Made by a program: the position numbers and the translations under genes | NCBI GenBank assembly: GCA_964354935.1 | Contig: CAYHBT010000002.1 | Location: 19,864-63,509 of the forward strand | Length of the DNA stretch: 43,646 nucleotides | Direction: 5' to 3' | Source: an uncultured Candidatus Saccharibacteria bacterium | GTDB taxonomy: Bacteria; Patescibacteriota; Minisyncoccia; Phycocordibacterales; UBA9973 | The notes under the pieces: model-generated | The model's input: only the letters and a program-made list of their open reading frames with translations | Database searches by the model: none | What the model was told of the DNA's origin: nothing | In this document: piece after piece, positions 1-43,646 of the stretch | Layout: each line of letters starts with the position of its first letter | Position numbering within the stretch: position 1 is the first letter of the stretch

Positions 1-86
1 TGGAAGTGACCCGTTTCCTCCTCGCGGATAAGATTATATCGCAAGAACCGTTCTTGCGAAACTGTTCTTGCGAAACTTTAATCAAA

Positions 87-2777
87 TTATTTCTCTAGAA
101 ATTCCTCGATAATCTTCCCATCCCGTCTGAGCCACGCGACATTGCCTTCTAGGCGCTCGAGGACTTGCAGAATGGCGCGTTTGGCGCCGGGTGCTTCGTG
201 GGTGGCGAAGAATTTTTTGAAAGATTTGAAATGCTTTTCTTCGGCGCTGCCGGAGATAGCTTTGACTAGGCGTTGGAGGGTATGTCCGCCTTCGCCATAC
301 CGTTGGACTAGAGTCTTCCAATTCTTTTGTATGAAGGAGAGCCAAATGTCGCGTCCGGCGGGGTTTGCGCCGACAGATGAGAGAATACTGATGGTGTCTT
401 GCGGGCGGACATTTTTGCTCAAAGCGAATTCGCAGGTTTGAGCCAATAATTTAACATCGGAAAAATCTCCCAAGGCTCCGCCGAGCCTGTTTTTCTCTTC
501 ATGTAAAGTTTCTTTTTTATATTTTTCCAAAAACGCTAGGTATTCTTTTTCTCCGCCCCACTTGGCAACAATGGAATATACCGCCCCGCGAATGTCGGGA
601 TTTATTTTGCCTGTGGCAAATTTTTTCTTTGCCTCGGAAATTATTTTTTCATCGCCAGCGCGTCCGGCGCGGGAAATAGCAAGTGAACGCAGAAGGGTGT
701 CCGTGTGCATTTCATCTCTTTTGGGTGCCCAGCCGAGCCTGCCGGCGAGAGGGGAGAAAAGTTGCAGAATTAACTCATCTAATTTTGATTTCACTTTCTC
801 TTTCACTAGGATTTGCTCGAGTCTGCCGAGACCGCTTGCTAGCTCCAGCCAGACGCTGTAATTATCTTCATTTTTATACGCAGGCAAAAATTCGAGCGCA
901 TCTGTCGTAGGAATCGTGCCGGCTTCCGCCAAGGCAAAAAGGTCGCGAATGATTCCGAGCCTATCGCGAGCGGAGAGTAATTTTTTTTCTACCGGCATTT
1001 TTAATTTTTCTAAAAGCTCTCCTGAATATGCCGTCCTATAAAATCCCGCTTCGCCGAAATTTATTTTGAGCCAATTCAAACCTTCACTTGAAACTACTTT
1101 TTTCGCCGTCGCATCAAAGCCCAAACTCTTTCTTGGCATACTTTTTATAGGGTACAGATATTTTTCTGCTGAAAAATTCTTCCTGCTCGCGCCGCCGCGC
1201 TGCGCAAGCCCCTCTAAAAAGTACGCCTGCGACGAGTTTGGGCTTTTCACTGATATTGGTATTTGCCAAGTAGTTTTGCTTGCCCCGCCATGGCGTGGGT
1301 TTTTTACTTTTTTCGCTGAAATCGGGCTCGCAAAAAATCTTTCTTGCGACAATTTTAATTTATTATCTTTGATTTCTGCTTTCACGACTGGATAGCCCGG
1401 TTTGCTTGTCCAATTACGCATCATTTTTTCTACCGGTTTTTTGGACACTTTCTCAAACGCTTCCCAAAGATGGAAAGTCTCGGTGTTTTTATAACTATGC
1501 TTTTTCAAATAATGGCGCAAGCCGTCGCGGAAATCTTTTTCGCCTAGGTAATCCGCGAGCATACGGATAATAGACGCGCCTTTGGAATATGAAACTTCGT
1601 CGAAAATTTCGCCAATTTCGTCCGGATGATGCACCGGAATTTCAATCGGGTGGGTGTGAAGAAGAGAATCTAATCTAAGTGCTACGCCGAGATCGTTGGT
1701 GGAAAACTGCGTCCAAATATCCCAATGCGGGAAAATTTTATCGACAGCCAAGTACTCTATATATGAAGCAAAGCCTTCGTTTAGCCATAGATGCGTCCAC
1801 CACTGCATCGTCACAAGATTGCCGAACCATTGATGCGCTATTTCGTGAGCGATGACGAGGGCGACCCATTGCTTGTTGCCAATCGACGAATGATCTTCGT
1901 CGACCAAGAGAGCGGACTCGCGGTAAGTGATGGCGCCCCAATTTTCCATTGCGCCGGCGGTGAAATCCGGAATGGCGATCATATCTAAAATTGGCAGAGG
2001 GTAGGGAATATCAAAATAATCATCATAAAAATCCAAAGTTTTTACAGCGCAATCAAGCGCGAACTTCGCCTGATGCTTTTTGCCCGGTGTGGTGAAGACT
2101 CGCACTTGCACTCCGTGTTTTGTCTTTGATTCTATGTATTCAAAATCTCCAATGATAAATGCGAGCAGATAGGTAGACATTATCGGGGTCGGGGAAAATT
2201 TTACAATTTCATATACAGCTTCATGTTCGGCCACCGAGATAGGCAAAGTATTGGAGATAGCTGTCTTGCCTTTTGGCACGATGAGCGAAATATGGAAGAC
2301 GGCTTTTTGCGCCGGCTCGTCGAAGCAGGGAAAAGCTCGGCGGGCGTCCGTGGCTTCGAATTGCGTGGTTGCCATGTGATATTTCTTGTCGCCAACATTA
2401 TATTTACTTCTATAAAATCCGCGCATTTTGTCGTTCAGAACTCCCTTAAAGACTATTGTTAACCTTGTCCCGTTAGAAGTAGAGGGTCGCTGCGAGCCCT
2501 CGCGACTTCTAACGGGATTGGGAAAAGTAAATGTCGCAGTTTCAGATTTTTCATCGTAAGAGATTTTTGCGAAAATCTTGCCTTGCGGAAGTCCGACTTC
2601 CGCGGTTTCAATTTCAATTTCTTTGGAGTGCAAGGTAAGTGTTTTCGTAGGTTTTAAAATATCGAGAGTTATTGTCTCAATTCCCTCAAAAGTGAAATTT
2701 TCCAAATCAGGCTTTAGCTGTATATCGTATTCTTTCGGAACAACATTTTTTGATAAACGGACATTTTTCTTTTGCAT
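87..2777 (-). CDS. pepN: M1-family aminopeptidase N
   Basis: 896-aa ORF with a GAMEN motif and HEIAHQWFGNLV...WLNEGFA zinc site (HEXXH-18-E). Carries GC-rich in-frame inserts at 1185-1212, 1278-1299 and 2469-2516. Confidence 0.9.
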   Translation of the reverse strand: MQKKNVRLSKNVVPKEYDIQLKPDLENFTFEGIETITLDILKPTKTLTLHSKEIEIETAEVGLPQGKIFAKISYDEKSETATFTFPNPVRSREGSQRPSTSNGTRLTIVFKGVLNDKMRGFYRSKYNVGDKKYHMATTQFEATDARRAFPCFDEPAQKAVFHISLIVPKGKTAISNTLPISVAEHEAVYEIVKFSPTPIMSTYLLAFIIGDFEYIESKTKHGVQVRVFTTPGKKHQAKFALDCAVKTLDFYDDYFDIPYPLPILDMIAIPDFTAGAMENWGAITYRESALLVDEDHSSIGNKQWVALVIAHEIAHQWFGNLVTMQWWTHLWLNEGFASYIEYLAVDKIFPHWDIWTQFSTNDLGVALRLDSLLHTHPIEIPVHHPDEIGEIFDEVSYSKGASIIRMLADYLGEKDFRDGLRHYLKKHSYKNTETFHLWEAFEKVSKKPVEKMMRNWTSKPGYPVVKAEIKDNKLKLSQERFFASPISAKKVKNPRHGGASKTTWQIPISVKSPNSSQAYFLEGLAQRGGASRKNFSAEKYLYPIKSMPRKSLGFDATAKKVVSSEGLNWLKINFGEAGFYRTAYSGELLEKLKMPVEKKLLSARDRLGIIRDLFALAEAGTIPTTDALEFLPAYKNEDNYSVWLELASGLGRLEQILVKEKVKSKLDELILQLFSPLAGRLGWAPKRDEMHTDTLLRSLAISRAGRAGDEKIISEAKKKFATGKINPDIRGAVYSIVAKWGGEKEYLAFLEKYKKETLHEEKNRLGGALGDFSDVKLLAQTCEFALSKNVRPQDTISILSSVGANPAGRDIWLSFIQKNWKTLVQRYGEGGHTLQRLVKAISGSAEEKHFKSFKKFFATHEAPGAKRAILQVLERLEGNVAWLRRDGKIIEEFLEK
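2469..2516. repeat. 48-bp GC-rich palindromic element, family A copy 1 (in frame in pepN)
   Basis: Gene-sense sequence is CCCGTTAGAAGTCGCGAGGGCTCGCAGCGACCCTCTACTTCTAACGGG. Encodes PVRSREGSQRPSTSNG. Confidence 0.85.
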
Positions 2778-2783
2778 AGAGAA

Positions 2784-2793
2784 ATGTTAGCAT
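2784..2793. promoter_or_regulatory. Overlapping divergent extended -10-like boxes for pepN and scpA
   Basis: Minus strand: TGCTAACAT, then 6 nt, then the pepN ATG. Plus strand: TGTTAGCAT, then 6 nt, then the scpA GTG. The whole intergenic gap is 22 bp with no SD. Confidence 0.45.
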
Positions 2794-2799
2794 ATAAGG

Positions 2800-3561
2800 G
2801 TGGAAAACCAAATTTTTCAAATAAAAACAACCGGTTTCGAGGGTCCGTTTGGACTTCTTTTAGAGTTGATAGAAAAGCGCAAATTTCATATAAATGATGT
2901 GTCGCTCGCGGCGGTGACGGAAGATTACCTCTCTCATATGAACAAATTGGGTGGCCTTTCTTCGGCGGAGATCGCCAGCTTTGTGTTTGTGGCTTCAACT
3001 CTCATTTTAATAAAGTCAAAATCTTTACTGCCTAATTTAAGTCTGACATCGGAGGAAGAAGGCGACATAAAAAATCTGGAAGAAAGACTTCGCCTGTATG
3101 AACTTTTTACAAAACTCGGAATAAATATAAAAAATAATTTTGGAGAAAAAATAATTTTCGCTCCACTAGAAAGAAAAAATGATGTACTAGTATTTTTGCC
3201 CGACGAGCGGATTACCAAAGAGAGCATGATGGGCTTTGCCAAAACCGTTCTTGGCGCTATGCCTAAAAAAGTATTCTTGCCCGAAGTCGAAGTGCGTAAA
3301 GTTATCAGCATAGAGGAAATGATTAGCAATCTGACAGAGAGAATAAAAACTTCGATCAATATGAGCTTCAAAGATTTTGCGGGTTTACCCGCCGGGGTGG
3401 GCAAAGCGCGGACTCGCGAAGAAAAAGTATTTGTGATTGTCGGATTCCTCGCTATGCTGGAGCTCGTGCGAAACGGAATCTTAGACGCGATTCAGGAAGG
3501 CGGGTTTGCGGACATTATTATTAATAAAGAAGTTCAAAAGATTGAAAACAATGGACAATAA
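2800..3561 (+). CDS. scpA: Segregation and condensation protein A (kleisin)
   Basis: 253 aa, GTG start. N-terminal FEGPFGLLLELIEKRKFHINDVSLAAVTEDYL is typical ScpA. Followed by overlapping scpB. Confidence 0.85.
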   Translation: MENQIFQIKTTGFEGPFGLLLELIEKRKFHINDVSLAAVTEDYLSHMNKLGGLSSAEIASFVFVASTLILIKSKSLLPNLSLTSEEEGDIKNLEERLRLYELFTKLGINIKNNFGEKIIFAPLERKNDVLVFLPDERITKESMMGFAKTVLGAMPKKVFLPEVEVRKVISIEEMISNLTERIKTSINMSFKDFAGLPAGVGKARTREEKVFVIVGFLAMLELVRNGILDAIQEGGFADIIINKEVQKIENNGQ

Positions 3562-4174
3562 TTCAGAATCAAAGATAGATCCCGTTAGAGATCGCGAGGG
3601 CTCGCAGCGACCCTCTATCTCTAACGGGATAGAAGCAATACTTTTTTGGAAAGGCGAACCGATGTCGAGAAAAAAACTCGGAGAAATTTTGAAAACGAGT
3701 GAGGAAGAAATAAATGCTGGTCTGGAAAAATTGAAAGAAAATTTAAACAGTAGGGGAATAGTATTGCAGGAAAACGGAGAAGAACTCGCGCTTGGCACAG
3801 CGCCTGAACTTTCGGAGCTGATTGAGAATCTGCAGAAAGAAGAATTAAATAAAGAACTTTCCAAGGCTAGCTTGGAAACATTATCTATCGTGCTTTATAA
3901 AAACGGAGCGAATAGAGCGGAAATAGACTATATCAGGGGAGTGAATTCCAGTTTCACTTTGCGTGCGCTTTCCATTCGCGGACTGGTGGAAAAAATTCTA
4001 GATCCCAAAGACAGCAGGCGGTATATTTACAAGCCAAGCTTCGAGCTCCTATCTTATATGGGCGTGAAATCAGTGGAAGAACTGCCAGACTTTGGTGAAG
4101 TGAGCGGGTCCATAAACATAGCGGCAAAGAATTTGGAAGAGGAGCAGAAAGAAGAAAATGCAAGCGCAAACTAA
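3551..4174 (+). CDS. scpB: Segregation and condensation protein B
   Basis: IEAILFWKGEPMSRKKLGEIL and a second winged-helix region (LETLSIVLYKNGANRAEIDYIRG). The ATG at 3551 overlaps the scpA stop (ATGGACAATAA); the track ORF start at 3506 is probably an upstream extension. Contains the 48-bp element at 3581-3628. Confidence 0.85.
   Translation: MDNNSESKIDPVRDREGSQRPSISNGIEAILFWKGEPMSRKKLGEILKTSEEEINAGLEKLKENLNSRGIVLQENGEELALGTAPELSELIENLQKEELNKELSKASLETLSIVLYKNGANRAEIDYIRGVNSSFTLRALSIRGLVEKILDPKDSRRYIYKPSFELLSYMGVKSVEELPDFGEVSGSINIAAKNLEEEQKEENASAN
3581..3628. repeat. 48-bp GC-rich palindromic element, family A copy 2 (in frame in scpB)
   Basis: CCCGTTAGAGATCGCGAGGGCTCGCAGCGACCCTCTATCTCTAACGGG. 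Encodes PVRDREGSQRPSISNG. 44/48 identical to copy 1 in gene sense. Confidence 0.85.
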
Positions 4175-5906
4175 ACAATGTCAAAACTGTAAAACAGACT
4201 TCATTATAGAGCCGGACGATTTTGGATTTTATGAAAAGATGAAGGTGCCAGTGCCTACATTTTGTCCGGAATGCCGACGGCAGAGACGAAACGCTTGGCG
4301 GAATACTTTTACTTTGTATTCCCGCAAATGCGATTCCTGCCAAAAATCCGTCATTTCACTTTACGCTCCTACCGCGCCAAAGGACGGGCAAGCTTCCGGT
4401 ATCACTATTTACTGCAACAAATGCTGGTGGAGCGATAAATGGGACGCGAAAAGTTTCGGAGCGGAGTATGATTTTTCTAAACCTTTTTTCACGCAGTTTC
4501 GCGAACTTATCGGCAAAGTGCCACACATTTCTATTGTGAACGACGATGGCATCGCTAGCCTAAATTGCGAATACACGCACGATACTTGGTTTTCAAAAAA
4601 TTGCTATATGGTGTTTTCTTCTTGGCGCATAGAAAATGTTTCGTACAGTTTTTTCATTCTTGCCGGCAAAGATATGATGGACTGTATGAATATCAGGTCC
4701 AAAAATGAATTTTTGTACGAATGTGTGCGTTGCGCTACCTCATATAAATTAACACATTCTCAACAATCAAAAGATTGCATAGAATCATCGTTTCTTGCTG
4801 ACTGCCTAAACTGCTCAAATTGTTTTATGTGTTGCGGGTTGCGCGGAAAAAAATACCATTTTAAAAATAAACAATATTCTAAAGAAGAATACGAAAAAAT
4901 CTTAAAAGATCATCGGTTGGATACTTTTTCTGGAGTTGAAAACACAATAAAAGAATTCGATTCTTTTATTTCTACACAAATTCAACGATATGCTCACAAT
5001 TTTCATAATGATTTGAATGTTATCGGTGAAGAAATTTCTAACTCGAAAAATATAAAAAATTGCTTTGGAATAAAAAAATCAGAAAACTGTCGATATTGCG
5101 ACTTCGGCTCGAACGACAAAGAATGCTATGACCTAGTGATGACAGGGGAATCTTCAGAGTGCTATGAGGTGGCTACTGCTGACCAATCCCAACTGAATCT
5201 TTTTGCTGTTTTTTCGGTGAAAAGCCAAGATGTGCGTTACACTCAGCATTGTCATAATTGCAGGCATTGTTTTGGTTGCGTCGGTCTGCGCGATGCAAGT
5301 TACTGTATTTTTAATAAACAATACACAAAAGAAGAATATGAAACGCTGGTGCCGAAAATAATTGAGCAGATGAACAAAATGCCTTTCGTTGATCGCATAG
5401 GAAATTCCTATGCGTATGGAGAATTTTATCCGATAGAACTTTCGCCGTTTGGCTACAATGAAACTCTTGCCATGGAAGATGTCGCGTTCTCAAAAGAAGA
5501 AGCGCAGAAGAGGGGATTTGGCTGGCAGGACAATATTCAACGCACGACGGGCAAGGAAACGCTCAAGCCTGAAAATATTCCGGAGTCCATAGACGAAATA
5601 GGGGATTCAATCTTAGATGAAGTGCTCGCCTGCATCGATTGCAAAAGAAATTACAAAATTGTTCCAAACGAACTTATTTTTTATCGGAAAATGAAAATCC
5701 CTATTCCGCGCCGATGTTTTTATTGCCGTCATGCGAACAGGCTGAAAAAGAGAAATCCGTTCAAACTTTGGCATAGGCAATGTATGTGTGAAAAAAAGCA
5801 CGCACATCACGAAGAACAATGCGACATAGAATTTGAAACAACTTACGCGCCGGAGCGGCCAGAAATTATTTATTGTGAGAAGTGTTATCAGCAGGAAGTG
5901 TACTAA
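4158..5906 (+). CDS. Cys-rich protein of unknown function with zinc-ribbon modules at both termini (paralog 1)
   Basis: 582-aa ORF. N- and C-terminal CxxC..FY.KM..P.P..C..CR modules and two internal halves, each ending C.NC..CF.C.GLR...NKQY[ST]KEEYE. Clear paralog of 34992-36728. Start overlaps the scpB end. Confidence 0.8.
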   Translation: MQAQTKQCQNCKTDFIIEPDDFGFYEKMKVPVPTFCPECRRQRRNAWRNTFTLYSRKCDSCQKSVISLYAPTAPKDGQASGITIYCNKCWWSDKWDAKSFGAEYDFSKPFFTQFRELIGKVPHISIVNDDGIASLNCEYTHDTWFSKNCYMVFSSWRIENVSYSFFILAGKDMMDCMNIRSKNEFLYECVRCATSYKLTHSQQSKDCIESSFLADCLNCSNCFMCCGLRGKKYHFKNKQYSKEEYEKILKDHRLDTFSGVENTIKEFDSFISTQIQRYAHNFHNDLNVIGEEISNSKNIKNCFGIKKSENCRYCDFGSNDKECYDLVMTGESSECYEVATADQSQLNLFAVFSVKSQDVRYTQHCHNCRHCFGCVGLRDASYCIFNKQYTKEEYETLVPKIIEQMNKMPFVDRIGNSYAYGEFYPIELSPFGYNETLAMEDVAFSKEEAQKRGFGWQDNIQRTTGKETLKPENIPESIDEIGDSILDEVLACIDCKRNYKIVPNELIFYRKMKIPIPRRCFYCRHANRLKKRNPFKLWHRQCMCEKKHAHHEEQCDIEFETTYAPERPEIIYCEKCYQQEVY

Positions 5907-6745
5907 AAACACTCCGGATTTATGCTCAGCACATAATTTTTTATTAAATTTTCTTCGGCTACATATTCGTCTCCATCAAATCCGCTGATGTCGGTATCTT
6001 TTATCAAGCGTGTATATTCTTGTGTAAAAGCTTGCGAGAGGGGAAGATATGACCAATGCCATTTTTCTTCGTTGTAACCGGCTATTCTATCTGTACCTTT
6101 TTGATTATATGTTTGGCAAAATCCGAAGAGGAGAGCGTTTTCTGTTAGCCACTCATAAACTTTTTCGCCTTCTGCTGTTTCAAAATATTTCGGATCTACG
6201 CCATTGATATCTATATCTGTACCCCAATGATGGCGGGAGGTACCCGGTACCGCGCTGTATTCTAATATTTTTTCAAATCTTTCTCGTCCGTCGGGAATAC
6301 TTTTCGATAAATCTTTTCCTTCAACAAAAGTGATTCCTGTCCATTTATTATTCCAGAGATTTTTTTGATAATCGAAATTTCTGGTAGCGGAAGTTATGTT
6401 TAATTCTATGCCATTTTTCTCCGCGGTTTCCGCCATTTTTTCAAAAGCTTGCAAGGCTTCTTTTCTTAAATACATTTTGTATCCGGCGATATTATATTTT
6501 GCTGGTATGGGCGCAAAATCTTCCCTCGTTGTCGGATCAAATTTTCCCATCAGGTAAATCTTTTTCTTTGCGTCCTCCCGAGCTTTCTCGGCGGCTTTTT
6601 TTATCGCTAATTCCGCTTTGGCGATCGCCTCATTCTCCTCCTTTTGCCGCAGATCCATAAAATCGTTGGTGAAATAGGGGGTGAGAATGAGAAATATGGC
6701 AAGAAAAATTACAAGACTCAATAAAAATTTATGGATGTTTTTCAC
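5903..6745 (-). CDS. Peptidase M15 (VanY-like D-alanyl-D-alanine carboxypeptidase) with N-terminal membrane anchor
   Basis: 280 aa, with a TM helix then an SRHHWGTDIDI metal-binding motif of the VanY/M15B type. GTG start. Confidence 0.7.
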   Translation of the reverse strand: MKNIHKFLLSLVIFLAIFLILTPYFTNDFMDLRQKEENEAIAKAELAIKKAAEKAREDAKKKIYLMGKFDPTTREDFAPIPAKYNIAGYKMYLRKEALQAFEKMAETAEKNGIELNITSATRNFDYQKNLWNNKWTGITFVEGKDLSKSIPDGRERFEKILEYSAVPGTSRHHWGTDIDINGVDPKYFETAEGEKVYEWLTENALLFGFCQTYNQKGTDRIAGYNEEKWHWSYLPLSQAFTQEYTRLIKDTDISGFDGDEYVAEENLIKNYVLSINPECF

Positions 6746-6789
6746 CTAAAAACCATAACATATTAGGCTGTTTTAATCAAAAAAATATA

Positions 6790-6798
6790 TGCTACAAT
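6790..6798 (+). promoter_or_regulatory. Extended -10-like box 6 nt before the mraY ATG
   Basis: TGCTACAAT-gtctat-ATG; no SD. Confidence 0.45.
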
Positions 6799-6804
6799 GT
6801 CTAT

Positions 6805-7863
6805 ATGCCTTATTTGGATTTAATCAAAATATTTTTACCCACGACAGTCGCCTTTTTTTTGGGCATTTTTTTGACGCCTATTGCCACCCATTTTTTTTAT
6901 AAATACAAGATGTGGAAAAGATACGGCAGAAGCGAGACTGCTACTGCGACGGAATTCTCAAAGATACATAATGAAAATGATGAATTAAGGACTCCGCGGG
7001 TCGGAGGGATAATAATTTGGGTTTCTGTTCTTGTGACCGTTTTTATTTTTTATTTAGTGTCAATTTTGTTTCTGTCAAAAACAAGTGATGAAATGAATTT
7101 TCTCAGTCGTAATCAAACTCTCATTCCACTTTTTACACTTCTCATTGGCTCGCTAGTCGGGCTTTGGGACGACCTGATTCAAATTTATGGTACGGGAAAA
7201 TTTGCCCGCGACGATAAATCTTGGCGCAAGTGGAAAGTTTTTATTATTTCATTTTTATCTCTCATTATTGGCGCTTGGTTTTTCTATAAATTGGGCATGG
7301 TATCAATTCATATTCCATTTGCCGGAGAGATATATTTAGGAATTTTAATAATTCCAGCTTTTATCATCGTCGCGCTCGCGACTTTCTCTGGTGGAGTGAT
7401 AGACGGTATAGACGGACTTTCGGGTGGAGTACTCGCTTCAATTTTTGCGGCGTATTCCACTATCGCTTATGCCAACAACCAAATAGATATCGCCGCTTTT
7501 TCGGGAGTAATAACTGGCGCTATTTTAGCGTTTCTTTGGTTCAACATTCCTCCTGCTAGATTTTATATGGGGGAGACGGGCATAATGGGGCTGACAATTA
7601 CTTTGGCGACTTTGGCATTTATAACTGATTCGGTTTTGGTTCTTCCAATTATCGCGTTTCCACTTGTCGCAACATCTGGTTCTGTTATTTTACAACTTCT
7701 CTCGAAAAAATTTAGAGGCGGAAAAAGGCTATTCAGACTTGCGCCTATTCATCATCATTTTGAAGCTCTCGGTTGGCCTTCTCATAAAGTCACAATGCGT
7801 TTTTGGGTTTTGTCGGTTGTCTTTGCCATTATTGGAGTGATCCTAACAGTAATAAGCAGGTAA
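6805..7863 (+). CDS. mraY: Phospho-N-acetylmuramoyl-pentapeptide transferase
   Basis: 352-aa polytopic membrane protein with the APIHHHFE motif. Position upstream of ftsW-murG fits. Confidence 0.9.
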   Translation: MPYLDLIKIFLPTTVAFFLGIFLTPIATHFFYKYKMWKRYGRSETATATEFSKIHNENDELRTPRVGGIIIWVSVLVTVFIFYLVSILFLSKTSDEMNFLSRNQTLIPLFTLLIGSLVGLWDDLIQIYGTGKFARDDKSWRKWKVFIISFLSLIIGAWFFYKLGMVSIHIPFAGEIYLGILIIPAFIIVALATFSGGVIDGIDGLSGGVLASIFAAYSTIAYANNQIDIAAFSGVITGAILAFLWFNIPPARFYMGETGIMGLTITLATLAFITDSVLVLPIIAFPLVATSGSVILQLLSKKFRGGKRLFRLAPIHHHFEALGWPSHKVTMRFWVLSVVFAIIGVILTVISR

Positions 7864-7867
7864 AATA

Positions 7868-8983
7868 ATGAAAGAAAAAAAAGTAGATAAATTTTTTCTA
7901 ATAATCTTCAGTCTTTTGCTTGCAATTGGTATCGCGATGTTTATCTCTGCTTCTTTAGGGGTTTGGGCAAAAAATGAAAAAATTTTCTTCTCCGTGCTTT
8001 TTAGCCAGTTGGTGCTCGGTCTCGGCCTTGGACTCTTGGGAATGTATCTTTGTTATAAAATAAATTATAAATTTTGGAGAAAATATGCCTTCTTTATTTT
8101 CTTTGGCTCTGTTTTACTGACAGCGGCTGTGTTTATTCCGCATTTTGGCTGGACTCACGGGGGAGCACAAAGATGGATACAAATAGGGGGATTTTCTTTT
8201 CAGCCGGTAGAGATTTTGAAATTTAGCTTCATAATTTATTTTGCTACCCTTCTCGCTTCATTTAAAGATAGAGTTAAAGATTTCAAATTTGGCATTTTGC
8301 CTTTTGGTATTATGATGACGCTTATTGCTGTTATCTTACTCAAGCAGCCTGACACCAAAAGTTTCATTTTAATTTCAGTAACTGGTATTGGAATGCTCTT
8401 TATCTCCGGTGTTCCATTGAAATATATTTTAAGCATAGGAACAGCCGGTGTCATTCTTTTGGGAACTCTAGTTTTCTTTACTCCATATTTACAAGAACGG
8501 GTAAAAACTTTTATCAATCCTGCTTCCGATCCGCGCGGATCTTCTTATCAGATTCAACAGTCGTATATTGCGCTTGGATCGGGGGGTATTTTCGGAAGAG
8601 GTTTCGGTCAAAGTATTCAAAAATTCAGCTATCTGCCTGAACCGCAAGGGGATTCGATTTTTGCTGTTTTAGGAGAAGAATTGGGTTTTGCTGGAGCCCT
8701 AGGGACAATATTTCTATATTTACTCTTTACTTTGCGTGGATTTCGCATTGCTAACAATTCTCCAGATGTCTTCAGTAGACTTCTGGTCTCCGGAATTGTT
8801 ATACTAATTATAGTGCAGTCGTTTATGCACATTGCCTCGATTATCGGAGTTTTCCCGCTTACTGGCGTACCGCTTCCTTTTATGAGTCACGGAGGCACTT
8901 CTCTTATGATATATCTTTCAGCTATCGGCATTATATTAAACATATCGAAATTTTCCGCCAAAAGCGGATCAGCTCAAGGCTGA
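7868..8983 (+). CDS. ftsW: SEDS-family peptidoglycan glycosyltransferase FtsW/RodA
   Basis: 371-aa membrane protein with PEPQGDSIFAVLGEELGF and PFMSHGGTS motifs. Lies between mraY and murG. Confidence 0.85.
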   Translation: MKEKKVDKFFLIIFSLLLAIGIAMFISASLGVWAKNEKIFFSVLFSQLVLGLGLGLLGMYLCYKINYKFWRKYAFFIFFGSVLLTAAVFIPHFGWTHGGAQRWIQIGGFSFQPVEILKFSFIIYFATLLASFKDRVKDFKFGILPFGIMMTLIAVILLKQPDTKSFILISVTGIGMLFISGVPLKYILSIGTAGVILLGTLVFFTPYLQERVKTFINPASDPRGSSYQIQQSYIALGSGGIFGRGFGQSIQKFSYLPEPQGDSIFAVLGEELGFAGALGTIFLYLLFTLRGFRIANNSPDVFSRLLVSGIVILIIVQSFMHIASIIGVFPLTGVPLPFMSHGGTSLMIYLSAIGIILNISKFSAKSGSAQG

Positions 8984-9003
8984 AATAAAAACATAATAAT
9001 TAT

Positions 9004-10134
9004 ATGAAAATAGTATTTACGGGCGGTGGAACAGGTGGACATTTTTATCCTATTATTGCCGTTGTTGAAAAAATAAATTTAATCATTGACCGCGAAAATA
9101 TATTAAAAGCAAAACTTTACTATGTTTCAGATAATCCTTACGACAAGGAAATGCTTTTTGAAAATGGGCTTTTGTATGAACAAATAAATACCGGAAAGAT
9201 GCGTACATATTTTTCTTTTAAAAATTTTTCCGATATTTTTAAAACTTTTTTTGGAGTGATTAACGGACTTTTCAAGATTTTCTCAATTTATCCAGATGTG
9301 GTTTTTAGTAAGGGTGGATATGCTTCTTTCCCGACGATTCTTGCCGCTAGAATTTTACATATTCCGCTGGTGATTCACGAATCAGACTCTGCTCCTGGAA
9401 GGGTAAACAAATGGGCGGGACATTTTGCCAAAAAAATTGCTGTCTCCTTTCCCGAAGCTGGTGAATATTTTCCAAAAAATAAAGTCGCTTGGACGGGGCA
9501 ACCCATTCGAGCTGAAATCGAACACCCTGCGGGTAAGAGGGAAGCGCTTGAATATTTCAAACTAGAATCAGATTTGCCGGTTATATTAGTTTTGGGCGGT
9601 TCGCAAGGAGCGGAACTCATCAACAACACTATTTTGGACGCTCTGCCGAGACTTGTGGAAAAATATCAAATCATTCATCAGACTGGCGTTAAAAATTTTA
9701 AAATGGTCACTGAAAGAGCGGAGGTTGTCTTGGGAGATAATCCAAATAAATTAAGATACCTATCAATGCCTTTTCTGAATCCTTTAGCTCTGCGAATGGC
9801 TTCCGGCGCGGCGACTATCGTAATTTCTCGAGCCGGCTCGATGATATTTGAAATTGCTTCTTGGGGTTTGCCATCTGTCTTGATACCAATTACAAATACC
9901 AATATGGATCATCAAAGAAAAAATGCTTTCAATTACGCTCGCTCCGGAGCTTGCAGTGTGATTGAAGAAGCGAATATGACTGCTAATATTTTGAGTTCAG
10001 AAATTGAGAGAATCACCGAAAACAAAGAAGCTTATGATCTGATGGCGCAAAGCGCCAAAGCTTTCAACAAGCCCGACGCAGCGATGAAAATAGCTCAAGC
10101 GATAATGGATATCGCGATGAGTCACGAGAGATAA
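9004..10134 (+). CDS. murG: UDP-GlcNAc:lipid I N-acetylglucosaminyltransferase
   Basis: N-terminal TGGGTGGHFYPIIAV glycine loop; 376 aa; dcw-cluster context. Confidence 0.9.
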   Translation: MKIVFTGGGTGGHFYPIIAVVEKINLIIDRENILKAKLYYVSDNPYDKEMLFENGLLYEQINTGKMRTYFSFKNFSDIFKTFFGVINGLFKIFSIYPDVVFSKGGYASFPTILAARILHIPLVIHESDSAPGRVNKWAGHFAKKIAVSFPEAGEYFPKNKVAWTGQPIRAEIEHPAGKREALEYFKLESDLPVILVLGGSQGAELINNTILDALPRLVEKYQIIHQTGVKNFKMVTERAEVVLGDNPNKLRYLSMPFLNPLALRMASGAATIVISRAGSMIFEIASWGLPSVLIPITNTNMDHQRKNAFNYARSGACSVIEEANMTANILSSEIERITENKEAYDLMAQSAKAFNKPDAAMKIAQAIMDIAMSHER

Positions 10135-10149
10135 AAAATAAATTTTTTG

Positions 10150-10158
10150 TGTTATTAT
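10150..10158 (+). promoter_or_regulatory. Extended -10-like box 6 nt before the gltX ATG
   Basis: TGTTATTAT-atagct-ATG; no SD. Confidence 0.4.
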
Positions 10159-10164
10159 ATAGCT

Positions 10165-11589
10165 ATGTCAGATACAAAAGTCGTAACTAGATTTGCACCC
10201 AGCCCGACGGGGTTTATGCATGTGGGCGGTGTTCGAACCGCTCTTTACGCGTGGCTCTGGGCGCGAAAAAATAATGGTCAATTCATTCTGCGCATTGAGG
10301 ACACGGATAAGGAAAGGGAAGTGGAAGGTTCAATTGAACACATCAAAAAGTCGCTCTTATGGCTGGGCTTGGATTGGGATCAAGGACCGGATGTCGGCGG
10401 ACCGCACGCGTCCTACATTCAGTCGGAAAGGCTTCAATTATATAAAAAATACGCGGATATTTTAATTAAAAAAGGTTTAGCCTACGCCGATCCTTGCACT
10501 GCCGAAGAAATCGAACAATTTAGAAAAAAAGCCGAAGTCGAGAAAAAGCCCTTTCTGTATCGCGAGCATCGTCCGGAAAATCCGCCAGTTTGGAATGGGT
10601 CTTTGCCTCTTCGGTTTAAGGTGCCGGAATTAAAAAAGACAGTTTGGAAAGATATTGTCTGGGGAGATCTTTCTGCCGGTCCTGAAGCGCTGGACGATTT
10701 TATTTTAATCAAGGGCGACGGATATCCGACTTATAATTTTGCGCACATCGTGGACGACATAGAAATGGGTGTCACTCATGTCGTGCGCGGTCAGGAATTT
10801 ATTTCTTCCACTCCGAAATTTCTTTCGGTCTATGAGGCGCTCGGTGTCACTCCTCCATTTTTTGTGACCACTCCGCCGATAATGGGCGCGGACGGAAACA
10901 AGAAACTTTCCAAGCGCGATGGCGCCAAAGATATTTTGGACTATGAAAAAGAAGGCTATCTGCCGGACGCTATGCTGAATTATTTGGCATTTTTGGGCTT
11001 TAACCCCGGGGGAGAAAAGGAGGTTTTCACCAGAGAAGAATTGATTGCAGTTTTTGATTTGGGAAAAATTCAGCGTTCCGGAGCGCAGTGGAGCGATGAT
11101 AAATTAAATTGGATAAATAAAGAACATATGAAAAAATTGCCGGCGGAAGAAATAAAAAATAAAATTTTCTCCTTTTTGCCACCTGAGTTTCAAAATAAAA
11201 AATTAATTCCGGTAATTTTTGAACGAATCTCTAAATGGAGCGATATAAAAACTATGATTGAGGCAGGGGAGCTTGATTGTTTTTCTAAAGAGAAATCGCC
11301 GGAATATTCCAAAGAAAAACTCATTTATAAAAATTCTACAGCTGAAAAAATTTCCGAAAATCTAAAATCGGTAATTAAAGCGCTAGGAGATTTGAGTGAA
11401 GAAAACTTTACCACTGAAAATGTAAAAAATTCTTTAATGCAGATTGCAAATAGTTTAGAGAGCAGGGGAGAGCTCTTACATCCGGTGCGCTATGCCCTAT
11501 CCGGCAGAGATAAATCTCCTGATCCATTTATTATCGCTTCGATTTTAGGAAAAAATGAAACTATTTCTAGACTTCAAAAAGCTGTTTAG
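10165..11589 (+). CDS. gltX: Glutamyl-tRNA synthetase
   Basis: RFAPSPTGFMHVGGVRTALY (HIGH region) and KLSKRDG (KMSKS region). The ATG at 10165 is preferred over the track start at 10147. Confidence 0.9.
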   Translation: MSDTKVVTRFAPSPTGFMHVGGVRTALYAWLWARKNNGQFILRIEDTDKEREVEGSIEHIKKSLLWLGLDWDQGPDVGGPHASYIQSERLQLYKKYADILIKKGLAYADPCTAEEIEQFRKKAEVEKKPFLYREHRPENPPVWNGSLPLRFKVPELKKTVWKDIVWGDLSAGPEALDDFILIKGDGYPTYNFAHIVDDIEMGVTHVVRGQEFISSTPKFLSVYEALGVTPPFFVTTPPIMGADGNKKLSKRDGAKDILDYEKEGYLPDAMLNYLAFLGFNPGGEKEVFTREELIAVFDLGKIQRSGAQWSDDKLNWINKEHMKKLPAEEIKNKIFSFLPPEFQNKKLIPVIFERISKWSDIKTMIEAGELDCFSKEKSPEYSKEKLIYKNSTAEKISENLKSVIKALGDLSEENFTTENVKNSLMQIANSLESRGELLHPVRYALSGRDKSPDPFIIASILGKNETISRLQKAV

Positions 11590-12850
11590 TGTTTTTTTGA
11601 TGACGGTTTTTTTAATCGTTCCGGTGTTTTTTTCTTATGCCAGTATGGCGGAAGATTTGCAAAATAAGATAAACCAAAAAGATTCCGACATTGCCAAGCT
11701 CGAAGAAGAAATCAAAATTTATCAAATTGAACTCGATAATTTAGAAAAGCAAAAAAGCTCTTTGGCTGGATCAATCAGGCAGCTTGATCTAACCAAAAAA
11801 AAGTTGGTGACCGATATCAATGTCACTCAAACTAAAATTGACAAGAAAAATCTGGAAATCAAAAGTTTGACATCTAATATCGGAGACAAAGAAGATACAA
11901 TAGCAAACAACATAGATTCAATTAAGATTGGAATCCAAAAAACCAGTGAGTTCGAGCAAAAAAGCGTGCTCGAGGCGTTGTTGTCTTCAGATAATTTTTC
12001 GTTTATCTGGAATGATATAGACAATATGACCACTCTACATGAAAAAATAAGGGAAGACATAATCAAATTAAAACAAATCAAGGGTGAATTAGAGGATACT
12101 AGAGAAAAAACCATCAGCGCTAAAAATGAACTCACAGCACTAAGGGCGAAGCTTTCCGACCAACAAAAAATTGTTGTTCAAAATACAAATGAAAAAAATA
12201 AATTATTAAAACAGACAAAAAATAATGAAGCGAGTTACCAAAAATTATTACAGGAAAGGATCGCTCAAAGAGACGCATTTGAAAAAGAGTTACGCGATTT
12301 TGAAGCGCAACTGCAGTATATTCTCGATCCGTCCAAGCTGCCGACTGGCGGCGTGCTTTCTTGGCCTCTTGAAAAAATTTATATCACTCAACTCTTTGGC
12401 AAGACAGTCGATTCCAAGCGTCTCTACGCTTCAGGGACGCACAACGGAGTAGATTTCCGTGCCTCTGTCGGCACTCCGGTTTTGGCGATGGCAGATGGCA
12501 CAGTTTTGGGCACAGGAGATACAGATACTACTTGCTATGGCGCTTCTTTCGGAAAATTTGTTTTTGTAAAATACAACAACGGACTTTCTAGCACTTTCGG
12601 GCATCTTTCATTAATTAGAGTTTCTTCTGGACAACAGGTAAAAAGAGGAGAGGTGGTCGGCTATAGCGGCAATACCGGCCACACGACTGGTCCGCATTTA
12701 CATGTGTCTCTTTATGCTTCTGAAGCCGTTAAAATGACTACCAAGCCGTCAGTGGCTTGTGGCGGGCGTATTTATACATTACCAGTGGCGCCGGTAAACG
12801 CTTATCTAGATGCTATGTATTATTTACCGCCTTATATTAAGATAAATTAG
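11555..12850 (+). CDS. M23-family peptidase with long N-terminal coiled coil (EnvC-like)
   Basis: C-terminal HNGVDFRASVGTPVLAMADGTV...GNTGHTTGPHLHVS (LytM/M23 motifs), a signal/TM segment and a heptad-rich region. The start may be the ATG at 11600 instead. Confidence 0.8.
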   Translation: MKLFLDFKKLFSVFLMTVFLIVPVFFSYASMAEDLQNKINQKDSDIAKLEEEIKIYQIELDNLEKQKSSLAGSIRQLDLTKKKLVTDINVTQTKIDKKNLEIKSLTSNIGDKEDTIANNIDSIKIGIQKTSEFEQKSVLEALLSSDNFSFIWNDIDNMTTLHEKIREDIIKLKQIKGELEDTREKTISAKNELTALRAKLSDQQKIVVQNTNEKNKLLKQTKNNEASYQKLLQERIAQRDAFEKELRDFEAQLQYILDPSKLPTGGVLSWPLEKIYITQLFGKTVDSKRLYASGTHNGVDFRASVGTPVLAMADGTVLGTGDTDTTCYGASFGKFVFVKYNNGLSSTFGHLSLIRVSSGQQVKRGEVVGYSGNTGHTTGPHLHVSLYASEAVKMTTKPSVACGGRIYTLPVAPVNAYLDAMYYLPPYIKIN

Positions 12851-12898
12851 ATAAATAAGTTGCCGTGAAGGTTGTTTTTATGGTAAAATTTGTTCACT

Positions 12899-13099
12899 AT
12901 GCATAAAAAAATAAATCGCAACGAGAGGGGATTCATACAAATAATAATAATTATTATTGTCGTACTTCTTTTAATGAAATATTTTAATATTACAATTTCT
13001 GGAATTTTAAATTATTTTCACCTCACTTGGGTTGATATAATAAATTGGCTAACCGGAGCGCTTAATTGGTTTAAAGATTTATTTAATAGTGTGAAATAA
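12899..13099 (+). CDS. Small hydrophobic protein, unknown function
   Basis: Short ORF with one clear TM segment (IIIIIIVVLLLM). The ATG at 12899 lies 9 nt after TGGTAAAAT. Confidence 0.35.
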   Translation: MHKKINRNERGFIQIIIIIIVVLLLMKYFNITISGILNYFHLTWVDIINWLTGALNWFKDLFNSVK

Positions 13100-13162
13100 G
13101 AAAGTCTATAATCTGCCTATATACTGTGGATAAGTTCGCTTTACATATATTGTGCGAACTAG

Positions 13163-13168
13163 TATACT
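13163..13168 (+). promoter_or_regulatory. -10-like box 6 nt before the recombinase ATG
   Basis: TATACT-caaaac-ATG. Preceded by the hairpin AGTTCGC..GCGAACT. Confidence 0.4.
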
Positions 13169-13174
13169 CAAAAC

Positions 13175-14170
13175 ATGAGTACAAAAACAGCCGTCCAGCC
13201 GATAACCAAATATATCCTTCCCTTTCTAGATTACTGCGAAGTTGAGAAAGGGTTATCGAACAACACCCAACGCAACTACGAGCAATATCTCAAACTATTT
13301 GTGGGCTGGCTAAAAAAAACAAATAAAGAAAATCTTTTACCGCACGAGTTAACAGCCGAACATATTTGGGATTATCGTTTGTATTTGGCTCGAACTTATA
13401 TAACTCGTAATGGTGGATATTTGGGTAAGAAATCTCAAAATTATTACCTGATCGCTTTGCGAGCGCTTCTTGATTTTCTCGCCGACCGCGATATTCAAAT
13501 ACTTCCTTCTTCTAAAATAAAATTGGCTAAGCAAAAGACAGACGAGACTATCTCCTTTCTCGATACGCGTGATGTCGAAGCTATGCTAAAGATTCCCGAT
13601 ACAAAAACTCCAGCCGGTCTTCGGGACCGTTCCATAATGGAATTATTCTTTTCATCTGGTATGCGTATTTCGGAATTGGTAGCTCTGGATGCTGACCGCG
13701 TATCCTTCTTGAAGGACAAAAATTCGAAGCGCACCTTTGAACTTTCGATTGTTGGTAAAGGTCGCCATGTACGAACCATCTTCATTTCTCCTCGTGCCGC
13801 GCAGTGGCTACGCACTTATCTCGCATCTCGTAAAGATATGGAGAAGCCACTTTTTGTAAATATAAAATCTGGTGGAAATAAAAATATAAAAAAAGATGAT
13901 GATCATCGCCTCACTAATAGGTGGATACAAAAGATGATTTCAAAATGCGCATTGCTTGCGGGGATTTCCAAAAAAGTGACTCCCCACACGCTTCGCCATA
14001 CTTACGCCACCGATCTTTTGGGTAATGGAGCTGACTTACGAAGCGTACAAGAACTTTTGGGTCACAAGAATGTATCTACCACTCAAATATACACTCATGT
14101 GACCAATAAGGGCCTTAGAGACATCCACGAAAAATTTCATGGCGGAAAGGAAATTGATAATAATAAATAA
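13175..14170 (+). CDS. Tyrosine recombinase, XerC/XerD-like
   Basis: C-terminal HTLRHTYATDLL...LLGHKNVSTTQIYTHV (R-H-R-Y catalytic motifs) and an N-terminal SAM-like core-binding domain. Confidence 0.85.
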   Translation: MSTKTAVQPITKYILPFLDYCEVEKGLSNNTQRNYEQYLKLFVGWLKKTNKENLLPHELTAEHIWDYRLYLARTYITRNGGYLGKKSQNYYLIALRALLDFLADRDIQILPSSKIKLAKQKTDETISFLDTRDVEAMLKIPDTKTPAGLRDRSIMELFFSSGMRISELVALDADRVSFLKDKNSKRTFELSIVGKGRHVRTIFISPRAAQWLRTYLASRKDMEKPLFVNIKSGGNKNIKKDDDHRLTNRWIQKMISKCALLAGISKKVTPHTLRHTYATDLLGNGADLRSVQELLGHKNVSTTQIYTHVTNKGLRDIHEKFHGGKEIDNNK

Positions 14171-14182
14171 GAATGTATATAT

Positions 14183-14560
14183 TTACCTGCAGGAGCTAGA
14201 AAGTTCATATCCTGCCTTTTGCGCATCTTCCCCTGTCGCAAAATAAATTCTATTTTCTTGCTTAATAGTTTTGCCGGCCGAACATCCTATTGAATAATAT
14301 TTTGTTCCCCTGTTTGAGGCAAAGAAATTTTTCCCCATATAATTTTGAGTATTTTCTTTATTTGCTGAATTTAGGGCTGAAATCGCATTTGCAGGCTGAT
14401 TTTCTACTTGACCCGTATATTCTATTTTAATACCCGAAGAATCTCCTCCTTTTGATAGTCTACCTAGTTCAAATGATCCTAAACCCACCAAAATAACGAT
14501 AATTACAGTCAAAATATCCTTCCCTTTCTCGCTTTCAATAAATGCCTTGATTTTTTCCAT
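14183..14560 (-). CDS. Membrane-anchored small protein with C-terminal Cys motif (YYSIGC...GYELSSSC)
   Basis: 125 aa with an N-terminal TM helix. The C-terminal Y..GC......I.......F.....A...GY.....C pattern resembles small metal-binding (Ada-like) domains. Function unknown. Confidence 0.5.
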   Translation of the reverse strand: MEKIKAFIESEKGKDILTVIIVILVGLGSFELGRLSKGGDSSGIKIEYTGQVENQPANAISALNSANKENTQNYMGKNFFASNRGTKYYSIGCSAGKTIKQENRIYFATGEDAQKAGYELSSSCR

Positions 14561-14640
14561 AGAATGAATTATACTTGATTTTGTTATTGAATTATATAAT
14601 AACTAGCTACTAGAAGCTATAACCTAGAACCTAATTTTAT

Positions 14641-14913
14641 ATGGCACATAGAAAAGCCGGCGGAACAGCCAAAAATTTAAGAGACTCAAATCCACAGTAC
14701 TTAGGTATTAAGCTTTATGATGGCGAGAAGGCTCAATCTGGGTCTATTATCGTTCGTCAGCGCGGTACGACGGTTATGGCAGGCGCAAATGTAGGCTTGG
14801 GCAAGGATCACACCCTTTTCGCGCTCAAAGACGGCATCGTCAAATTCGGCTCTCGCAGAAAGACTTCTTTCAATGGAAAAACCGTAGTCAAAAAAGTTGT
14901 AAATGTAAACTAA
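14641..14913 (+). CDS. rpmA: 50S ribosomal protein L27
   Basis: [24 protein letters not shown]...IIVRQRGT...GKDHTLFA is canonical L27. Confidence 0.95.
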
Positions 14914-14918
14914 CAAAT

Positions 14919-14946
14919 AAAAAATCCCCCTTGCGGGGGATTTTTT
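14919..14946. terminator. Bidirectional intrinsic terminator between rpmA and the convergent ORF
   Basis: AAAAAATCCCCC-TTGC-GGGGGATTTTTT: a perfect GC stem flanked by A and T tracts. Confidence 0.8.
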
Positions 14947-15739
14947 ATTTAAACAATTGCGTAGCCGGAGGCAATTCTCCCGGCGCACCTTCTTTTTTGT
15001 GTAGTCTTAAAACACCCTCACTCAATTGAATATCGATTTGCGGGAATTTTTCTTTGACGGCATTTTTCCATTTTATTACTAAAGCTTGGGTGGGTTTCGG
15101 TTCATCTGTATCTGTAAGTTCAAATTGAACAAACATTAGACCGTTGTCGTCTAATATGCGATACCAAGCTCTAATCATATGATCTAAAATGGCTGGTTCT
15201 TTTTTTATACCCAGCAAAACACCCATCATTCTGGAAATAATTAAATTTGTTTTTTTTGTGCCAAGTGTTTTCAGCACAGTATCGAGCAATTGATTGTTTT
15301 GTGGGTCTAATATGTCGCCAATAATTACAGAATGGTTCTTCTTATCATCGGCTTCTTTTTGTTTTTTTTCACGAATATCTTCTAAACAAATCCCTATTGT
15401 CTTCCTAAAGAAACCCTCTGAAAAATCTCCAAAAAGATTAGATCCTGGACCGCCAAATTCTACAGCGGTTCCGCCTTTTTCTAATATATTTTCTATGTAT
15501 CTTTTTAAAGCTAAATCATCTTCTTCTCCTTGGTGGTTATATTCTCTATATTCTTTTGGTAGACAAGGAAAAAAGGTAGATCCAAAAGTGGTGCCGAACT
15601 GATTTTTTTCATTTCTAGAAATTGATGCGTCATGAGTAATCCATTTTTTCTCTTGACCTTCAAAAATATCTTTTTCCGTATTACTTCGATTGTGTCTTAT
15701 GGCTTTTTTTATTTCTCCAAAAGTTGTTTCCTCTTTCAT
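14945..15739 (-). CDS. Hypothetical protein, possibly class I SAM-dependent methyltransferase-like
   Basis: 264 aa. Contains AVEFGGPGSN (motif I-like), ICLED, IIGDILD and NLIISRM spaced as in Rossmann-fold methyltransferases. Weak pattern-level evidence only. Confidence 0.45.
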   Translation of the reverse strand: MKEETTFGEIKKAIRHNRSNTEKDIFEGQEKKWITHDASISRNEKNQFGTTFGSTFFPCLPKEYREYNHQGEEDDLALKRYIENILEKGGTAVEFGGPGSNLFGDFSEGFFRKTIGICLEDIREKKQKEADDKKNHSVIIGDILDPQNNQLLDTVLKTLGTKKTNLIISRMMGVLLGIKKEPAILDHMIRAWYRILDDNGLMFVQFELTDTDEPKPTQALVIKWKNAVKEKFPQIDIQLSEGVLRLHKKEGAPGELPPATQLFK

Positions 15740-15768
15740 AAATTATTCACTTTAGTTGACTAAAGTAA

Positions 15769-16212
15769 CTAAATTCCTTCCACAATCAACTTAAACGAAG
15801 ACTTTTTTCCTTTGATGGAAATCGGGATTTCGTGCTCCCCTATTTCTTTTATCGGTTTTTCGAGAACAATAAATTCTTCGCCGATATCGGCGTGATTTTG
15901 GGTTTTCATTGCTTCAACGATTTCTTTTGTATGGATTGCCGAAAAGAGATGCCCCTTATCGTTTGCTTTTCCCTTCATCACGATTGCTTTACCTTTGATT
16001 GCTTCAAGATTTTTCAAGAGCAAACTCTCCTGCACTTCCCTTTCTATCTCTATGTTTTTCTTTCTTTTTTCTAATTCGGAAACTGCTTTTGGAGTTGCGG
16101 TTTCAGCTAATTTTCTAGGTAGTAAAAAATTTGTGGCATAGCCGTCGTTTACCTCTTTGATATCGTATTTTTTTCCAACTCTCTGCACATCTTGTAAGAA
16201 TATTACACGCAT
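15769..16212 (-). CDS. rplI: 50S ribosomal protein L9
   Basis: MRVIFLQDVQRVGKKYDIKEVNDGYATNFLLPRKLA is a canonical L9 N-terminus. Confidence 0.9.
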   Translation of the reverse strand: MRVIFLQDVQRVGKKYDIKEVNDGYATNFLLPRKLAETATPKAVSELEKRKKNIEIEREVQESLLLKNLEAIKGKAIVMKGKANDKGHLFSAIHTKEIVEAMKTQNHADIGEEFIVLEKPIKEIGEHEIPISIKGKKSSFKLIVEGI

Positions 16213-16213
16213 T

Positions 16214-17431
16214 TTATTTCCAGTTAATTAATAATTCAATTGCTTTGTCCATTTGTAGATCTTTTTTATTATCTAAATCTTTTTTTGTATTTTCCACCAC
16301 ATAGTCTGGCGTGAGCCCCTTCTTTTCAATAAGATTTCCATTTGGCGTGAGCCACTTTGCTACGGTAATTTTGAGTAAAGTGTCCGGAGTGACTTTTACC
16401 GTTTCCTGCACAGAACCTTTGCCAAAGCTTTTTACTCCTACCAGCTTTGCGCGCTTATGATCTTGTAAGGCGCCAGCGACAATTTCCGATGCCGAGGCGG
16501 ATCCATCATCTATTAAGATCACAAATTTCAAATTCTCATTGAATATATTGTATCCCCTGCTTCGGAATATCTCCGATTCTTGATTGTCTCCATAATCCTC
16601 AGTTACAATAATTTTTCCTTTTGGTAAAAACCAACTTGCAATATCCACCGCTGCGTCTAAGTATCCTCCAGGGTTTCCTCGTAAATCTAGTAGTAATTTG
16701 TCGGTTTTAGATTCATAAAATTCTTTAAGTGCGCCCCTGAAAAGATTTGTTGAAGTGGCGGAGAAGCTGTAAAGTTTTATGACAAAAATGCCGTCTGCGC
16801 GGAGTTCTGTATCAAGTGTGGGTATGTTGATGATATCCCTTATAATTTTTTTTTCTATAGGATCTTTTACTCCTTCGCGAAAAATTGTAAGCGTGACTGT
16901 TGTCCCCTTTTCTCCTTTGATGAGTTTGATGGCGTCTTCGATATTTAGACCAGAAGTAACCTTGTCATCAATTTTAAGAATTTTATCACCGGGTTTGATA
17001 TCGGCTCTATAGGCAGGTGTATTTTTGAGAGGAGCAATCACCGTCAGCACTTTATCTTTTAGGCTGATTTCCATACCAACTCCAATGAAATTACCCGCTA
17101 TCTCTTCTTCAAAAGTTTTTGTGTTTTCTGGATCAAAAAATACGCTATATGGATCTTCTAACGCGTCAACCATACCGGAAATGGCGCCATAAATTCTATC
17201 TTGATCGGTTACTTGATCCGCTTTCGGATATTTTTCGTCGATAGTATTCCAAACTTTCCAAAATGGAGAAAAATCGGTTTCTGTCACAACTTCCGTTTCT
17301 TTATTTGAAATGCCTTTGACTTGTTCTATATCTGGAATGGATTTTTTGCCGACAGAAACGCCTATATTAAAAAAAATAGCGCCAAGTAAAACGATACCAA
17401 TGATGTTTCTTGTTTTTGAAAAATTTTGCAT
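16214..17431 (-). CDS. Carboxy-terminal processing protease (peptidase S41) with PDZ domain
   Basis: 405 aa with a PDZ-like segment (DIKPGDKILKIDD), LDLRGNPGG and SASASEI motifs. Confidence 0.85.
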   Translation of the reverse strand: MQNFSKTRNIIGIVLLGAIFFNIGVSVGKKSIPDIEQVKGISNKETEVVTETDFSPFWKVWNTIDEKYPKADQVTDQDRIYGAISGMVDALEDPYSVFFDPENTKTFEEEIAGNFIGVGMEISLKDKVLTVIAPLKNTPAYRADIKPGDKILKIDDKVTSGLNIEDAIKLIKGEKGTTVTLTIFREGVKDPIEKKIIRDIINIPTLDTELRADGIFVIKLYSFSATSTNLFRGALKEFYESKTDKLLLDLRGNPGGYLDAAVDIASWFLPKGKIIVTEDYGDNQESEIFRSRGYNIFNENLKFVILIDDGSASASEIVAGALQDHKRAKLVGVKSFGKGSVQETVKVTPDTLLKITVAKWLTPNGNLIEKKGLTPDYVVENTKKDLDNKKDLQMDKAIELLINWK

Positions 17432-17445
17432 AGTTATGAGTATTT

Positions 17446-17664
17446 TTATTCTGTGGTTTCAAACTTATTTTCTTTAAAATTATCAAAGATGGATTCTTTT
17501 TTGATTTCCTTTTTCTTTTGCTCTCTATAAAGCAGATAACTTGCAAAAATAAGTCCTAATCCCGACAATGTTTCCAATATGTTTTTAAAAGAATATGAAA
17601 AACCAAGATACGGTATAATTGCTACCCAAACACCAAACATCAAAAGTATGTATGCTTTTTTCAT
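17446..17664 (-). CDS. Small two-TM membrane protein, unknown function
   Basis: The MKKAYILLMFGVWVAIIPYLGF start at 17664 is preferred because TACAAT lies 6 nt upstream. The track ORF extends to 17688. Confidence 0.4.
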   Translation of the reverse strand: MKKAYILLMFGVWVAIIPYLGFSYSFKNILETLSGLGLIFASYLLYREQKKKEIKKESIFDNFKENKFETTE

Positions 17665-17704
17665 AGGTACATTGTATTTGAAAAACACTCAAAATGCAAA
17701 TACA

Positions 17705-17756
17705 CCTCACCCGCCTTCGGCACCCTCTCCTTGACAAGGAGAGGGTTAGGGAGAGG
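17705..17756. repeat. Nested-hairpin element, family B copy 1 (at the mrdA 3-prime end)
   Basis: CCTCACCCGCCTTCGGCACCCTCTCCTTGACAAGGAGAGGGTTAGGGAGAGG. Inner stem CCCTCTCCTT/AAGGAGAGGG, side hairpin GCC-TTCG-GGC. Confidence 0.8.
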
Positions 17757-19470
17757 TTCTGAAATATTCTGGAGTATAGATGATCATCCAATCTAAAAGC
17801 TGTCGCATTACTGTGGAAGCATTGACGCTGTTGGTCGTAGGTCCTGCTTCCATCATTATGGTAAAGGCATATTTAGGATTTTTATACGGGAAAAACCCTA
17901 TAACCCAAGAGTTCACTTTATTCTTACTGACTCCAATTTGGGCTGTACCAGTTTTTGCCGCGATTTCAACAAAGGGGACATTTAAAGATAAAGCTGTGCC
18001 ATAAGTGACCGCTTTGCGCATACCTTCGTGAATCGTATCAAAATATTCTTTTTTTATGTCTATGGCAGTCCTTTTTGCTTCCATTGTTTTATCGTCCAGA
18101 ATAAAATGCGGGGTTAAAATATTTCCATAATTAGCAATTGCTGAGACGGCACGCGTCATTTCCATCAATGTGACTTGAAATCCGTATTGCCCGATTGAGG
18201 TATTGTAAGTATCTCCGACGCGCCAAGGGTCTCCTTTAAAATTTTGTATTTTCCATTCAGGACTCGGAATGATTCCCTTTTTTTCATCTGGCAAGTCGAC
18301 TCCAGTGATTTCCCCAATTCCGAAAAGTCTAGCGTATTTTCCAAGATTTAAAATACCCAAACCTTTTTGATCTTCGAACCCCCCGCCAATTTCATAGAAA
18401 TAAATATCAGAAGAAACGGCCAATGCTTCTGTGATATCCGTCCAGCCGTTTACTCTCCAATCTTTAAAAACAGTTTTTTGGTCCGGAAAATAAGGATTTG
18501 GGATTGAAATAGAGCCTGTTGAAAGAATTTTTTTATATCGATCGATTACTCCTTCAGCCAAGGCTCCCAATCCAAAAAAAGGTTTTACAATTGAGCCCGG
18601 AGTATAAAGTCCGGAGACAGTCCTGTCTAAAAATGGTTTTTTCTTATCGTTCAAATAACGATTAATCTTAGTCGCGTCTTTACCTAAAGATAAAATTTCT
18701 GAATCGTATTCAGGAAAGCTTGTAGAGGCTATTATTTCTCCATTTTGTGTGTTCATAATAACGCCGGCTCCGCCTGTAAAATCATTACTTCCAGACAAAT
18801 TTTTAATTATAGTGAATAGCTCTTTTTGTATTCTAGAATCTATACTTATGACAAGATCGCTTCCTTGTTTGGGGCTGTTGATAATATTTTCTGAGTGGGT
18901 GATCCCCCTTGCGTCCACTTCTATTATTTTCGATCCATTTTCTCCTTTTAGTTTTTCGTTGTATTTTTTTTCAAGTCCATCTTTTCCAATAAATTCATTT
19001 TGCCAATAATTTCCCTGCGAATCCTTGGCGGGAGAGCTAACATAGCCGACTATATGTGAAAATCCAGGAGAAGCATAGGCGCGCGCATATACCAAAGACA
19101 GATTCTCTTCAATTTTTTTATTCCACGCTAATTCTTTTTTATTTCGATCATAAATGATACCTCTCTCGGTGAAAATATTTACTTTTTTCAAAATGTTGTT
19201 TTCGCTTCTCTTTCGATAAGTTTCCCCATTTTGTATTTGTAAATATGTAAGTCGAAGACCGAAGATGAGTATTACCAGTAAAAAAGAAATACCAAGAAAA
19301 CTGATATTTTTTTTAGAAATTGGTTTTTCTATTCTACCCTCGAATTGCTGGCGGTTGAAATTTTGTATATTTTTTGAATCAAGAAAAATTTCGTCTGGTT
19401 CGACAAAAGTGTTTTTAATCTGATTTTTTTTTAAAAATTTTCGAAAAGTCATTTGATTTAGTAAAATCAT
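17746..19470 (-). CDS. mrdA: Penicillin-binding protein 2 (class B transpeptidase)
   Basis: 574 aa with an N-terminal TM, PGSIVKP (SxxK) and KTGTA motifs. The last codons and the stop lie inside repeat 17705-17756. Confidence 0.85.
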   Translation of the reverse strand: MILLNQMTFRKFLKKNQIKNTFVEPDEIFLDSKNIQNFNRQQFEGRIEKPISKKNISFLGISFLLVILIFGLRLTYLQIQNGETYRKRSENNILKKVNIFTERGIIYDRNKKELAWNKKIEENLSLVYARAYASPGFSHIVGYVSSPAKDSQGNYWQNEFIGKDGLEKKYNEKLKGENGSKIIEVDARGITHSENIINSPKQGSDLVISIDSRIQKELFTIIKNLSGSNDFTGGAGVIMNTQNGEIIASTSFPEYDSEILSLGKDATKINRYLNDKKKPFLDRTVSGLYTPGSIVKPFFGLGALAEGVIDRYKKILSTGSISIPNPYFPDQKTVFKDWRVNGWTDITEALAVSSDIYFYEIGGGFEDQKGLGILNLGKYARLFGIGEITGVDLPDEKKGIIPSPEWKIQNFKGDPWRVGDTYNTSIGQYGFQVTLMEMTRAVSAIANYGNILTPHFILDDKTMEAKRTAIDIKKEYFDTIHEGMRKAVTYGTALSLNVPFVEIAAKTGTAQIGVSKNKVNSWVIGFFPYKNPKYAFTIMMEAGPTTNSVNASTVMRQLLDWMIIYTPEYFRTSP

Positions 19471-19478
19471 CTACTGGG

Positions 19479-19745
19479 TTATTTAGGATAAAATCTTAAT
19501 TTCTTTTTCAGCAATTCGATGATTATAAAACAAATTATCATGGCGCCAAAAGAGATAAAAATCATATTAAAAAATTTAGGCTCGGACGCGCCAAAAAGCA
19601 AATCAGACAAGAGAAATAAAAAGACAGCTTCAATAAAAAAAGAAAAATACGCCATAGCCACCAACCCCAAAATCACCGACACCCAAAAAGGCAGATAAAG
19701 CACAGAAATAAGCAACACAATAGAAGCCAAAATTCTAAACAACAT
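19479..19745 (-). CDS. Small polytopic membrane protein (MreD-like by position only)
   Basis: 88 aa and very hydrophobic, immediately upstream of mrdA. No recognisable motif. Confidence 0.4.
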   Translation of the reverse strand: MLFRILASIVLLISVLYLPFWVSVILGLVAMAYFSFFIEAVFLFLLSDLLFGASEPKFFNMIFISFGAMIICFIIIELLKKKLRFYPK

Positions 19746-19754
19746 TCTTCTATA

Positions 19755-21101
19755 TTACCTCGAAGCCAGCTTGGACGCCAGTCCGGTGTAATTTTCCGGA
19801 GTGATTTTTAGGAGCTCTTTTTTTATTTTTTCGCTGACTTCGAGAGCATCTATGAATTTATGGATATCAGCGAGTGTCACATTTTTGCCACGCGAAAGCT
19901 CTTTTAATTTTTCATATGGCATTTCTACGCCTTCGCGGCGGAGAATAGTCTGAATGGCTTCGGTGATGACTTCCGGATGAGCATTTAAATCTTCTTTTAT
20001 TTTTTCTTCATTCACTTTTATTTTGCTTAAACCTTTCAAAAGTGAAGTGTAAGCCAAATACGAATGCCCAAATGCGGTGCCGAACGCGCGTTCGACTGTA
20101 GAATCCGACAGGTCGCGCTGAAGCCGAGAAATTGGAAGCTTGCGGGCGAAAAATTCAAACAAAGCGTTTGCAATGCCGAGGTTGCCCTCGCTATTTTCAA
20201 AGTCAATCGGATTTATTTTATGAGGCATTGTGGAGGACCCCGTCTCCCCCGCTTTCGGTATTTGCCCTACCCAGCCGTCGGAAATATATCTCCATATGTC
20301 TTGATTAAAATCTAAAAGAATCGTATTTATTCTTCGGATTGTGTCAAAAACAGTCACATAACTATCATGACATTCGATTTGAGTAGTGATTAGATTAGGT
20401 TCTAATTTTAAATTTTTTATAAATTTTTCACCAAATCCAATCCAATTTATATTTGGATAAGCGGCGATGTGAGCATTGTAATTACCGGTTGCGCCGTTTA
20501 ATTTGGCTTGTATTTTTATATTTGAAATCGCTTCAAGTTGCTTTTCAATTCTACAAACAAACACCTTCATTTCTTTTCCGAAAGTTGTTGGGCTGGCAGA
20601 TTGACCATGAGTACGCGCGAGCATCGGCAGGTCTTTGTGTTTTTTTGCAAGATTATTTAATTCTAAAATAATTTCAGAAATTTTAGGCATCATCACTTTT
20701 CCTAAAGAGTCAGACAAAATAAGCGCGTAAGCGATGTTGTTCGTATCTTCTGAAGTCAGAGCAAAATGCACCCATTCGATGCTGTCTTTGAGAGAAGTTT
20801 TCGAAAGATTTTCCTTTATAAAATACTCCACCGCCTTCACATCGTGATTGGTTGTTTTTTCAAATTCTTTTATTTTCTCATAAGAAGCGGTGTCGAATTT
20901 TTCGTAAATATTCTTGACAATTTTTATTTCTTCCGGCGCAAATTTTCTTAAGTTGGTTTTTCCTAAAAAAGATAGTGCTATCAGATATTCGCATTCCACT
21001 TTCACTCTATATTTCATCAGCGCTTCTTCGGAAAAAAACGGCGCGAGGGCGCGAGTCTTTTCAAAATATCTTCCGTCTAGTGGGTTTATTGCGGTTTCCA
21101 T
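19755..21101 (-). CDS. purB: Adenylosuccinate lyase
   Basis: 448 aa with the fumarate-lyase signature GSSTMPHKINP. Pur cluster context. Confidence 0.9.
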   Translation of the reverse strand: METAINPLDGRYFEKTRALAPFFSEEALMKYRVKVECEYLIALSFLGKTNLRKFAPEEIKIVKNIYEKFDTASYEKIKEFEKTTNHDVKAVEYFIKENLSKTSLKDSIEWVHFALTSEDTNNIAYALILSDSLGKVMMPKISEIILELNNLAKKHKDLPMLARTHGQSASPTTFGKEMKVFVCRIEKQLEAISNIKIQAKLNGATGNYNAHIAAYPNINWIGFGEKFIKNLKLEPNLITTQIECHDSYVTVFDTIRRINTILLDFNQDIWRYISDGWVGQIPKAGETGSSTMPHKINPIDFENSEGNLGIANALFEFFARKLPISRLQRDLSDSTVERAFGTAFGHSYLAYTSLLKGLSKIKVNEEKIKEDLNAHPEVITEAIQTILRREGVEMPYEKLKELSRGKNVTLADIHKFIDALEVSEKIKKELLKITPENYTGLASKLASR

Positions 21102-21103
21102 AA

Positions 21104-22042
21104 TTATATCGTATATTTTTTTAAATTATTTTCTATTCTTTTTTCAATATCTCCGGTTTCAATTTTAAAAGTGTCTCCGGTGATTTGCTCATATATTTGG
21201 ATATATCTGCGGGAAAGTTCTTCCACCATCTCCGCTGGCGCTTTTGGCAAGACCTCGTCTTTGTAGGGGTCGGAATTCTCTTTGAACCATAAACGCAGGA
21301 ATTCTTTGTCGAAATTCTCCGGCTCGAGGCCTTTTGCGATTCTCTCCTCATATGTTTTTGCCTGCCAGTATCTGGAAGAATCCGGCGTATGAATTTCATC
21401 AACCAGCATTATTTCTCCCTCCGGCGTGACTCCAAATTCATACTTTGTATCCACTAAGATAAGTCCGTGTTTTAAGGCTACCTCTTGCCCTCTTTGAAAT
21501 AACTTCAAAGCGATAACGGAAATTTTCTCCCATTGATCTTTGGTCATATGTCCGCCGTAGACTATATCTTTGCTGGAGAGTGGTTTGTCGTGTTCTTCAG
21601 ACTTGGTGGTCGGCGTCAGCACCACTTTTTCTAATTTTTGATTTTTATGCATACCGTCCGGCAAAATAAAATCTCCAAAATTCCGCTCCCCTTTTTGATA
21701 AAGCGTCCACAAGCTGGTGCCGGTAATTCCCGTAATATAACCGCGCACTACCATCTCCACGGGTATGACTTTGCATTTTTTGCCAATCACTACATTTGGG
21801 TCCGGAAAATCGATGATGTGATTTTTCACTATATCTTTCGTCTGTTCAAACCAAAAACGGCTGACTCCGGTCAGCACTTGGCCTTTCGAGGGTATCAAGG
21901 CTAGATTGCGGTCAAAAGCGGAATATCTGTCGGTGGAAATCAAAATAACCTTGTCGCTTTGGCTGTACACATCCCGCACTTTTCCCGTGTATTTTTCTCC
22001 TAAGTTTTTAAAATTTGTTCTCTCTAAAATGTTTGTATTCAT
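21104..22042 (-). CDS. purC: SAICAR synthetase (long form)
   Basis: 312 aa with GKVRDVY, ISTDRYSAFD and LVDTKYEFG motifs. Confidence 0.9.
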   Translation of the reverse strand: MNTNILERTNFKNLGEKYTGKVRDVYSQSDKVILISTDRYSAFDRNLALIPSKGQVLTGVSRFWFEQTKDIVKNHIIDFPDPNVVIGKKCKVIPVEMVVRGYITGITGTSLWTLYQKGERNFGDFILPDGMHKNQKLEKVVLTPTTKSEEHDKPLSSKDIVYGGHMTKDQWEKISVIALKLFQRGQEVALKHGLILVDTKYEFGVTPEGEIMLVDEIHTPDSSRYWQAKTYEERIAKGLEPENFDKEFLRLWFKENSDPYKDEVLPKAPAEMVEELSRRYIQIYEQITGDTFKIETGDIEKRIENNLKKYTI

Positions 22043-22064
22043 TTTATTAAAAAATTATTAATAA

Positions 22065-23198
22065 TTATTTTCCGGGAGGTGTGAGAATTATTTTTTCTGG
22101 CTCGAAAATTACTTGTCGCTGATTCTCTTTGCCTTTTTCTACAATGCCGATATCCGCGAGTTCGTATCCTTCATTTTTGCCTATTTTCAATATTTTAGCA
22201 ACTTCTTCTCTTGGCGCAAAAATATAGTAACCCACACCCCAATTAAAAGTCTTAAGACAATCTATTGTCGGCACTTTGAGTATTTTGTGAAAATATTCCA
22301 TCAGTGGCGGAATTTTTAGCCACGAATGAATTCTGTAAGTGAAAGGTCTTTTATCAAAAGCGATTTTACCGACTCCATCTCCAGTACCGGGTAGGAGTGT
22401 GTGAATTTTCACTTTAGATGCAAGTAGGGCTTCTACAAGCGCAACATATGAACGAGTCGGAATCAACGCTTCCTCGCCGATAGTATTTCCATTTGGAATT
22501 TTCGTGAGAAATTGTTCGGGAAGTTCTAGGGTTTTTTTGATAACTAGACTTATGCCGTTGGCGTGCAGTCCCGAAGAAGCTACGCCGATGATGTGGTCGC
22601 CCACAGACAAATCCTGCCCGGTAATTAAATTTTCTTTGGGCGCGACGATGCCGATCACCGAGCCGCTCAAGGCTGCAATTTCAGTTACTGGGGGTTTGGG
22701 ATTAATCAAATATGTCACGCTTGCCGATTCTCCTGCCGGCAAAGCCATGCCGACTTCTTCGCAAATTTTAAAAAAGCCGTTCGCAAAATCCTGCGCTCTT
22801 TTTTTGTCGGCATACCAAGCGCTACCGCTCGCTTCCAGCTGGTCTGTAAAAACTACCGGCATCGCGCCTTGAGCAATGACATCGTTTACCACAATCAATG
22901 CAGTATCGATAGCAATAGAGTCATAATAAGACTTACCTGTTTTTTGATACATCCATTCGGCGATCCAGTTTTTATTTCCCAAATCTTCTTGCGTCTGGCA
23001 CCAGATTATAGATTCCTTACCGAGATATTCAAAAACCGCGCCGTGCGCGTGTGTCGCATCTTCATTTATATAGACTCCCCTTTTGTTCGGAAATTTAAGA
23101 GTTTTCTTCCCCGCTTCTATCATTGCCATCTTAAATGGTTCCATCACCGTATAGTCCACACCAGCTTTTGCATATTCGCTTTGTGGTTTAGTTGCCAT
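22065..23198 (-). CDS. purM: AIR synthetase (divergent PurM-like)
   Basis: 377 aa. YAKAGVDY N-terminus and IDTALIVVNDVIAQGAMPVVFTD resemble the PurM dimer/ATP motifs. Position between purE and purC fits. Confidence 0.7.
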   Translation of the reverse strand: MATKPQSEYAKAGVDYTVMEPFKMAMIEAGKKTLKFPNKRGVYINEDATHAHGAVFEYLGKESIIWCQTQEDLGNKNWIAEWMYQKTGKSYYDSIAIDTALIVVNDVIAQGAMPVVFTDQLEASGSAWYADKKRAQDFANGFFKICEEVGMALPAGESASVTYLINPKPPVTEIAALSGSVIGIVAPKENLITGQDLSVGDHIIGVASSGLHANGISLVIKKTLELPEQFLTKIPNGNTIGEEALIPTRSYVALVEALLASKVKIHTLLPGTGDGVGKIAFDKRPFTYRIHSWLKIPPLMEYFHKILKVPTIDCLKTFNWGVGYYIFAPREEVAKILKIGKNEGYELADIGIVEKGKENQRQVIFEPEKIILTPPGK

Positions 23199-23200
23199 TT

Positions 23201-23722
23201 TTATTTGCTTTCCAGATATTTTTTAAATCCGATTTTTAAAAGTTTCTCTCCCTTGGCTTCCGTATCTTCTGCGAGTTTCTTTTTATATGCAATTAATTTT
23301 TTTTCTAAATCCGTAGCCGATGTTGCAAGTATTTGCACGGCGAGCAGTCCGGCGTTTTTTCCGGCGTTAATACCGACAGTTGCCACCGGCACGCCAGGGG
23401 GCATCTGTGCGGTGGAAAGCAATGAATCAAGGCCGTCTAATGTTTTTGCTTTTGTCGGTATGCCAATGACGGGCAAAGTCGTGAGCGATGCCACTACTCC
23501 GGCAAGATGCGCCGCGCCTCCCGCTCCGGCGATGAAAACTTTGATATTGTGTTCGCCTGCTCCTTTGACTAGTTTATTCACATATTCAGGGCTTCGATGC
23601 GCCGAAGCGACAGTCATATCATAAGGCACGCCGAATTCTTCAAGCACTTTCGCCGCTTCGGACATTATTTCCAAATCCGTATCCGAGCCCATAATTATCA
23701 TTACTTTTGGGGTTTTTTTCAT
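23201..23722 (-). CDS. purE: N5-CAIR mutase (class I PurE motifs)
   Basis: SAHRSP and AGGAAHLAGVVAS match class I PurE (SAHRTP / AGGAAHLPG) rather than class II (SAHK / AGRSNGLG). Confidence 0.9.
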   Translation of the reverse strand: MKKTPKVMIIMGSDTDLEIMSEAAKVLEEFGVPYDMTVASAHRSPEYVNKLVKGAGEHNIKVFIAGAGGAAHLAGVVASLTTLPVIGIPTKAKTLDGLDSLLSTAQMPPGVPVATVGINAGKNAGLLAVQILATSATDLEKKLIAYKKKLAEDTEAKGEKLLKIGFKKYLESK

Positions 23723-23728
23723 AAAACT

Positions 23729-23737
23729 ATATTAGCA
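23729..23737 (-). promoter_or_regulatory. Extended -10-like box 6 nt before the purE ATG
   Basis: Minus strand TGCTAATAT-agtttt-ATG. Confidence 0.4.
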
Positions 23738-23760
23738 TAAAAGAAAATTATTCCAAATTC

Positions 23761-24465
23761 TTATTTCTTGTTATTACTTATATCACTTGCGGTAAAACTA
23801 CCCATCTCTGGATTTATCTTTGTTCTTGAGAAATAAAGACGCCTATTATTATTGTTGTAATAAATTTCATCTGTGGTAAAAGAGGATTTTTTGGGACCAT
23901 TTACAATGACTGGTTCAAATCCAAGATTTTGCTTGATTTGAGACGAAAGGAAATTTATTGAATCTAGGTATTGTTGTCGATCATGTTCTGAATCTTCAGG
24001 ATAATTTCCTCCAACGATAACAGCGTCAATCGTCCCTGGAATGCATCTCTCTTTAATTTCAGACAAACTTTTTTCTAAGCCAGATTTAAAATCCTCTTTC
24101 TTTGGATTAAACAAAAAGAAACTTGGATCCTGATGGCTCAAGAATGAGATAGGATTTCCATTTTCCTTTTCTATTCCAGCGACGACTAATCCCGTGCATC
24201 TAAAAAAATCTAAAGAAAATTTATTTAAACTGTCTATTGTAGATATTACACATTGAGCACCTTCGGTCTGTAAAAATTGCTTATCTGCGTTTCCTCTAAC
24301 ATCGTTGTATTTTACATTATGTCCTTCAGGGGGATAATCCTCATCAATAAATAGTCCTATTTCGTCTTGTGTTCCTAGGCACACATAAATGGGCTTTACT
24401 CCCTCAATTAAATGTTTTGAAAGTTTCTTTGCCTCTGGTTGATTTATATTCAATGTTTCATTCAT
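23761..24465 (-). CDS. Uncharacterised protein embedded in the pur operon (orf234)
   Basis: 234-aa ORF with host-like composition. The pattern C-TGLVVAG..(20)..H then IDAVIVGGN then N..L....LGF remotely resembles CheD-type Cys/His deamidases. No firm family assignment. Confidence 0.6.
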   Translation of the reverse strand: MNETLNINQPEAKKLSKHLIEGVKPIYVCLGTQDEIGLFIDEDYPPEGHNVKYNDVRGNADKQFLQTEGAQCVISTIDSLNKFSLDFFRCTGLVVAGIEKENGNPISFLSHQDPSFFLFNPKKEDFKSGLEKSLSEIKERCIPGTIDAVIVGGNYPEDSEHDRQQYLDSINFLSSQIKQNLGFEPVIVNGPKKSSFTTDEIYYNNNNRRLYFSRTKINPEMGSFTASDISNNKK

Positions 24466-24504
24466 AAATATATAATATCATAAGTTATTTTATTTTTAAA
24501 AATT

Positions 24505-24559
24505 AAAAAAGCCAGTACTTGTGATTTGTATCACCTCCTTTCGGTTGTACTGGCTTTTT
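24505..24559 (-). terminator. Intrinsic terminator with an unusually large structured loop
   Basis: GCCAGTAC (24511-24518) pairs with GTACTGGC (24547-24554), flanked by A6 and T5 tracts. The loop contains a GTGAT-ACAA-ATCAC mini-hairpin and ATCACCTCCTTTC. Confidence 0.7.
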
Positions 24560-24564
24560 GGGGT

Positions 24565-24768
24565 TTAGTCCATGTGGGGACCAACCAATTCCTCCTCCTT
24601 GTCCACCACAAAACCACCCACCGTGATGGTGGTGGTTTCGGCCCGCTGCTGGGGAGGGGGCGGTGACGATATATCGCTCGTCACCATACTCTCGGCGCCC
24701 AAAGCGGCGAGAGCATGCATCGCCGCGTCCACTTTAGACGCGGCGATGATGACTTCAAGTTTTTTCAT
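24565..24768 (-). CDS. GC-rich 67-aa ORF with a PII(GlnB)-like N-terminal half; possibly a gene remnant or not coding
   Basis: MKKLEVIIAASKVDAAMHALAALGAESMVTSDI aligns by eye with PII MKKIxAII.P.KLDxVxxAL...G...MTVTEV. Strong G at codon position 1 and high GC3. Only 67 aa, no SD, and full of perfect hairpins. Confidence 0.4.
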   Translation of the reverse strand: MKKLEVIIAASKVDAAMHALAALGAESMVTSDISSPPPPQQRAETTTITVGGFVVDKEEELVGPHMD

Positions 24769-24859
24769 CGTATTAGTTTGGTTGAAGGGCTCCCTCGTTT
24801 GTTGATTTTAAAGAGCCCTGATTCAACAAGAGACTAGCATAAGTTCACCTTTCTTTCAA

Positions 24860-26398
24860 TTAGTGTTTAAAATGTCTAAATCCTGTCGTGACCATCGCTA
24901 TTTTGTATTTATTCGCCATATCTATCGAAGCTTGATCGTTTTTTGAGCCTCCGGGTTGGATAACTGCTTTGATGCCGACTTTGCCTGCGAGTTCCACACA
25001 ATCAGGAAAAGGGAAAAACGCTTCAGAAGACATCACTGCGCCTTTTAGGGAGAATTTAAACCTTTTCGCTTTATCTATAGCTTGTTTCAAAGCATCTATG
25101 CGTGAAGTCTGCCCGCAACCCATAGAAATAAGCGCGCCGTTTTTTACCAGCGCTATCGCATTTGATTTTAAATGTTTGGTTGCTACCGCGGCAATGAGCA
25201 TATCTGCTATTTCTTTTTTTATCGGTTTTCTTTTTGTAACTGTCGAGAGGTCGGACTCCTTTTCTACTTGCGTGTCGCGGTCTTGCGAAAGAGTTCCCGT
25301 AAAACAAGTTCGCGTTTGTTTTTGTGGCAATGTCGGAGTCTGCCATTTTAAGACCCGAACATTTTTCTTTTCTTTGAAAATTTCGAGAGCCTCCTTGCTA
25401 AAATCCGGCGCGATGATGACTTCCACAAAAAGCTCTTGTTTTTTTATGAGCTTGGCGATATCTTCGCCTACTTCCCTATTTGCCGCAAGTATTCCGCCAA
25501 AGGCTGAAACTGGGTCAGCTTTGTATGCCTCTTTGTAAGCCTTGAATATGTCTTTTTGCACGGATAGACCGCAAGCATTCATATGCTTGATAATAGCGAA
25601 AGCAGGCTCTTTAAAATCGTAAACGACAGAAATAGCCGCTTCTGTGTCTATGAAATTGTTATAAGAAAGCTCTTTGCCGTGAAGTTGGATAAAACTTTTT
25701 TCAAGATTGCCTATAAATTCAGCCTTTTGGTGTGGATTTTCGCCGTAACGAAGATTTATTTTCGTGTCGTTTTGCCCATAGGTCAGACCTATGGAATCCA
25801 CAGGTCTGACCTGTGGGCAGGTAAAGTAGTTTCGAATAGCCGTATCGTATTCGCTCGTTACTTCAAACGCATCACCAGCCATTTTTTTGCGTTCTTCTAG
25901 GGTTGTCTCTATCCCCCTTTTTAATATTGAAGTTAATTCTTTGTATTGATTTTTTGAAGGAATCACGACAACATCGTTAAAATTTTTCGCCGCCGCGCGG
26001 ATAAGAGCAATACCGCCGATGTCTATTTTTTCAATAATCTCATCGGCGGTTCCGCCTTTCGCCAAGGTTTCCTCAAACGGATAAAGGTCGACGATGACCA
26101 AATCAATATCTTCTATTTTGTGTTTTGCTTTTTCTTTTTGGTCGTCGCTATTATCTCGGCGATTTAAAATTCCGCCAAAAATTTGCGGTTGTAATGTCTT
26201 TACTCTTCCGCCAAAAACTGCGGGGAAATTTGTGACAGTTTCTACTTCAGTCACAGCTACACCCAATTTCCGTATAAATTCCGCCGTCCCGCCAGTAGAA
26301 ATAATTTTCACCTTATGTTTAGCAAGGAGTCTGACGATCTCTTCGAGACCGTCTTTATTAAAAACCGAAATTAAAGCCGAGCTAATTTTTTTTGTCAT
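24860..26398 (-). CDS. purH: Bifunctional AICAR transformylase / IMP cyclohydrolase
   Basis: 512 aa with an MGS-like N-domain (ALISVFNKDGL...STGGTA) and an AICARFT C-domain. Carries a tandem palindrome insert at 25776-25816. Confidence 0.9.
   Translation of the reverse strand: MTKKISSALISVFNKDGLEEIVRLLAKHKVKIISTGGTAEFIRKLGVAVTEVETVTNFPAVFGGRVKTLQPQIFGGILNRRDNSDDQKEKAKHKIEDIDLVIVDLYPFEETLAKGGTADEIIEKIDIGGIALIRAAAKNFNDVVVIPSKNQYKELTSILKRGIETTLEERKKMAGDAFEVTSEYDTAIRNYFTCPQVRPVDSIGLTYGQNDTKINLRYGENPHQKAEFIGNLEKSFIQLHGKELSYNNFIDTEAAISVVYDFKEPAFAIIKHMNACGLSVQKDIFKAYKEAYKADPVSAFGGILAANREVGEDIAKLIKKQELFVEVIIAPDFSKEALEIFKEKKNVRVLKWQTPTLPQKQTRTCFTGTLSQDRDTQVEKESDLSTVTKRKPIKKEIADMLIAAVATKHLKSNAIALVKNGALISMGCGQTSRIDALKQAIDKAKRFKFSLKGAVMSSEAFFPFPDCVELAGKVGIKAVIQPGGSKNDQASIDMANKYKIAMVTTGFRHFKH
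25776..25816. repeat. Tandem pair of related 19-bp palindromes in frame in purH
   Basis: CCATAGGTCAGACCTATGG-AAT-CCACAGGTCTGACCTGTGG. Encodes PQVRPVDSIGLTYG. Confidence 0.8.
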
Positions 26399-26407
26399 TA
26401 TGCAGAG

Positions 26408-26416
26408 ATATTAGCA
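26408..26416 (-). promoter_or_regulatory. Extended -10-like box 9 nt before the purH ATG
   Basis: Minus strand TGCTAATAT-ctctgcata-ATG, the same 9-mer as upstream of purE. Confidence 0.4.
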
Positions 26417-26427
26417 TAATTTAATTT

Positions 26428-27960
26428 TTACTCAAATTCCGTCGTAGCCGGAGGTTTGGGGGTCATATCGAAAAATACGCGGACGATGTCTTTGTGTTTG
26501 GTGAGAGCGCTAGTTATTTCTTCCACGACGGACTGCGGGAAATAAAAACCTTTTGCCGTCATAAAGTCTACGGTTTGCACAGCGCGGATGGCAAGCGAAT
26601 GGCCATAGACTCTTTCATCGCCTTTCACGCCGACGGAGTTGACGCCGAGGAGGGCGACGATGAGTTGGGAAATATTTTTGTCGATGTTGTGTTTTTTAAG
26701 AATATCGCTGACGGTTTTGTCCGCTTCGCGCACTAGCTCGATATTTTCTTTGGTGACTGGGGTGCCTACAACTCGCAAATATAATCCCGGACCCGGAAAA
26801 GGATTTCTTTCATAGACTGCCGACGGAAGTTTGAGGGCTTTTGCTAGTTCGCGGACTTCGTATTTAAATAAGTTGCGGAATGGGTGCAGGTCGTCGACTT
26901 TCCAGTCTAGTCCGACATTGTGGTGCGTTTTAATCATCATAGACTCCCCCGCTTTTCCACTTTCTATGATGTCTGTGGCAAGAGTTCCTTGCACGATGAA
27001 TCCGGCTTTATATTTGGCGATCTGCTCTTCAAAAATCTTTTTGTAAACTTCTCGAAATTTTCCGCGTTTTTCTTCACCGTCTATCGTGGTACCGATGTTT
27101 TTAATAAATTCTTTTTCAGCCGGAATAATTATCAGATTTTTTACGCCCGCGCTTTTTGCATTCGCCTTTATTTCCTCAAATTCTTGAGCTCGCACTCCGC
27201 CTGTATCAATAGCGACGCAGATTAATTTTTCTTTTAAAACCGGAGCGAGGACAGCCGCTAGGGTCGTTGAATCCACTCCGCCGGAAAAACCCAAAATTAA
27301 ATTCTTTTTCTCTGCTAGACTGACGACACCTAAAACTTCTTTTTGAATTTCTTTAATTAAATTTACAGGATCCCAATCAGCTTTACATCCAGCTAGATCC
27401 AAAAAATTCCGCAATATCTTTTTTCCCTCTTTGGTGTGGGCAACTTCCGGATGAAATTGAATTCCGAGCACCCGATTGTTTTTATTCGCCATCGCGGCAA
27501 TGCCACCGGAGGTGGCGATTTCTGTAAAACCTTTCGGAAGTTTAGTCACGGTATCTCCGTGACTTGCCCAGACTTGAGTTTTTTCCGATACGCCGAGAAA
27601 AAGCGGATGAGTGGTTTCGGGCGTCACTTCCGCTGGCCCGTATTCGCGGTGCGCGAGTGGTCGTTCGACTTTCCCACCGAGAGAATTCGCCAAAAGCTGC
27701 ATACCATAACATATTCCGAGGACCCTGTATTCTTTTCCATCGCTATCAAGCGTTTTCGGAAGCCCCGGGGCGCCTTCGTTGTGTACGCTCCAATTACTGC
27801 CGGAAAGAATGACCGCTTTTGGAGTATCATTTTTGAGCCACATTTCTGCTTTCTTTGGCGGCAGTATCACACTTCGCACCCCGAGCTCCCGCAGAGTTCT
27901 GCCGATGACCAGCGTATATTGCGACCCGTAATCCACGATAAGGATTTGTATATCATTCAT
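26428..27960 (-). CDS. guaA: GMP synthase (glutamine-hydrolysing)
   Basis: GATase ICYGMQ, ATP-PPase SGGVDS, and a C-terminal KPPATTEFE. Confidence 0.9.
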   Translation of the reverse strand: MNDIQILIVDYGSQYTLVIGRTLRELGVRSVILPPKKAEMWLKNDTPKAVILSGSNWSVHNEGAPGLPKTLDSDGKEYRVLGICYGMQLLANSLGGKVERPLAHREYGPAEVTPETTHPLFLGVSEKTQVWASHGDTVTKLPKGFTEIATSGGIAAMANKNNRVLGIQFHPEVAHTKEGKKILRNFLDLAGCKADWDPVNLIKEIQKEVLGVVSLAEKKNLILGFSGGVDSTTLAAVLAPVLKEKLICVAIDTGGVRAQEFEEIKANAKSAGVKNLIIIPAEKEFIKNIGTTIDGEEKRGKFREVYKKIFEEQIAKYKAGFIVQGTLATDIIESGKAGESMMIKTHHNVGLDWKVDDLHPFRNLFKYEVRELAKALKLPSAVYERNPFPGPGLYLRVVGTPVTKENIELVREADKTVSDILKKHNIDKNISQLIVALLGVNSVGVKGDERVYGHSLAIRAVQTVDFMTAKGFYFPQSVVEEITSALTKHKDIVRVFFDMTPKPPATTEFE

Positions 27961-29488
<1,528 letters not shown>

Positions 29489-29494
29489 AATTTT

Positions 29495-30814
29495 ATGAAA
29501 CACGGATTTATCGATGCAGTCGTCGGACTGCAGTGGGGAGACGAGGGAAAAGGAAAAAATATTGATGCGCTTTTAGAAAAAGGAAATTATTGCGCAGTAG
29601 CGCGTTTTCACGGCGGAGCAAATGCGGGGCATACGATCAAGCTAGGAGATAAGACTTTTATCGGACACATTGTGCCTTCCGGCTGTTTGCATAAAAAAAT
29701 CGAACTCTATATCGGTAATGGCGTCGTCGTCGATGCCCCTTCTTTAATTTCAGAAATGGCTCAGCTTAAAAGTTTAGGTTTCAATGTTTCCAATCGTCTT
29801 TTTATTTCCAATCGCGCAAAATTAGTTTCTCACCTTCATTCTTTTTTGGATCAGGCCGATGAACACAAACGAAGCAAATCCGGCACCAAAGTTGGCACCA
29901 CTTCGAGGGGCATCGGTCCGGCATATAGCGATTCACGAGCGCGGAGAGGGCTTCTAATTGGTGATATTCTCTTGTCTGATTTTGCGCAAAAAGAAAAATC
30001 TCTTTCAGAATTTCATATGAATTTACTTCATATGTATAAAGAAAAATACGGTTTTGAAATTAATTCAGAAAAAATAAGAGAAGCAAAAGAAAAATGGAAC
30101 AATGCAATCAAAGAATTAAAAAAACTGCAGATTTGCGACCTTTCATTTTTGATACAAAAGAGATTAAACGAAGGGAAAAATATTTTAGCCGAAGGCGCGC
30201 AAGCTATTATGCTCGATATTGATTTTGGCGATTATCCGAATGTGACGAGCAGTAATACTTTGCCGGCGAATGTCTGCCTTGGGCTCGGCGTCCCTCACAC
30301 TTATTTAAAGGATATTTATGGAGTTATGAAGGCGTATACAACCAAAGTAGGCGGAGGTACTTTCCCATCGCGAATTGAAGACGAAGCTCTTGAAAAAGCT
30401 TTCCAGAAAGCCGGCAACGAATTCGGAGCGACGACAGGCAGACCCAGAATGTGCGGCTGGATTGATTTGTTCGCCCTTCGTTATGCTATCAGACTTTCCG
30501 GAGCTAATAAAATTTTCATCAATAAGGCGGATATTTGCCTTTCCGATAAAGTAAAAGTTGTCACCGGATACAAAATCGGCGGAAAAGTTTTAAAAGAATT
30601 TCCGCTTTACCTTAGCCAAATTACAGGTGTTGTCGCAGATAAAATATCCGGCTGGGGAAATGCCAATCAGGGAGTGAAAGACAAAAAGAAAGTCTCCAAA
30701 GAACTCGCCTCCTATCTTAACTACATAAAAAATAAACTTAAAGACTTGAATGTAAAAATAATCTCCGTCGGCACAGGCAAAGACCGCGAAGATTTCTTTA
30801 ATTGGGATAGGTAG
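29495..30814 (+). CDS. purA: Adenylosuccinate synthetase
   Basis: QWGDEGKGK P-loop and GTTSRGIGPAY; 439 aa. Confidence 0.9.
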   Translation: MKHGFIDAVVGLQWGDEGKGKNIDALLEKGNYCAVARFHGGANAGHTIKLGDKTFIGHIVPSGCLHKKIELYIGNGVVVDAPSLISEMAQLKSLGFNVSNRLFISNRAKLVSHLHSFLDQADEHKRSKSGTKVGTTSRGIGPAYSDSRARRGLLIGDILLSDFAQKEKSLSEFHMNLLHMYKEKYGFEINSEKIREAKEKWNNAIKELKKLQICDLSFLIQKRLNEGKNILAEGAQAIMLDIDFGDYPNVTSSNTLPANVCLGLGVPHTYLKDIYGVMKAYTTKVGGGTFPSRIEDEALEKAFQKAGNEFGATTGRPRMCGWIDLFALRYAIRLSGANKIFINKADICLSDKVKVVTGYKIGGKVLKEFPLYLSQITGVVADKISGWGNANQGVKDKKKVSKELASYLNYIKNKLKDLNVKIISVGTGKDREDFFNWDR

Positions 30815-30816
30815 CC

Positions 30817-30880
30817 TTGCGTTAGATCTTGCCTAACGCAACAAAAAACCACAATAGCAACGGCCGTTGCTATTGTGGTT
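30817..30880. terminator. Convergent terminator region (two hairpins)
   Basis: TTGCGTTAG-ATCTTGC-CTAACGCAA (30817-30841), then the perfect 34-bp palindrome AACCACAATAGCAACGG|CCGTTGCTATTGTGGTT (30847-30880). The latter has an A6 tract on one side, which is a T tract for the minus-strand operon. Confidence 0.8.
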
Positions 30881-30891
30881 TAAGGAAGGTT

Positions 30892-32778
30892 TTAATTTTT
30901 AGATAATTCAAGAGCTTTTTTGCCTATGTCTTTTCTGTATTGCATACCTTCAAAAGATATTTTTGAAATTGCTTCGTAGGCTTTATCGAGGGCTTCTTGC
31001 AGGCTTTTGCCCGTCGCGCTGACTCCCAGCACCCGCCCGCCGTTGGTGACTAGTTTTCCGTCTTTTTTGGTTGTGCCGGCGTGAAAGATAATTATATCTT
31101 TTTCTTTTTTCACTTCTTCAATCCCTGTGATAATTTTACCCTTCTCATATTCCCCCGGGTACCCGCCAGAAGCTACGGCGATGTTGCAGGCGGATGTATT
31201 TTCTTTCCATTTTATTTCTAAATCTTTTATTTTTCCATCAATACAAGCATCAAACATGTCCAAAATATCCGTCTCTAAAATTCTCATATATGTCTGTGTC
31301 TCCGGATCGCCGAAGCGCGCGTTGAATTCAAAAACCTTCGGGCCTTCGGCTGTGAGCATTATCCCCGGGTACAAAATTCCAACAAACGGTCTGCCTTCTT
31401 CTCTCATACCCGCCAATGTTGGCGCGATAATTTCTTTTTCAATTTGCGACATCAGCGCTTCGTTCATAAAAGGTAGCGACGCAATGACTCCCATTCCGCC
31501 TGTATTAGGTCCAGCATCGCCATCGAATATGCGTTTATGATCTTGCGAGCTTGGAAACATTTTAAAATCTTTTCCGTCGGAAATTGCGTGAATGGAGATT
31601 TCGGTGCCGGAAAGGTATTCCTCGATGACTACTTCGTTGCCGGAACTGCCAAAAATTTTATCCACCAAGATTTTTTTAAGTGCCTCGAGCGCTTCTTCTT
31701 TTGTTTGCGCTACTGCCACGCCTTTGCCGAGCGCGAGTCCGCTTGCTTTGATGACTACAGGCACCGAACCTTTTTCAACATATATTTTCGCTTTTTCAAA
31801 ATCGGAAAAAACCTCGTATTTAGCCGTTGGGATTTTGTGTCGTTTCATAAAATCTTTGGCGTAAGCTTTAGACCATTCGAGCTCGCTTGCCCCTTTGGTC
31901 GGACCCCAAACTCTTAATTTTTCTTTGTGAAATTCGTCCACTATGCCAAGCGCAAGAGGGTCGTCAGAGAGAACGAGAGTCAGGTCAATTTTTTCTTTTT
32001 TGGCAAATTCTAAAAGCTTGGCGGTTTCAGTTTCTTTTATATCTAAATTAGTTCCCAGCTCTGCTGTGCCGGCGTTGCCTCGCGCAAAAAATAATTCTCC
32101 CGCTCGAGGCGACTGCGCTATTTTCCAGCCGATTGCGTGTTCCCGTCCTCCTCCCGCGCCAATTATTAAAATTTTTTTATACCTCACCCCGCCTTCGGCA
32201 CCCCTCTCCTTGTTAAGGAGAGGGGTTGGGGGTGAGGTCAATTTTTCTAAAACTTCTACATATAATTCGTTTTCTTTTTTCTTTAGTCTGGCATACAGAG
32301 ACTCCACAGTATCGCCATCTTCCACTTTTTCAAAAGTTCTACCCAAGACTGGTCCAAAATCGAAATTCAAAGTCAAAAAATGAATTGAAGAACCGGCAAA
32401 AGTGGATTTTTGGTCTAGGAAATTTTTGATTGCCTTATCGCCATACATTCCTTTGTTCCATAGAGCTTTTGTATTATCAGGATTTAATATCTCTCCATTT
32501 ATTGTATCCGGAATCAAACCCGGGTGTAAATTAAAAATTTTGTTTTCATATTTTATTATCATCATTTCGGGAATTATCTTTTTCCAACCAGCTAGACATA
32601 TGTAGTCTGGCGACACTTTTTCCAATATCGGCATTGGTTCTTCCCTATCCGAAATGACTACAGAAATTTCCGCATTTATTTTCCCTGCATCAATTTCATC
32701 TCTAATTGCCTTGAGGTTTGTTTGAGCGCCTCCTTCGTGAACCAAAATCGCTAACTTTTTTTTATTCTTTTGGGACAT
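30892..32778 (-). CDS. purD: Fused GAR transformylase (PurN-like) / GAR synthetase (PurD)
   Basis: N-terminal ~190 aa has the formyltransferase NLHPGLIP and FDFGPVL motifs. The C-terminal part starts KILIIGAGGGREHAIGW (PurD ATP-grasp). The two halves are joined by repeat 32181-32238. Confidence 0.8.
   Translation of the reverse strand: MSQKNKKKLAILVHEGGAQTNLKAIRDEIDAGKINAEISVVISDREEPMPILEKVSPDYICLAGWKKIIPEMMIIKYENKIFNLHPGLIPDTINGEILNPDNTKALWNKGMYGDKAIKNFLDQKSTFAGSSIHFLTLNFDFGPVLGRTFEKVEDGDTVESLYARLKKKENELYVEVLEKLTSPPTPLLNKERGAEGGVRYKKILIIGAGGGREHAIGWKIAQSPRAGELFFARGNAGTAELGTNLDIKETETAKLLEFAKKEKIDLTLVLSDDPLALGIVDEFHKEKLRVWGPTKGASELEWSKAYAKDFMKRHKIPTAKYEVFSDFEKAKIYVEKGSVPVVIKASGLALGKGVAVAQTKEEALEALKKILVDKIFGSSGNEVVIEEYLSGTEISIHAISDGKDFKMFPSSQDHKRIFDGDAGPNTGGMGVIASLPFMNEALMSQIEKEIIAPTLAGMREEGRPFVGILYPGIMLTAEGPKVFEFNARFGDPETQTYMRILETDILDMFDACIDGKIKDLEIKWKENTSACNIAVASGGYPGEYEKGKIITGIEEVKKEKDIIIFHAGTTKKDGKLVTNGGRVLGVSATGKSLQEALDKAYEAISKISFEGMQYRKDIGKKALELSKN
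32181..32238. repeat. Nested-hairpin element, family B copy 2 (in frame, purN-purD junction)
   Basis: ACCTCACCCCGCCTTCGGCACCCCTCTCCTTGTTAAGGAGAGGGGTTGGGGGTGAGGT, with the same architecture and orientation as 17705-17756. Encodes TSPPTPLLNKERGAEGGVRY. Confidence 0.8.
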
Positions 32779-34192
32779 CGTAGTTTATTTCTTTGGAGCG
32801 TTCAAAAATATCTATTGGGTAAACTCCATCAAAGGAAGAAAGCGAAAAGCGCTCTTTTTTTAGACCGGTCGCGGACACCATTCCTTCGATTGAAAGGTAA
32901 GATAAAGATGTGGCTCCAAGAAATTTGCGAATTTCTTCGGTAGTTTTATGCGAAGCGATTAATTCTTTTTGGTTGGGAGTGTCGATACCATAAAAATCCG
33001 GAAAACGAATCGGAGCGGAACTGACAAGAAAATGCACTTCCTTGGCGCCTGCATCAAAAAGCATTTTGACGATTTGTTTGCTGGTCGTTCCGCGCACGAT
33101 TGAATCGTCCATCACCGCAATCTTCTTGCCTTTTATCACTGATTGGAGCGGGCTTAATTTCATTCGCACTTTTTCAGCGCGCAATTCTTGAGTGGGTTCG
33201 ATGAATGTGCGGTTGATGTAGCGGTTTTTGGCGATACCCATTTCAAAAGGTATGCCGGATTCTTCGGCATAACCAATCGCCGCCGAGATGGCAGATTCTG
33301 GAACTGGTATGATCATATCGACACCAACTGCTCTCTTTTGTATTTTATTTTCTCGAGCCAATATTCGTCCAAGATTTTTTCGTACTTCATAGACTGATTG
33401 ATTGAGCATTACGCTGTCATATCTGGAAAAATACACAAATTCAAAAATATCCAATTTTGGTTTTCCTTTTTTAAATTTATAACTGACGATTTTATTTTCT
33501 TTACCATTCTTGGTGACAATCACCATTTCCGCAGGTTCTATTTCTCTGATGAATTTTGCTCCGAGAGTGTCTAAGGCGCAAGTCTCCGAACAAATTATTA
33601 TCTCGTTCCCTCTTTGCCCCAAGACTAATGGACGAATTCCGCACGGATCACGAAAGCCTACCAGTGTGTCCAATCCCAATGCCACGCAAGAAAAAGCCCC
33701 TGTAAAAAGGGGGTAAACTTTTGCAATTGAATCAGGGAGAGAATATCCTTTTTTCATATAAACGCCAATAGCTTGGGTCATCAATTGAGAGTCGGAAAGA
33801 TTTTCAGTAATTTCGTTGTTCTTTTTTAAAAATTGTACAAGCTTGGAGGTGCTTGGCAGATTGCCGTTGTGCCCAAAGGCGAAGAGGTTGTCGTATAGAA
33901 AGGGCTGAGCATATTCGACATTGTTGCCGTTTGAAGTGGAATACCGATTGTGTCCGATGGCGGCAAAGCCGGGGAGTTTTTTTAAAATATCTTCAGTGTA
34001 AATTTGGCTCACCAACCCAGCGTCTTTATGAATATGCAATCTTTTGCCATCGCTGGTCGCAATTCCGGAATGTTCTTGTCCGCGATGTTGTAAAGAAAAA
34101 AGTCCGAAATATGTTTCGCGCGCGACTTCAGTCGGAGAATTATTATCTCCAAAAATTCCAAAAACTGCGCATTTTTCATTTAGATCAATCAT
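32762..34192 (-). CDS. purF: Amidophosphoribosyltransferase
   Basis: Propeptide then CAVFGIFG (Ntn Cys), and the PRTase motif VMDDSIVRGTT. Confidence 0.9.
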   Translation of the reverse strand: MIDLNEKCAVFGIFGDNNSPTEVARETYFGLFSLQHRGQEHSGIATSDGKRLHIHKDAGLVSQIYTEDILKKLPGFAAIGHNRYSTSNGNNVEYAQPFLYDNLFAFGHNGNLPSTSKLVQFLKKNNEITENLSDSQLMTQAIGVYMKKGYSLPDSIAKVYPLFTGAFSCVALGLDTLVGFRDPCGIRPLVLGQRGNEIIICSETCALDTLGAKFIREIEPAEMVIVTKNGKENKIVSYKFKKGKPKLDIFEFVYFSRYDSVMLNQSVYEVRKNLGRILARENKIQKRAVGVDMIIPVPESAISAAIGYAEESGIPFEMGIAKNRYINRTFIEPTQELRAEKVRMKLSPLQSVIKGKKIAVMDDSIVRGTTSKQIVKMLFDAGAKEVHFLVSSAPIRFPDFYGIDTPNQKELIASHKTTEEIRKFLGATSLSYLSIEGMVSATGLKKERFSLSSFDGVYPIDIFERSKEINYDVPKE

Positions 34193-34195
34193 AGA

Positions 34196-34963
34196 TTATT
34201 TTTTATTTTTTGCGGAAAAGTAATTAACGGCGTTTTTAAAAATCTGCAGTCCGGCGCCCTCTTTTGAAATTTTCTTATTTTTATACCACATCGGATTCTG
34301 ATGAGCAAACATCGCTCTCTCCGGATGAGGCATCATTCCTAGGACCCTGCCATTATACGCCAAAACTCCGGCAATGTCATAGTCTGAACCGTTTGGATTT
34401 TTTTCGAGATTTTGAAATTTACAAATTTCTCCTTTGTCATAATTAAAAGCGATTTCTTTTTTCGCTAGCATTTTTTTGTGTTCTTCCGGAGAAATAACAA
34501 AATGTCCTTCACCGTGCGCGATTGGAAGAGATATTTTTTTAATATTTTTGAGCCAAGGACTCGAACCTTTGACGGAAAGATCGATCCATCTGTCTAGATA
34601 TTTTCCATTTTTATTTTGCATCAAAGCCCCGGGCAAAATTCCAAGATTGGTGATTATTTGGAACCCGTTGCAAATACCGATAAGTAAAGTATCGCGTGAC
34701 AAAAATTCCGCGAGCTCTTTCGATAAATGATTTTTAAATTTATTAGCGTAAGCTTTGCCGCTACCCGTGTCGTCTCCATAAGAAAATCCTCCCGGAAATG
34801 CTATGATCTGGTATTCTTTCAGTATTTTTGGCTTGGCAATTAGGTCGTTGATGTGCACAATATCCGCTTTCCCTCCCGCTGTCTCAAAAGCGAATTTCGT
34901 CTCTTCTTCGCAATTGAGCCCGTATCCGGACATTATTATAATTTTTGGTTTATTTTTTTTCAT
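34196..34963 (-). CDS. purQ: FGAM synthase, glutaminase subunit
   Basis: Class I GATase with GICNGFQ and HGEG motifs; 255 aa. Confidence 0.9.
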   Translation of the reverse strand: MKKNKPKIIIMSGYGLNCEEETKFAFETAGGKADIVHINDLIAKPKILKEYQIIAFPGGFSYGDDTGSGKAYANKFKNHLSKELAEFLSRDTLLIGICNGFQIITNLGILPGALMQNKNGKYLDRWIDLSVKGSSPWLKNIKKISLPIAHGEGHFVISPEEHKKMLAKKEIAFNYDKGEICKFQNLEKNPNGSDYDIAGVLAYNGRVLGMMPHPERAMFAHQNPMWYKNKKISKEGAGLQIFKNAVNYFSAKNKK

Positions 34964-34970
34964 TTTTTCT

Positions 34971-34992
34971 AATATCAGCTATAGCTGATATT
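34971..34992. repeat. Perfect 22-bp palindrome between the Cys-rich paralog 2 stop and the purQ start
   Basis: AATATCAGCTATAGCTGATATT is its own reverse complement. Its last base overlaps the paralog stop codon. Confidence 0.85.
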
Positions 34993-36728
34993 TAATATAT
35001 TTCTTGCTGATAACATTTTTCGCAGTATACCATATCTTGTCTTTCAGGCGCATAGGTTGTTTTGAATTCTACTTCGCATTTTTTCTCTCCGTGAAAATGA
35101 TTTTTTTTATCGCACATACACATCCTTTCCCAAAGTTTCAACGGATTTCTCAGATTAATACGCGCATAGTGCCGACAGTTTGGACACAGTCTAGGTAAAG
35201 GTAACTTCATTCTTTTGTAAAACCTGAATTCTTCTTGAATTATTTTAAAAGCTTCAGTACATTGGTGTTTACATGTGCCACCATGCCCGCAAGCAATAAT
35301 CTTACCTATTATTTCATCTCCAATATCTTTAATGTTGTCAGGTATATCTTTATTTTCTATGTCAATTTTGTAATTTCTTTCTTCTATCTCCTGCCAAGTA
35401 TATCCTTTTTGTAAAGCTTCTTCTTTGGTTAAAGGAAAATATTCTTGCGCGATTGTTTCGTTGTAAGCAAAAGGTGAAAGTTCTGATGGAAAAAATTCTC
35501 CGTACTTATAAATTCTGCTTTGTTTATCAATGAAAGGCATATCTTTCATATGCTTAATTATTTTAGGCAGAAGTTTCTCATATTCTTCTTTACTATATTG
35601 CTTGTTTAAAATGCAGTAACTTTTTTTACGAAGCCCTTCGCAGCCAAATACATTTTTACAATCATGGCATTCCTCGTTATAACGCGCATCTTGATTATTA
35701 AGATTTCTAACCCCGAATGCCACATTATTACTACCAAAACCATGACAATTTTCATATATTAGTTCTGCGTTAAAGCCCAGAAAAGATACATCATAACAAT
35801 CTTTAGATCCATGTCTGCAAAAAAACAAAAATTTTGAATCCTCGGCCTGTCTTGAACTAAAGGCGAAATTTGTATTTCTGGCTTCTGATAGATCGTCGCC
35901 GTCCGAATTTATTGATTTATAAACGCGAGCATAACGATGAGGTAAATCTAGTTCTAACTCTTTTAATTTTTTTAAAAATTCCAAATGTTTCTCGTGACTT
36001 CCTGTATTTTCTTTTATAAATTTATTATAGTTTTCTTTTGAATGTGGTTTATTAAAGATATGATATTGTTTGTTTACTAAACCTACACAACCAAAACAAT
36101 TTATACAGTTTCGACAATCGATCAAATAATAACTTTCAACGCAATCCTGGGAATGATGGCTAAAAAATAGTTTGTTTGTGGTTTTGCATTCAAAAAGCTC
36201 GTAGCCAAATTCAATCTTTTCACAAAAAGATATGTTCATCGAGTCTCGAGAGTCGAAAATTTGATTGCCAAAATAAACTCTCTCGTTATTATGTCCACCA
36301 AATAAAAGATAACATTCTTTAAAATCTATTCCGTAACTACAGTAATCGCTGTTTATAAAATTTGTTTGATATAAATTTGCTCTCGGCACCCTCGTTTGTA
36401 GCATTTTAAATTGTTCAAAAAAAGGCTTAGAAAAATCATAGTCTACACCGTAAGATATGGGGTCCCATTCATCAGAAAGCCAGCATTCTCGGCAATAAAC
36501 CGTGTATAATCTTTTATTATTATATACAGCAAGTACTGATTTTTTACACAGAGCACATTCGCGTTTGTAAAAGACGCGATTGTTGCGGAAAAGTAATCGT
36601 CTTTGGAATCTGCAATCAGGGCAAAATGTCGGAGGTGGCACTTGCATCTTTTCGTAAAAAGAAAAATCATCCGGCTCGATGACAAAATCCTTTTTACAAT
36701 TTTGGCAATTTTTTGTCTCTGATTTCAT
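34992..36728 (-). CDS. Cys-rich protein of unknown function with zinc-ribbon termini (paralog 2)
   Basis: 578 aa, collinear with 4158-5906. The termini are nearly identical at protein level (CQNCKKDFVIEPDDFSFYEKMQVPPPTFCPDCR ... TTYAPERQDMVYCEKCYQQEIY). Sits between purL and purQ. Confidence 0.8.
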   Translation of the reverse strand: MKSETKNCQNCKKDFVIEPDDFSFYEKMQVPPPTFCPDCRFQRRLLFRNNRVFYKRECALCKKSVLAVYNNKRLYTVYCRECWLSDEWDPISYGVDYDFSKPFFEQFKMLQTRVPRANLYQTNFINSDYCSYGIDFKECYLLFGGHNNERVYFGNQIFDSRDSMNISFCEKIEFGYELFECKTTNKLFFSHHSQDCVESYYLIDCRNCINCFGCVGLVNKQYHIFNKPHSKENYNKFIKENTGSHEKHLEFLKKLKELELDLPHRYARVYKSINSDGDDLSEARNTNFAFSSRQAEDSKFLFFCRHGSKDCYDVSFLGFNAELIYENCHGFGSNNVAFGVRNLNNQDARYNEECHDCKNVFGCEGLRKKSYCILNKQYSKEEYEKLLPKIIKHMKDMPFIDKQSRIYKYGEFFPSELSPFAYNETIAQEYFPLTKEEALQKGYTWQEIEERNYKIDIENKDIPDNIKDIGDEIIGKIIACGHGGTCKHQCTEAFKIIQEEFRFYKRMKLPLPRLCPNCRHYARINLRNPLKLWERMCMCDKKNHFHGEKKCEVEFKTTYAPERQDMVYCEKCYQQEIY

Positions 36729-36749
36729 ATATACGCTATAGCTGATATT
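36728..36749. repeat. Second copy (19/22) of the 22-bp palindrome, between the purL stop and the Cys-rich paralog 2 start
   Basis: TATATACGCTATAGCTGATATT shares an exact 15-mer, GCTATAGCTGATATT (36735-36749), with 34978-34992. Confidence 0.8.
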
Positions 36750-36752
36750 GGT

Positions 36753-39674
36753 TTAACTCATACTTTTTGAAAATTTGTGATAGATATCGTGCAATTTTTT
36801 GACAGTACTTTCTATTATTTTTTTACCACCATCTTCAACTATTACTTTTTCATCTTTCATTACTTTTCCTAACTTTGCATAGGAAACTCCTATGCATATT
36901 TTCTCAAAGACATTTATATTTTCCGGCGCGACAGAAACAAGAATTCTACCTTGGCTTTCGGAAAAGATCTTTGTCTCTACAGCCAGCGCCTTAGGCGCTG
37001 GCTGGCTTATATCTATTTTACAGCCGAGCATTCCGCCTAGAGATGCTTTCGCGAGAGCGATACCTAGACCGCCGGAAGTTACAGAAAGCGAAGAAGATAG
37101 TAATTCTTTTTGAATTAATTTTTCGAGTGCAAGATAAGTTTTCAGATTTTTTTCTAAATTTACTTTTGGAACACCATGTTCATCATTCGTTTCTCCCAGC
37201 AAATAAATTATATCATCTGCATTTTTAAATTCCGGCGAAACGGCTTTATTCAAATCAGGCATTACGCTGATTGCCGAGATAAGTAAAGTTGGCGGGATTG
37301 AAATTTCAACCGGATTGCCTTTTTCGTCATAGCCCTTAAAATCGTTGAACATACTGTCTTTTCCGGAGATAAACGGGGTTCCGTAGCCTACTGCATAGTC
37401 GTAGCAGGCTTTTACGGCTTCTACGAGTTGATATAAGCGTTTTGGGTCATTTGAGGAACACCAGCAGAAATTGTCTAAAATCGCTAAATGGGAAAGCGTA
37501 CCGCCCGCGGCGATTATATTTCTAATAGCGGTATCTAGCGCACAAGCCGCCATATGATATGTGCTAATGTCTCCGTAAGAAGGATAAAGCGCAGAAGATA
37601 AGACAACTGCTTTTTTTGAATTTAAAACCGGACGGAAAATTTGCGCATCGGTGTTTATGCGTCCAGCGCCGGAGAGAGGTTTCAAAACAGAAGACGCCTG
37701 CACTTCGTGATCGTATTGTTCGGAGACAAAAGCAAATCCAGAGATGTTTTTATTGGCGAGGAGGGTTTCTAAAGATTTTGTATACACTTTGCCTCTACCC
37801 AACCTCCTCCTACTGTAGGGGGAGGAGAAAGGAGGGGGTAAAATTTCCTCCGTTCTCAATTGTCTTTTCGGCAATCCATTGTGCAAAAATTCCATTTCCA
37901 TATCCATAATTTTTTTGCCACCGTATTCCAAAATAACTTTTCCGGAATTTGTGAATTCCCCGATTACCGTCGCTTCCACTCCGCGACTTTCCATAAGTTT
38001 TTGGAAAGTTTTCCATTTATTTTTTGGAACTGCCAAAGTCATTCGTTCCTGCGATTCGGAAATCCAAATTTCCCACGGCGCGAGACCGGGATATTTGAGC
38101 GGGACTTTGTCTAAAAAAACTTTCACTCCCCCACATTCTTTTGCCATTTCTGCGACCGACGAAGACAAACCACCAGCGCCATCGTCTGTGATGCTGTTGT
38201 ATAAATCTAATTCACGCGCTTCTTTAATTATTGCATCGCTTAATTTTTTCTGTGTTATCGGGTCTCCTATTTGGACTGCTGTGGCTGGAGAAGAGCTATC
38301 AAGTGTCACTGATGAAAAAGTCGCGCCGTGTATTCCATCTAGTCCGACTCTTCCTCCCACCATTACTACATAATCTCCCGCCCTAGCTTTCTTCTCGTGC
38401 ATTAATTTTCCCTTAACTTTGCGAGGTATTAATCCGACGGTTCCAGCAAAGACCAATGGCTTGCCACGATATCGTTCGTCGTATTTTATAAATCCGGAAA
38501 GTGTCGGAATTCCTGAACAGTTTCCACCAACATTGATGCCTTTAATGACTCCGTCCATAATTCTTTTCGAAGAGAGCATCTTCTCCGTTAAATTTTTATT
38601 TCTAAATAATTCTCTTTTATCATTTGGATAGCTAAGACAAAATCCGTATGCGTTCGCCACCGGTTTTGCGCCCAATCCAAAACCAATCGTGTCTCGATTC
38701 ACACCAACGATTCCAGTGATTGCTCCGCCAAAAGGGTCGAGCGCCGAAGGGCTGTTGTGCGTTTCGACTTTGTGTGTAATCAAATAATCTTCATCAAAAA
38801 TTATTCCACCGGCGTTGTCGGAAAAAACAGAAACACAGAAATCGCCGCCCCCGCCACGGCGGGCAAGTTTTTGTTTTCTTATTATATTTGTTGCCTCTTT
38901 TATATATGTTTTATACAAACCGTCCTTTATAACACCTGCCTGTTTCCCTGCGTCAGCAGGAGGCAGTTCAATCGGATTAGCAAAAATAGTGTGCTTGCAA
39001 TGTTCAGACCAAGTTTGCGCCAAAGACTCAAGTTCAATATCGGTGGGGTTTCTTTTCAACTTGGCAAAATACGCTTTTATGGCAAGCATAGAAGCCAAAT
39101 CAAGAGCGAGCGGGCCTCTCCTTTTGCCATCTTCACCCAGTATGCCTTCTGTGCCTATTTTAGTAAGTTCTTCATCTGAAACTTCAAGCGAAATATTTAT
39201 CACAGGAATTTTTTTCTTTAAAATTACTTTTGGAATGATATTTATAAATTCGAATTTTCCGTTTTTTGTTTTAACTATATTCGCTCTTTCAATAAGAGGA
39301 TTGTATAAGGTCAGAGCAAGCTCTTGCGTTTCTTTTAGTCCACCCGAAACAAAAAAAATCTTTGAAGTATATACTTCAAAATGGTCGTTCTTTTTAAGAT
39401 GTAGTAAATCTGTCGCTATCTCTTTGACCGTGTGTCCGACATTATCGGTGACTCCGGGCAAGAATCCTATTTCTATGGCATGAGAAAACCCGCCGACTGG
39501 GCGGGCAAGCTTCCCCAATTCCGGGTACTCGTTGATGTAATAATTTTCCAAAATGGGATTAGTGAGCGCTTCTGCTAATTTTACGAGCTCTTTTTCCGAG
39601 AATTTAGAATCAATGAGATAGGAATCTGCCTTTGCGCTATCATTTTTCGGTATTACAAATATCCGTGAAATCAT
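36753..39674 (-). CDS. purL: FGAM synthase II with extra N-terminal PurS-like domain
   Basis: 973 aa with WSEHCKHTIF and duplicated PurM-like halves. The first ~160 aa resemble the N-domain of large PurL / PurS. Carries at least four GC-rich hairpin inserts. Confidence 0.85.
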   Translation of the reverse strand: MISRIFVIPKNDSAKADSYLIDSKFSEKELVKLAEALTNPILENYYINEYPELGKLARPVGGFSHAIEIGFLPGVTDNVGHTVKEIATDLLHLKKNDHFEVYTSKIFFVSGGLKETQELALTLYNPLIERANIVKTKNGKFEFINIIPKVILKKKIPVINISLEVSDEELTKIGTEGILGEDGKRRGPLALDLASMLAIKAYFAKLKRNPTDIELESLAQTWSEHCKHTIFANPIELPPADAGKQAGVIKDGLYKTYIKEATNIIRKQKLARRGGGGDFCVSVFSDNAGGIIFDEDYLITHKVETHNSPSALDPFGGAITGIVGVNRDTIGFGLGAKPVANAYGFCLSYPNDKRELFRNKNLTEKMLSSKRIMDGVIKGINVGGNCSGIPTLSGFIKYDERYRGKPLVFAGTVGLIPRKVKGKLMHEKKARAGDYVVMVGGRVGLDGIHGATFSSVTLDSSSPATAVQIGDPITQKKLSDAIIKEARELDLYNSITDDGAGGLSSSVAEMAKECGGVKVFLDKVPLKYPGLAPWEIWISESQERMTLAVPKNKWKTFQKLMESRGVEATVIGEFTNSGKVILEYGGKKIMDMEMEFLHNGLPKRQLRTEEILPPPFSSPYSRRRLGRGKVYTKSLETLLANKNISGFAFVSEQYDHEVQASSVLKPLSGAGRINTDAQIFRPVLNSKKAVVLSSALYPSYGDISTYHMAACALDTAIRNIIAAGGTLSHLAILDNFCWCSSNDPKRLYQLVEAVKACYDYAVGYGTPFISGKDSMFNDFKGYDEKGNPVEISIPPTLLISAISVMPDLNKAVSPEFKNADDIIYLLGETNDEHGVPKVNLEKNLKTYLALEKLIQKELLSSSLSVTSGGLGIALAKASLGGMLGCKIDISQPAPKALAVETKIFSESQGRILVSVAPENINVFEKICIGVSYAKLGKVMKDEKVIVEDGGKKIIESTVKKLHDIYHKFSKSMS
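37796..37840. repeat. GC-rich nested hairpin in frame in purL (family C)
   Basis: TACCCAACCTCCTCCTACTGTAGGGGGAGGAGAAAGGAGGGGGTA. Stem CTCCTCCTAC/GTAGG(GG)GAGGAG. Encodes LPPPFSSPYSRRRLG. Confidence 0.65.
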
Positions 39675-39680
39675 ACAGAC

Positions 39681-39688
39681 ATATTATA
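39681..39688 (-). promoter_or_regulatory. -10-like box 6-8 nt before the purL ATG
   Basis: Minus strand reads TATAATAT, then acagac-complement, then ATG. That is TAATAT with a 6-nt spacer or TATAAT with an 8-nt spacer. Confidence 0.4.
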
Positions 39689-39730
39689 ATATATGCAGAT
39701 TAAAGACAAATCATAGGTTTTATTTAAATC

Positions 39731-40489
39731 TTAGAGATTTTTCCAATTGTATTCGAATATTAATTTTTGAGTTTGATAAATTTCCTCATTTTCTATTACA
39801 ATCCCGACCGGATTATCCGCGTTGTCGAGACTGATATGGGCCGTCTTTCCGGCGTAAATAATTTGATATGTTGATCGCAGATTTTCTTTTTTCTTTTTGT
39901 CTAACAATTGTATCCATTTTCTTTCATCAAGACCGATGAGGCTACCTCCTTCACCCAAAGCAATTGTCTTAACTTTAATTTTTCTTCGGATTCTTTTTTT
40001 ACTGAAATCTTTCATAGCCAAGTAGACATTTTTTCTAACAGTCGCCGAAGAGTAAACGAAGTAAGTTTTTTCTTTTACTTTATCCATACTCTTTAATACA
40101 TCTTCCAAAATGTGTCGAATGCCAATTGTACCCTCGTATAATTTGACTGAAGGTTTTCCTCCTTGTGTTTCAAATAGAGTTTTGAATAGAGGCAAGCTTT
40201 CCTCGATATCTTCCTTGTTTTTTTGCAAATCTTCTTGCTTCTTTTCTATGACAGCAAGTAAAGTCTCAGGTCGTTCGGCAATGAAATATTGTTTGGATTT
40301 CTTGTTGTAATAAGAAATAATTCCCATCTTAATCAAAGACTTCAAAATATCATATGTGGTGCCGCGATTCACTTTCGCTTTTTGCGATATCGTCCGCACC
40401 GAAGATGCTCCAAGCTCAATCAAAGCGAGATATACGGCGATTTCTTTTTCCGATAGACCAAAATTCTTAAGAATGACTTGAATCTGCAT
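39731..40489 (-). CDS. TrmB-family transcriptional regulator
   Basis: N-terminal winged HTH LSEKEIAVYLALIELGASSVRTISQKAKVNRGTTYDILKSLIKMGII, typical of TrmB-like regulators; 252 aa. Confidence 0.75.
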   Translation of the reverse strand: MQIQVILKNFGLSEKEIAVYLALIELGASSVRTISQKAKVNRGTTYDILKSLIKMGIISYYNKKSKQYFIAERPETLLAVIEKKQEDLQKNKEDIEESLPLFKTLFETQGGKPSVKLYEGTIGIRHILEDVLKSMDKVKEKTYFVYSSATVRKNVYLAMKDFSKKRIRRKIKVKTIALGEGGSLIGLDERKWIQLLDKKKKENLRSTYQIIYAGKTAHISLDNADNPVGIVIENEEIYQTQKLIFEYNWKNL

Positions 40490-40613
40490 ATTTCTATACT
40501 ATTCTTTTTTGAGCAATTTGTCAATTTTTCTCCTGCAATTTATTTATATTCTACAAATAACCTTTATTTATAGTATTTTAAGGCTTTTAATTAAAATTAA
40601 TTATCTGCAGTAT

Positions 40614-40642
40614 TTGACAAGATAATTGCATTAGCCTATGCT
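40614..40642 (+). promoter_or_regulatory. Sigma70-like promoter for the GC-rich ORF
   Basis: TTGACA (40614-40619), a 17-nt spacer, then TATGCT (40637-40642), about 47 nt upstream of the ATG at 40690. Confidence 0.45.
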
Positions 40643-40689
40643 GGTCTTGATTCAATCATTGAAAACAGAATAAATCAACAAAAACCACC

Positions 40690-41574
40690 ATGAAAACCAT
40701 TGTGTGGCAAAGGAAATCCAGGTATGCCCTGGTCACCTGCGTCAACAATGGCCGTGGTGTCGTTGTTGAGAAAGAAATTTCTCCCGAGAATGTAAATTCC
40801 GGGAACGCAGTTTGGGTAAATCAGACGAGTGTGTATTTCCGCCAAAAACTCCGAGAGCTCGGGGTCTTGCTGGCGGAGCCGTACACTTTTTCCGAACAGG
40901 AGGGCAAGGCGATACAGTGCTCTCCTTATGTCGGTTTGGATTTGGATGAAGTTTTTGATAAGGGTAAAGCAACGGCTGAAATCCTTAGAGAACTTCTCTC
41001 CACGATGGGTGGAGTCCTAAGTCAAAAGGAACGAGAGGTGGGTATTGATGCCCGTCTGTCCAACTTCTGTCTTGGGCCAGATTCTCGAGTGTACTATGTA
41101 GACACTTTCCCTCCGTTGGTGAAGTACGAGGGAGAGTTTATAGTACACTTTCCGAATCCGACGGAGCCGGAGATGGTCGAGCAAGAACTCAAACGCAAGT
41201 TTGATTCGCTCGGTATTCTCCGCCGGCTTCGTTTCAGCATCTTGGCGCAAGATGCTGGACTCAATGAGCAGCACATTCTTGCTGCTGTCGGCGAAGTTCT
41301 AGGAAAAAATTTCGGACAACAGGTCCGCAATTTTTTTCAGACACTTCCTGACAACAAGGAGGTTGGCGTCGCTCTTGCGGAGTTGACGCTCAGCGATCCC
41401 GACGCCATTCGGGAACTTGCCCTGCGGTTTATGCCGCCCAAGGGCGAGGTACGAGACAAATACTTCAGCGAAGTATTTGATCTAAGCAGTCATTTTTGTC
41501 CTCTAAAAATGACTGCTGGACAACGGATAGTTCGTTTGCGCGAACTGTTCGTGAGAAGAGGAATCATCGATTAG
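40690..41574 (+). CDS. GC-rich hypothetical protein, possibly an atypical kinase-like fold
   Basis: 294-aa ORF, visibly more GC-rich than its neighbours. GIDARLSNFCLGPDSRVYYVDTFPP resembles a D-x4-N catalytic loop followed by a metal-binding D. Pattern-level evidence only. Confidence 0.55.
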   Translation: MKTIVWQRKSRYALVTCVNNGRGVVVEKEISPENVNSGNAVWVNQTSVYFRQKLRELGVLLAEPYTFSEQEGKAIQCSPYVGLDLDEVFDKGKATAEILRELLSTMGGVLSQKEREVGIDARLSNFCLGPDSRVYYVDTFPPLVKYEGEFIVHFPNPTEPEMVEQELKRKFDSLGILRRLRFSILAQDAGLNEQHILAAVGEVLGKNFGQQVRNFFQTLPDNKEVGVALAELTLSDPDAIRELALRFMPPKGEVRDKYFSEVFDLSSHFCPLKMTAGQRIVRLRELFVRRGIID

Positions 41575-41607
41575 GAGGTACGGACTTTATGTCACGGCCT
41601 CCTTTTC

Positions 41608-42408
41608 TTATTTTTGGAGCTCAATAAATAACGGATAGTGATCTGAAGCCATATCAGCAACTTCATTTTTAAATACTTCTGCTTTTTTAAAATACTTAAT
41701 AATATTTTTTGTTAAGAAAGCATAATCAATTCTGATATTGGCCGAATGATTTGGATCTTTATTTGAAGGAGTCGGTGTGGTGGAGGCAAAAGGATGTTTT
41801 AAATAATTCATAGTATCAACTAAGCCTTCTGATTCAATTTTCTTAATCACATCAAAACGCAATTTTTCAGTGCCATATTTAATAATATTATTTTTTTTAA
41901 ATATTTGGAGAAGCTCTTTTTGATCATAGGGATCATTTGGCGATAAAGAATTAAAGTCCCCCATAATTATCGCTTCGGAAAATTTTGCGACATTTTGTAA
42001 TAATTCTCTTGTCTCCAGCAGTCTATCATCTTCAGATATAGGAGAAAGATGGACAAAAAAAATGCCAAAGTTTTTAAATAGACCATTTTCTATGGTTGCT
42101 TCAAGAATGACATGCCGAATTCCAGTTTTGATTGCTTTGATTGTGAAAGGAATTTTTGATAATACAGCAATATTATATTTTGAATTCGCTATTGCAATAT
42201 CAAAAAATTTATACCCTAAATCATTTGCGACCCCTTTTAATTTATCTTGTGAACCGACGGCTTCAAGAATTCCGCATATATCGGGATTAATTTTTTTTAT
42301 TACTGTCGAAATTTTATCCAATCGTTCCTCTCCCCCGTTTAAAATATTATAACTAGCTATGCGTAGTAAGTTTTCTTCTTTCTGTTCTGAGATCATACGA
42401 GAAATCAT
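41608..42408 (-). CDS. Endonuclease/exonuclease/phosphatase (EEP) family protein
   Basis: IASYNILNGG, ILEA, GDFNS and SDHYPL motifs in canonical order. Confidence 0.8.
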   Translation of the reverse strand: MISRMISEQKEENLLRIASYNILNGGEERLDKISTVIKKINPDICGILEAVGSQDKLKGVANDLGYKFFDIAIANSKYNIAVLSKIPFTIKAIKTGIRHVILEATIENGLFKNFGIFFVHLSPISEDDRLLETRELLQNVAKFSEAIIMGDFNSLSPNDPYDQKELLQIFKKNNIIKYGTEKLRFDVIKKIESEGLVDTMNYLKHPFASTTPTPSNKDPNHSANIRIDYAFLTKNIIKYFKKAEVFKNEVADMASDHYPLFIELQK

Positions 42409-42433
42409 AGCAAAATTTTAAAATTTAGGCTAC

Positions 42434-43522
42434 CTATTTTACCATAGTCGAAAGCGCTGGCTCAATTTCGGTCGGCACTATAGTGAAACGCAAACGGCCG
42501 ATAATCTGCCCTTCTTCTGTTTTGACATTGACTCGCCATTTTCCGGAAGTCATATTTGAACGCACTGAATAAGTGCGAAAACCGTTGTCTCTCCCTCCGA
42601 GCACCGGCAGATTCACGATACCCTCCGTCTTCCATTTCTTCTGTGCTTCATCATAGTGTTGCCATTCATGAAGGACCGTCAAATCAAGGCCTTTGGGAGA
42701 AAAAATGGCGCTAAACGCGTATACGGATTTTTGAGCCATTTTTTTGAAATCAGGATAAAATGAAAAATATTCCTTCCAACTTTTGTCTTCATAAGAAATG
42801 ACATAGCTCCCTTCCCCGTTTTTCTTTATGGAATGATAGATGCCCGCATCTTTGAGCGAAAGCGGAATCGGCGGAATCCAATTGGTGAAATAAAGCACAT
42901 TGACTAAGGTGAAAATAGTCAAAACTAAGAAAGTGATCAATTTCCTACTCTTTTCGAGTCTGTCTTTTATTAGTCGGAATAAAAGTTTTATGAAAAGAGA
43001 AATTAAAATCAAGCTGACTAATCCGGAAAACAAAAATATTTCCGGACCGATTTTACGCAAGATGACCGGTATCACAAAAATAGCAAACCAATATATGGAA
43101 AGGAAATACAAGCTGATCTGAAAGCTAAGTCTGATGTAATGCTTTTTTAGAAATTCATTTCCGATAAAAATTATCGCAAGGATTGCGATGAAAGGCCACG
43201 CCACAAAAATATCCGCGCTGCGGAAATATAAAACCAAAAATGCGGAAAAGACGCCACCAAAAGCAAATTGCAAAATGTTTACATACCAAAAATGCGCGCT
43301 GCTCGGATTCTTTTCTCCGCCTGCTTCGGTCTCTTTTAAGTGAATAAGTATTATGAAAAGTCCTATCACGAGCAGGTATCCCAAAATCCATAGATTCTCA
43401 AAGAGAGTGTCTGCGCGCCGAAGTGTAAAGACATCAAAAACGAACCCAAGAATCAGGGAAAAAGAAGAAATCGGCCGTTCATACCGGCCGTAGAAATTGC
43501 GAATATGGCGTACTAAAAACAT
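42434..43522 (-). CDS. Polytopic membrane protein with C-terminal beta-rich domain (DUF2914-like)
   Basis: About 7 TM segments, then LHEWQHYD...GGRDNGFRTYS...GKWRVNVKTEEGQIIGRLRF, recalled as DUF2914-like. Confidence 0.55.
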   Translation of the reverse strand: MFLVRHIRNFYGRYERPISSFSLILGFVFDVFTLRRADTLFENLWILGYLLVIGLFIILIHLKETEAGGEKNPSSAHFWYVNILQFAFGGVFSAFLVLYFRSADIFVAWPFIAILAIIFIGNEFLKKHYIRLSFQISLYFLSIYWFAIFVIPVILRKIGPEIFLFSGLVSLILISLFIKLLFRLIKDRLEKSRKLITFLVLTIFTLVNVLYFTNWIPPIPLSLKDAGIYHSIKKNGEGSYVISYEDKSWKEYFSFYPDFKKMAQKSVYAFSAIFSPKGLDLTVLHEWQHYDEAQKKWKTEGIVNLPVLGGRDNGFRTYSVRSNMTSGKWRVNVKTEEGQIIGRLRFTIVPTEIEPALSTMVK

Positions 43523-43528
43523 TTTTTA

Positions 43529-43537
43529 AGTATAACA
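43529..43537 (-). promoter_or_regulatory. Extended -10-like box 6 nt before the ATG of the DUF2914-like gene
   Basis: Minus strand TGTTATACT-taaaaa-ATG. Confidence 0.4.
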
Positions 43538-43646
43538 CTATTTATTTGTCTAATAACCATATCCCCTGCGCAAGGACTCTGCGCAAGAACGGTTCTTGCA
43601 CAGACTTGCACAGACAGATTGCACAGACTTTTTGGGCGTTCCATTT

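Follow-up and report, generated by a model that had tools for sequence, protein, structure and literature searches.

How do two unrelated genes of one contig, encoding an M1-family aminopeptidase and the chromosome segregation protein ScpB, come to carry almost the same palindrome in frame? The initial annotation of this region, drawn from the window (the whole 43,646-nucleotide stretch analysed here), reported a 48-bp hairpin in both genes, pepN and scpB, and likened it to the palindromic elements of Rickettsia. We asked what this sequence is, where else it occurs and how it may have reached its present sites.

Two copies in the window and their host genes

A pattern search of the whole window for the 48-mer returned exactly two matches, at 2469-2516 on the minus strand and 3581-3628 on the plus strand, precisely where they had been annotated; 100 dinucleotide shuffles returned 0. 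The two copies, A and B, are identical at 44 of 48 positions. Read in the sense of the genes, they differ only at positions 10-11 (AG versus GA) and 38-39 (CT versus TC), and because these positions pair with each other, the 12-bp outer stems stay perfect in both copies. The four differences are thus two compensatory swaps, and the claim of reciprocal changes that keep the stem paired holds. Folding the copies as RNA and as DNA, which had been proposed as a check, predicts one and the same hairpin, with energies of -29.0 and -29.4 kcal/mol as RNA (z = -5.6 and -6.0) and of -16.0 and -15.8 kcal/mol as DNA; the covariance model scores are 81.6 bits for copy A and 82.3 bits for copy B. Both lie in sense orientation and in frame 0 of their hosts, as annotated. 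The unit size needs amending: the 48-mer is real, but each palindrome is longer by one T...A pair (3580 T with 3629 A, and 2468 with 2517), and the unit is therefore 50 nt. The features concerned are the following:

87..2777, minus strand: host gene 1, M1-family aminopeptidase, with domains Peptidase_M1_N, Peptidase_M1 and ERAP1_C
2468..2517, minus strand: element copy A, 50-nt hairpin (T + 48-mer + A), triplets AGT/ACT, translated PVRSREGSQRPSTSNG in the M1 aminopeptidase
3551..4174, plus strand: host gene 2, scpB (SMC_ScpB), whose start codon overlaps the end of scpA (2800-3561)
3576..3579, plus strand: left TAGA, 4-bp target-site duplication of copy B (empty versus filled site comparison; family-wide statistics)
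3580..3629, plus strand: element copy B, 50-nt hairpin (T + 48-mer + A), triplets GAT/ATC, translated PVRDREGSQRPSISNG in the ScpB N-terminal tail
3630..3633, plus strand: right TAGA, 4-bp target-site duplication of copy B (empty versus filled site comparison; family-wide statistics)

The aminopeptidase ORF reads ...TFPNPVRSREGSQRPSTSNGTRL..., and the insert is absent from all 119 other listed orthologues. Mapped on the AlphaFold model, as had been suggested, it is modelled with low confidence as a coil (residues 90-103) linking strands 80-89 and 104-113 of the N-domain; in the alignment with puromycin-sensitive aminopeptidase it falls opposite a loop gap. The annotated insertion in pepN is therefore upheld by the orthologues, but it is not a clean one: no clean duplication flanks this copy, which has displaced about 19 nt of the loop present in the ancestor.

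ScpB reads MDNNSESKIDPVRDREGSQRPSISNGIEAILF... from its ATG, and its Pfam domain begins at residue 27, immediately after the insert; both inserts thus fall outside conserved motifs, in agreement with the initial annotation. About 97 of 119 ScpB orthologues lack the insert and read K-IEAILF, while the same site is filled in about 22. Empty sites are also found at the DNA level, in three syntenic relatives (L051, L053 and L054): the empty site reads AAA ATAGAA GCG and the filled site of the window ATAGA-T[48]A-TAGA-A, which confirms a 4-bp duplication. Empty sites in orthologues read either ATAGAA or ATTGAA. With such sites at the protein level in both hosts and at the DNA level in scpB, the two segments are insertions, not native sequence. 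That the 16 residues are native to both proteins, or an artefact of assembly or chimerism, has practically no probability left, being refuted by the orthologues without insert and by the presence of the same nucleotide string in more than 20 unrelated genes, across assemblies from many independent projects.

Filled and empty scpB sites are scattered over the ScpB tree, a pattern that requires at least 13 changes; one copy (P0021/L052) lies in flipped orientation. All 22 of 22 copies at this site carry the AAT or GAT variant only, which fits shared descent better than repeated fresh insertion.

A family defined by its ends

Searching one genome per species for the exact 20-nt core returned 50 hits; 49 are full-length copies, and every one of these comes from a Patescibacteria MAG. 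The two sites of the window are thus not unique, and the expectation that related genomes would hold further copies is borne out. Every part of the initial interpretation open to testing was upheld, and neither outcome named in it as refuting was observed. The hosts of this canonical set are housekeeping genes unrelated to one another and include PolA, LigA, UvrD, RuvB, GreA, TsaD/TsaB, Sua5, Ddl and MurI, as well as RluA, PepA, PPDK, L25, L32, a P-type ATPase and prepilins. Some 80% of the canonical copies in genes agree in both sense and frame; counted over unique loci, about 24 are sense in frame 0, 4 antisense in frame 0 and 3 antisense in frame 1, with 0 in the frame that reads the element's TAG.

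When metagenomes were searched by the element ends only, at least 137 elements were found, with different interiors in 133 of 137. What the family shares is its ends, Y-CCCGTTAGA-RRY...RYY-TCTAACGGG-R, together with the 4-bp duplication; the 13-bp terminal inverted repeat Y-CCCGTTAGA-RRY / RYY-TCTAACGGG-R is present in all copies. The 48-mer of the window, with its 24-nt interior CGCGAGGGCTCGCAGCGACCCTCT, is accordingly a real element, but only one subfamily of a far larger family. Element lengths range from 42 to 120 nt, too short to encode an enzyme. Copies occupy loops, tails, leader peptides, intergenic DNA and rRNA (one lies within a 23S rRNA gene), and we observed a nested insertion (L146), a tandem array (L159) and a pair of tandem copies (L132). 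Degenerate copies occur both in the ScpB set (P0006, P0014, P0015 and P0106) and among the ends-only elements (L136 and L138); a covariance model scan of 428 kb revealed no graveyard of decayed copies.

The duplication seen at the scpB site recurs throughout. In the canonical set, positions -5 to -2 equal positions +2 to +5 in 40, 37, 46 and 44 of 50 copies, where 36, 12, 23 and 32 are expected, and the 4-bp duplication is perfect in 29 of 50. The independent ends-only set gives matches in 78, 73, 65 and 77 of 85 elements (expected 56, 34, 26 and 54). Insertion takes place at R-TNNA-Y-like sites, of which the central 4 bp are duplicated; the duplicated sites fit TNNA (including TTAA, TAAA, TCAA and TTTA), with TTAA itself a minority.

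Translation, covariation and conservation

Are the copies that lie in ORFs translated? Length is divisible by 3 in 66 of 70 read-through copies of the metagenome set, and where the ORF is at least 150 aa long (55 copies), frames 0, 1 and 2 are used 32, 23 and 0 times. The window copies add 50 + 4 = 54 nt, also a multiple of 3, and among the metagenome-set elements we found no convincing case of a copy interrupting an ORF. Copies in ORFs therefore persist only when they lengthen the gene by a multiple of 3 and are read in a frame that avoids the element's TAG. Since genic lengths are almost always divisible by 3 and the TAG frame is never used, the surviving copies are translated, giving the protein an additional surface loop, a leader segment or a tail at one terminus. 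The peptide read in the commonest orientation and frame is PVRxREGSQRPSxSNG.

The stem covariation first noticed between the two window copies proved general. At pairs 1-50, 11-40, 12-39 and 13-38, both sides have changed in 9, 7, 12 and 10 distinct sequences and unpaired cells are almost absent; the RRY/RYY triplets are perfectly complementary in 73 of 85 ends-only elements, where about 11 would be expected. Variation is limited to the 3-bp triplet and the terminal pair and proceeds by compensated transitions; the interior mini-hairpins of other subfamilies show compensatory changes as well (for example, L098 versus L121 and L104 versus L122).

Orthologous pairs of elements keep 38-42 of 42 non-variable positions, mostly 42/42, with flanks that are 56-95% identical. 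Among seven scpB alleles, the element keeps 14-16 of 16 third-codon positions, whereas third positions in the adjoining scpB sequence agree at only 10-22 of 35. Left and right duplicated 4-mers have diverged within 4 of these 7 alleles and are often unlike (ATT GAT versus ATA GAA, for example). Resident copies thus change far more slowly than the synonymous sites of their host genes, which approach saturation, and their conservation far exceeds that expected of a purely selfish, decaying element.

Relation to known elements and mode of spread

Rickettsia palindromic elements (RPEs) are palindromic repeats lying in frame in unrelated housekeeping ORFs of a reduced-genome bacterium, and also between genes (PMC10969869). 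The likeness drawn by the initial annotation is apt as regards behaviour: both kinds of element colonise unrelated ORFs in frame, add a peptide at permissive surface positions and are also intergenic. However, RPEs measure about 100-150 bp and are confined to Rickettsia, against 50 nt and Patescibacteria here; in sequence they are probably unrelated to the present element. The present element has in addition its 13-bp repeat, 4-bp duplication, covarying subterminal triplets and many family interiors; RPEs are not known to combine a defined terminal inverted repeat with a target-site duplication.

Miniature inverted-repeat transposable elements, or MITEs (Correia, Nezha, Chunjie, intragenic ERIC), are likewise small and non-coding; they too are dispersed in multiple copies, insert into one another or in tandem and now and then form in-frame fusions. 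Of their defining traits we found terminal inverted repeats, a target-site duplication with a one-copy empty site, small size with no transposase gene within the element, and dispersed polymorphic copies (present or absent at both the scpB and aminopeptidase sites). The present element differs in being much shorter, below the length at which a duplex pairs its own ends, and in having no known cognate insertion sequence; its interiors are nearly all different while its ends are invariant, its arms covary, and its resident copies are conserved far above neutral expectation. Transposons of the piggyBac / IS1380 type make a 4-bp TTAA-type duplication, have inverted repeats starting with CCC and leave seamless empty sites (PMC10813416). 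The TNNA duplication, CCC-starting repeats and seamless empty sites of our family recall them, a resemblance only: an extra Y/R pair separates the duplication from CCC, targets are looser than TTAA, and the window holds no piggyBac- or IS1380-type transposase gene. Integron attC sites, too, fold into hairpins whose paired ends are conserved and whose central structure varies, and their core sites, GTTRRRY and RYYYAAC, resemble the element heptamers GTTAGAR and YTCTAAC. The order, however, is GTT...AAC here and AAC...GTT in attC, and the present elements are solitary rather than arrayed as cassettes, bear target-site duplications and lie inside ORFs.

Could the hairpin instead be a functional nucleic-acid motif, for instance a site in DNA or mRNA bound by a conserved protein, perhaps spread by transposition but now kept by purifying selection at each host locus, for or by the host, instead of being simply tolerated? 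We consider this rather unlikely. It would account for synonymous positions that are nearly invariant in the element and near saturation in the host, for flanking duplications that have diverged, for variation restricted to compensated transitions in the triplet and terminal pair, and for the compensated mini-hairpins of other subfamilies. However, the site is empty in most orthologues, the closest ones included, positions within genes (loops, tails, leaders) follow no common logic and extend to intergenic DNA and rRNA, some copies are degenerate, copies are sparse (2 in 43.6 kb), and the whole window gives 0 matches to known structured RNA families of Rfam at gathering score.

Selection on hairpin structure and the very short length of the element would also suit transfer as single-stranded DNA by an HUH/Y1 enzyme, of the IS200/IS605 (PATE) or REP/RAYT type. 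Such enzymes recognise folded hairpins, and a TTAC-like sequence adjoins many copies (GTTTAC targets). Yet IS200/IS605 PATE and REP/RAYT elements have neither target-site duplications nor terminal inverted repeats and insert beside a fixed tetranucleotide read by an internal guide, whereas inverted repeats and a true 4-bp duplication, attested by the empty site and by statistics, are present here; nor is the variable triplet correlated with the flanking 4-mer (permutation p = 0.10), unlike in a guide-sequence mechanism. We hold this route to be improbable. It is highly improbable that the element goes untranslated, cut from the mRNA or bypassed by the ribosome with the duplicated 4-mers as matching take-off and landing codons. 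A 50-nt length, a flanking repeat and a very stable hairpin do resemble known bypass elements (bioRxiv 10.1101/2022.08.31.505936), and if removal relied on the structure, conservation of the nucleotides themselves would be expected. The T4 gene 60 gap and the mitochondrial byps are indeed hairpin mobile inserts of about 50 nt in essential coding sequences, with short flanking repeats. Those elements, however, break the frame or carry stops, whereas the present ones obey strict frame rules and are evidently read through; convincing ORF-interrupting copies and a stop after the take-off codon are both wanting, and left and right 4-mers often differ.

The best reading is thus a MITE-like family of micro-transposons behaving like RPEs, and we think it probable that each 48-mer is a copy of a miniature transposable element of Patescibacteria (Paceibacteria) that is non-autonomous and folds into a hairpin. 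What moves would be the unit Y-CCCGTTAGA-RRY-[interior]-RYY-TCTAACGGG-R, with an interior that differs between subfamilies, and this unit may be mobilised in trans by a cut-and-paste enzyme whose staggered cut spans 4 nt. Duplex DNA of 50 bp is too stiff to join its own ends; together with the covariation of the arms, this suggests that the mobilised substrate is probably a folded hairpin or cruciform, in which case arm complementarity itself may be the selected trait. Loss would probably occur through precise excision or slippage between the duplicated 4-mers. We found no transposase or autonomous partner in the window, and no long element with matching ends among the long end-pairs in about 1.2 Mb of fetched loci.

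Some observations count against a transposon. So many different interiors are unusual for a recently copied family, resident copies are conserved, the graveyard of decayed copies is missing, the scpB copies carry only two triplet variants, the aminopeptidase copy has no clean duplication, and the stretches scanned yielded no transposase or autonomous partner.

We found no prior description of this element in the literature. A tiny mobile element that sits in frame in many essential genes of the ultra-small CPR/Patescibacteria, leaving the protein unbroken, has apparently gone undescribed. More tentatively, these may be, instead of ordinary decaying MITEs, CPR-wide micro-transposons of which the folded hairpin is the mobile or recognised form and whose resident copies are actively kept intact, at the nucleotide level, in essential genes. 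If so, mutated copies may be rendered harmful by a conserved trans-acting enzyme, or the hairpin may serve the host; either could impose the constraint. An actively kept hairpin would account for ends that do not vary, triplets that covary, interiors that are structured yet hypervariable, and a conservation far above that of host synonymous sites.

The two hairpins and their host sites

2468-2517, minus strand: 50-nt element (48-mer at 2469-2516) in the M1 aminopeptidase gene (87-2777, minus strand)
3580-3629, plus strand: 50-nt element (48-mer at 3581-3628) in scpB (3551-4174, plus strand)

The initial annotation described a single 48-bp palindrome inserted in frame in two unrelated genes. 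A pattern search returned the 48-mers at 2469-2516 and 3581-3628 as its sole two matches in the window, with none in 100 shuffles. Read in the sense of its host gene, the aminopeptidase copy is CCCGTTAGA-AGT-CGCGAGGGCTCGCAGCGACCCTCT-ACT-TCTAACGGG and the scpB copy CCCGTTAGA-GAT-CGCGAGGGCTCGCAGCGACCCTCT-ATC-TCTAACGGG; their four differences are indeed two reciprocal swaps, all at positions that pair. Both copies fold into the same structure, in which a 12-bp outer stem leads through a small internal loop to a short inner hairpin (about -29 kcal/mol as RNA, z about -6; about -16 kcal/mol as DNA). They also share orientation and frame relative to the host, as claimed, which taken alone is weak evidence since four of the six possible readings are stop-free. 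Rfam and tRNA scans of the whole window gave no match.

Ortholog alignments bear out the proposed insertions. In ScpB, the insert occupies exactly this site in about 22 of 119 anchored relatives and is absent from about 97, in a list of the best 120 relatives that is enriched for filled alleles because the query itself carries the element. Filled proteins read ...K-ID[PVRxREGSQRPSISNG]IEAILF... and empty ones ...K-IEAILF... At the DNA level, syntenic empty sites read AAA ATAGAA GCG in a Nomurabacteria genome (locus L051) and in L053, and AAG ATTGAA GCG in L054, the last two being metagenome assemblies without taxonomic label; the filled site of the window is ATAGA-T[48 nt]A-TAGA-A. This gives an insert of 54 nt, made up of a 50-nt unit (T + 48 + A) and a duplicated TAGA. 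The scpB site also holds a copy in the opposite orientation (protein P0021, locus L052). In ScpB the insert ends one residue ahead of the Pfam domain start, hence outside conserved motifs as first proposed.

In the aminopeptidase, the insert is present in the window's protein only (1 of 120 listed), where orthologs read FPK(I/N)IPxGKxKL. The insertion is not clean: about 19 nt of the ancestral loop have been replaced and there is no clear target duplication. The insert aligns with a loop gap of puromycin-sensitive aminopeptidase and, in the AlphaFold model, joins strand 80-89 to strand 104-113 as a coil predicted at low confidence (residues 90-103, pLDDT about 53), consistent with the loop position first suggested. 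Almost the full length of the enzyme can be aligned with the eukaryotic puromycin-sensitive aminopeptidase, to which it is unusually close (E = 3e-228).

Several other features of the window were recorded:

1116-1246: second, larger in-frame insert in the aminopeptidase (residues ~510-553), 37-nt inverted arms, 81% complementary
1278-1298, minus strand: 21-nt GC-rich mini-palindrome, translated PRHGGAS
1185-1205, minus strand: 21-nt GC-rich mini-palindrome, translated AQRGGAS
32181-32238: 58-nt GC-rich palindrome ACCTCACCCCGCC...GGGGGTGAGGT, read in frame as TSPPTPLLNKERGAEGGV
17722-17746: hairpin ACCCTCTCCTTGACAAGGAGAGGGT, related to the 58-nt palindrome, just 3' of the PBP gene
4158-5906 (plus) and 34992-36728 (minus): diverged paralogous ORF pair, ~580 aa, rich in CxxC pairs, no Pfam match
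19755-39674: near-complete purine biosynthesis cluster (PurB, PurC, PurM, PurH, GuaA, GuaB, PurA, PurN-PurD, PurF, PurQ, PurL)

At the spot of the larger aminopeptidase insert, orthologs carry differing, unrelated inserts of 30-60 aa (for example SFLAQLFIKQSISQSFGSELLGYPPAQGFLK, KKLLEINFLRGLASGGEPISGFFKLQKIRTDKKFD and QKHFLSRLSQAVEPRRSDFSAEKYATAKKVVS) or none; these alignments suggest a hotspot at which other repeat families insert. The mini-palindrome at 1278-1298 is found in some aminopeptidase orthologs and missing from most, and some ScpB orthologs have similar short inserts (SAQAGL, SAQGGSASGG); these may represent another family of tiny in-frame inserts. The 58-nt palindrome lies in the PurN-PurD interdomain linker of a fused protein. 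The paralogous ORF pair accounts for the long inverted repeats I1-I3, and its plus-strand member is syntenic beside scpB in relatives. The purine cluster is notable in a CPR-type genome.

A family with constant ends and variable interiors

The element has copies elsewhere. A scan of 596 Gb (one genome per species) for the exact 20-nt inner core, with about one chance match expected, gave at least 50 matches: one was a non-element in an Anaerolineaceae contig, and at least 49 were full-length copies in Patescibacteria MAGs, labelled Nomurabacteria, Paceibacterota, Giovannoni-, Vogel-, Taylor- and Yanofskybacteria, and Minisyncoccia. A metagenome search by ends only (pattern CCCGTTAGARRY-N20-50-RYYTCTAACGGG) matched at least 120 loci; the 120 retrieved contain 137 elements of 42-120 nt with 133 different interiors, and only three elements resemble the window's subfamily. 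Longer relatives with identical ends occur in labelled CPR genomes. The core was absent from the viral contigs searched, and we saw no sign of a phage vector. Searching four readable translations against 5.8 billion proteins gave eight weak matches, in GatC, RuvC and HMA hosts, at a floor (at least 40 aa, E <= 10) that says nothing on prevalence. A covariance model run over the window and 428 kb of loci added no diverged copies; degenerate copies do occur (proteins P0006, P0014, P0015 and P0106; loci L136 and L138). Contigs L041 and L044 of one Yanofskybacteria MAG break off inside a single shared element copy and have matching flanks; it seems that the repeat breaks assemblies.

Outside the search-fixed core, canonical copies are near-invariant save for four pairs: the terminal Y...R and a triplet at positions 10-12 (RRY) facing positions 37-39 (RYY). 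All eight RRY variants were seen, and the partner is exactly complementary in every canonical copy but one, where the exception is a G.T pair. Among 25 distinct sequences, pairs 1-50, 11-40, 12-39 and 13-38 show two-sided change in 9, 7, 12 and 10, respectively, with 97.5% of cells paired and a score unmatched by any shuffle, so that the stem covariation first read from two copies holds family-wide. The same complementarity is found in the ends-defined set, where it was not required by the search: triplets are complementary in 73 of 85 elements (about 11 expected) and the end pair in 81 of 85.

Canonical copies are flanked by a 4-bp direct repeat (-5..-2 and +2..+5, consensus T-N-R-A), perfect in 29 of 50, with 40, 37, 46 and 44 matches of 50 at the successive positions (expected 36, 12, 23 and 32). 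The corresponding values in the ends-defined set are 78, 73, 65 and 77 of 85 (expected 56, 34, 26 and 54). The -1 and +1 bases belong to the element, since they are always mutually complementary and are not duplicated. Preferred targets resemble R-TNNA-Y (GTTTAC/GTAAAC, ATGAAT/ATTCAT, GTCAAC/GTTGAC), and the terminal Y/R pair correlates with target class (p = 0.0005). Two targeting schemes were rejected: many flanks contain ATG, but ORF mapping places these mostly at internal Met codons rather than start codons, and the relation between variable triplet and flanking 4-mer expected of a guide sequence was not significant.

Elements also insert into each other. One lies within the TAAA of another (L146:6776-6897), an array of three 107-nt copies and one 59-nt copy shares single GTCAAC junctions (L159:6003-6400), and two identical copies stand in adjacent tandem (L132:12-117). 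Another family member sits at L087:3177-3240, within a bacterial 23S rRNA gene (1-4324); these elements may be a source of some short CPR rRNA insertions. Other insertions, among them a LAGLIDADG endonuclease ORF, add about 1.4 kb to this 23S gene.

Translation and conservation of resident copies

Canonical copies reside in genes for DNA polymerase I, NAD-dependent ligase, UvrD, RuvB, methylpurine glycosylase, GreA, TsaD/TsaB (three times), Sua5 (two sites), RluA-type synthases, ribosomal proteins L25 and L32, Ddl, glutamate racemase (three times), M17 and M1 aminopeptidases, PPDK, a P-type ATPase, an ECF S-component and two prepilins; about ten are intergenic or in short ORFs only. With orthologous sites collapsed, about 24 are read in sense frame 0, four in antisense 0, three in antisense 1 and none in the frame reading CC-CGT-TAG. 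In the ends-defined set, a long ORF reads through 70 of 137 elements and the length is divisible by three in 66 of these, whereas elements without read-through show no length bias (27 of 67). Where the ORF is 150 aa or longer (55 copies), 32 are read in frame 0, 23 in frame 1 and none in frame 2. Are some copies removed by splicing or bypass? There were seven candidates for an interrupted ORF, and all four that we inspected were gene ends or intergenic positions. Together with the frame and length statistics, this leads us to conclude from the reading frames that genic elements are translated, not removed.

Many frame-1 copies lie in prepilin leaders, as GFT[PLE...LTG]FTLIE (L033:525-1988; L110, L161, L070, L102 and others). 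The target GTTTAC here encodes the G-F-T of the prepilin cleavage motif, and the insert is upstream of the duplicated motif copy lying immediately before the mature N-terminus (FTLIE). Should prepilin peptidase cleave at this FTLIE-adjacent copy, the insert would be lost with the leader. Prepilin copies thus show how target preference and selection can yield recurrent insertion at the same site.

Resident copies change little compared with their surroundings. In 12 orthologous pairs from seven site groups, the 42 non-variable positions are conserved at 41 or 42 in ten pairs and at 38 in one; identity over the 240-nt flanks is 56-79% in 11 pairs and 93-95% in one close pair. Across seven filled scpB alleles from divergent lineages, third-codon positions within the element are identical at 14-16 of 16, whereas in the 35 scpB codons that follow only 10-22 of 35 third positions agree. 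In four of these seven alleles the duplicated 4-mers on either side of the element no longer match each other (TTGA, TAGA, TCGA), so at least those insertions are old, with the element hardly altered. Within the 50 canonical copies, about 16% of position pairs in the duplicated 4-mers are mismatched, and element positions left free in the search deviate from consensus at about 1%. Interior mini-hairpins of other subfamilies are also kept, through compensatory changes. Taken together, these comparisons point to a constraint on the folded nucleic acid and not on the peptide.

At the scpB site, filled and empty alleles are scattered over the ScpB tree, with at least 13 changes needed among the best 120 relatives, a sample biased to filled alleles, and the window's closest relatives are empty. 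The roughly 22 scpB copies carry only an AAT or GAT triplet, whereas GGC dominates family-wide; this restriction argues for shared descent or allele transfer over repeated fresh insertion.

Proposed mobilization and related systems

The family has terminal inverted repeats, a 4-bp target duplication and dispersed, nested, tandem and flipped copies; at the sequence level, seamless empty sites, arm covariation and in-frame translation are equally established. The elements are most likely moved by a cut-and-paste enzyme acting in trans, which would make 4-nt staggered cuts at TNNA-like sites. The persistence length of DNA is about 150 bp, so a 50-bp duplex is unable to bend for its ends to pair, and the mobilized substrate is probably an extruded hairpin or cruciform. 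In the extruded form, the stem would recreate a duplex end only with complementary arms. A hairpin substrate would account for three uncontacted base pairs whose sequence is free and whose pairing is not, for the favored stable interior mini-hairpins and for the very short lengths. Loss may occur by precise excision, or by slippage between the 4-bp repeats across the palindrome. Conservation in place may reflect a cost to the host when copies are damaged and the enzyme is active, a function that the hairpin serves for the host, or concerted evolution.

No transposase was found in the window or the fetched loci; the window's only recombinase is a XerC/D-like tyrosine recombinase (13175-14170). 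A search of all fetched loci for end-like 9-mers 130-4000 nt apart gave no convincing autonomous partner: the few long end pairs with matching flanks each use the end of a separate short element or look like chance.

The element corresponds to a miniature inverted-repeat transposable element (MITE) in every testable structural respect bar a known autonomous partner. IS200/IS605- and REP-type elements, attC sites of integrons, bypass elements and Rfam families all have defining features that it lacks. Ends starting with CCC, a 4-bp duplication of TTAA-like sites and seamless empty sites together recall piggyBac and IS1380, its relative in prokaryotes (PMC10813416), a resemblance that we regard as only a lead. 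Rickettsia palindromic elements (RPEs) colonize housekeeping genes in frame in a reduced genome (PMC10969869). The initial comparison to RPEs is apt in behavior, since our element does likewise, and by this analogy it is their closest behavioral counterpart yet. It differs from RPEs and MITEs in its 50-nt size, host phylum and unusual conservation, and in combining invariant ends with free interiors and covarying arms. Its conservation in place and the pattern of its scpB copies fit poorly with a simple selfish MITE. Our literature search, from which subscription journals were mostly absent, found no description of such elements in CPR, though an earlier one may exist.

CPR/Patescibacteria genomes are thought to be small, streamlined and poor in mobile DNA. 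A widespread family of 50-120-nt elements sits in their essential genes, in prepilin leader peptides and in one 23S rRNA gene, and offers a specific origin for part of the unexplained insertions and variable lengths of CPR proteins and rRNA. As markers of strain and lineage history the elements are of practical use, and they are likely to cause breaks in assemblies, since one pair of contigs ends in an element. They constitute a second, independent case of the RPE phenomenon and, unlike RPEs, bear clear transposon hallmarks, so the mechanism becomes testable. Their conservation and arm covariation raise the pointed question of how so short a DNA (50 nt) can be mobilized and yet kept intact.

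What the first reader, a model, noticed from the sequence alone, without database searches (positions are those of the whole stretch)
24505..24840. GC-rich island in the pur operon: PII-like mini-ORF or structured RNA, and a terminator whose loop complements the 16S 3-prime tail
The gap between purH and orf234 is far more GC-rich than its surroundings and both strands are open. On the minus strand there is a 67-codon ORF. Its first 33 residues align by eye with the beta1-alpha1-beta2 of PII proteins. Its codons show strong G at position 1 and high GC3, which is coding-like but of foreign composition. It is too short for a full PII and lacks an SD. The same stretch is packed with perfect hairpins: 24721-24745 (9-bp stem), 24662-24685 (8-bp stem), and a CCACCACC/GGTGGGTGG region with alternative pairings. 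Its 5-prime side has a 12-bp bulged stem (24781-24827). It ends in a strong terminator (24505-24559). In the transcript, the terminator loop reads GAAAGGAGGTGAT, a 13-nt perfect complement of the conserved 16S rRNA 3-prime tail AUCACCUCCUUUC, with no start codon at a usable distance. Nearly all genes in this window lack SD sequences. Possible readings are: a horizontally acquired PII-like remnant; a cis-regulatory leader (aptamer-terminator layout upstream of orf234-purE-purM-purC-purB); or a nest of the same hairpin elements seen inside genes.
Basis: partly seen in the sequence, partly recalled or inferred. Interest (0 to 1): 0.65.

Follow-up and report, generated by a model that had tools for sequence, protein, structure and literature searches.

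The report
Highly expressed hairpin-packed mini-gene after purH
The GC-rich island is a self-contained, abundantly transcribed mini-gene of a Nomurabacteria (CPR) genome, with its own promoter, a 67-codon orphan reading frame folded into a chain of hairpins, and a lineage-typical terminator; it is not a purine riboswitch or a true PII gene, and the 13-base match to the 16S tail is not conserved.

Summary
Window 24526-24802 is the most GC-rich stretch of the window (63% against 40%). It folds far better than shuffles (z -8.3), carries a 67-codon ORF on the minus strand, and ends in a 13-bp terminator whose loop reads GAAAGGAGGTGAT.

The organism is a Candidatus Nomurabacteria/Paceibacterota bacterium. 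None of its 34 genes has an SD, and most look leaderless.

The island has its own promoter and terminator. In two metatranscriptomes it is one of only two loci in 43.6 kb that gave assembled RNA. The other is a 294-aa gene that is also GC-rich and hairpin-dense.

The closest relative (L003, purH 84% identical) has a similar promoter, the same terminator subtype with compensatory stem changes, and a different 70-codon orphan ORF, also GC-rich and hairpin-packed. Both ORFs have coding-type base periodicity.

Best reading: a fast-evolving small protein gene with a very stable, structured mRNA (about 0.55). Main rival: a non-coding sRNA (about 0.25).

PII similarity is reproducible but below threshold and covers only the first beta-alpha-beta. 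No Rfam match and no conservation in 45 related loci argue against a riboswitch. The anti-SD complement is 13 nt only here: L003 has GAAAGGGGTGAT and three other relatives have GAAAGGAGGAAAA. This is an ordinary kind of feature with some curious details.

The parts
24831..24859 (-). Promoter of the island: -35 TTGAAA (24859-24854, directly after the purH stop), a 17-nt spacer, and an extended -10 TGCTAGTCT (24839-24831). The predicted transcription start is near 24826-24823.
   Evidence: The motif TATGCTAnnnT recurs 6-12 nt before the ATG of purH, purE, guaB and other genes. L003 has TTGACA-17-TAGGGT with a TG extension at the aligned place, and about 68% identity over the promoter block. The start site is inferred, not mapped.
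24779..24827 (-). 5' terminal bulged stem-loop (core 24819-24810 paired with 24795-24786), which would sit at the 5' end of the transcript.
   Evidence: MFE and centroid structures. A stabilising role is an inference.
24565..24768 (-). 67-codon ORF: MKKLEVIIAASKVDAAMHALAALGAESMVTSDISSPPPPQQRAETTTITVGGFVVDKEEELVGPHMD. The AUG lies in a mostly unpaired A-rich stretch.
   Evidence: ORF list. GC by codon position is 0.62/0.43/0.68, with G in 30 of 68 first positions and 7 of 68 second positions. The mean unpaired probability of 24780-24755 is 0.72. No homologue was found in 5.8 billion or 1.84 billion proteins.
24662..24748 (-). Three consecutive GC-rich hairpins inside the ORF: 24748-24718 (12-13 bp), 24717-24685 (about 13 bp) and 24685-24662 (8 bp).
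24591..24659 (-). Composite helix: CCCCUCC (24659-24653) pairs with GGAGGAGG (24598-24591) and encloses the hairpin 24640-24609. The C-run encodes PPPP and the G-run encodes KEEE.
   Evidence: MFE helices.
24505..24559 (-). Bidirectional intrinsic terminator: a 13-bp outer stem, an inner CC-GAAA-GG mini-hairpin, a GUGAU-ACAA-AUCAC mini-hairpin, and a U tract. The loop carries GAAAGGAGGUGAU.
   Evidence: Fold z -6.5. Relatives occur in L003, L002, L007 and L014. The RNA contig of X8 ends at 24511, the base of the stem.
24511..24750 (.). Stretch covered by assembled metatranscriptome contigs: X7 covers 24550-24750 at depth 18.4, and X8 covers 24511-24701 at depth 9.
   Evidence: The contigs carry no strand information.
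24465..24482 (-). Downstream context: the leaderless-type promoter TATGATATTAT (24482-24472) and the ATG of orf234 (24465). This starts a separate unit, orf234-purE-purM-purC-purB.

Best explanation
The island is a stand-alone mini-gene of a Candidatus Nomurabacteria (CPR/Patescibacteria) genome. The steps below are marked as shown or inferred.

1. Transcription (inferred from motifs and their conservation). It starts at the island's own extended -10 promoter, immediately after the purH stop, near 24826-24823. It runs on the minus strand through a 5' stem-loop.

2. Translation (inferred from base periodicity and amino-acid make-up). The transcript encodes a 67-residue orphan alpha/beta protein. 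Translation starts at an AUG in an unpaired A-rich stretch without an SD, as for every other gene here. The N-terminal beta-alpha-beta resembles the first half of PII/ACT/HMA-type ferredoxin-like modules.

3. Structure (shown by sequence and folding). The coding region is GC-enriched and folds into a chain of near-perfect hairpins.

4. Termination (shown by sequence and folding). The unit ends in a strong bidirectional terminator of a type shared by related genomes. No other terminator lies between purH and the island, so this one also ends read-through from guaA-purH. It separates that unit from orf234-purEMCB, which has its own promoter.

5. Abundance (shown). The RNA is abundant in situ.

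6. Cause of abundance (inferred). The dense structure makes the RNA long-lived, and this is why it and the other hairpin-dense gene of the window dominate the metatranscriptome signal.

7. Function (not known). The protein evolves fast and is lineage-specific, which argues against a core role in purine synthesis.
For: Organism and synteny: purH is 72-84% identical to Nomurabacteria/Paceibacterota MAGs. The order guaB(-) guaA purH [gap] purE purM purC purB is conserved, with a gap of 21 bp to 1.7 kb.

Own promoter: TTGAAA-17-TGCTAGTCT matches the window's recurrent TATGCTAnnnT motif and aligns with TTGACA-17-TGTTAGGGT in L003.

RNA: in X7 and X8, the whole 43.6-kb window yields assembled RNA contigs at only two loci. 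These are the island (24511-24750, depth 18.4 and 9) and gene 40690..41574.

Structure: these same two loci are the two most structured in a sliding-window scan of both strands. Windows 41401-41550 and 24601-24750 score z -15.4 and -10.5. The second locus is a 294-aa ORF with coding periodicity and a weak Pfam match. Hairpin-dense coding RNA therefore exists in this genome.

Coding signal:
- GC at codon positions 1/2/3 is 0.62/0.43/0.68 in the window ORF.
- It is 0.68/0.35/0.61 in the L003 70-aa ORF and 0.59/0.39/0.63 in the second L003 mini-ORF.
- The overlapping plus-strand ORF has the low-GC position as its first codon position, which is not coding-like.
- The ORF frame has protein-like composition: 1 Arg, no Cys or Trp, and many Ala, Val, Glu and Asp. 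The other frames are rich in Arg, Trp, Pro and Ser.

Counterpart in L003: its ORF starts 12 nt after the -10 element, like ordinary leaderless genes. NCBI annotates it as a hypothetical protein.

Terminator family: its other members follow ordinary small or medium ORFs in L002, L007 and L014.

Stability of the sequence: identical island sequence is found in DNA runs of two studies.
Against: - No homologue of the 67-aa ORF exists in 5.8 billion clustered proteins or in 1.84 billion representatives.
- The L003 ORF is also an orphan.
- The two ORFs are only 30% identical over 47 residues, E=1.1 for the single comparison.
- GC-rich DNA leaves frames open on both strands by chance.
- The PPPP tract is encoded by a C-run that pairs with a GGAGGAGG run, so part of the peptide may be a by-product of RNA structure.
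- The RNA contigs stop at 24750 and 24701. They do not cover the AUG at 24768 or the 5' hairpin, so the abundant species could lack the start codon.
- The AlphaFold single-sequence model is of low confidence, pLDDT 65.
- No strand information, mapped transcript ends or peptide evidence is available.
Confidence: 0.55

Rival explanations
1. The island is a non-coding, highly structured small RNA of about 240-320 nt. It is either transcribed from its own promoter or is a stable 3' fragment of the guaA-purH transcript. The 67-codon frame is incidental.
For: - Fold z is -8.3 in the window and -6.0 and -6.9 in the two L003 units.
- A GC-rich island in an AT-rich genome is a classic signature of structural RNA (established knowledge).
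- The RNA is abundant while the flanking genes give no contig.
- The contigs cover 24511-24750 and omit the AUG.
- No terminator lies between purH and the island.
- Both ORFs are orphans.
- The PPPP tract coincides with a structural C-run.
Against: - The ORF frame shows three-base periodicity, with position 2 lowest in GC, in three independent units. RNA structure alone does not predict this, and selecting an open frame would bias the other way.
- The ORF frame alone has protein-like composition.
- The other abundant, hairpin-dense RNA of the window is a clear 294-aa coding gene.
- There is no Rfam match.
- No sequence or helix-by-helix conservation is seen between the window and L003 bodies.
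Confidence: 0.25
2. The island is the decaying remnant of a horizontally acquired PII (GlnB-like) gene from a GC-rich donor.
For: - Pfam P-II matches residues 1-32 at E=0.0079.
- All top PDB matches are PII N-termini.
- Composition is foreign-looking, with GC3 of 0.68.
- By eye, FVVD lines up with the YVVDF of PII strand beta3. This is my own reading, not a tool result.
Against: - All scores are below family thresholds.
- Only 67 of about 112 residues are present. No T-loop motif or second beta-alpha-beta is found in any frame.
- The unit has a native-type promoter and terminator.
- L003, a lineage separated long enough for the body to become unalignable, keeps a GC-rich unit at the same place. 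The GC content is therefore maintained rather than decaying.
- The RNA is abundant, which is unusual for a dead remnant.
Confidence: 0.07
3. The island is a cis-regulatory leader (riboswitch or attenuator) that controls read-through into orf234-purE-purM-purC-purB.
For: The layout is structured RNA, then a terminator, then purine genes.
Against: - No Rfam family matches, even at E<=10.
- The island body is absent from 45 related purH loci, and the gap is as short as 21-50 bp in many.
- In L003 the same terminator is followed by another mini-gene, not by purE.
- orf234 and purE each have their own leaderless-type promoter.
- The RNA accumulates as a terminated species without downstream signal.
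Confidence: 0.03
4. The island is a mobile insertion (MITE-like), flanked by an 11-bp target duplication TA(T/G)CATAAGTT at 24476-24486 and 24835-24845.
For: A direct repeat, 10 of 11 bases identical, flanks the island exactly. The purH-purE gap is a hot spot of variable content.
Against: - The repeat is the -10 promoter motif TATG(C/A)TA of two successive promoters.
- The island has no terminal inverted repeats.
- The island body is single-copy in the DNA runs even at 80% likeness. Only the terminator has another copy.
- No copy is found in the loci or in the metagenome pattern scan.
Confidence: 0.05

Closest known systems
Lineage-specific small ORFs (small proteins) with their own promoter and intrinsic terminator
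   Same: The unit is compact: promoter, an ORF under 100 codons, and a terminator. It is an orphan, sits in a variable intergenic hot spot and is strongly transcribed.
   Different: Its GC content is far above the genome's (GC3 0.68 against 0.23-0.52). The coding region is a chain of near-perfect hairpins. There is a roughly 58-nt structured leader in a genome whose genes are otherwise leaderless.
PII signal-transduction proteins (GlnB/GlnK, PF00543)
   Same: The first 32-34 residues follow the beta1-alpha1-beta2 pattern of PII (MKKxExII..K.D....AL...G...M..S).
   Different: The protein is half the length. It lacks a T-loop and a second beta-alpha-beta, and its scores are below threshold. L003's counterpart gives weak HMA-like matches rather than PII matches.
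Dual-function or 3'-UTR-derived bacterial sRNAs (for example SgrS, RNAIII, CpxQ-type)
   Same: It is an abundant, structured, terminator-ended RNA next to or downstream of a metabolic gene, and it contains a short ORF.
   Different: No target, Hfq-type motif or conserved seed is known. The body is not conserved between the two closest lineages.
Rho-independent terminators with structured or branched loops
   Same: It has a GC-containing stem with an A-tract/U-tract extension on both sides, which makes it bidirectional, followed by a U run. It lies at the end of a transcription unit.
   Different: The loop is 27 nt long with two mini-hairpins. A purine-rich core, CGAAAGGAGG, recurs in four of the five family members found and is complementary to the canonical 16S 3' end.
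Rickettsia palindromic elements (hairpin repeats within genes)
   Same: Hairpin-forming sequences lie inside coding regions without breaking the frame.
   Different: Here each hairpin has a unique sequence apart from two small pairs. They are not a repeated mobile family, and the island body is single-copy.

Membership tests
PII (PF00543 / GlnB-GlnK) | Profile match above the curated threshold | tested here: not met
   Pfam gives 17 bits against a 25-bit cut-off, E=0.0079. NCBIfam gives 13.1 bits against 202. PDB PII chains match at E 0.8-1.4.
PII (PF00543 / GlnB-GlnK) | About 112 residues with a double beta-alpha-beta and a T-loop | tested here: not met
   The ORF has 67 residues. The match covers profile positions 1-32 of 102 only. 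No continuation appears in any frame.
Riboswitch / cis-regulatory leader (Rfam) | Match to a curated covariance model | tested here: not met
   There are no matches at gathering score in the whole window. Only chance-level hits at E>0.2 occur in 24400-24950.
Riboswitch / cis-regulatory leader (Rfam) | Aptamer conserved upstream of the regulated genes in related genomes | tested here: not met
   The island body has no blastn or tblastn counterpart in 45 purH loci. The gap is 21-68 bp in ten of them.
Riboswitch / cis-regulatory leader (Rfam) | Regulated gene has no promoter of its own downstream of the terminator | tested here: not met
   TATGATATTAT lies 7 nt before the orf234 ATG, the same layout as other genes. 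This is motif-based only.
Intrinsic (Rho-independent) terminator | Stable stem-loop followed by a U tract at the end of a transcription unit | tested here: met
   The stem is 13 bp, energy is -22.5 kcal/mol, z is -6.5, and the tract is UUUUUU. The X8 RNA contig ends at the stem base, 24511. The exact 3' ends are not mapped.
Shine-Dalgarno site | Complement of the 16S 3' tail placed 5-10 nt before a start codon | tested here: not met
   The complement is present (13 nt). The next ATG, of orf234, is about 65 nt away, and no start codon lies nearer.
Shine-Dalgarno site | Conservation of the complementarity in orthologues | tested here: inconclusive
   The 13-mer is unique to the window. L003 has GAAAGGGGTGAT. 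The 9-mer GAAAGGAGG is kept in 4 of 5 family members.
Shine-Dalgarno site | 16S rRNA of this organism ends in ...AUCACCUCCUUUC | not testable with these tools
Protein-coding small ORF | Codon-position periodicity and protein-like composition in the ORF frame | tested here: met
   GC by codon position is 0.62/0.43/0.68, with G1 30/68 and G2 7/68. The two L003 mini-ORFs show the same pattern.
Protein-coding small ORF | Conserved homologues, or purifying selection at the protein level | tested here: not met
   No homologues were found. The ORF is 30% identical to the L003 ORF, E=1.1. The nearest purH relative is 84% identical, so dN/dS is not possible.
Protein-coding small ORF | Peptide or ribosome evidence | not testable with these tools
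   No proteomic or ribosome-profiling data are accessible.
MITE / mobile insertion | Multiple copies, terminal inverted repeats and a target-site duplication | tested here: not met
   The island body is single-copy. There are no terminal inverted repeats. The flanking 11-mer is a promoter motif.
Type III toxin-antitoxin RNA | Tandem direct repeats before a terminator and a toxin gene | tested here: not met
   The island has no direct-repeat family. orf234 has no PADLOC, Pfam or NCBIfam match.

The most novel reading that the evidence does not exclude
The island RNA, and the terminator family with the conserved loop core CGAAAGGAGG, could be ribosome-binding RNAs. In a bacterium that translates leaderless, SD-less mRNAs but presumably keeps the anti-SD tail, an abundant, nuclease-resistant RNA that displays the complement of the 16S 3' end could dock on 30S subunits. 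It could then act as a sponge, as a hibernation or standby factor, or to couple termination with ribosome recycling. The 67-codon frame would be secondary.
Probability: 0.05. Interest if true: 0.8.

Novelty: new member of a known kind. Interest (0 to 1): 0.38.

Why it matters
CPR/Patescibacteria genomes are full of unannotated space and orphan genes, and almost nothing is known about their RNA biology.

This locus shows three things:
- One of the most abundant transcripts of a 43.6-kb Nomurabacteria segment is an unannotated mini-gene.
- RNA abundance in situ goes together with extreme GC-rich hairpin density, both here and in a 294-aa gene.
- The genome is leaderless and SD-free, yet it keeps a terminator family whose loop mirrors the 16S tail.

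If the link between structure and abundance is general, it points to RNA stability as a major lever of gene expression in these reduced genomes. It also gives a cheap way to find their highly expressed small genes.

For the question asked, the result removes a tempting but wrong annotation as a purine riboswitch or PII gene.

Tried and rejected
- Rfam was run at gathering score on the whole window, and at E<=10 on the island and E<=1 on L003. Only chance hits appeared.
- ARAGORN found no tRNA or tmRNA.
- The word-indexed search of 5.8 billion proteins and the full HMMER scan of 1.84 billion representatives were run with the 67-aa ORF. They returned only the ORF itself, plus two low-complexity hits to long repetitive proteins.
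- The same search with L003's 70-aa ORF returned only itself.
- PHROGs, NCBIfam and PADLOC gave nothing significant.
- blastn and tblastn of the island against 45 related loci matched only the terminator.
- A metagenome pattern scan for the terminator subtype found only the L003 population plus three chance hits. The same pattern in viral contigs gave nothing.
- A search for closer relatives through purH found none above 84% identity. Covariation and dN/dS tests were therefore impossible.
- Four further purH neighbourhoods were examined (L055-L058). They hold ordinary-GC small ORFs or no gap content, and related terminators, but no further GC-rich island.
- The AlphaFold single-sequence model had pLDDT 65 and was not used.
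- A two-sequence profile against the PDB again put PII proteins on top, but at E 0.19-0.4.
- No RNA runs could be listed for L003.
- The idea that SD-like motifs are avoided genome-wide, and so stand out here, was rejected. GGAGG occurs 59 times against 45 expected.
- The target-site-duplication idea was rejected, because the repeat is a promoter motif.

Full report
**What is there**

Window 24505-24840 lies between purH (24860..26398, minus) and an orphan orf234 (23761..24465, minus). A 150-nt window reaches 63% GC at 24526-24802. This is the maximum of the whole 43.6-kb window, whose mean is 39.8%.

- A 67-codon ORF on the minus strand (24565..24768), and open frames on the plus strand.
- Perfect or near-perfect hairpins at 24718-24748 (12 bp), 24685-24717, 24662-24685 and 24611-24638, and a bulged 5' stem within 24779-24827.
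- A terminator with a 13-bp stem and a U tract at 24505-24559.
- The loop sequence GAAAGGAGGTGAT.

As minus-strand RNA the island folds at -146.9 kcal/mol against -101.8 +/- 5.5 for dinucleotide shuffles, z -8.3.

**Organism and context**

purH is 72-84% identical to purH of Candidatus Nomurabacteria/Paceibacterota (CPR) MAGs. In about 30 of these loci the order guaB(-) guaA purH [gap] purE purM purC purB is kept. The purH-purE gap varies from 21 bp to 1.7 kb and holds unrelated content. This includes purK in four loci, small orphan ORFs in many, and orf234 only here.

None of 34 genes in the window has an SD. Many carry the extended -10 motif TATGCTAnnnT 6-12 nt before the ATG, which is the layout of leaderless mRNAs. 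The missing SD of the 67-codon ORF therefore says nothing.

**A transcription unit of its own**

Directly after the purH stop lies TTGAAA, then 17 nt, then TGCTAGTCT (24859-24831). This matches the window's promoter motif.

The closest relative, L003 (purH 84% identical), has TTGACA-17-TGTTAGGGT at the aligned place. About 68% of the promoter block is identical, whereas the island bodies align no better than chance.

The terminator of L003 is the same subtype: outer stem, CCGAAAGG mini-hairpin, GUGAU-NNAA-AUCAY mini-hairpin, and the tail UUUUUUAAUUU. The outer stem has changed from GCCAGUAC/GUACUGGC to GCUGGUAC/GUACCAGC, a double compensatory change.

The promoter and terminator are therefore inherited and constrained, while the body between them has diverged beyond alignment.

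**Expression**

Two freshwater metatranscriptomes (X7, X8) come from the same samples as DNA runs that hold the window. In each, the whole window gives assembled RNA contigs at only two loci:
- The island, 24550-24750 at depth 18.4 and 24511-24701 at depth 9.
- Gene 40690..41574, with contigs 40798-41575 at depth 11 and 40798-41498 at depth 7.2.

purH and orf234 give none.

A sliding-window fold scan of both strands ranks the same two loci first. Windows 41401-41550 and 24601-24750 score z -15.4 and -10.5. The 3' half of gene 40690..41574 is also a chain of near-perfect hairpins, z -9.75.

That gene is a 294-aa ORF with coding periodicity (0.60/0.36/0.52) and a weak DUF6206 match. Hairpin-dense, GC-enriched coding RNA therefore exists in this genome and is what accumulates in situ.

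Caveats:
- Contigs carry no strand information.
- Contig ends are not transcript ends.
- The island contigs do not reach the AUG at 24768.

**Coding or not**

For coding:
- GC at codon positions 1/2/3 is 0.62/0.43/0.68 in the window ORF, with G in 30 of 68 first positions and 7 of 68 second positions.
- It is 0.68/0.35/0.61 in L003's 70-codon ORF at the same place, and 0.59/0.39/0.63 in a second L003 mini-ORF.
- Position 2 is lowest in all three, by about 2.5-4 standard errors each. Picking an open frame would bias position 2 upward rather than downward.
- Only the ORF frame has protein-like composition.
- L003's ORF starts 12 nt after its -10 element, like ordinary genes.
- The terminator family follows ordinary ORFs in L002, L007 and L014.

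Against coding:
- Both ORFs are orphans in 5.8 billion and 1.84 billion protein sets.
- They share 30% identity over 47 residues, E=1.1.
- GC-rich DNA is open in several frames by chance.
- PPPP is encoded by a C-run that pairs with GGAGGAGG.
- AlphaFold is unconvincing.

I put coding with a structured, stable mRNA at about 0.55 and a purely non-coding sRNA at about 0.25.

**PII**

The by-eye alignment is reproducible:
- Pfam P-II matches residues 1-32 at E=0.0079.
- NCBIfam HisG_C gives E=0.0065.
- The five best PDB matches are all PII N-termini.
- A two-sequence profile with L003's ORF again puts PII on top, at E 0.19-0.4.

Every score is below threshold. The protein is half the length of PII, and the T-loop and second beta-alpha-beta are absent in all frames. 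L003's ORF gives weak HMA-domain matches instead. The fair statement is that the N-terminus looks like a ferredoxin-like beta-alpha-beta. Membership in PII is not met.

Recent horizontal transfer is unlikely. The unit has native signals, and two lineages that diverged long ago both keep the high GC. This points to selection on GC and structure rather than to foreign origin.

**Riboswitch**

- There is no Rfam match.
- The island body is not conserved in 45 related loci.
- Many relatives have almost no gap.
- L003's copy is followed by another mini-gene rather than purE.
- orf234 and purE have their own promoters.

This reading is close to refuted.

**The terminator and the 16S tail**

The terminator belongs to a small family in this lineage, found in the window, L003/L051, L002, L007 and L014. 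L056, L011 and L055 carry looser relatives. The family shares stem sequences and the tail UUUUUUAAUUU.

A second, shorter copy exists in the same metagenomes and breaks the DNA assemblies at this point.

Four of the five members keep CGAAAGGAGG in the loop. This is partly folded as a C-GAAA-G capped mini-hairpin followed by unpaired purines.

The 13-nt complement exists only in the window. There, GGUGAU also forms the inner hairpin. L003 has GAAAGGGGUGAU, which interrupts the complementarity. No start codon lies at a usable distance. GGAGG is not avoided in the window, at 59 observed against 45 expected.

I read the 13-mer as a coincidence built on a conserved 9-10-nt purine-rich loop core. 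Why that core is conserved is open. A ribosome-docking role is the most novel reading, at about 5%.

**Verdict**

The island is a real, expressed, lineage-specific mini-gene, or less likely an sRNA, with a conventional promoter and terminator. It is remarkable mainly for its hairpin density, its GC content and its abundance. It is a new member of a known kind, of moderate interest.

Noticed in passing
whole window; e.g. 26418-26408, 23739-23729, 27963-27973, 6788-6798, 2794-2784: None of 34 genes has a Shine-Dalgarno sequence. Many have the extended -10 motif TATGCTAnnnT 6-12 nt before the ATG, so this Nomurabacteria genome appears to use leaderless mRNAs widely.
   Followed up: partly
window 40690-41620 (+): This is a 294-aa gene with a weak DUF6206 match. 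It is GC-rich, and its 3' half is a chain of near-perfect hairpins (z -9.75). It is the only other locus of the window with assembled RNA in X7 and X8. Its terminator stem is AGGAGG/CCUCCU.
   Followed up: partly
window, e.g. 25776-25816 (in purH), 36980-37004, 5394-5414 and 36876-36896, 17722-17746 and 32200-32226: Perfect hairpins (stem of 9 or more) are about five-fold enriched, 17 observed against 3.2 expected, and most lie inside genes. Two pairs are near-identical palindromes: GCATAGGAAAyTCCTATGC and ACCC(C)TCTCCTTG..CAAGGAGAGGG(G)T.
   Followed up: partly
purH-purE gaps of L002, L003 (6026-6178), L011, L017, L055: A recurrent family of ORFs of about 45-56 codons shares a motif like (A)HEL(A/T)DG(E/Q). 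Most end in GG or GGG (FGGG, SLGG) and one ends in QAG. The L055 ORF shares the motif but ends in EEKP. Function is unknown. The window itself lacks it.
   Followed up: no
window 22065-23198 (purM), compared with L002, L009, L023 and all other loci: The window's purM is 85-86% identical to that of L002, L009 and L023. It is only 22-30% identical to the purM at the same position in the other loci, including the closest relative L003. Two non-orthologous purM types appear to have replaced each other in situ.
   Followed up: no
L003 5724 and 5767, compared with L051: Two assemblies of the same population differ at only 2 of 2733 positions. Both differences lie in the roughly 70-nt stretch between the stop of the 70-aa ORF and its terminator.
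   Followed up: no
window 23761-24465 (-), orf234: This orphan 234-aa protein has no Pfam, NCBIfam, PHROG or PADLOC match and no counterpart in 45 related loci. It sits where other genomes have purK or nothing, and it has its own leaderless-type promoter.
   Followed up: partly
L003 6020-6245: The second mini-unit of L003 has a 50-aa ORF ending in GGG. It is also GC-rich (0.59/0.39/0.63) and hairpin-dense (z -6.9), and it contains a PPPP-coding C-run like the window ORF.
   Followed up: partly

What the first reader, a model, noticed from the sequence alone, without database searches (positions are those of the whole stretch)
32181..32238. purN and purD joined into one ORF by a nested-hairpin repeat element
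The 628-aa ORF has a PurN-like formyltransferase half and a PurD half beginning KILIIGAGGGREHA. They are bridged by TSPPTPLLNKERGAEGGVRY, which is encoded entirely by a 58-bp GC-rich element: outer stem ACCTCACCC/GGGTGAGGT, side hairpin GCC-TTCG-GGC, inner stem CCCCTCTCCTT/AAGGAGAGGGG. A near-identical element (17705-17756) sits at the 3-prime end of mrdA, where the aligned position carries the TAA stop. This suggests an intergenic or terminator-type element that became an in-frame linker. N-to-C purN-purD order is not the familiar eukaryotic GARS-AIRS-GART order. A GTG inside the element (complement of 32185-32187) could also allow independent PurD initiation.
Basis: partly seen in the sequence, partly recalled or inferred. 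Interest (0 to 1): 0.65.

Follow-up and report, generated by a model that had tools for sequence, protein, structure and literature searches.

The report
Mobile hairpin repeat links purN–purD
A 58-base GC-rich hairpin, one copy of a repeat family found in many bacterial phyla, sits in frame between two purine-synthesis genes of a small freshwater bacterium, so the two genes are read as one two-enzyme protein.

Summary
Window 32181-32238 is a 58-nt nested hairpin (about -44 kcal/mol). It encodes residues 181-200 of a 628-aa PurN-PurD ORF. A second copy (17704-17757) supplies the last three codons and the stop of mrdA. Independent assemblies give the identical sequence, so this is not an assembly error.

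PurN-PurD fusions are common in Nomurabacteria relatives. A deep clade has short linkers with no repeat. The window's nearest PurD relatives have separate purN and purD genes that overlap by 8-16 nt. Apart from one protein that looks like a read-through spacer, every fused form among these mostly unfused relatives carries a copy of this repeat at the same left boundary. Repeat-mediated fusion is the best reading. Insertion into an older fusion is not excluded.

The repeat is not a terminator. Its unit is the hairpin CCCCTCTCC-loop-GGAGAGGGG plus the arm GGGGTGAGGT. This unit occurs in contigs with GC 0.31-0.71, in cyanobacterial plasmids and in viral contigs, often in frame inside genes. The same ends also bracket small DUF559 (Vsr-like nuclease) genes, twice in frame inside MetH and LeuRS. 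The 58-nt element therefore looks like a gene-less derivative of an undescribed nuclease-carrying mobile unit.

The parts
32181..32238 (-). 58-nt closed copy of the hairpin repeat. It encodes the linker T181-Y200 (TSPPTPLLNKERGAEGGVRY) of the PurN-PurD ORF.
   Evidence: In the AlphaFold2 model the linker residues 184-198 have pLDDT below 50.
32181..32190 (.). Outer arm ACCTCACCCC. It pairs with 32229-32238 (GGGGTGAGGT). These arms are the terminal inverted repeat of the family.
   Evidence: Fold. The same arms bound the DUF559 units in L105, L172 and L202.
32191..32199 (.). Side hairpin GCC-TTC-GGC. This module varies in sequence between copies but is always a hairpin.
   Evidence: Compensatory changes across copies are shown.
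32200..32226 (.). Inner 12-bp stem-loop (A)CCCCTCTCCTT-GTT-AAGGAGAGGGG(T), the conserved core of the family.
32239..32778 (-). PurN (GAR formyltransferase) half, residues 1-180.
   Evidence: Pfam Formyl_trans_N. The N-x-H and D motifs align to PDB PurN 4ds3. The model is confident here.
30892..32180 (-). PurD (GAR synthetase) half, residues 201-628, plus the stop codon.
   Evidence: Pfam GARS_N, GARS_A and GARS_C. It is 77-81% identical to stand-alone PurD proteins of relatives.
17704..17757 (-). Second closed copy (54 nt). It supplies the last three codons (TSP) and the TAA stop of the PBP2-like gene 17746-19470.
37798..37838 (-). Probable degenerate relative of the repeat, in frame inside PurL (...EILPPPFSSPYSRRRLGRGKVY...).
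   Evidence: This rests on resemblance of architecture only.

Best explanation
The 58-bp sequence is one copy of a dispersed GC-rich palindromic repeat. In its closed form, the terminal inverted arms ACCTCACCCC and GGGGTGAGGT enclose the hairpin CCCCTCTCC-loop-GGAGAGGGG and an optional second hairpin.

The proposed history is as follows. In the lineage leading to this Nomurabacteria-like genome, a copy landed in the short overlap where purN ends and purD starts. It replaced the stop/start segment. The copy is stop-free in the purN frame, and the net length change is 1 mod 3. The two out-of-frame genes therefore became one ORF.

The ribosome now makes a single GAR transformylase-GAR synthetase protein of about 68 kDa (estimated from its 628 residues). 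The repeat is translated as a 20-residue proline/glycine-rich disordered tether. The repeat itself has no dedicated function at this site. It survives because a linker is a place where extra residues are tolerated, and because an insertion at a translationally coupled junction is viable only if it reads through.

The family appears to be the gene-less (solo-end or MITE-like) form of a mobile unit of roughly 420-570 bp. In that unit the same two hairpin ends bracket a DUF559 (Vsr-like PD-(D/E)xK) nuclease gene.

What is shown: the fusion, the repeat identity, the family distribution, the in-frame copies and the DUF559 association. What is inferred: the direction of the event (insertion caused the fusion), single-product translation and the role of the nuclease in mobility.
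For: 1. The ORF is real and intact. Independent assemblies are identical. Both halves match their families, and the catalytic PurN motifs are present. In the AF2 model both domains are confident and only residues 184-198 fall below pLDDT 50.

2. Junction states in relatives were read from DNA.
- Separate, overlapping genes: L009 ...CTATGTCAAAAAAATTAA, L012, L199 and L201.
- Separate genes with an 8-nt gap: L001.
- Fused, no repeat: L004.
- Fused with the same 58-nt form at the same place: L002, L003 and L006.
- Fused with other forms: L014 (47 nt, no side hairpin) and L015 (70 nt, a different side hairpin).
- The left boundary is always ...TT(A/G)|ACCTC.

3. Tree of the PurD domain, 110 sequences.
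- The fused/unfused state changes 10-14 times across 100 bootstrap replicates.
- Fusions without a repeat (9 F0 plus 2 with a small hairpin) sit mostly in one deep clade.
- For 8 of 11 repeat-bearing fusions the nearest neighbours are unfused PurD proteins.
- Three such unfused neighbours that were looked up have purN directly upstream: a separate gene with an 8-nt gap (L001) or genes overlapping by 8-16 nt (L199, L201).

4. The two linker types (PPxPLLxKER and PQPSPxRRG) read the inner hairpin in different frames. They cannot be interconverted by in-frame indels. There were therefore at least two separate insertions or conversions at this one site.

5. The family is real and widespread.
- 29 stretches in viral contigs.
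- Cyanobacterial and Thiothrix plasmids, including an in-frame copy in Stanieria cas10d and a copy supplying a C-terminus plus stop in Thiothrix.
My own estimate of the chance expectation for that pattern is only a few hits.

6. In-frame copies occur in other genes of relatives: PurL and PurD in L009 and Dus in L013. In low-GC contigs, 32% of copies lie inside long ORFs.

7. The DUF559 link.
- Units bounded by the same ends occur in L105, L172, L169, L150 and L202.
- The window element's first 22 nt match the left end of L105 and of L202 at 21/22 each.
- 5 of 6 DUF559-like ORFs in 713 kb lie within 90 nt of a hairpin core (binomial p = 0.0015).
- 23 of 120 DUF559 homologues carry hairpin-derived peptides at an end.
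Against: - Fusions without the repeat exist, and they are the deepest branches of the tree. Parsimony puts 'fused' at the root. The window's fusion could therefore be an old one whose linker was later colonised.
- 'EKLT' precedes the linker both in repeat-free fusions and in repeat-bearing ones.
- Precise removal of the 58 nt does not restore an ATG, GTG or TTG start for purD. The event was not a clean insertion, or it was followed by further change.
- The tree is neighbour-joining on one domain, and recombination is evident (P0006 is a chimera of P0008-like and P0007-like halves).
- No empty-versus-filled polymorphism was seen in related strains, and no target-site duplication was found.
- No DUF559 gene and no transposase lies in the window or in the roughly 200 kb of Nomurabacteria loci fetched. 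The link between this copy and a nuclease-carrying parent rests on shared ends only.
- There are no protein or ribosome data for a single product.
Confidence: 0.55

Rival explanations
1. The PurN-PurD fusion is older than the repeat. The ancestor already had a short linker of the EKLTG-SQKK type, and the repeat later inserted into that tolerant linker. Under this reading the separate genes in close relatives are secondary fissions.
For: - Repeat-free fusions occur in P0013, P0014, P0018, P0020, P0021, P0023, P0042 and P0043, and Fitch parsimony gives a fused root.
- Against L004, the window swaps 10 nt for 58 nt (+48, in frame), and both share ...TT(A/G)AC.
- The repeat does insert into loops of intact proteins elsewhere: PurD and PurL in L009, Dus in L013, and MetH in L105.
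Against: - Among the mostly unfused relatives no repeat-free short-linker fusion was found. P0009, the one repeat-free fusion there, has a 16-residue linker that looks like a read-through spacer. Every other fused form there carries the repeat.
- This reading needs many independent fissions, each of which must rebuild an 8-16-nt overlap with a new start codon.
Confidence: 0.3
2. The hairpin acts at the RNA level. It might serve as a processing site, a translational pause or barrier, or a platform for internal initiation at the GTG inside it. PurN and PurD would then still be made as two proteins, or in a regulated ratio.
For: - The structure is very stable on the mRNA strand (-44.2 kcal/mol).
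- A GTG preceded by GAAGGCGG lies near its 3' end.
- The side hairpin keeps its pairing through sequence change across copies.
Against: - Copies inside genes are kept stop-free and in frame. That would not be needed if the RNA were cut or the segment skipped.
- The same family sits in unrelated genes, in intergenic DNA and in many phyla, so it has no purine-specific role.
- There is no Rfam match, and the terminator scan does not call it.
- The candidate start and its SD-like sequence are buried in the outer stem.
Confidence: 0.1
3. The fusion is an assembly or sequencing artefact in a GC-rich hairpin that hides a stop codon or frameshift.
For: GC-rich hairpins are error-prone, and only contigs, not raw reads, could be inspected.
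Against: - The sequence is identical in an ENA SPAdes contig and in Logan contigs from three DNA runs in two studies, at depths of 23, 15 and 4.
- Orthologous in-frame copies occur in other genomes assembled by other groups: L002, L003 and L006, the last a GenBank MAG.
Confidence: 0.02

Closest known systems
Rickettsia palindromic elements (RPEs)
   Same: Both are palindromic repeats inserted in frame into unrelated housekeeping genes and translated as extra peptide at places the fold tolerates (reviewed in PMC10969869).
   Different: RPEs are about 100-150 bp, restricted to Rickettsia and unrelated in sequence. No associated nuclease gene or gene-joining role was mentioned in the review passages I read. 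The element here is 47-70 bp, is found across phyla and here joins two genes.
REP elements and REPtrons/TIRtrons (RAYT or TIRYT tyrosine transposase flanked by REPs or TIRs)
   Same: Both are short GC-rich hairpins present in many copies, some inside genes. Both have a small enzyme gene bracketed by the repeats. Some TIRYT TIRs share a GGGGWSAS motif, which GGGGTGAG fits (PMC3733652).
   Different: There is no GTAG or CGTC tag here. The bracketed gene is a DUF559 PD-(D/E)xK nuclease, not an HUH Y1 transposase. No Y1_Tnp gene was found next to any copy in 713 kb; the one Y1_Tnp found (L083) is not flanked by the repeat.
Bacterial MITEs (Correia/NEMIS, ERIC, Coxiella QMITE, cyanobacterial MITEs)
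   Same: Both have terminal inverted repeats, lack their own coding capacity, occur in intergenic and intragenic copies, and can make in-frame fusions with host ORFs (PMC10969869, PMC5896051).
   Different: This element is much shorter. No target-site duplication was detected, and no DDE-type parent IS was found. The candidate parent is a nuclease gene with hairpin ends.
Small dispersed repeats (SDR) of Nostoc and other cyanobacteria (Elhai et al. 2008; from my own knowledge, paper not read here)
   Same: Both are very small hairpin-forming repeats that appear mobile, occur nested and inside conserved sequence, and have no known mobilising enzyme.
   Different: SDRs are 21-27 nt and were described within cyanobacteria. 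Sequence relatedness to this family was not tested.
Vsr-like / EDxHD homing endonucleases (I-Bth0305I; 'fractured genes')
   Same: DUF559 is classed with Vsr and the EDxHD homing endonucleases (PMC3424549, PMC9403480, PMC3239194, PMC2677866). These are selfish nuclease genes that sit inside host genes.
   Different: The known ones ride in group I introns or between split-intein halves. The units here have hairpin inverted-repeat ends and no intron or intein, and in MetH and LeuRS they are simply read through in frame.
Eukaryotic trifunctional GARS-AIRS-GART (human GART)
   Same: One polypeptide carries both the GAR synthetase and the GAR transformylase activities.
   Different: The order there is GARS-AIRS-GART. 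Here it is GART-GARS with no AIRS domain, and the fusion arose independently in Patescibacteria.

Membership tests
REP/RAYT (REPtron) elements | Conserved GTAG (or CGTC) tetranucleotide at one end of the palindrome | tested here: not met
   The ends are ACCTCACCCC and GGGGTGAGGT, with no GTAG or CGTC tag. The definition is from PMC3733652.
REP/RAYT (REPtron) elements | Associated HUH Y1 tyrosine transposase (RAYT) flanked by the repeats | tested here: inconclusive
   There is no Y1_Tnp in the window. A phmmer search with a recalled RAYT sequence over all ORFs of the loci fetched by then gave one weak Y1_Tnp (L083), and it is not flanked by the repeat. The whole source genome could not be searched.
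MITE | Terminal inverted repeats | tested here: met
   A 9-10-nt inverted pair ACCTCACCC(C)/(G)GGGTGAGGT is present in closed copies.
MITE | Target-site duplication flanking the element | tested here: not met
   Flanks of more than 20 closed copies show no shared or duplicated bases.
MITE | Derived by internal deletion from an autonomous element with the same ends | tested here: inconclusive
   Units with the same ends carrying DUF559 exist in L105, L172, L169 and L202. None was found in Nomurabacteria DNA, and DUF559 is not a known transposase.
Rickettsia palindromic elements | In-frame palindromic insert in protein-coding genes that is translated | tested here: met
   This feature holds for the purN-purD linker, for PurL, PurD and Dus of relatives, and for MetH and LeuRS. 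Translation is inferred from intact frames only.
Rickettsia palindromic elements | Sequence family of about 100-150 bp specific to Rickettsia | tested here: not met
   The element is 47-70 nt and occurs in Patescibacteria, Cyanobacteria, Thiothrix and many metagenomes.
Intrinsic (rho-independent) terminator | GC-rich stem-loop followed directly by a U run on the transcribed strand | tested here: not met
   The scan does not call it. On the mRNA strand the stem is followed by AUAAAAAAAUUUU. The gene's own terminator is at 30881-30846.
Known RNA families (Rfam 15) | Match to a curated covariance model | tested here: not met
   There are no hits at gathering score. At permissive E-values only chance miRNA-hairpin matches appear.
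PurN (GAR formyltransferase) | Formyl_trans_N fold with the N-x-H and D catalytic residues | tested here: met
   Pfam E = 2.5e-19. NLHPGLIP and HFLTLNFDFGP align to NIHPSLLP and HLVTEGMDEGP of 4ds3. The protein lacks about 22 residues present in longer relatives.
PurD (GAR synthetase) | GARS_N, GARS_A (ATP-grasp) and GARS_C domains | tested here: met
   E-values are 9.6e-30, 5.8e-80 and 1.2e-35.
Homing-endonuclease gene element (Vsr-like/EDxHD) | Nuclease ORF inserted in a host gene and shielded by an intron or intein | tested here: not met
   The DUF559 units in MetH and LeuRS are flanked only by hairpin peptides. Pfam finds no intein domain in those ORFs. Intron structure was not searched.

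The most novel reading that the evidence does not exclude
The hairpin repeats may be the two ends of a previously undescribed kind of very small mobile element. It would consist of a DUF559 (Vsr-like PD-(D/E)xK) nuclease gene bracketed by ACCTCACCCC-hairpin and hairpin-GGGGTGAGGT, a REPtron-like layout with a different enzyme.

On this reading the element moves between phyla and can live read-through and in frame inside essential genes such as MetH and LeuRS. It leaves solo-end derivatives of 35-70 nt. In small AT-rich Patescibacteria genomes these derivatives repeatedly remodel proteins and have joined purN to purD more than once.
Probability: 0.35. Interest if true: 0.8.

Novelty: new variant of a known kind. 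Interest (0 to 1): 0.6.

Why it matters
This case shows a selfish repeat doing constructive work. It turns two translationally coupled genes into one bifunctional enzyme, apparently more than once at the same junction.

It also explains the odd GC-rich, proline/glycine-rich peptides (TSPPxPLLxKERG, LTPNPSPKERG, PLSLxRRGxGGEV) that occur in predicted proteins from Patescibacteria (formerly the candidate phyla radiation, CPR), cyanobacteria and Bacteroidota. Annotators can flag them as repeat-derived.

If the DUF559 link holds, it assigns a role to a large domain of unknown function. It would also define a new minimal mobile element that crosses phylum boundaries and tolerates, or even exploits, translation within host genes.

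Tried and rejected
- **Rfam.** The whole window at gathering score, and the element at E up to 10, gave nothing meaningful. The 300-nt purN-purD spacers of L010 and L011 also gave no Rfam hit.
- **Terminator.** The scan does not call the element.
- **RNA-level excision.** I considered whether the element could be spliced out. Removing the 58 nt would leave purN ending EKLIKKF* and purD with no ATG, GTG or TTG start. Intragenic copies are kept in frame and stop-free, which argues against splicing. The one metatranscriptome contig found (X6) covers only 32306-32456 and does not span the element.
- **Presence/absence polymorphism.** No joints at any repeat copy were seen in related-strain contigs X3, X4, X5 and X7.
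- **Target-site duplication.** None was found.
- **RAYT or Y1 transposase next to copies.** None was found.
- **Outer-arm pattern in viral contigs.** ACCTCACCC-N20-50-GGGTGAGGT returned mostly unrelated palindromes. Only 3 of 27 hits were family members.
- **Genome-collection scan with the protein.** It returned only 7 loci, so no broad genome-level census was possible.
- **Literature.** Searches for the motif, for palindromic elements in Patescibacteria, for purN-purD fusions and for DUF559 mobility found no description.
- **Covariation of the outer and inner stems.** It could not be judged, because the search patterns fixed those bases. Only the side hairpin is informative.
Full report
**Observation**

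The window has 39.8% GC. At 32181-32238 it carries a 58-nt GC-rich sequence. This folds into a 10-bp outer stem (ACCTCACCCC/GGGGTGAGGT) enclosing a 3-bp side hairpin (GCC-TTC-GGC) and a 12-bp inner stem-loop ((A)CCCCTCTCCTT-GTT-AAGGAGAGGGG(T)). Both strands fold at about -44 kcal/mol, with z-scores of -6 and -8.

The sequence lies inside the 628-aa ORF 30892-32778 on the minus strand. That ORF has a Formyl_trans_N match at residues 52-177 and GARS_N/A/C matches at residues 202-621. The element encodes residues 181-200, TSPPTPLLNKERGAEGGVRY.

A second copy at 17704-17757 is identical at 50 of 58 aligned positions. It provides the last three codons and the TAA stop of a PBP2-like gene. The inner-stem pattern occurs twice in the window against 0.03 expected.

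**Is the fused ORF real?**

The exact 628-aa product is called on five contigs. Three were shown: an ENA SPAdes contig and Logan contigs of two runs. Contigs from three DNA runs in two studies (freshwater 2020, lake water 2024) cover 31900-32500 without a single difference.

The PurN half keeps the N-x-H and Asp catalytic motifs when aligned to solved PurN structures. AlphaFold2 on a 29-sequence alignment gives mean pLDDT 85.7, with both domains confident. Only residues 184-198, the repeat-encoded stretch, fall below 50. An artefact is very unlikely. Only contigs, not raw reads, were available.

**Relatives**

A protein search returned 25 PurN-PurD fusions (53-77% identical) and many stand-alone PurD proteins (up to 81% identical over that half). 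Where named, both kinds come from Candidatus Nomurabacteria, Parcubacteria or Paceibacterota MAGs. The linkers fall into four groups:
- The same peptide as the window: TSPPAPLL(V/D/A)KERVAEG.VRY.
- A second repeat peptide read in another frame: TSPQPSP(D/E)RRGG..EV.
- A small unrelated hairpin peptide: C.TP.V.
- Short linkers with no repeat, such as EKLTG-SQKK, in P0013, P0014, P0018, P0020, P0021, P0023, P0042 and P0043.

DNA from relatives shows every state of the junction:
- Overlapping separate genes in L009, L012, L199 and L201; for example L201 has EKLCQTN* overlapping MPDKLKILIIG by 16 nt.
- Separate genes with an 8-nt gap in L001.
- Separate genes with a spacer of about 300 nt in L010 and L011.
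- Fused without a repeat in L004.
- Fused with the 58-nt form in L002, L003 and L006.
- Fused with a 47-nt form lacking the side hairpin in L014.
- Fused with a 70-nt form carrying a different side hairpin in L015.

The left boundary is always ...TT(A/G)|ACCTC.

A neighbour-joining tree of the PurD domain (110 sequences, 100 bootstraps) needs 10-14 changes between fused and unfused states. Repeat-free fusions form a deep clade. In the large, mostly unfused clade every fused form except P0009 carries the repeat; P0009 looks like a read-through spacer. For 8 of 11 repeat-bearing fusions the nearest neighbours are unfused. The window's own nearest neighbours are P0004 (fused, other repeat form) and then P0028, P0030 and P0029 (unfused).

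Against L201, the window replaces 13 nt with 62 nt. The net gain of 49 nt is 1 mod 3, which is what joining the two frames requires.

The two linker types read the hairpin in different frames, so in-frame indels cannot convert one into the other. The site was therefore hit, or converted, at least twice.

I conclude that repeat insertion into the overlapping junction is the most likely origin of this fusion. Colonisation of an older short linker remains a live alternative, because the deepest branches are fused.

**What the repeat is**

It matches no Rfam family, and the terminator scan does not call it.

The inner stem-loop alone occurs in 29 stretches of IMG/VR contigs, mostly between genes. 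In one contig with Mu-like phage genes (L020) copies also lie in frame inside the terminase gene and another structural gene.

BLAST against plasmids finds the 5' part (CCTCACCCCCAACCCCTCTCC...GGAGAGGGG) mainly in cyanobacteria (Gloeothece, Stanieria, Leptolyngbya, Pseudanabaena, Nostoc and others), and also in Thiothrix and Cupriavidus. One copy is in frame inside Stanieria cas10d. In Thiothrix a copy supplies a gene's C-terminus and stop.

A metagenome scan used the pattern CCTCTCC-N3-7-GGAGAGGG-N1-20-GGTGAGGT. I estimate it should give only a few chance hits.

The basic unit is the hairpin plus one arm (the open form). 35 of 150 hits also carry the opposite arm (the closed form, as in the window). 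Some closed copies carry a side hairpin whose sequence differs between copies while its pairing is kept: GCC/GGC, GGCT/AGCC, GTCG/CGAC, GCCC/GGGC and GTCTGC/GCAGAC.

In low-GC contigs 32% of copies lie inside long ORFs, against 60% for random positions. In mid-GC contigs the figure is 8%. In Nomurabacteria relatives, copies sit in frame in PurL and PurD (L009) and in Dus (L013). No target-site duplication is visible.

**A candidate parent element**

In L169 a small ORF bracketed by copies is DUF559/REase_MTES_1575. Searching all fetched ORFs with it found DUF559 ORFs in L105, L172, L150 and L090 (phmmer) and in L160 (jackhmmer). Five of these six ORFs, L169 included, lie within 90 nt of a hairpin core, although only 20% of the 713 kb lies within 600 nt of a core (p = 0.0015).

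The units are ACCTCACCCC-NNN-hairpin ... DUF559 ... hairpin-NNN-GGGGTGAGGT and span about 420-570 bp (L105 3951-4385, L172, L169, L202 1520-1992). The first 22 nt of the window element match the L105 and L202 left ends at 21/22 each.

In L105 the whole unit is stop-free and in frame inside a B12-dependent methionine synthase, where it splits the activation domain. In L090 it is in frame inside a leucyl-tRNA synthetase-like ORF.

Of 120 DUF559 homologues from Bacteroidota, cyanobacteria and metagenomes, at least 23 carry hairpin-derived peptides at an end: DLTPNPSPKERG, PLSLGEGAGG and PSPSGEGPGVR.

Each end hairpin is a palindrome, so the two ends are also direct repeats of each other. Recombination between them would delete the gene and leave exactly the closed form. 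I therefore read the 58-nt element as a gene-less derivative of such a unit.

This is inference. No DUF559 gene was found in the window or in the roughly 200 kb of Nomurabacteria DNA fetched. DUF559 is not a demonstrated transposase. An alternative mobiliser is a TIRYT-type tyrosine transposase, whose TIRs share a GGGGWSAS motif that GGGGTGAG fits (PMC3733652). It could not be excluded, although no such gene sat beside any copy.

**How it works at this locus**

The repeat is translated as a flexible tether between two independently folding enzymes that catalyse steps 2 (PurD) and 3 (PurN) of purine synthesis. This assignment of steps is established pathway knowledge.

At a translationally coupled junction, a stable hairpin would probably block re-initiation of purD. 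A copy that reads through in frame would then be the viable outcome, which would explain why junction copies are found as fusions. This step is inferred.

In copy 1 only 2 of the 6 reading frames are open, and the frame in use is one of them. In mrdA the frame that is entered meets a stop after three codons, so there the repeat simply replaces the C-terminal end.

**Comparison with known systems**

The behaviour is that of Rickettsia palindromic elements, intragenic REPs and MITEs: in-frame and tolerated. The element fails the defining tests of each of these. It has no GTAG or CGTC tag and no RAYT, it has no target-site duplication, and it is neither Rickettsia-specific nor 100-150 bp long.

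The DUF559 units resemble REPtrons in layout and Vsr-like homing-endonuclease genes in enzyme class, but they have neither an HUH transposase nor an intron or intein. The PurN-PurD order differs from the eukaryotic GARS-AIRS-GART protein.

I found no paper describing this repeat, its link to DUF559, or bacterial PurN-PurD fusions in the searchable library. The fused proteins themselves are already in public databases under ordinary PurD names.

**Verdict**

For the locus itself this is a new variant of a known kind: a gene fusion made or occupied by an in-frame palindromic repeat. A more novel reading is open concerning the DUF559-bracketing element family.

Noticed in passing
window 2468-2518 and 3579-3629: A second, unrelated 51-nt palindromic repeat (TIR CCCGTTAGA...TCTAACGGG, 92% complementary pair). 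It lies in frame in two genes with the same peptide: the M1 aminopeptidase ORF 87-2777 (...PNPVRSREGSQRPSTSNGT...) and the ScpB ORF 3506-4174 (...DPVRDREGSQRPSISNGI...). A 96-nt element with the same ends interrupts a DUF559 ORF in L150 (2867-2962).
   Followed up: partly
window 37798-37838 (inside PurL 36753-39674, minus strand): A GC-rich stretch, CCTCCTCC...GGAGGAGG-TTG-GGTAGAGG, encoding ...PPPFSSPYSRRRLGRG.... It looks like a decayed in-frame copy of a related hairpin repeat.
   Followed up: partly
L013 11006-11179, L014 11699-11800, L001 5021-5104, L015 11636-11719: Relatives carry a sister repeat (CCCCTCCTT-GTG-AAGGAGGGG + GGGGGTGGT) in frame in a C-terminal loop of PurD (GIPPLLVKEGVGGGD). 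Decayed versions (NPIFIEEGGGGGD) occur in other genomes. The window's PurD has no insert there.
   Followed up: partly
L105 3951-4385; L090 1-355; L202 1520-1992; L172 2581-3001; L169 14066-14640; L150 2720-3299: DUF559 (Vsr-like nuclease) genes are bracketed by the same hairpin ends. In L105 the unit is in frame inside MetH, and in L090 it is in frame inside a LeuRS-like ORF.
   Followed up: partly
window 32239-32778 (PurN half): The PurN domain lacks about 22 residues (one helix plus one strand after ...VISD) that are present in P0004, P0005 and most other relatives. The short form is shared with P0002, P0003, P0007, P0008 and P0010. Catalytic motifs are kept and the model is confident.
   Followed up: partly
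window 4158-5906 (+) and 34992-36728 (-): Two paralogous ORFs of about 580 aa (70-73% nucleotide identity over several hundred bases, in inverted orientation) have no Pfam match. One sits inside the purine operon between purL and purQ. An unannotated ORF of 553-580 aa occupies the same operon position in L014 and L015.
   Followed up: no
L001 3975-3997; proteins P0015 and P0019: A different small hairpin (TGTTCAACACCGAGTGTTTAACA) forms the 3' end of the separate purN gene in L001 (...LCSTPSV*). Similar peptides (TCPTPSVE, CQTPGVG) form the linker in the fused P0015 and P0019. The junction therefore attracts more than one kind of palindrome.
   Followed up: partly
L010 3130-3420; L011 5850-6140: In two relatives purN and purD are separated by a spacer of about 300 nt. 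It has a terminator-like hairpin and a conserved stretch before a promoter-like TATAGT. It has no Rfam match.
   Followed up: partly
protein P0006 versus P0007 and P0008: P0006 has the N-terminal half and linker of P0008 and the C-terminal half of P0007. It is either a recombinant or a chimeric assembly. I left it out of the bootstrap tree.
   Followed up: partly
window 24466-24859: An unusually GC-rich intergenic region with several strong hairpins lies between an unannotated 234-aa ORF and purH. Three perfect stems fall within 24606-24748, and the region folds at -141 kcal/mol over 394 nt.
   Followed up: no
about 20 metagenome loci, e.g. L099, L100, L101, L111, L127, L170 and L178: A larger conserved composite recurs in mid-GC contigs. 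It consists of a first hairpin AAGAGGGGCG...GCCCCTCTT, then about 15 nt, then CCCCTCTCCTT...AAGGAGAGGGGGA-NNN-GGGGGTGAGGT, often followed by TAATAAACAATC. This may be a distinct subfamily or a structured RNA.
   Followed up: no
window 13175-14170: A XerC/D-like tyrosine recombinase (Phage_integrase plus SAM-like N domain). It is the only recombinase-type gene in the window, and there is no evidence that it relates to the repeats.
   Followed up: no

Follow-up and report, generated by a model that had tools for sequence, protein, structure and literature searches.

Our results revealed that two copies of a short palindromic dyad bracket cys2, a Cys-rich gene lodged between purL and purQ in the window (the whole stretch of 43,646 nucleotides that was analysed). 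We tentatively read them, at a probability of about 0.4, as boundary elements of the Cys-gene unit that would be recognised in the transcript in stem-loop form. All dyads of the family that were observed stood in very short spacers bordering Cys-family genes, in pur and non-pur contexts alike, and the family showed a fixed orientation to the gene, co-varying arms and optional presence. Since Patescibacteria genomes are tiny and have nearly no intergenic DNA, a spacer sequence that persists in them is informative.

The three genes concerned are all on the minus strand. purL (36753-39674) encodes an FGAM synthetase subunit of 973 aa with an N-terminal extension and an FGAR-AT linker domain, cys2 (34992-36728) a Cys-rich protein of 578 aa, and purQ (34196-34963) the glutaminase subunit of FGAM synthetase, whose start at 34963 is backed by an MK(N)KKPKIIIM N-terminus conserved among relatives. 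A gene for a TrmB-like HTH regulator (39731-40489, minus strand), with no dyad within or upstream of it, heads the apparent operon trmB-purL-cys2-purQ-purF-purND. A strong intrinsic terminator 3' of purN-purD (30846-30881, minus strand; 16-bp stem and T-run) forms the 3' end of this operon, which holds both dyads. Inspection of the window sequence gave copy 1, AATATCAGCTATAGCTGATATT, as a perfect 22-nt palindrome at 34971-34992. Read on the minus strand as ATATCAGC-TATA-GCTGATAT, it falls in the 28-nt spacer between cys2 and purQ, begins within the cys2 TAA (a 2-nt overlap with the stop codon) and ends 7 nt short of the purQ ATG. Copy 2, TATATACGCTATAGCTGATATT, lies at 36728-36749 in the 24-nt purL-cys2 spacer and matches copy 1 at 19 of 22 positions; it has a 'hybrid' form, AATATCAGC-TATA-GCGTATATA on the coding (minus) strand, and its final base supplies the A of the cys2 start codon ATG. 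Both copies contain the 15-mer GCTATAGCTGATATT without a mismatch, at an offset of 1757 nt. The two palindromes, their positions, the 15-mer and its offset had been described in an earlier sequence-only reading of the region, and all of them were confirmed.

A perfect palindrome with an 11-nt half was reached in 13 of 300 Markov-1 simulations, which is mildly unusual alone, and three matches of the 15-mer were reached in 0 of 100 dinucleotide shuffles of the window (mean 0.12). The non-random feature is that two copies are paired around a single gene, and the shuffle and Markov-1 tests together led us to reject a chance origin of the pair. Allowing up to two mismatches, the 15-mer had no third site in the window. 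A search for more copies, proposed with the sequence-only reading, found no third dyad in 63 kb of the source genome (the window and 20 kb beyond), nor any at the other pur genes, in the window promoter region upstream of trmB/purL, or on either side of paralog 1, a member of the Cys-rich family (4158-5906, plus strand; 582 aa, 45% identity to cys2) downstream of scpA and scpB; the dyad is not a common motif there. Both copies were identical in three independent assemblies (L006, L007, L206), and contigs from other runs showed no variation at either copy though nearby purL codons differed; an assembly artefact was therefore rejected. These DNA contigs from other runs were fragmentary and frequently broken at the dyad, and the RNA runs of the same samples yielded no sequence from the locus.

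Related genomes indicated how old the arrangement is. In L208 (PurQ 84%, PurL 76% identical to the window) and L209 (PurQ 82%, PurL 74%), purL and purQ overlap by ATGA, with no gene and no palindrome at the junction. In L207, an equally close relative, a different paralog (42% identity to cys2) fills the slot and is followed by a dyad of the same family. Among equally close relatives the slot is thus empty or holds cys2, HAD plus cys2, or another paralog. Orthologs of cys2 (71-79% identity) occupy it at 13 of 22 distinct related loci, and cys2 is conserved as strongly as PurL and more than PurF, so the insertion was not recent. The bracketing arrangement is also present in L127 at 73% protein identity, and the purL-cys2 dyad of that locus is orthologous to window copy 2 (...GAGTTAaaCCAAT... 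vs ...GAGTTAggCCAAT...), the two differing by a compensated A-T to C-G change. Because bracketing is common to both at this distance, the repeats in the window and L127 are old and maintained, and no fresh scar. These comparisons support the view that cys2 is an old, conserved addition to an otherwise seamless purL-purQ junction.

The sequence-only reading had proposed that a gene cassette entered this junction and that an ancestral junction palindrome was split or duplicated on insertion, in the manner of a target-site duplication. The exact 15-mer direct repeat flanking one gene speaks for such an event, as does the direct adjacency of purL and purQ in some close relatives, and the added gene itself stands, given the seamless L208 and L209. 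The insert-free junctions do exist, but they are 4-nt ATGA overlaps in which the expected single palindrome was not found, and duplicating or splitting it is therefore impossible. Moreover, orthologs in the same slot lack the dyad (L001, L004, L133, L135 and L185, among many without the repeat), a finding that the sequence-only reading had itself named as one that would refute it. The same dyad family also occurs at Cys genes far from pur genes, and the L127 bracketing shows the repeats to be old. We give this model next to no credence, and the palindrome-free empty sites refute it.

In total, 12 dyads were found in 9 genomes, the window included, with the consensus ATMTMMGC-YATR-GYKKAKAT, or more fully (ttac)AT-ATMTCAGC-YATR-GCGTAKAT-(gtaa), an imperfect palindrome of about 20 nt. 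Two are in the window, two in L127 and one each in L037, L140, L141, L155, L160, L184, L199 and L207. An exact 18-mer scan of 185,579 GTDB genomes gave L037 as the sole relevant match, where the dyad lies directly 3' of the stop codon of a paralog with 37-39% identity, outside any pur context; most other instances came from regular-expression searches, and that in L207 from reading its cys-purQ spacer. The remaining 18-mer matches were mostly an unrelated Streptococcus repeat, and others were coding coincidences (the peptide ISAIADI in miaA of L018 and RNase R of L034) or unrelated hairpins with a chance match to the core (L053, L061 and others). None of the 12 dyads is more than 60 nt away from the start or stop of a Cys-family gene, although such zones make up 3.7% of the 684 kb examined and Cys-family genes about one fifth of the genes in these loci. 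In L037, L140, L155, L160, L184 and L199 the adjoining Cys-family genes are outside pur operons. A hybrid-consensus scan of IMG/VR gave 24 matches, about the chance level, all apparently coding and none adjoining a Cys-family gene. A covariance model (R1), to which copy 2 was the top match (41.1 bits; copy 1, 37.6 bits), found no members beyond its training set over 707 kb, and Rfam gave no match at gathering score across the window. The dyads are always in spacers and are 20-22 nt long (up to 38 nt in L037), and in L037 and L184 each palindromic arm extends to 15-19 bp. A dyad is present at under 10% of the boundaries of Cys-family genes, and at many orthologous junctions the stop and start codons overlap and leave no spacer. 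Cys genes as a class were not enriched in 3' palindromes or hairpins (44%, vs 43% after non-Cys genes). Other palindrome families are likewise sporadic near Cys genes: the same element flanks cys2 on both sides in L139 and L140, and an identical spacer was seen between strongly diverged paralogs in L165 (54 nt) and L188 (36 nt).

The two arms co-vary. In the alignment 84% of cells were paired (17-61% in slid controls), compensatory changes occurred in 4 of 8 pairs, and the covariation score of 0.277, against 0.131 in shuffles, was reached by 0 of 500. Covariation of this kind is equally expected of a symmetric DNA operator or a single-stranded DNA hairpin. The commonest form is the imperfect hybrid CAGC...GYGT, which combines the left arm of one perfect form with the right arm of the other. 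It occurs in 6 genomes in one orientation relative to the gene throughout, and the reciprocal ACGC...GCTG was never among the instances found. All three G-U pairs (L140, L155, L207) are on the coding strand. This strand asymmetry comes from small numbers (6 of 6 orientations, 3 vs 0 G-U pairs), and shared descent could yield it. As RNA, copy 1 gives a good, stable hairpin between stop and start codons (-10.3 kcal/mol, z -3.4) and copy 2 a poor one (-1.7 to -4.2 kcal/mol; z -0.07 for -4.2). Hybrid forms generally fold weakly (-1.7 to -4.3 kcal/mol), and since these are the commonest, stability alone cannot be the selected property. The suggestion that the dyad is an RNA hairpin repeated before two consecutive cistrons thus survives in altered form, attached to the Cys family, with the poor folding of copy 2 against it as first worded. 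Intrinsic terminators consist of a G+C-rich hairpin with a U-run behind it on the transcribed strand. We rejected the reading of the dyads as such terminators: copy 1 is followed on the coding (minus) strand by AGAAAAAAUG and was called on the antisense strand only, and in the terminator scan copy 2 was not called on any strand.

Under the boundary-element reading, one dyad would mark the 5' boundary of the cys2 gene unit and the other its 3' boundary. In the polycistronic transcript the element would be read, on the coding strand, as a small stem-loop whose internal mismatch or bulge is conserved, and a sequence-specific factor, for which the zinc-ribbon proteins of the Cys family are obvious candidates, would recognise it and so set Cys-gene expression and its translational coupling to the neighbouring cistrons. 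Copy 2 would act over the cys2 start codon, which it covers. Copy 1 spans the cys2 stop to 7 nt before the purQ start, and purQ initiation would therefore depend on ribosomes completing cys2. The hybrid form (copy 2) may be the ancestral or consensus form and the perfect copy 1 a derivative that arose when quasi-palindrome correction matched one arm to the other; the perfect forms look derived. Translational-operator and coupling hairpins such as the MS2 replicase operator and malE-malF are comparable in that a mismatched or bulged hairpin lies over a start codon (as copy 2) or between stop and start (as copy 1). In contrast to them, the hybrid dyads are thermodynamically weak, and any role of the dyads in expression is putative. 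If the dyad is indeed a protein-recognised stem-loop, it would offer a handle on the function of the Cys family, either RNA/DNA binding or autoregulation.

That the dyad is dispensable would be just as natural for a selfish element. In that reading, a miniature palindromic element of the REP or Rickettsia RPE kind, selfish or neutral and with no host function, would land in spacers beside the conserved 5' and 3' coding ends of Cys paralogs or be copied between them by short-tract gene conversion, and the window copies would be two insertions or conversions. We consider this somewhat unlikely, though worth serious weight. Its presence is sporadic, several other palindrome families act alike (L165, L188, L139, L140), and the window holds two other palindromic mini-elements, each in two copies. 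Furthermore, the conserved gene termini of the paralogs (48-117 nt at 70-83% identity) are long enough for conversion, and quasi-palindrome correction accounts for the perfect forms. However, all 12 instances are at Cys-family ends, and the core and asymmetry are kept between genomes in which the flanking genes share 37-50% identity, a pattern that speaks for purifying selection. Simple conversion also cannot explain both window copies, because paralog homology exists on one side per junction.

REP elements (repetitive extragenic palindromes) are high-copy, lie beside many unrelated genes, carry a GTAG or CGTC end tag and are associated with a RAYT (Y1 transposase) gene. The dyads resemble the REP/BIME elements of Proteobacteria in being short imperfect palindromes in tiny operon spacers, conserved, optional and oriented, with a possible mRNA stem-loop. 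They differ in numbering just two across 63 kb of the source genome, in standing beside one gene family and in having no terminal tag outside the stem; the right arm (GCGTAGAT) contains GTAG in L127, L160 and L199 and not in the window copies, and the Pfam annotations of the loci shown include no Y1 transposase of the RAYT or IS200 type. REP elements have been described as short (20-40 bp) imperfect extragenic palindromes (PMC3733652). The likeness to the Rickettsia palindromic elements (RPE), reportedly described by Ogata et al. in Science in 2000, lies in palindromic mini-elements spread in a reduced genome and common to related genomes, and in the in-frame insertions made by other elements of the window. 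Unlike RPEs, which measure 100-150 bp and lie inside ORFs, the dyads are 20-22 nt and strictly intergenic. If the dyad is simply selfish, a REP/RPE-like phenomenon would be added to the Candidate Phyla Radiation (CPR).

In a further possible reading, the dyad is the hairpin recombination site of a mobile gene cassette (attC- or PeSL-like), Cys-family genes are inserted, swapped and arrayed through recombination at dyads, and purL-purQ is one landing slot. This is unlikely in our judgement, though like the selfish element it is a serious rival. In its favour, equally close relatives differ at one operon junction, where there is no gene, cys2, HAD plus cys2, or a paralog of 42% identity that a dyad of this family again follows. 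The Cys-family tandem arrays, which reach five paralogs with conserved spacers, also speak for it. attC sites and IS200/IS605 hairpins are imperfect palindromes with conserved mismatched bases, as are the oriented dyads, and hybrid sites that join the arms of two perfect forms also fit. Nevertheless, none of the dyads has an integrase within 10 kb and no HUH enzyme adjoins an instance; the sole tyrosine recombinase of the window (13175-14170), Xer-like by domain content, is 20 kb away. attL/attR-like pairs from reciprocal crossover were tried and the patterns do not fit: the window pair is a hybrid plus P1 rather than a hybrid plus its reciprocal, and the two sites of L127 differ in their centre (TATA vs CATG). 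The stable synteny and strong conservation of cys2 orthologs also argue against exchange. attC sites measure 57-141 bp, have RYYYAAC and GTTRRRY cores and need the IntI integrase and attI, which in an integron lie adjacent together with a Pc promoter. The dyads share with integron cassettes a promoterless ORF followed by an oriented imperfect palindrome, bracketed ORFs in arrays, similar sites within a host and varying occupancy. Against this, 20-22 nt is far under attC size, such a core is absent, and every 'cassette' is a paralog of one family rather than one of diverse genes. The PeSL (promoter-early stem-loop) cassettes of T4-type phages, which Arbiol, Comeau and Krisch reportedly described in Genome Biol Evol in 2010, likewise have short conserved stem-loops flanking ORFs in variable regions. 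PeSL stem-loops act in expression and as homology for ORF-shuffling recombination. Those cassettes contain promoters and carry unrelated ORFs in phages, whereas the dyads are without an evident promoter, in a bacterial chromosome and confined to a single gene family. The broader proposal that Cys-family genes of Paceibacteria are hairpin-bounded cassettes, with the palindromes as sites for whole-gene insertion, exchange and arraying, we regard as improbable. Its recombinase could be a zinc-ribbon Cys-family protein itself, and precise insertion between stop and start codons would leave operons such as purL-purQ undisrupted. If the dyad is a recombination site, it would provide a new route for moving genes into operons unbroken, and if the cassette proposal is true, an ultra-small bacterial lineage would have a cassette system of a new, integrase-independent kind, built around a protein whose predicted fold lacks a match in the PDB.

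The dyad had also been suggested to be an operator of the purine operon. As duplex DNA bound by a dimeric regulator, TrmB-like or other, its role would be that of a roadblock or of a control site for an internal promoter of cys2/purQ. The pseudo-palindrome offers two 8-nt half-sites around a 4-nt centre, arm covariation fits a symmetric dimer, and the weakly folding hybrids remain acceptable operators. The TrmBL1 (TGM) motif of Thermococcales is TATCAC-N5-GTGATA, which TATCAG-N6-CTGATA resembles, and in the window, as in L001-L003, the first gene of the operon is of the TrmB family. Such an operator would be expected at the promoters of the genes under its control and in company with its regulator. 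Yet L001-L003 have this gene (86% identical) and no dyad, L207 has a dyad beside its pur operon and no adjacent TrmB gene, and L037, L140, L160 and L199 have dyads in non-pur contexts. The dyad is also absent from the trmB/purL promoter region and every other pur transcription unit, arms of 15-19 bp in L037 and L184 exceed a dimer footprint, and the dyads keep one orientation to the gene. An operator in any form is, on balance, quite doubtful, and the purine-regulation reading should be dropped under every remaining reading.

The protein bracketed by the dyads belongs to a very large, multi-copy, Patescibacteria-specific family. cys2 carries at least four CxxC...CxxC zinc ribbons, and about 8000 homologs were scored, the best 120 of them at 68-81% identity; it had no family match in Pfam, NCBIfam, PDB sequences, PADLOC or PHROG, which leaves a large lineage-specific family unannotated in the libraries searched. 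An initial AF2 model built on a shallow alignment could not be used (pLDDT 51), and a second one was good (pLDDT 79, pTM 0.78). Foldseek returned no match for it in the PDB and isolated zinc ribbons only in BFVD; in this model the predicted fold is like nothing known in the PDB. A member of this family as conserved as PurL sits between the genes of the FGAM-synthetase subunits in many genomes, the same operon junction is empty, cys2-filled or filled with another paralog in equally related ones, and conserved, oriented imperfect palindromes are specific to the ends of this one gene family. As for the two further palindromic mini-elements of the window, one is inserted in-frame in two genes, where the same peptide is encoded in either orientation, and another fuses purN to purD.

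We file the dyad, the short palindrome found at both ends of cys2, as a conserved palindromic boundary element, specific here to one Patescibacteria gene family. The window was AT-rich and bacterial, with protein homologs in Patescibacteria (Paceibacteria / Nomurabacteria), and it carried peptidoglycan and division genes plus a complete de novo purine pathway. An apparent minus-strand operon ran from a promoter-like site (40524-40496) through a trmB-like gene (39731-40489), purL (36753-39674), the 578-aa Cys-rich gene cys2 (34992-36728), purQ (34196-34963), purF and a purN-purD fusion to a strong terminator (30881-30846). PurL had 973 aa, including an N-terminal extension of about 280 aa with the FGAR-AT linker domain. 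It scored below the NCBIfam cut-offs of the small and large PurL models alike and looks like a large PurL minus the glutaminase domain, PurQ being its own protein. We noticed no separate purS gene in the window. A 234-aa ORF between purE and purH (23761-24465) had no Pfam or NCBIfam match, and in the related locus L209 a 244-aa gene between purN and purD was likewise unannotated.

For cys2, no assignment was obtained in Pfam, NCBIfam, PDB sequences, PADLOC or PHROG. The protein has at least four CxxC...CxxC zinc ribbons, placed at both ends of a repetitive, Cys/Gly-rich centre. Its AlphaFold model, built from 79 sequences, was confident (pLDDT 79, pTM 0.78); it had no match in the PDB, and its BFVD matches were isolated zinc ribbons only. 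It belongs to a very large family, with about 8000 close homologs scored for either window paralog, and in 80 metagenome loci the family formed tandem arrays in which up to five diverged paralogs stood together. The other window member, paralog 1 (4158-5906; 45% identity to cys2), follows scpA and scpB and is without the dyad.

The sequence-only reading proposed, as one of two alternatives, that a palindrome at the purL-purQ junction had been duplicated or split around cys2. Of 22 distinct related loci, 13 had an ortholog with 71-79% identity in the purL-purQ slot, and in this setting cys2 was conserved on a par with PurL (70-76%) and PurQ (81-84%) and better than PurF (54-57%). In many of them the purL stop and the cys2 start overlapped (ATGA) and the gene had no flanking repeat; the dyad is optional. 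Occupancy of the slot differed across the closest PurQ relatives: L207 held a different paralog (555 aa, 42% identity to cys2), L234 a HAD hydrolase plus cys2, and in L208 and L209 purL and purQ overlapped by ATGA with neither an intervening gene nor a palindrome. Equally related genomes thus differ in what fills the slot, and with the empty site free of palindromes no junction palindrome was duplicated or split; what the two window copies had suggested is very improbable. That part of the proposal which saw cys2 as an addition was borne out, the data supporting a gene that was added long ago to a seamless purL-purQ junction and has been conserved there. Many Paceibacteria carry a Cys-rich gene in this slot (L001-L004, L124-L141, L185, L207 and L234 among them), frequently with translational coupling via ATGA overlaps, and the HAD-family hydrolase stands beside it in L234 and probably also in L126, L128 and L130. 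Such a conserved gene between those for the FGAM-synthetase subunits raises the question of a role linked to PurL/PurQ.

Copy 1 (AATATCAGCTATAGCTGATATT, 34971-34992) is a perfect palindrome, and copy 2 (36728-36749) matches it at 19 of 22 positions. The two share an exact 15-mer found nowhere else in the window. Perfect palindromes of this length occurred by themselves in about 4% of simulated windows, and three matches of the shared 15-mer in 0 of 100 shuffles. The non-random feature is the pairing of the copies rather than the single perfect palindrome, and chance is a negligible explanation. Both copies were identical in three independent assemblies, and contigs from other runs showed no differences at them, although purL codons close by do vary. 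Copy 1 begins inside the cys2 UAA, ends 7 nt ahead of the purQ AUG and makes a good RNA fold (-10.3 kcal/mol, z -3.4), unlike copy 2. On the coding strand copy 2 reads ACC-AATATCAGC-TATA-GCGTATAT-ATG, its final base supplying the A of the cys2 ATG. The purL stop (TAA) is in frame with cys2 (36726-36755), eight sense codons composed of the dyad (ACC AAT ATC AGC TAT AGC GTA TAT) lying between, and read-through of this single stop would result in a PurL-Cys2 fusion. At the conserved C-terminus of the family, the coding sequence TGT TAT CAG CAA (CYQQ; 34998-35012) includes TTATCAGC, a near repeat of the left dyad arm that lies 22 nt further downstream (34971-34992); the right arm could thus pair with one or the other. 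Since this repeat was not conserved in L037, L127 and L140, the likeness is probably incidental or a vestige of the element's origin.

A search for exact matches to the 18-mer core covered 185,579 species, each by one genome. Most matches were unrelated: a Streptococcus repeat, coincidences in coding sequence or other hairpins. The same 18-mer, TATCAGCTATAGCTGATA, forms the middle of a high-copy repeat in many Streptococcus species (L009-L123; flanks ...CCTAGGAATTCTATTTC.. and ..AAATCCATTTG...), which dominates exact searches and is unrelated to the Patescibacteria element. One match stood out: in L037 (GC 30%), TTACATATATCAGCTATAGCTGATATATGTAA lay directly 3' of the stop codon of a Cys-family gene (37-39% identical) in a non-purine context. 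Further dyads came from inspecting the flanks of cys2 orthologs and then from pattern searches: on either side of cys2 in L127, where the purL-cys2 dyad CCAATCTACGCTATAGCGTAGAT is a clear ortholog of copy 2; at the purL-cys2 junction of L141; 3' of Cys-family genes in L140, L160 and L199; between two such genes in L155; 5' of one in L184; and between the 42% paralog and purQ in L207. All 12 dyads lay no more than 60 nt from the end of a Cys-family gene, a zone that amounts to 3.7% of the 684 kb covered. A covariance model found no additional members in 707 kb, and Rfam matched no described RNA family to the dyad in the window. Nor was the dyad a frequent repeat, with two copies in 63 kb of the source genome.

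Copy 1 and L037 have the perfect form CAGC-YATR-GCTG, and L127 5', L155, L160 and L184 the perfect form ACGC-YATR-GCGT. Copy 2, L127 3', L140, L141, L199 and L207 have a hybrid, CAGC-YATR-GYGT, which always faces the same way with respect to the gene; its reciprocal, ACGC...GCTG, was absent among the 12. Outer arm positions covaried, with 84% of cells paired (far lower in slid controls) and a score of 0.277 vs 0.131 in shuffles, 0 of 500 of which reached it. All three G-U pairs were on the coding strand. Most simply, the consensus would be the oriented imperfect form, from which perfect palindromes arose when one arm was corrected against the other; copy 1 would then be derived and the "degenerate" copy 2 typical. 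Since hybrids fold weakly as RNA (-1.7 to -4.3 kcal/mol), it is sequence plus partial pairing that is conserved, the signature of a factor-recognised site and not of a mere stability hairpin.

We prefer, at a probability of roughly 0.4, to see the dyads as boundary elements of Cys-gene units. The transcript would carry each, in coding-strand sense, as a small stem-loop whose mismatch or bulge is conserved, and a sequence-specific factor would recognise it; the Cys-family zinc-ribbon proteins are obvious candidates. The element would tune expression and translational coupling inside the operon, copy 2 covering the cys2 start and copy 1 stretching from the cys2 stop to the purQ start. A duplex DNA operator, proposed earlier for purine or TrmB control, is improbable: no dyad lay at the promoter or other pur units, L207 has one without an adjacent TrmB gene, L001-L003 carry the TrmB gene without a dyad, and dyads also occur outside pur operons. 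The purine-regulation angle drops out. An intrinsic terminator was rejected on the coding strand. Unusual hairpin richness of Cys-family genes was rejected too, 3'-flank palindromes being equally common after other genes.

Other observations bear on the mechanism. Further palindrome families occurred at Cys-family gene ends (cores such as TTTTGCAAAA, CTGCTATCGCAG, GACGGCCGTC and CTAGCC..GGCTAG), and in L139, L140, L157, L172 and L188 the same element stood on either side of one gene. Shared repeats of at least 14 nt bracketed 9 of 122 Cys-family genes vs 3 of 600 mismatched controls. That the dyad is the hairpin recombination site in some cassette-like system is unlikely, slightly less so than the operator. 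In how it works, it comes closest to REP/BIME intercistronic palindromes or to stem-loops at cassette boundaries (integron attC, T4 PeSL), but it lacks the size, core sequence and integrase of attC. Spacers between tandem paralogs less than 50% identical can themselves be identical over 36-54 nt (L165, L188, L139, L140; in L165, 54 nt, 5767-5816 and 7528-7577), which implies that they were homogenised recently or spread independently of the genes. A selfish REP/RPE-like mini-element, spread between conserved gene termini by insertion or gene conversion, would fit this and deserves more weight than the recombination site, though still doubtful; the dyad does not share the copy number and gene-independent distribution of REP. 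Worth following are three things: the conserved family with a predicted fold unmatched in the PDB, the oriented, family-specific palindromes, and an operon slot with different contents in equally close relatives.

Two more palindromic mini-elements had two copies each in the window, one being in-frame inside two genes; together with the other palindrome families they make small palindromic elements an active feature of such genomes. The 51-nt element TCCCGTTAGAG...CTCTAACGGGA (2468-2518 and 3579-3629; copies 92% complementary) resembles Rickettsia palindromic elements and is in-frame on opposite strands in two unrelated genes, M1 aminopeptidase (aa 87-103) and ScpB (aa 25-41). Its palindromic character makes the encoded peptide nearly the same in both, PVR(S/D)REGSQRPS(T/I)SNG. 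Half of it lies upstream of cys2 in L128. The second, CCTCACC..GGCACCCCTCTCCTTGNNAAGGAGAGGGG..GGTGAGG (32182-32236 and 17703-17757), has one copy just 3' of a PBP gene and the other within the linker of the 628-aa purN-purD ORF, where it keeps the reading frame (peptide ...LTSPPTPLLNKERGAEGGVRY...) and seems to fuse purN to purD; the two are separate genes in L001, L004 and L207-L209. Related copies were seen in L126, L135, L138, L165 and L192.
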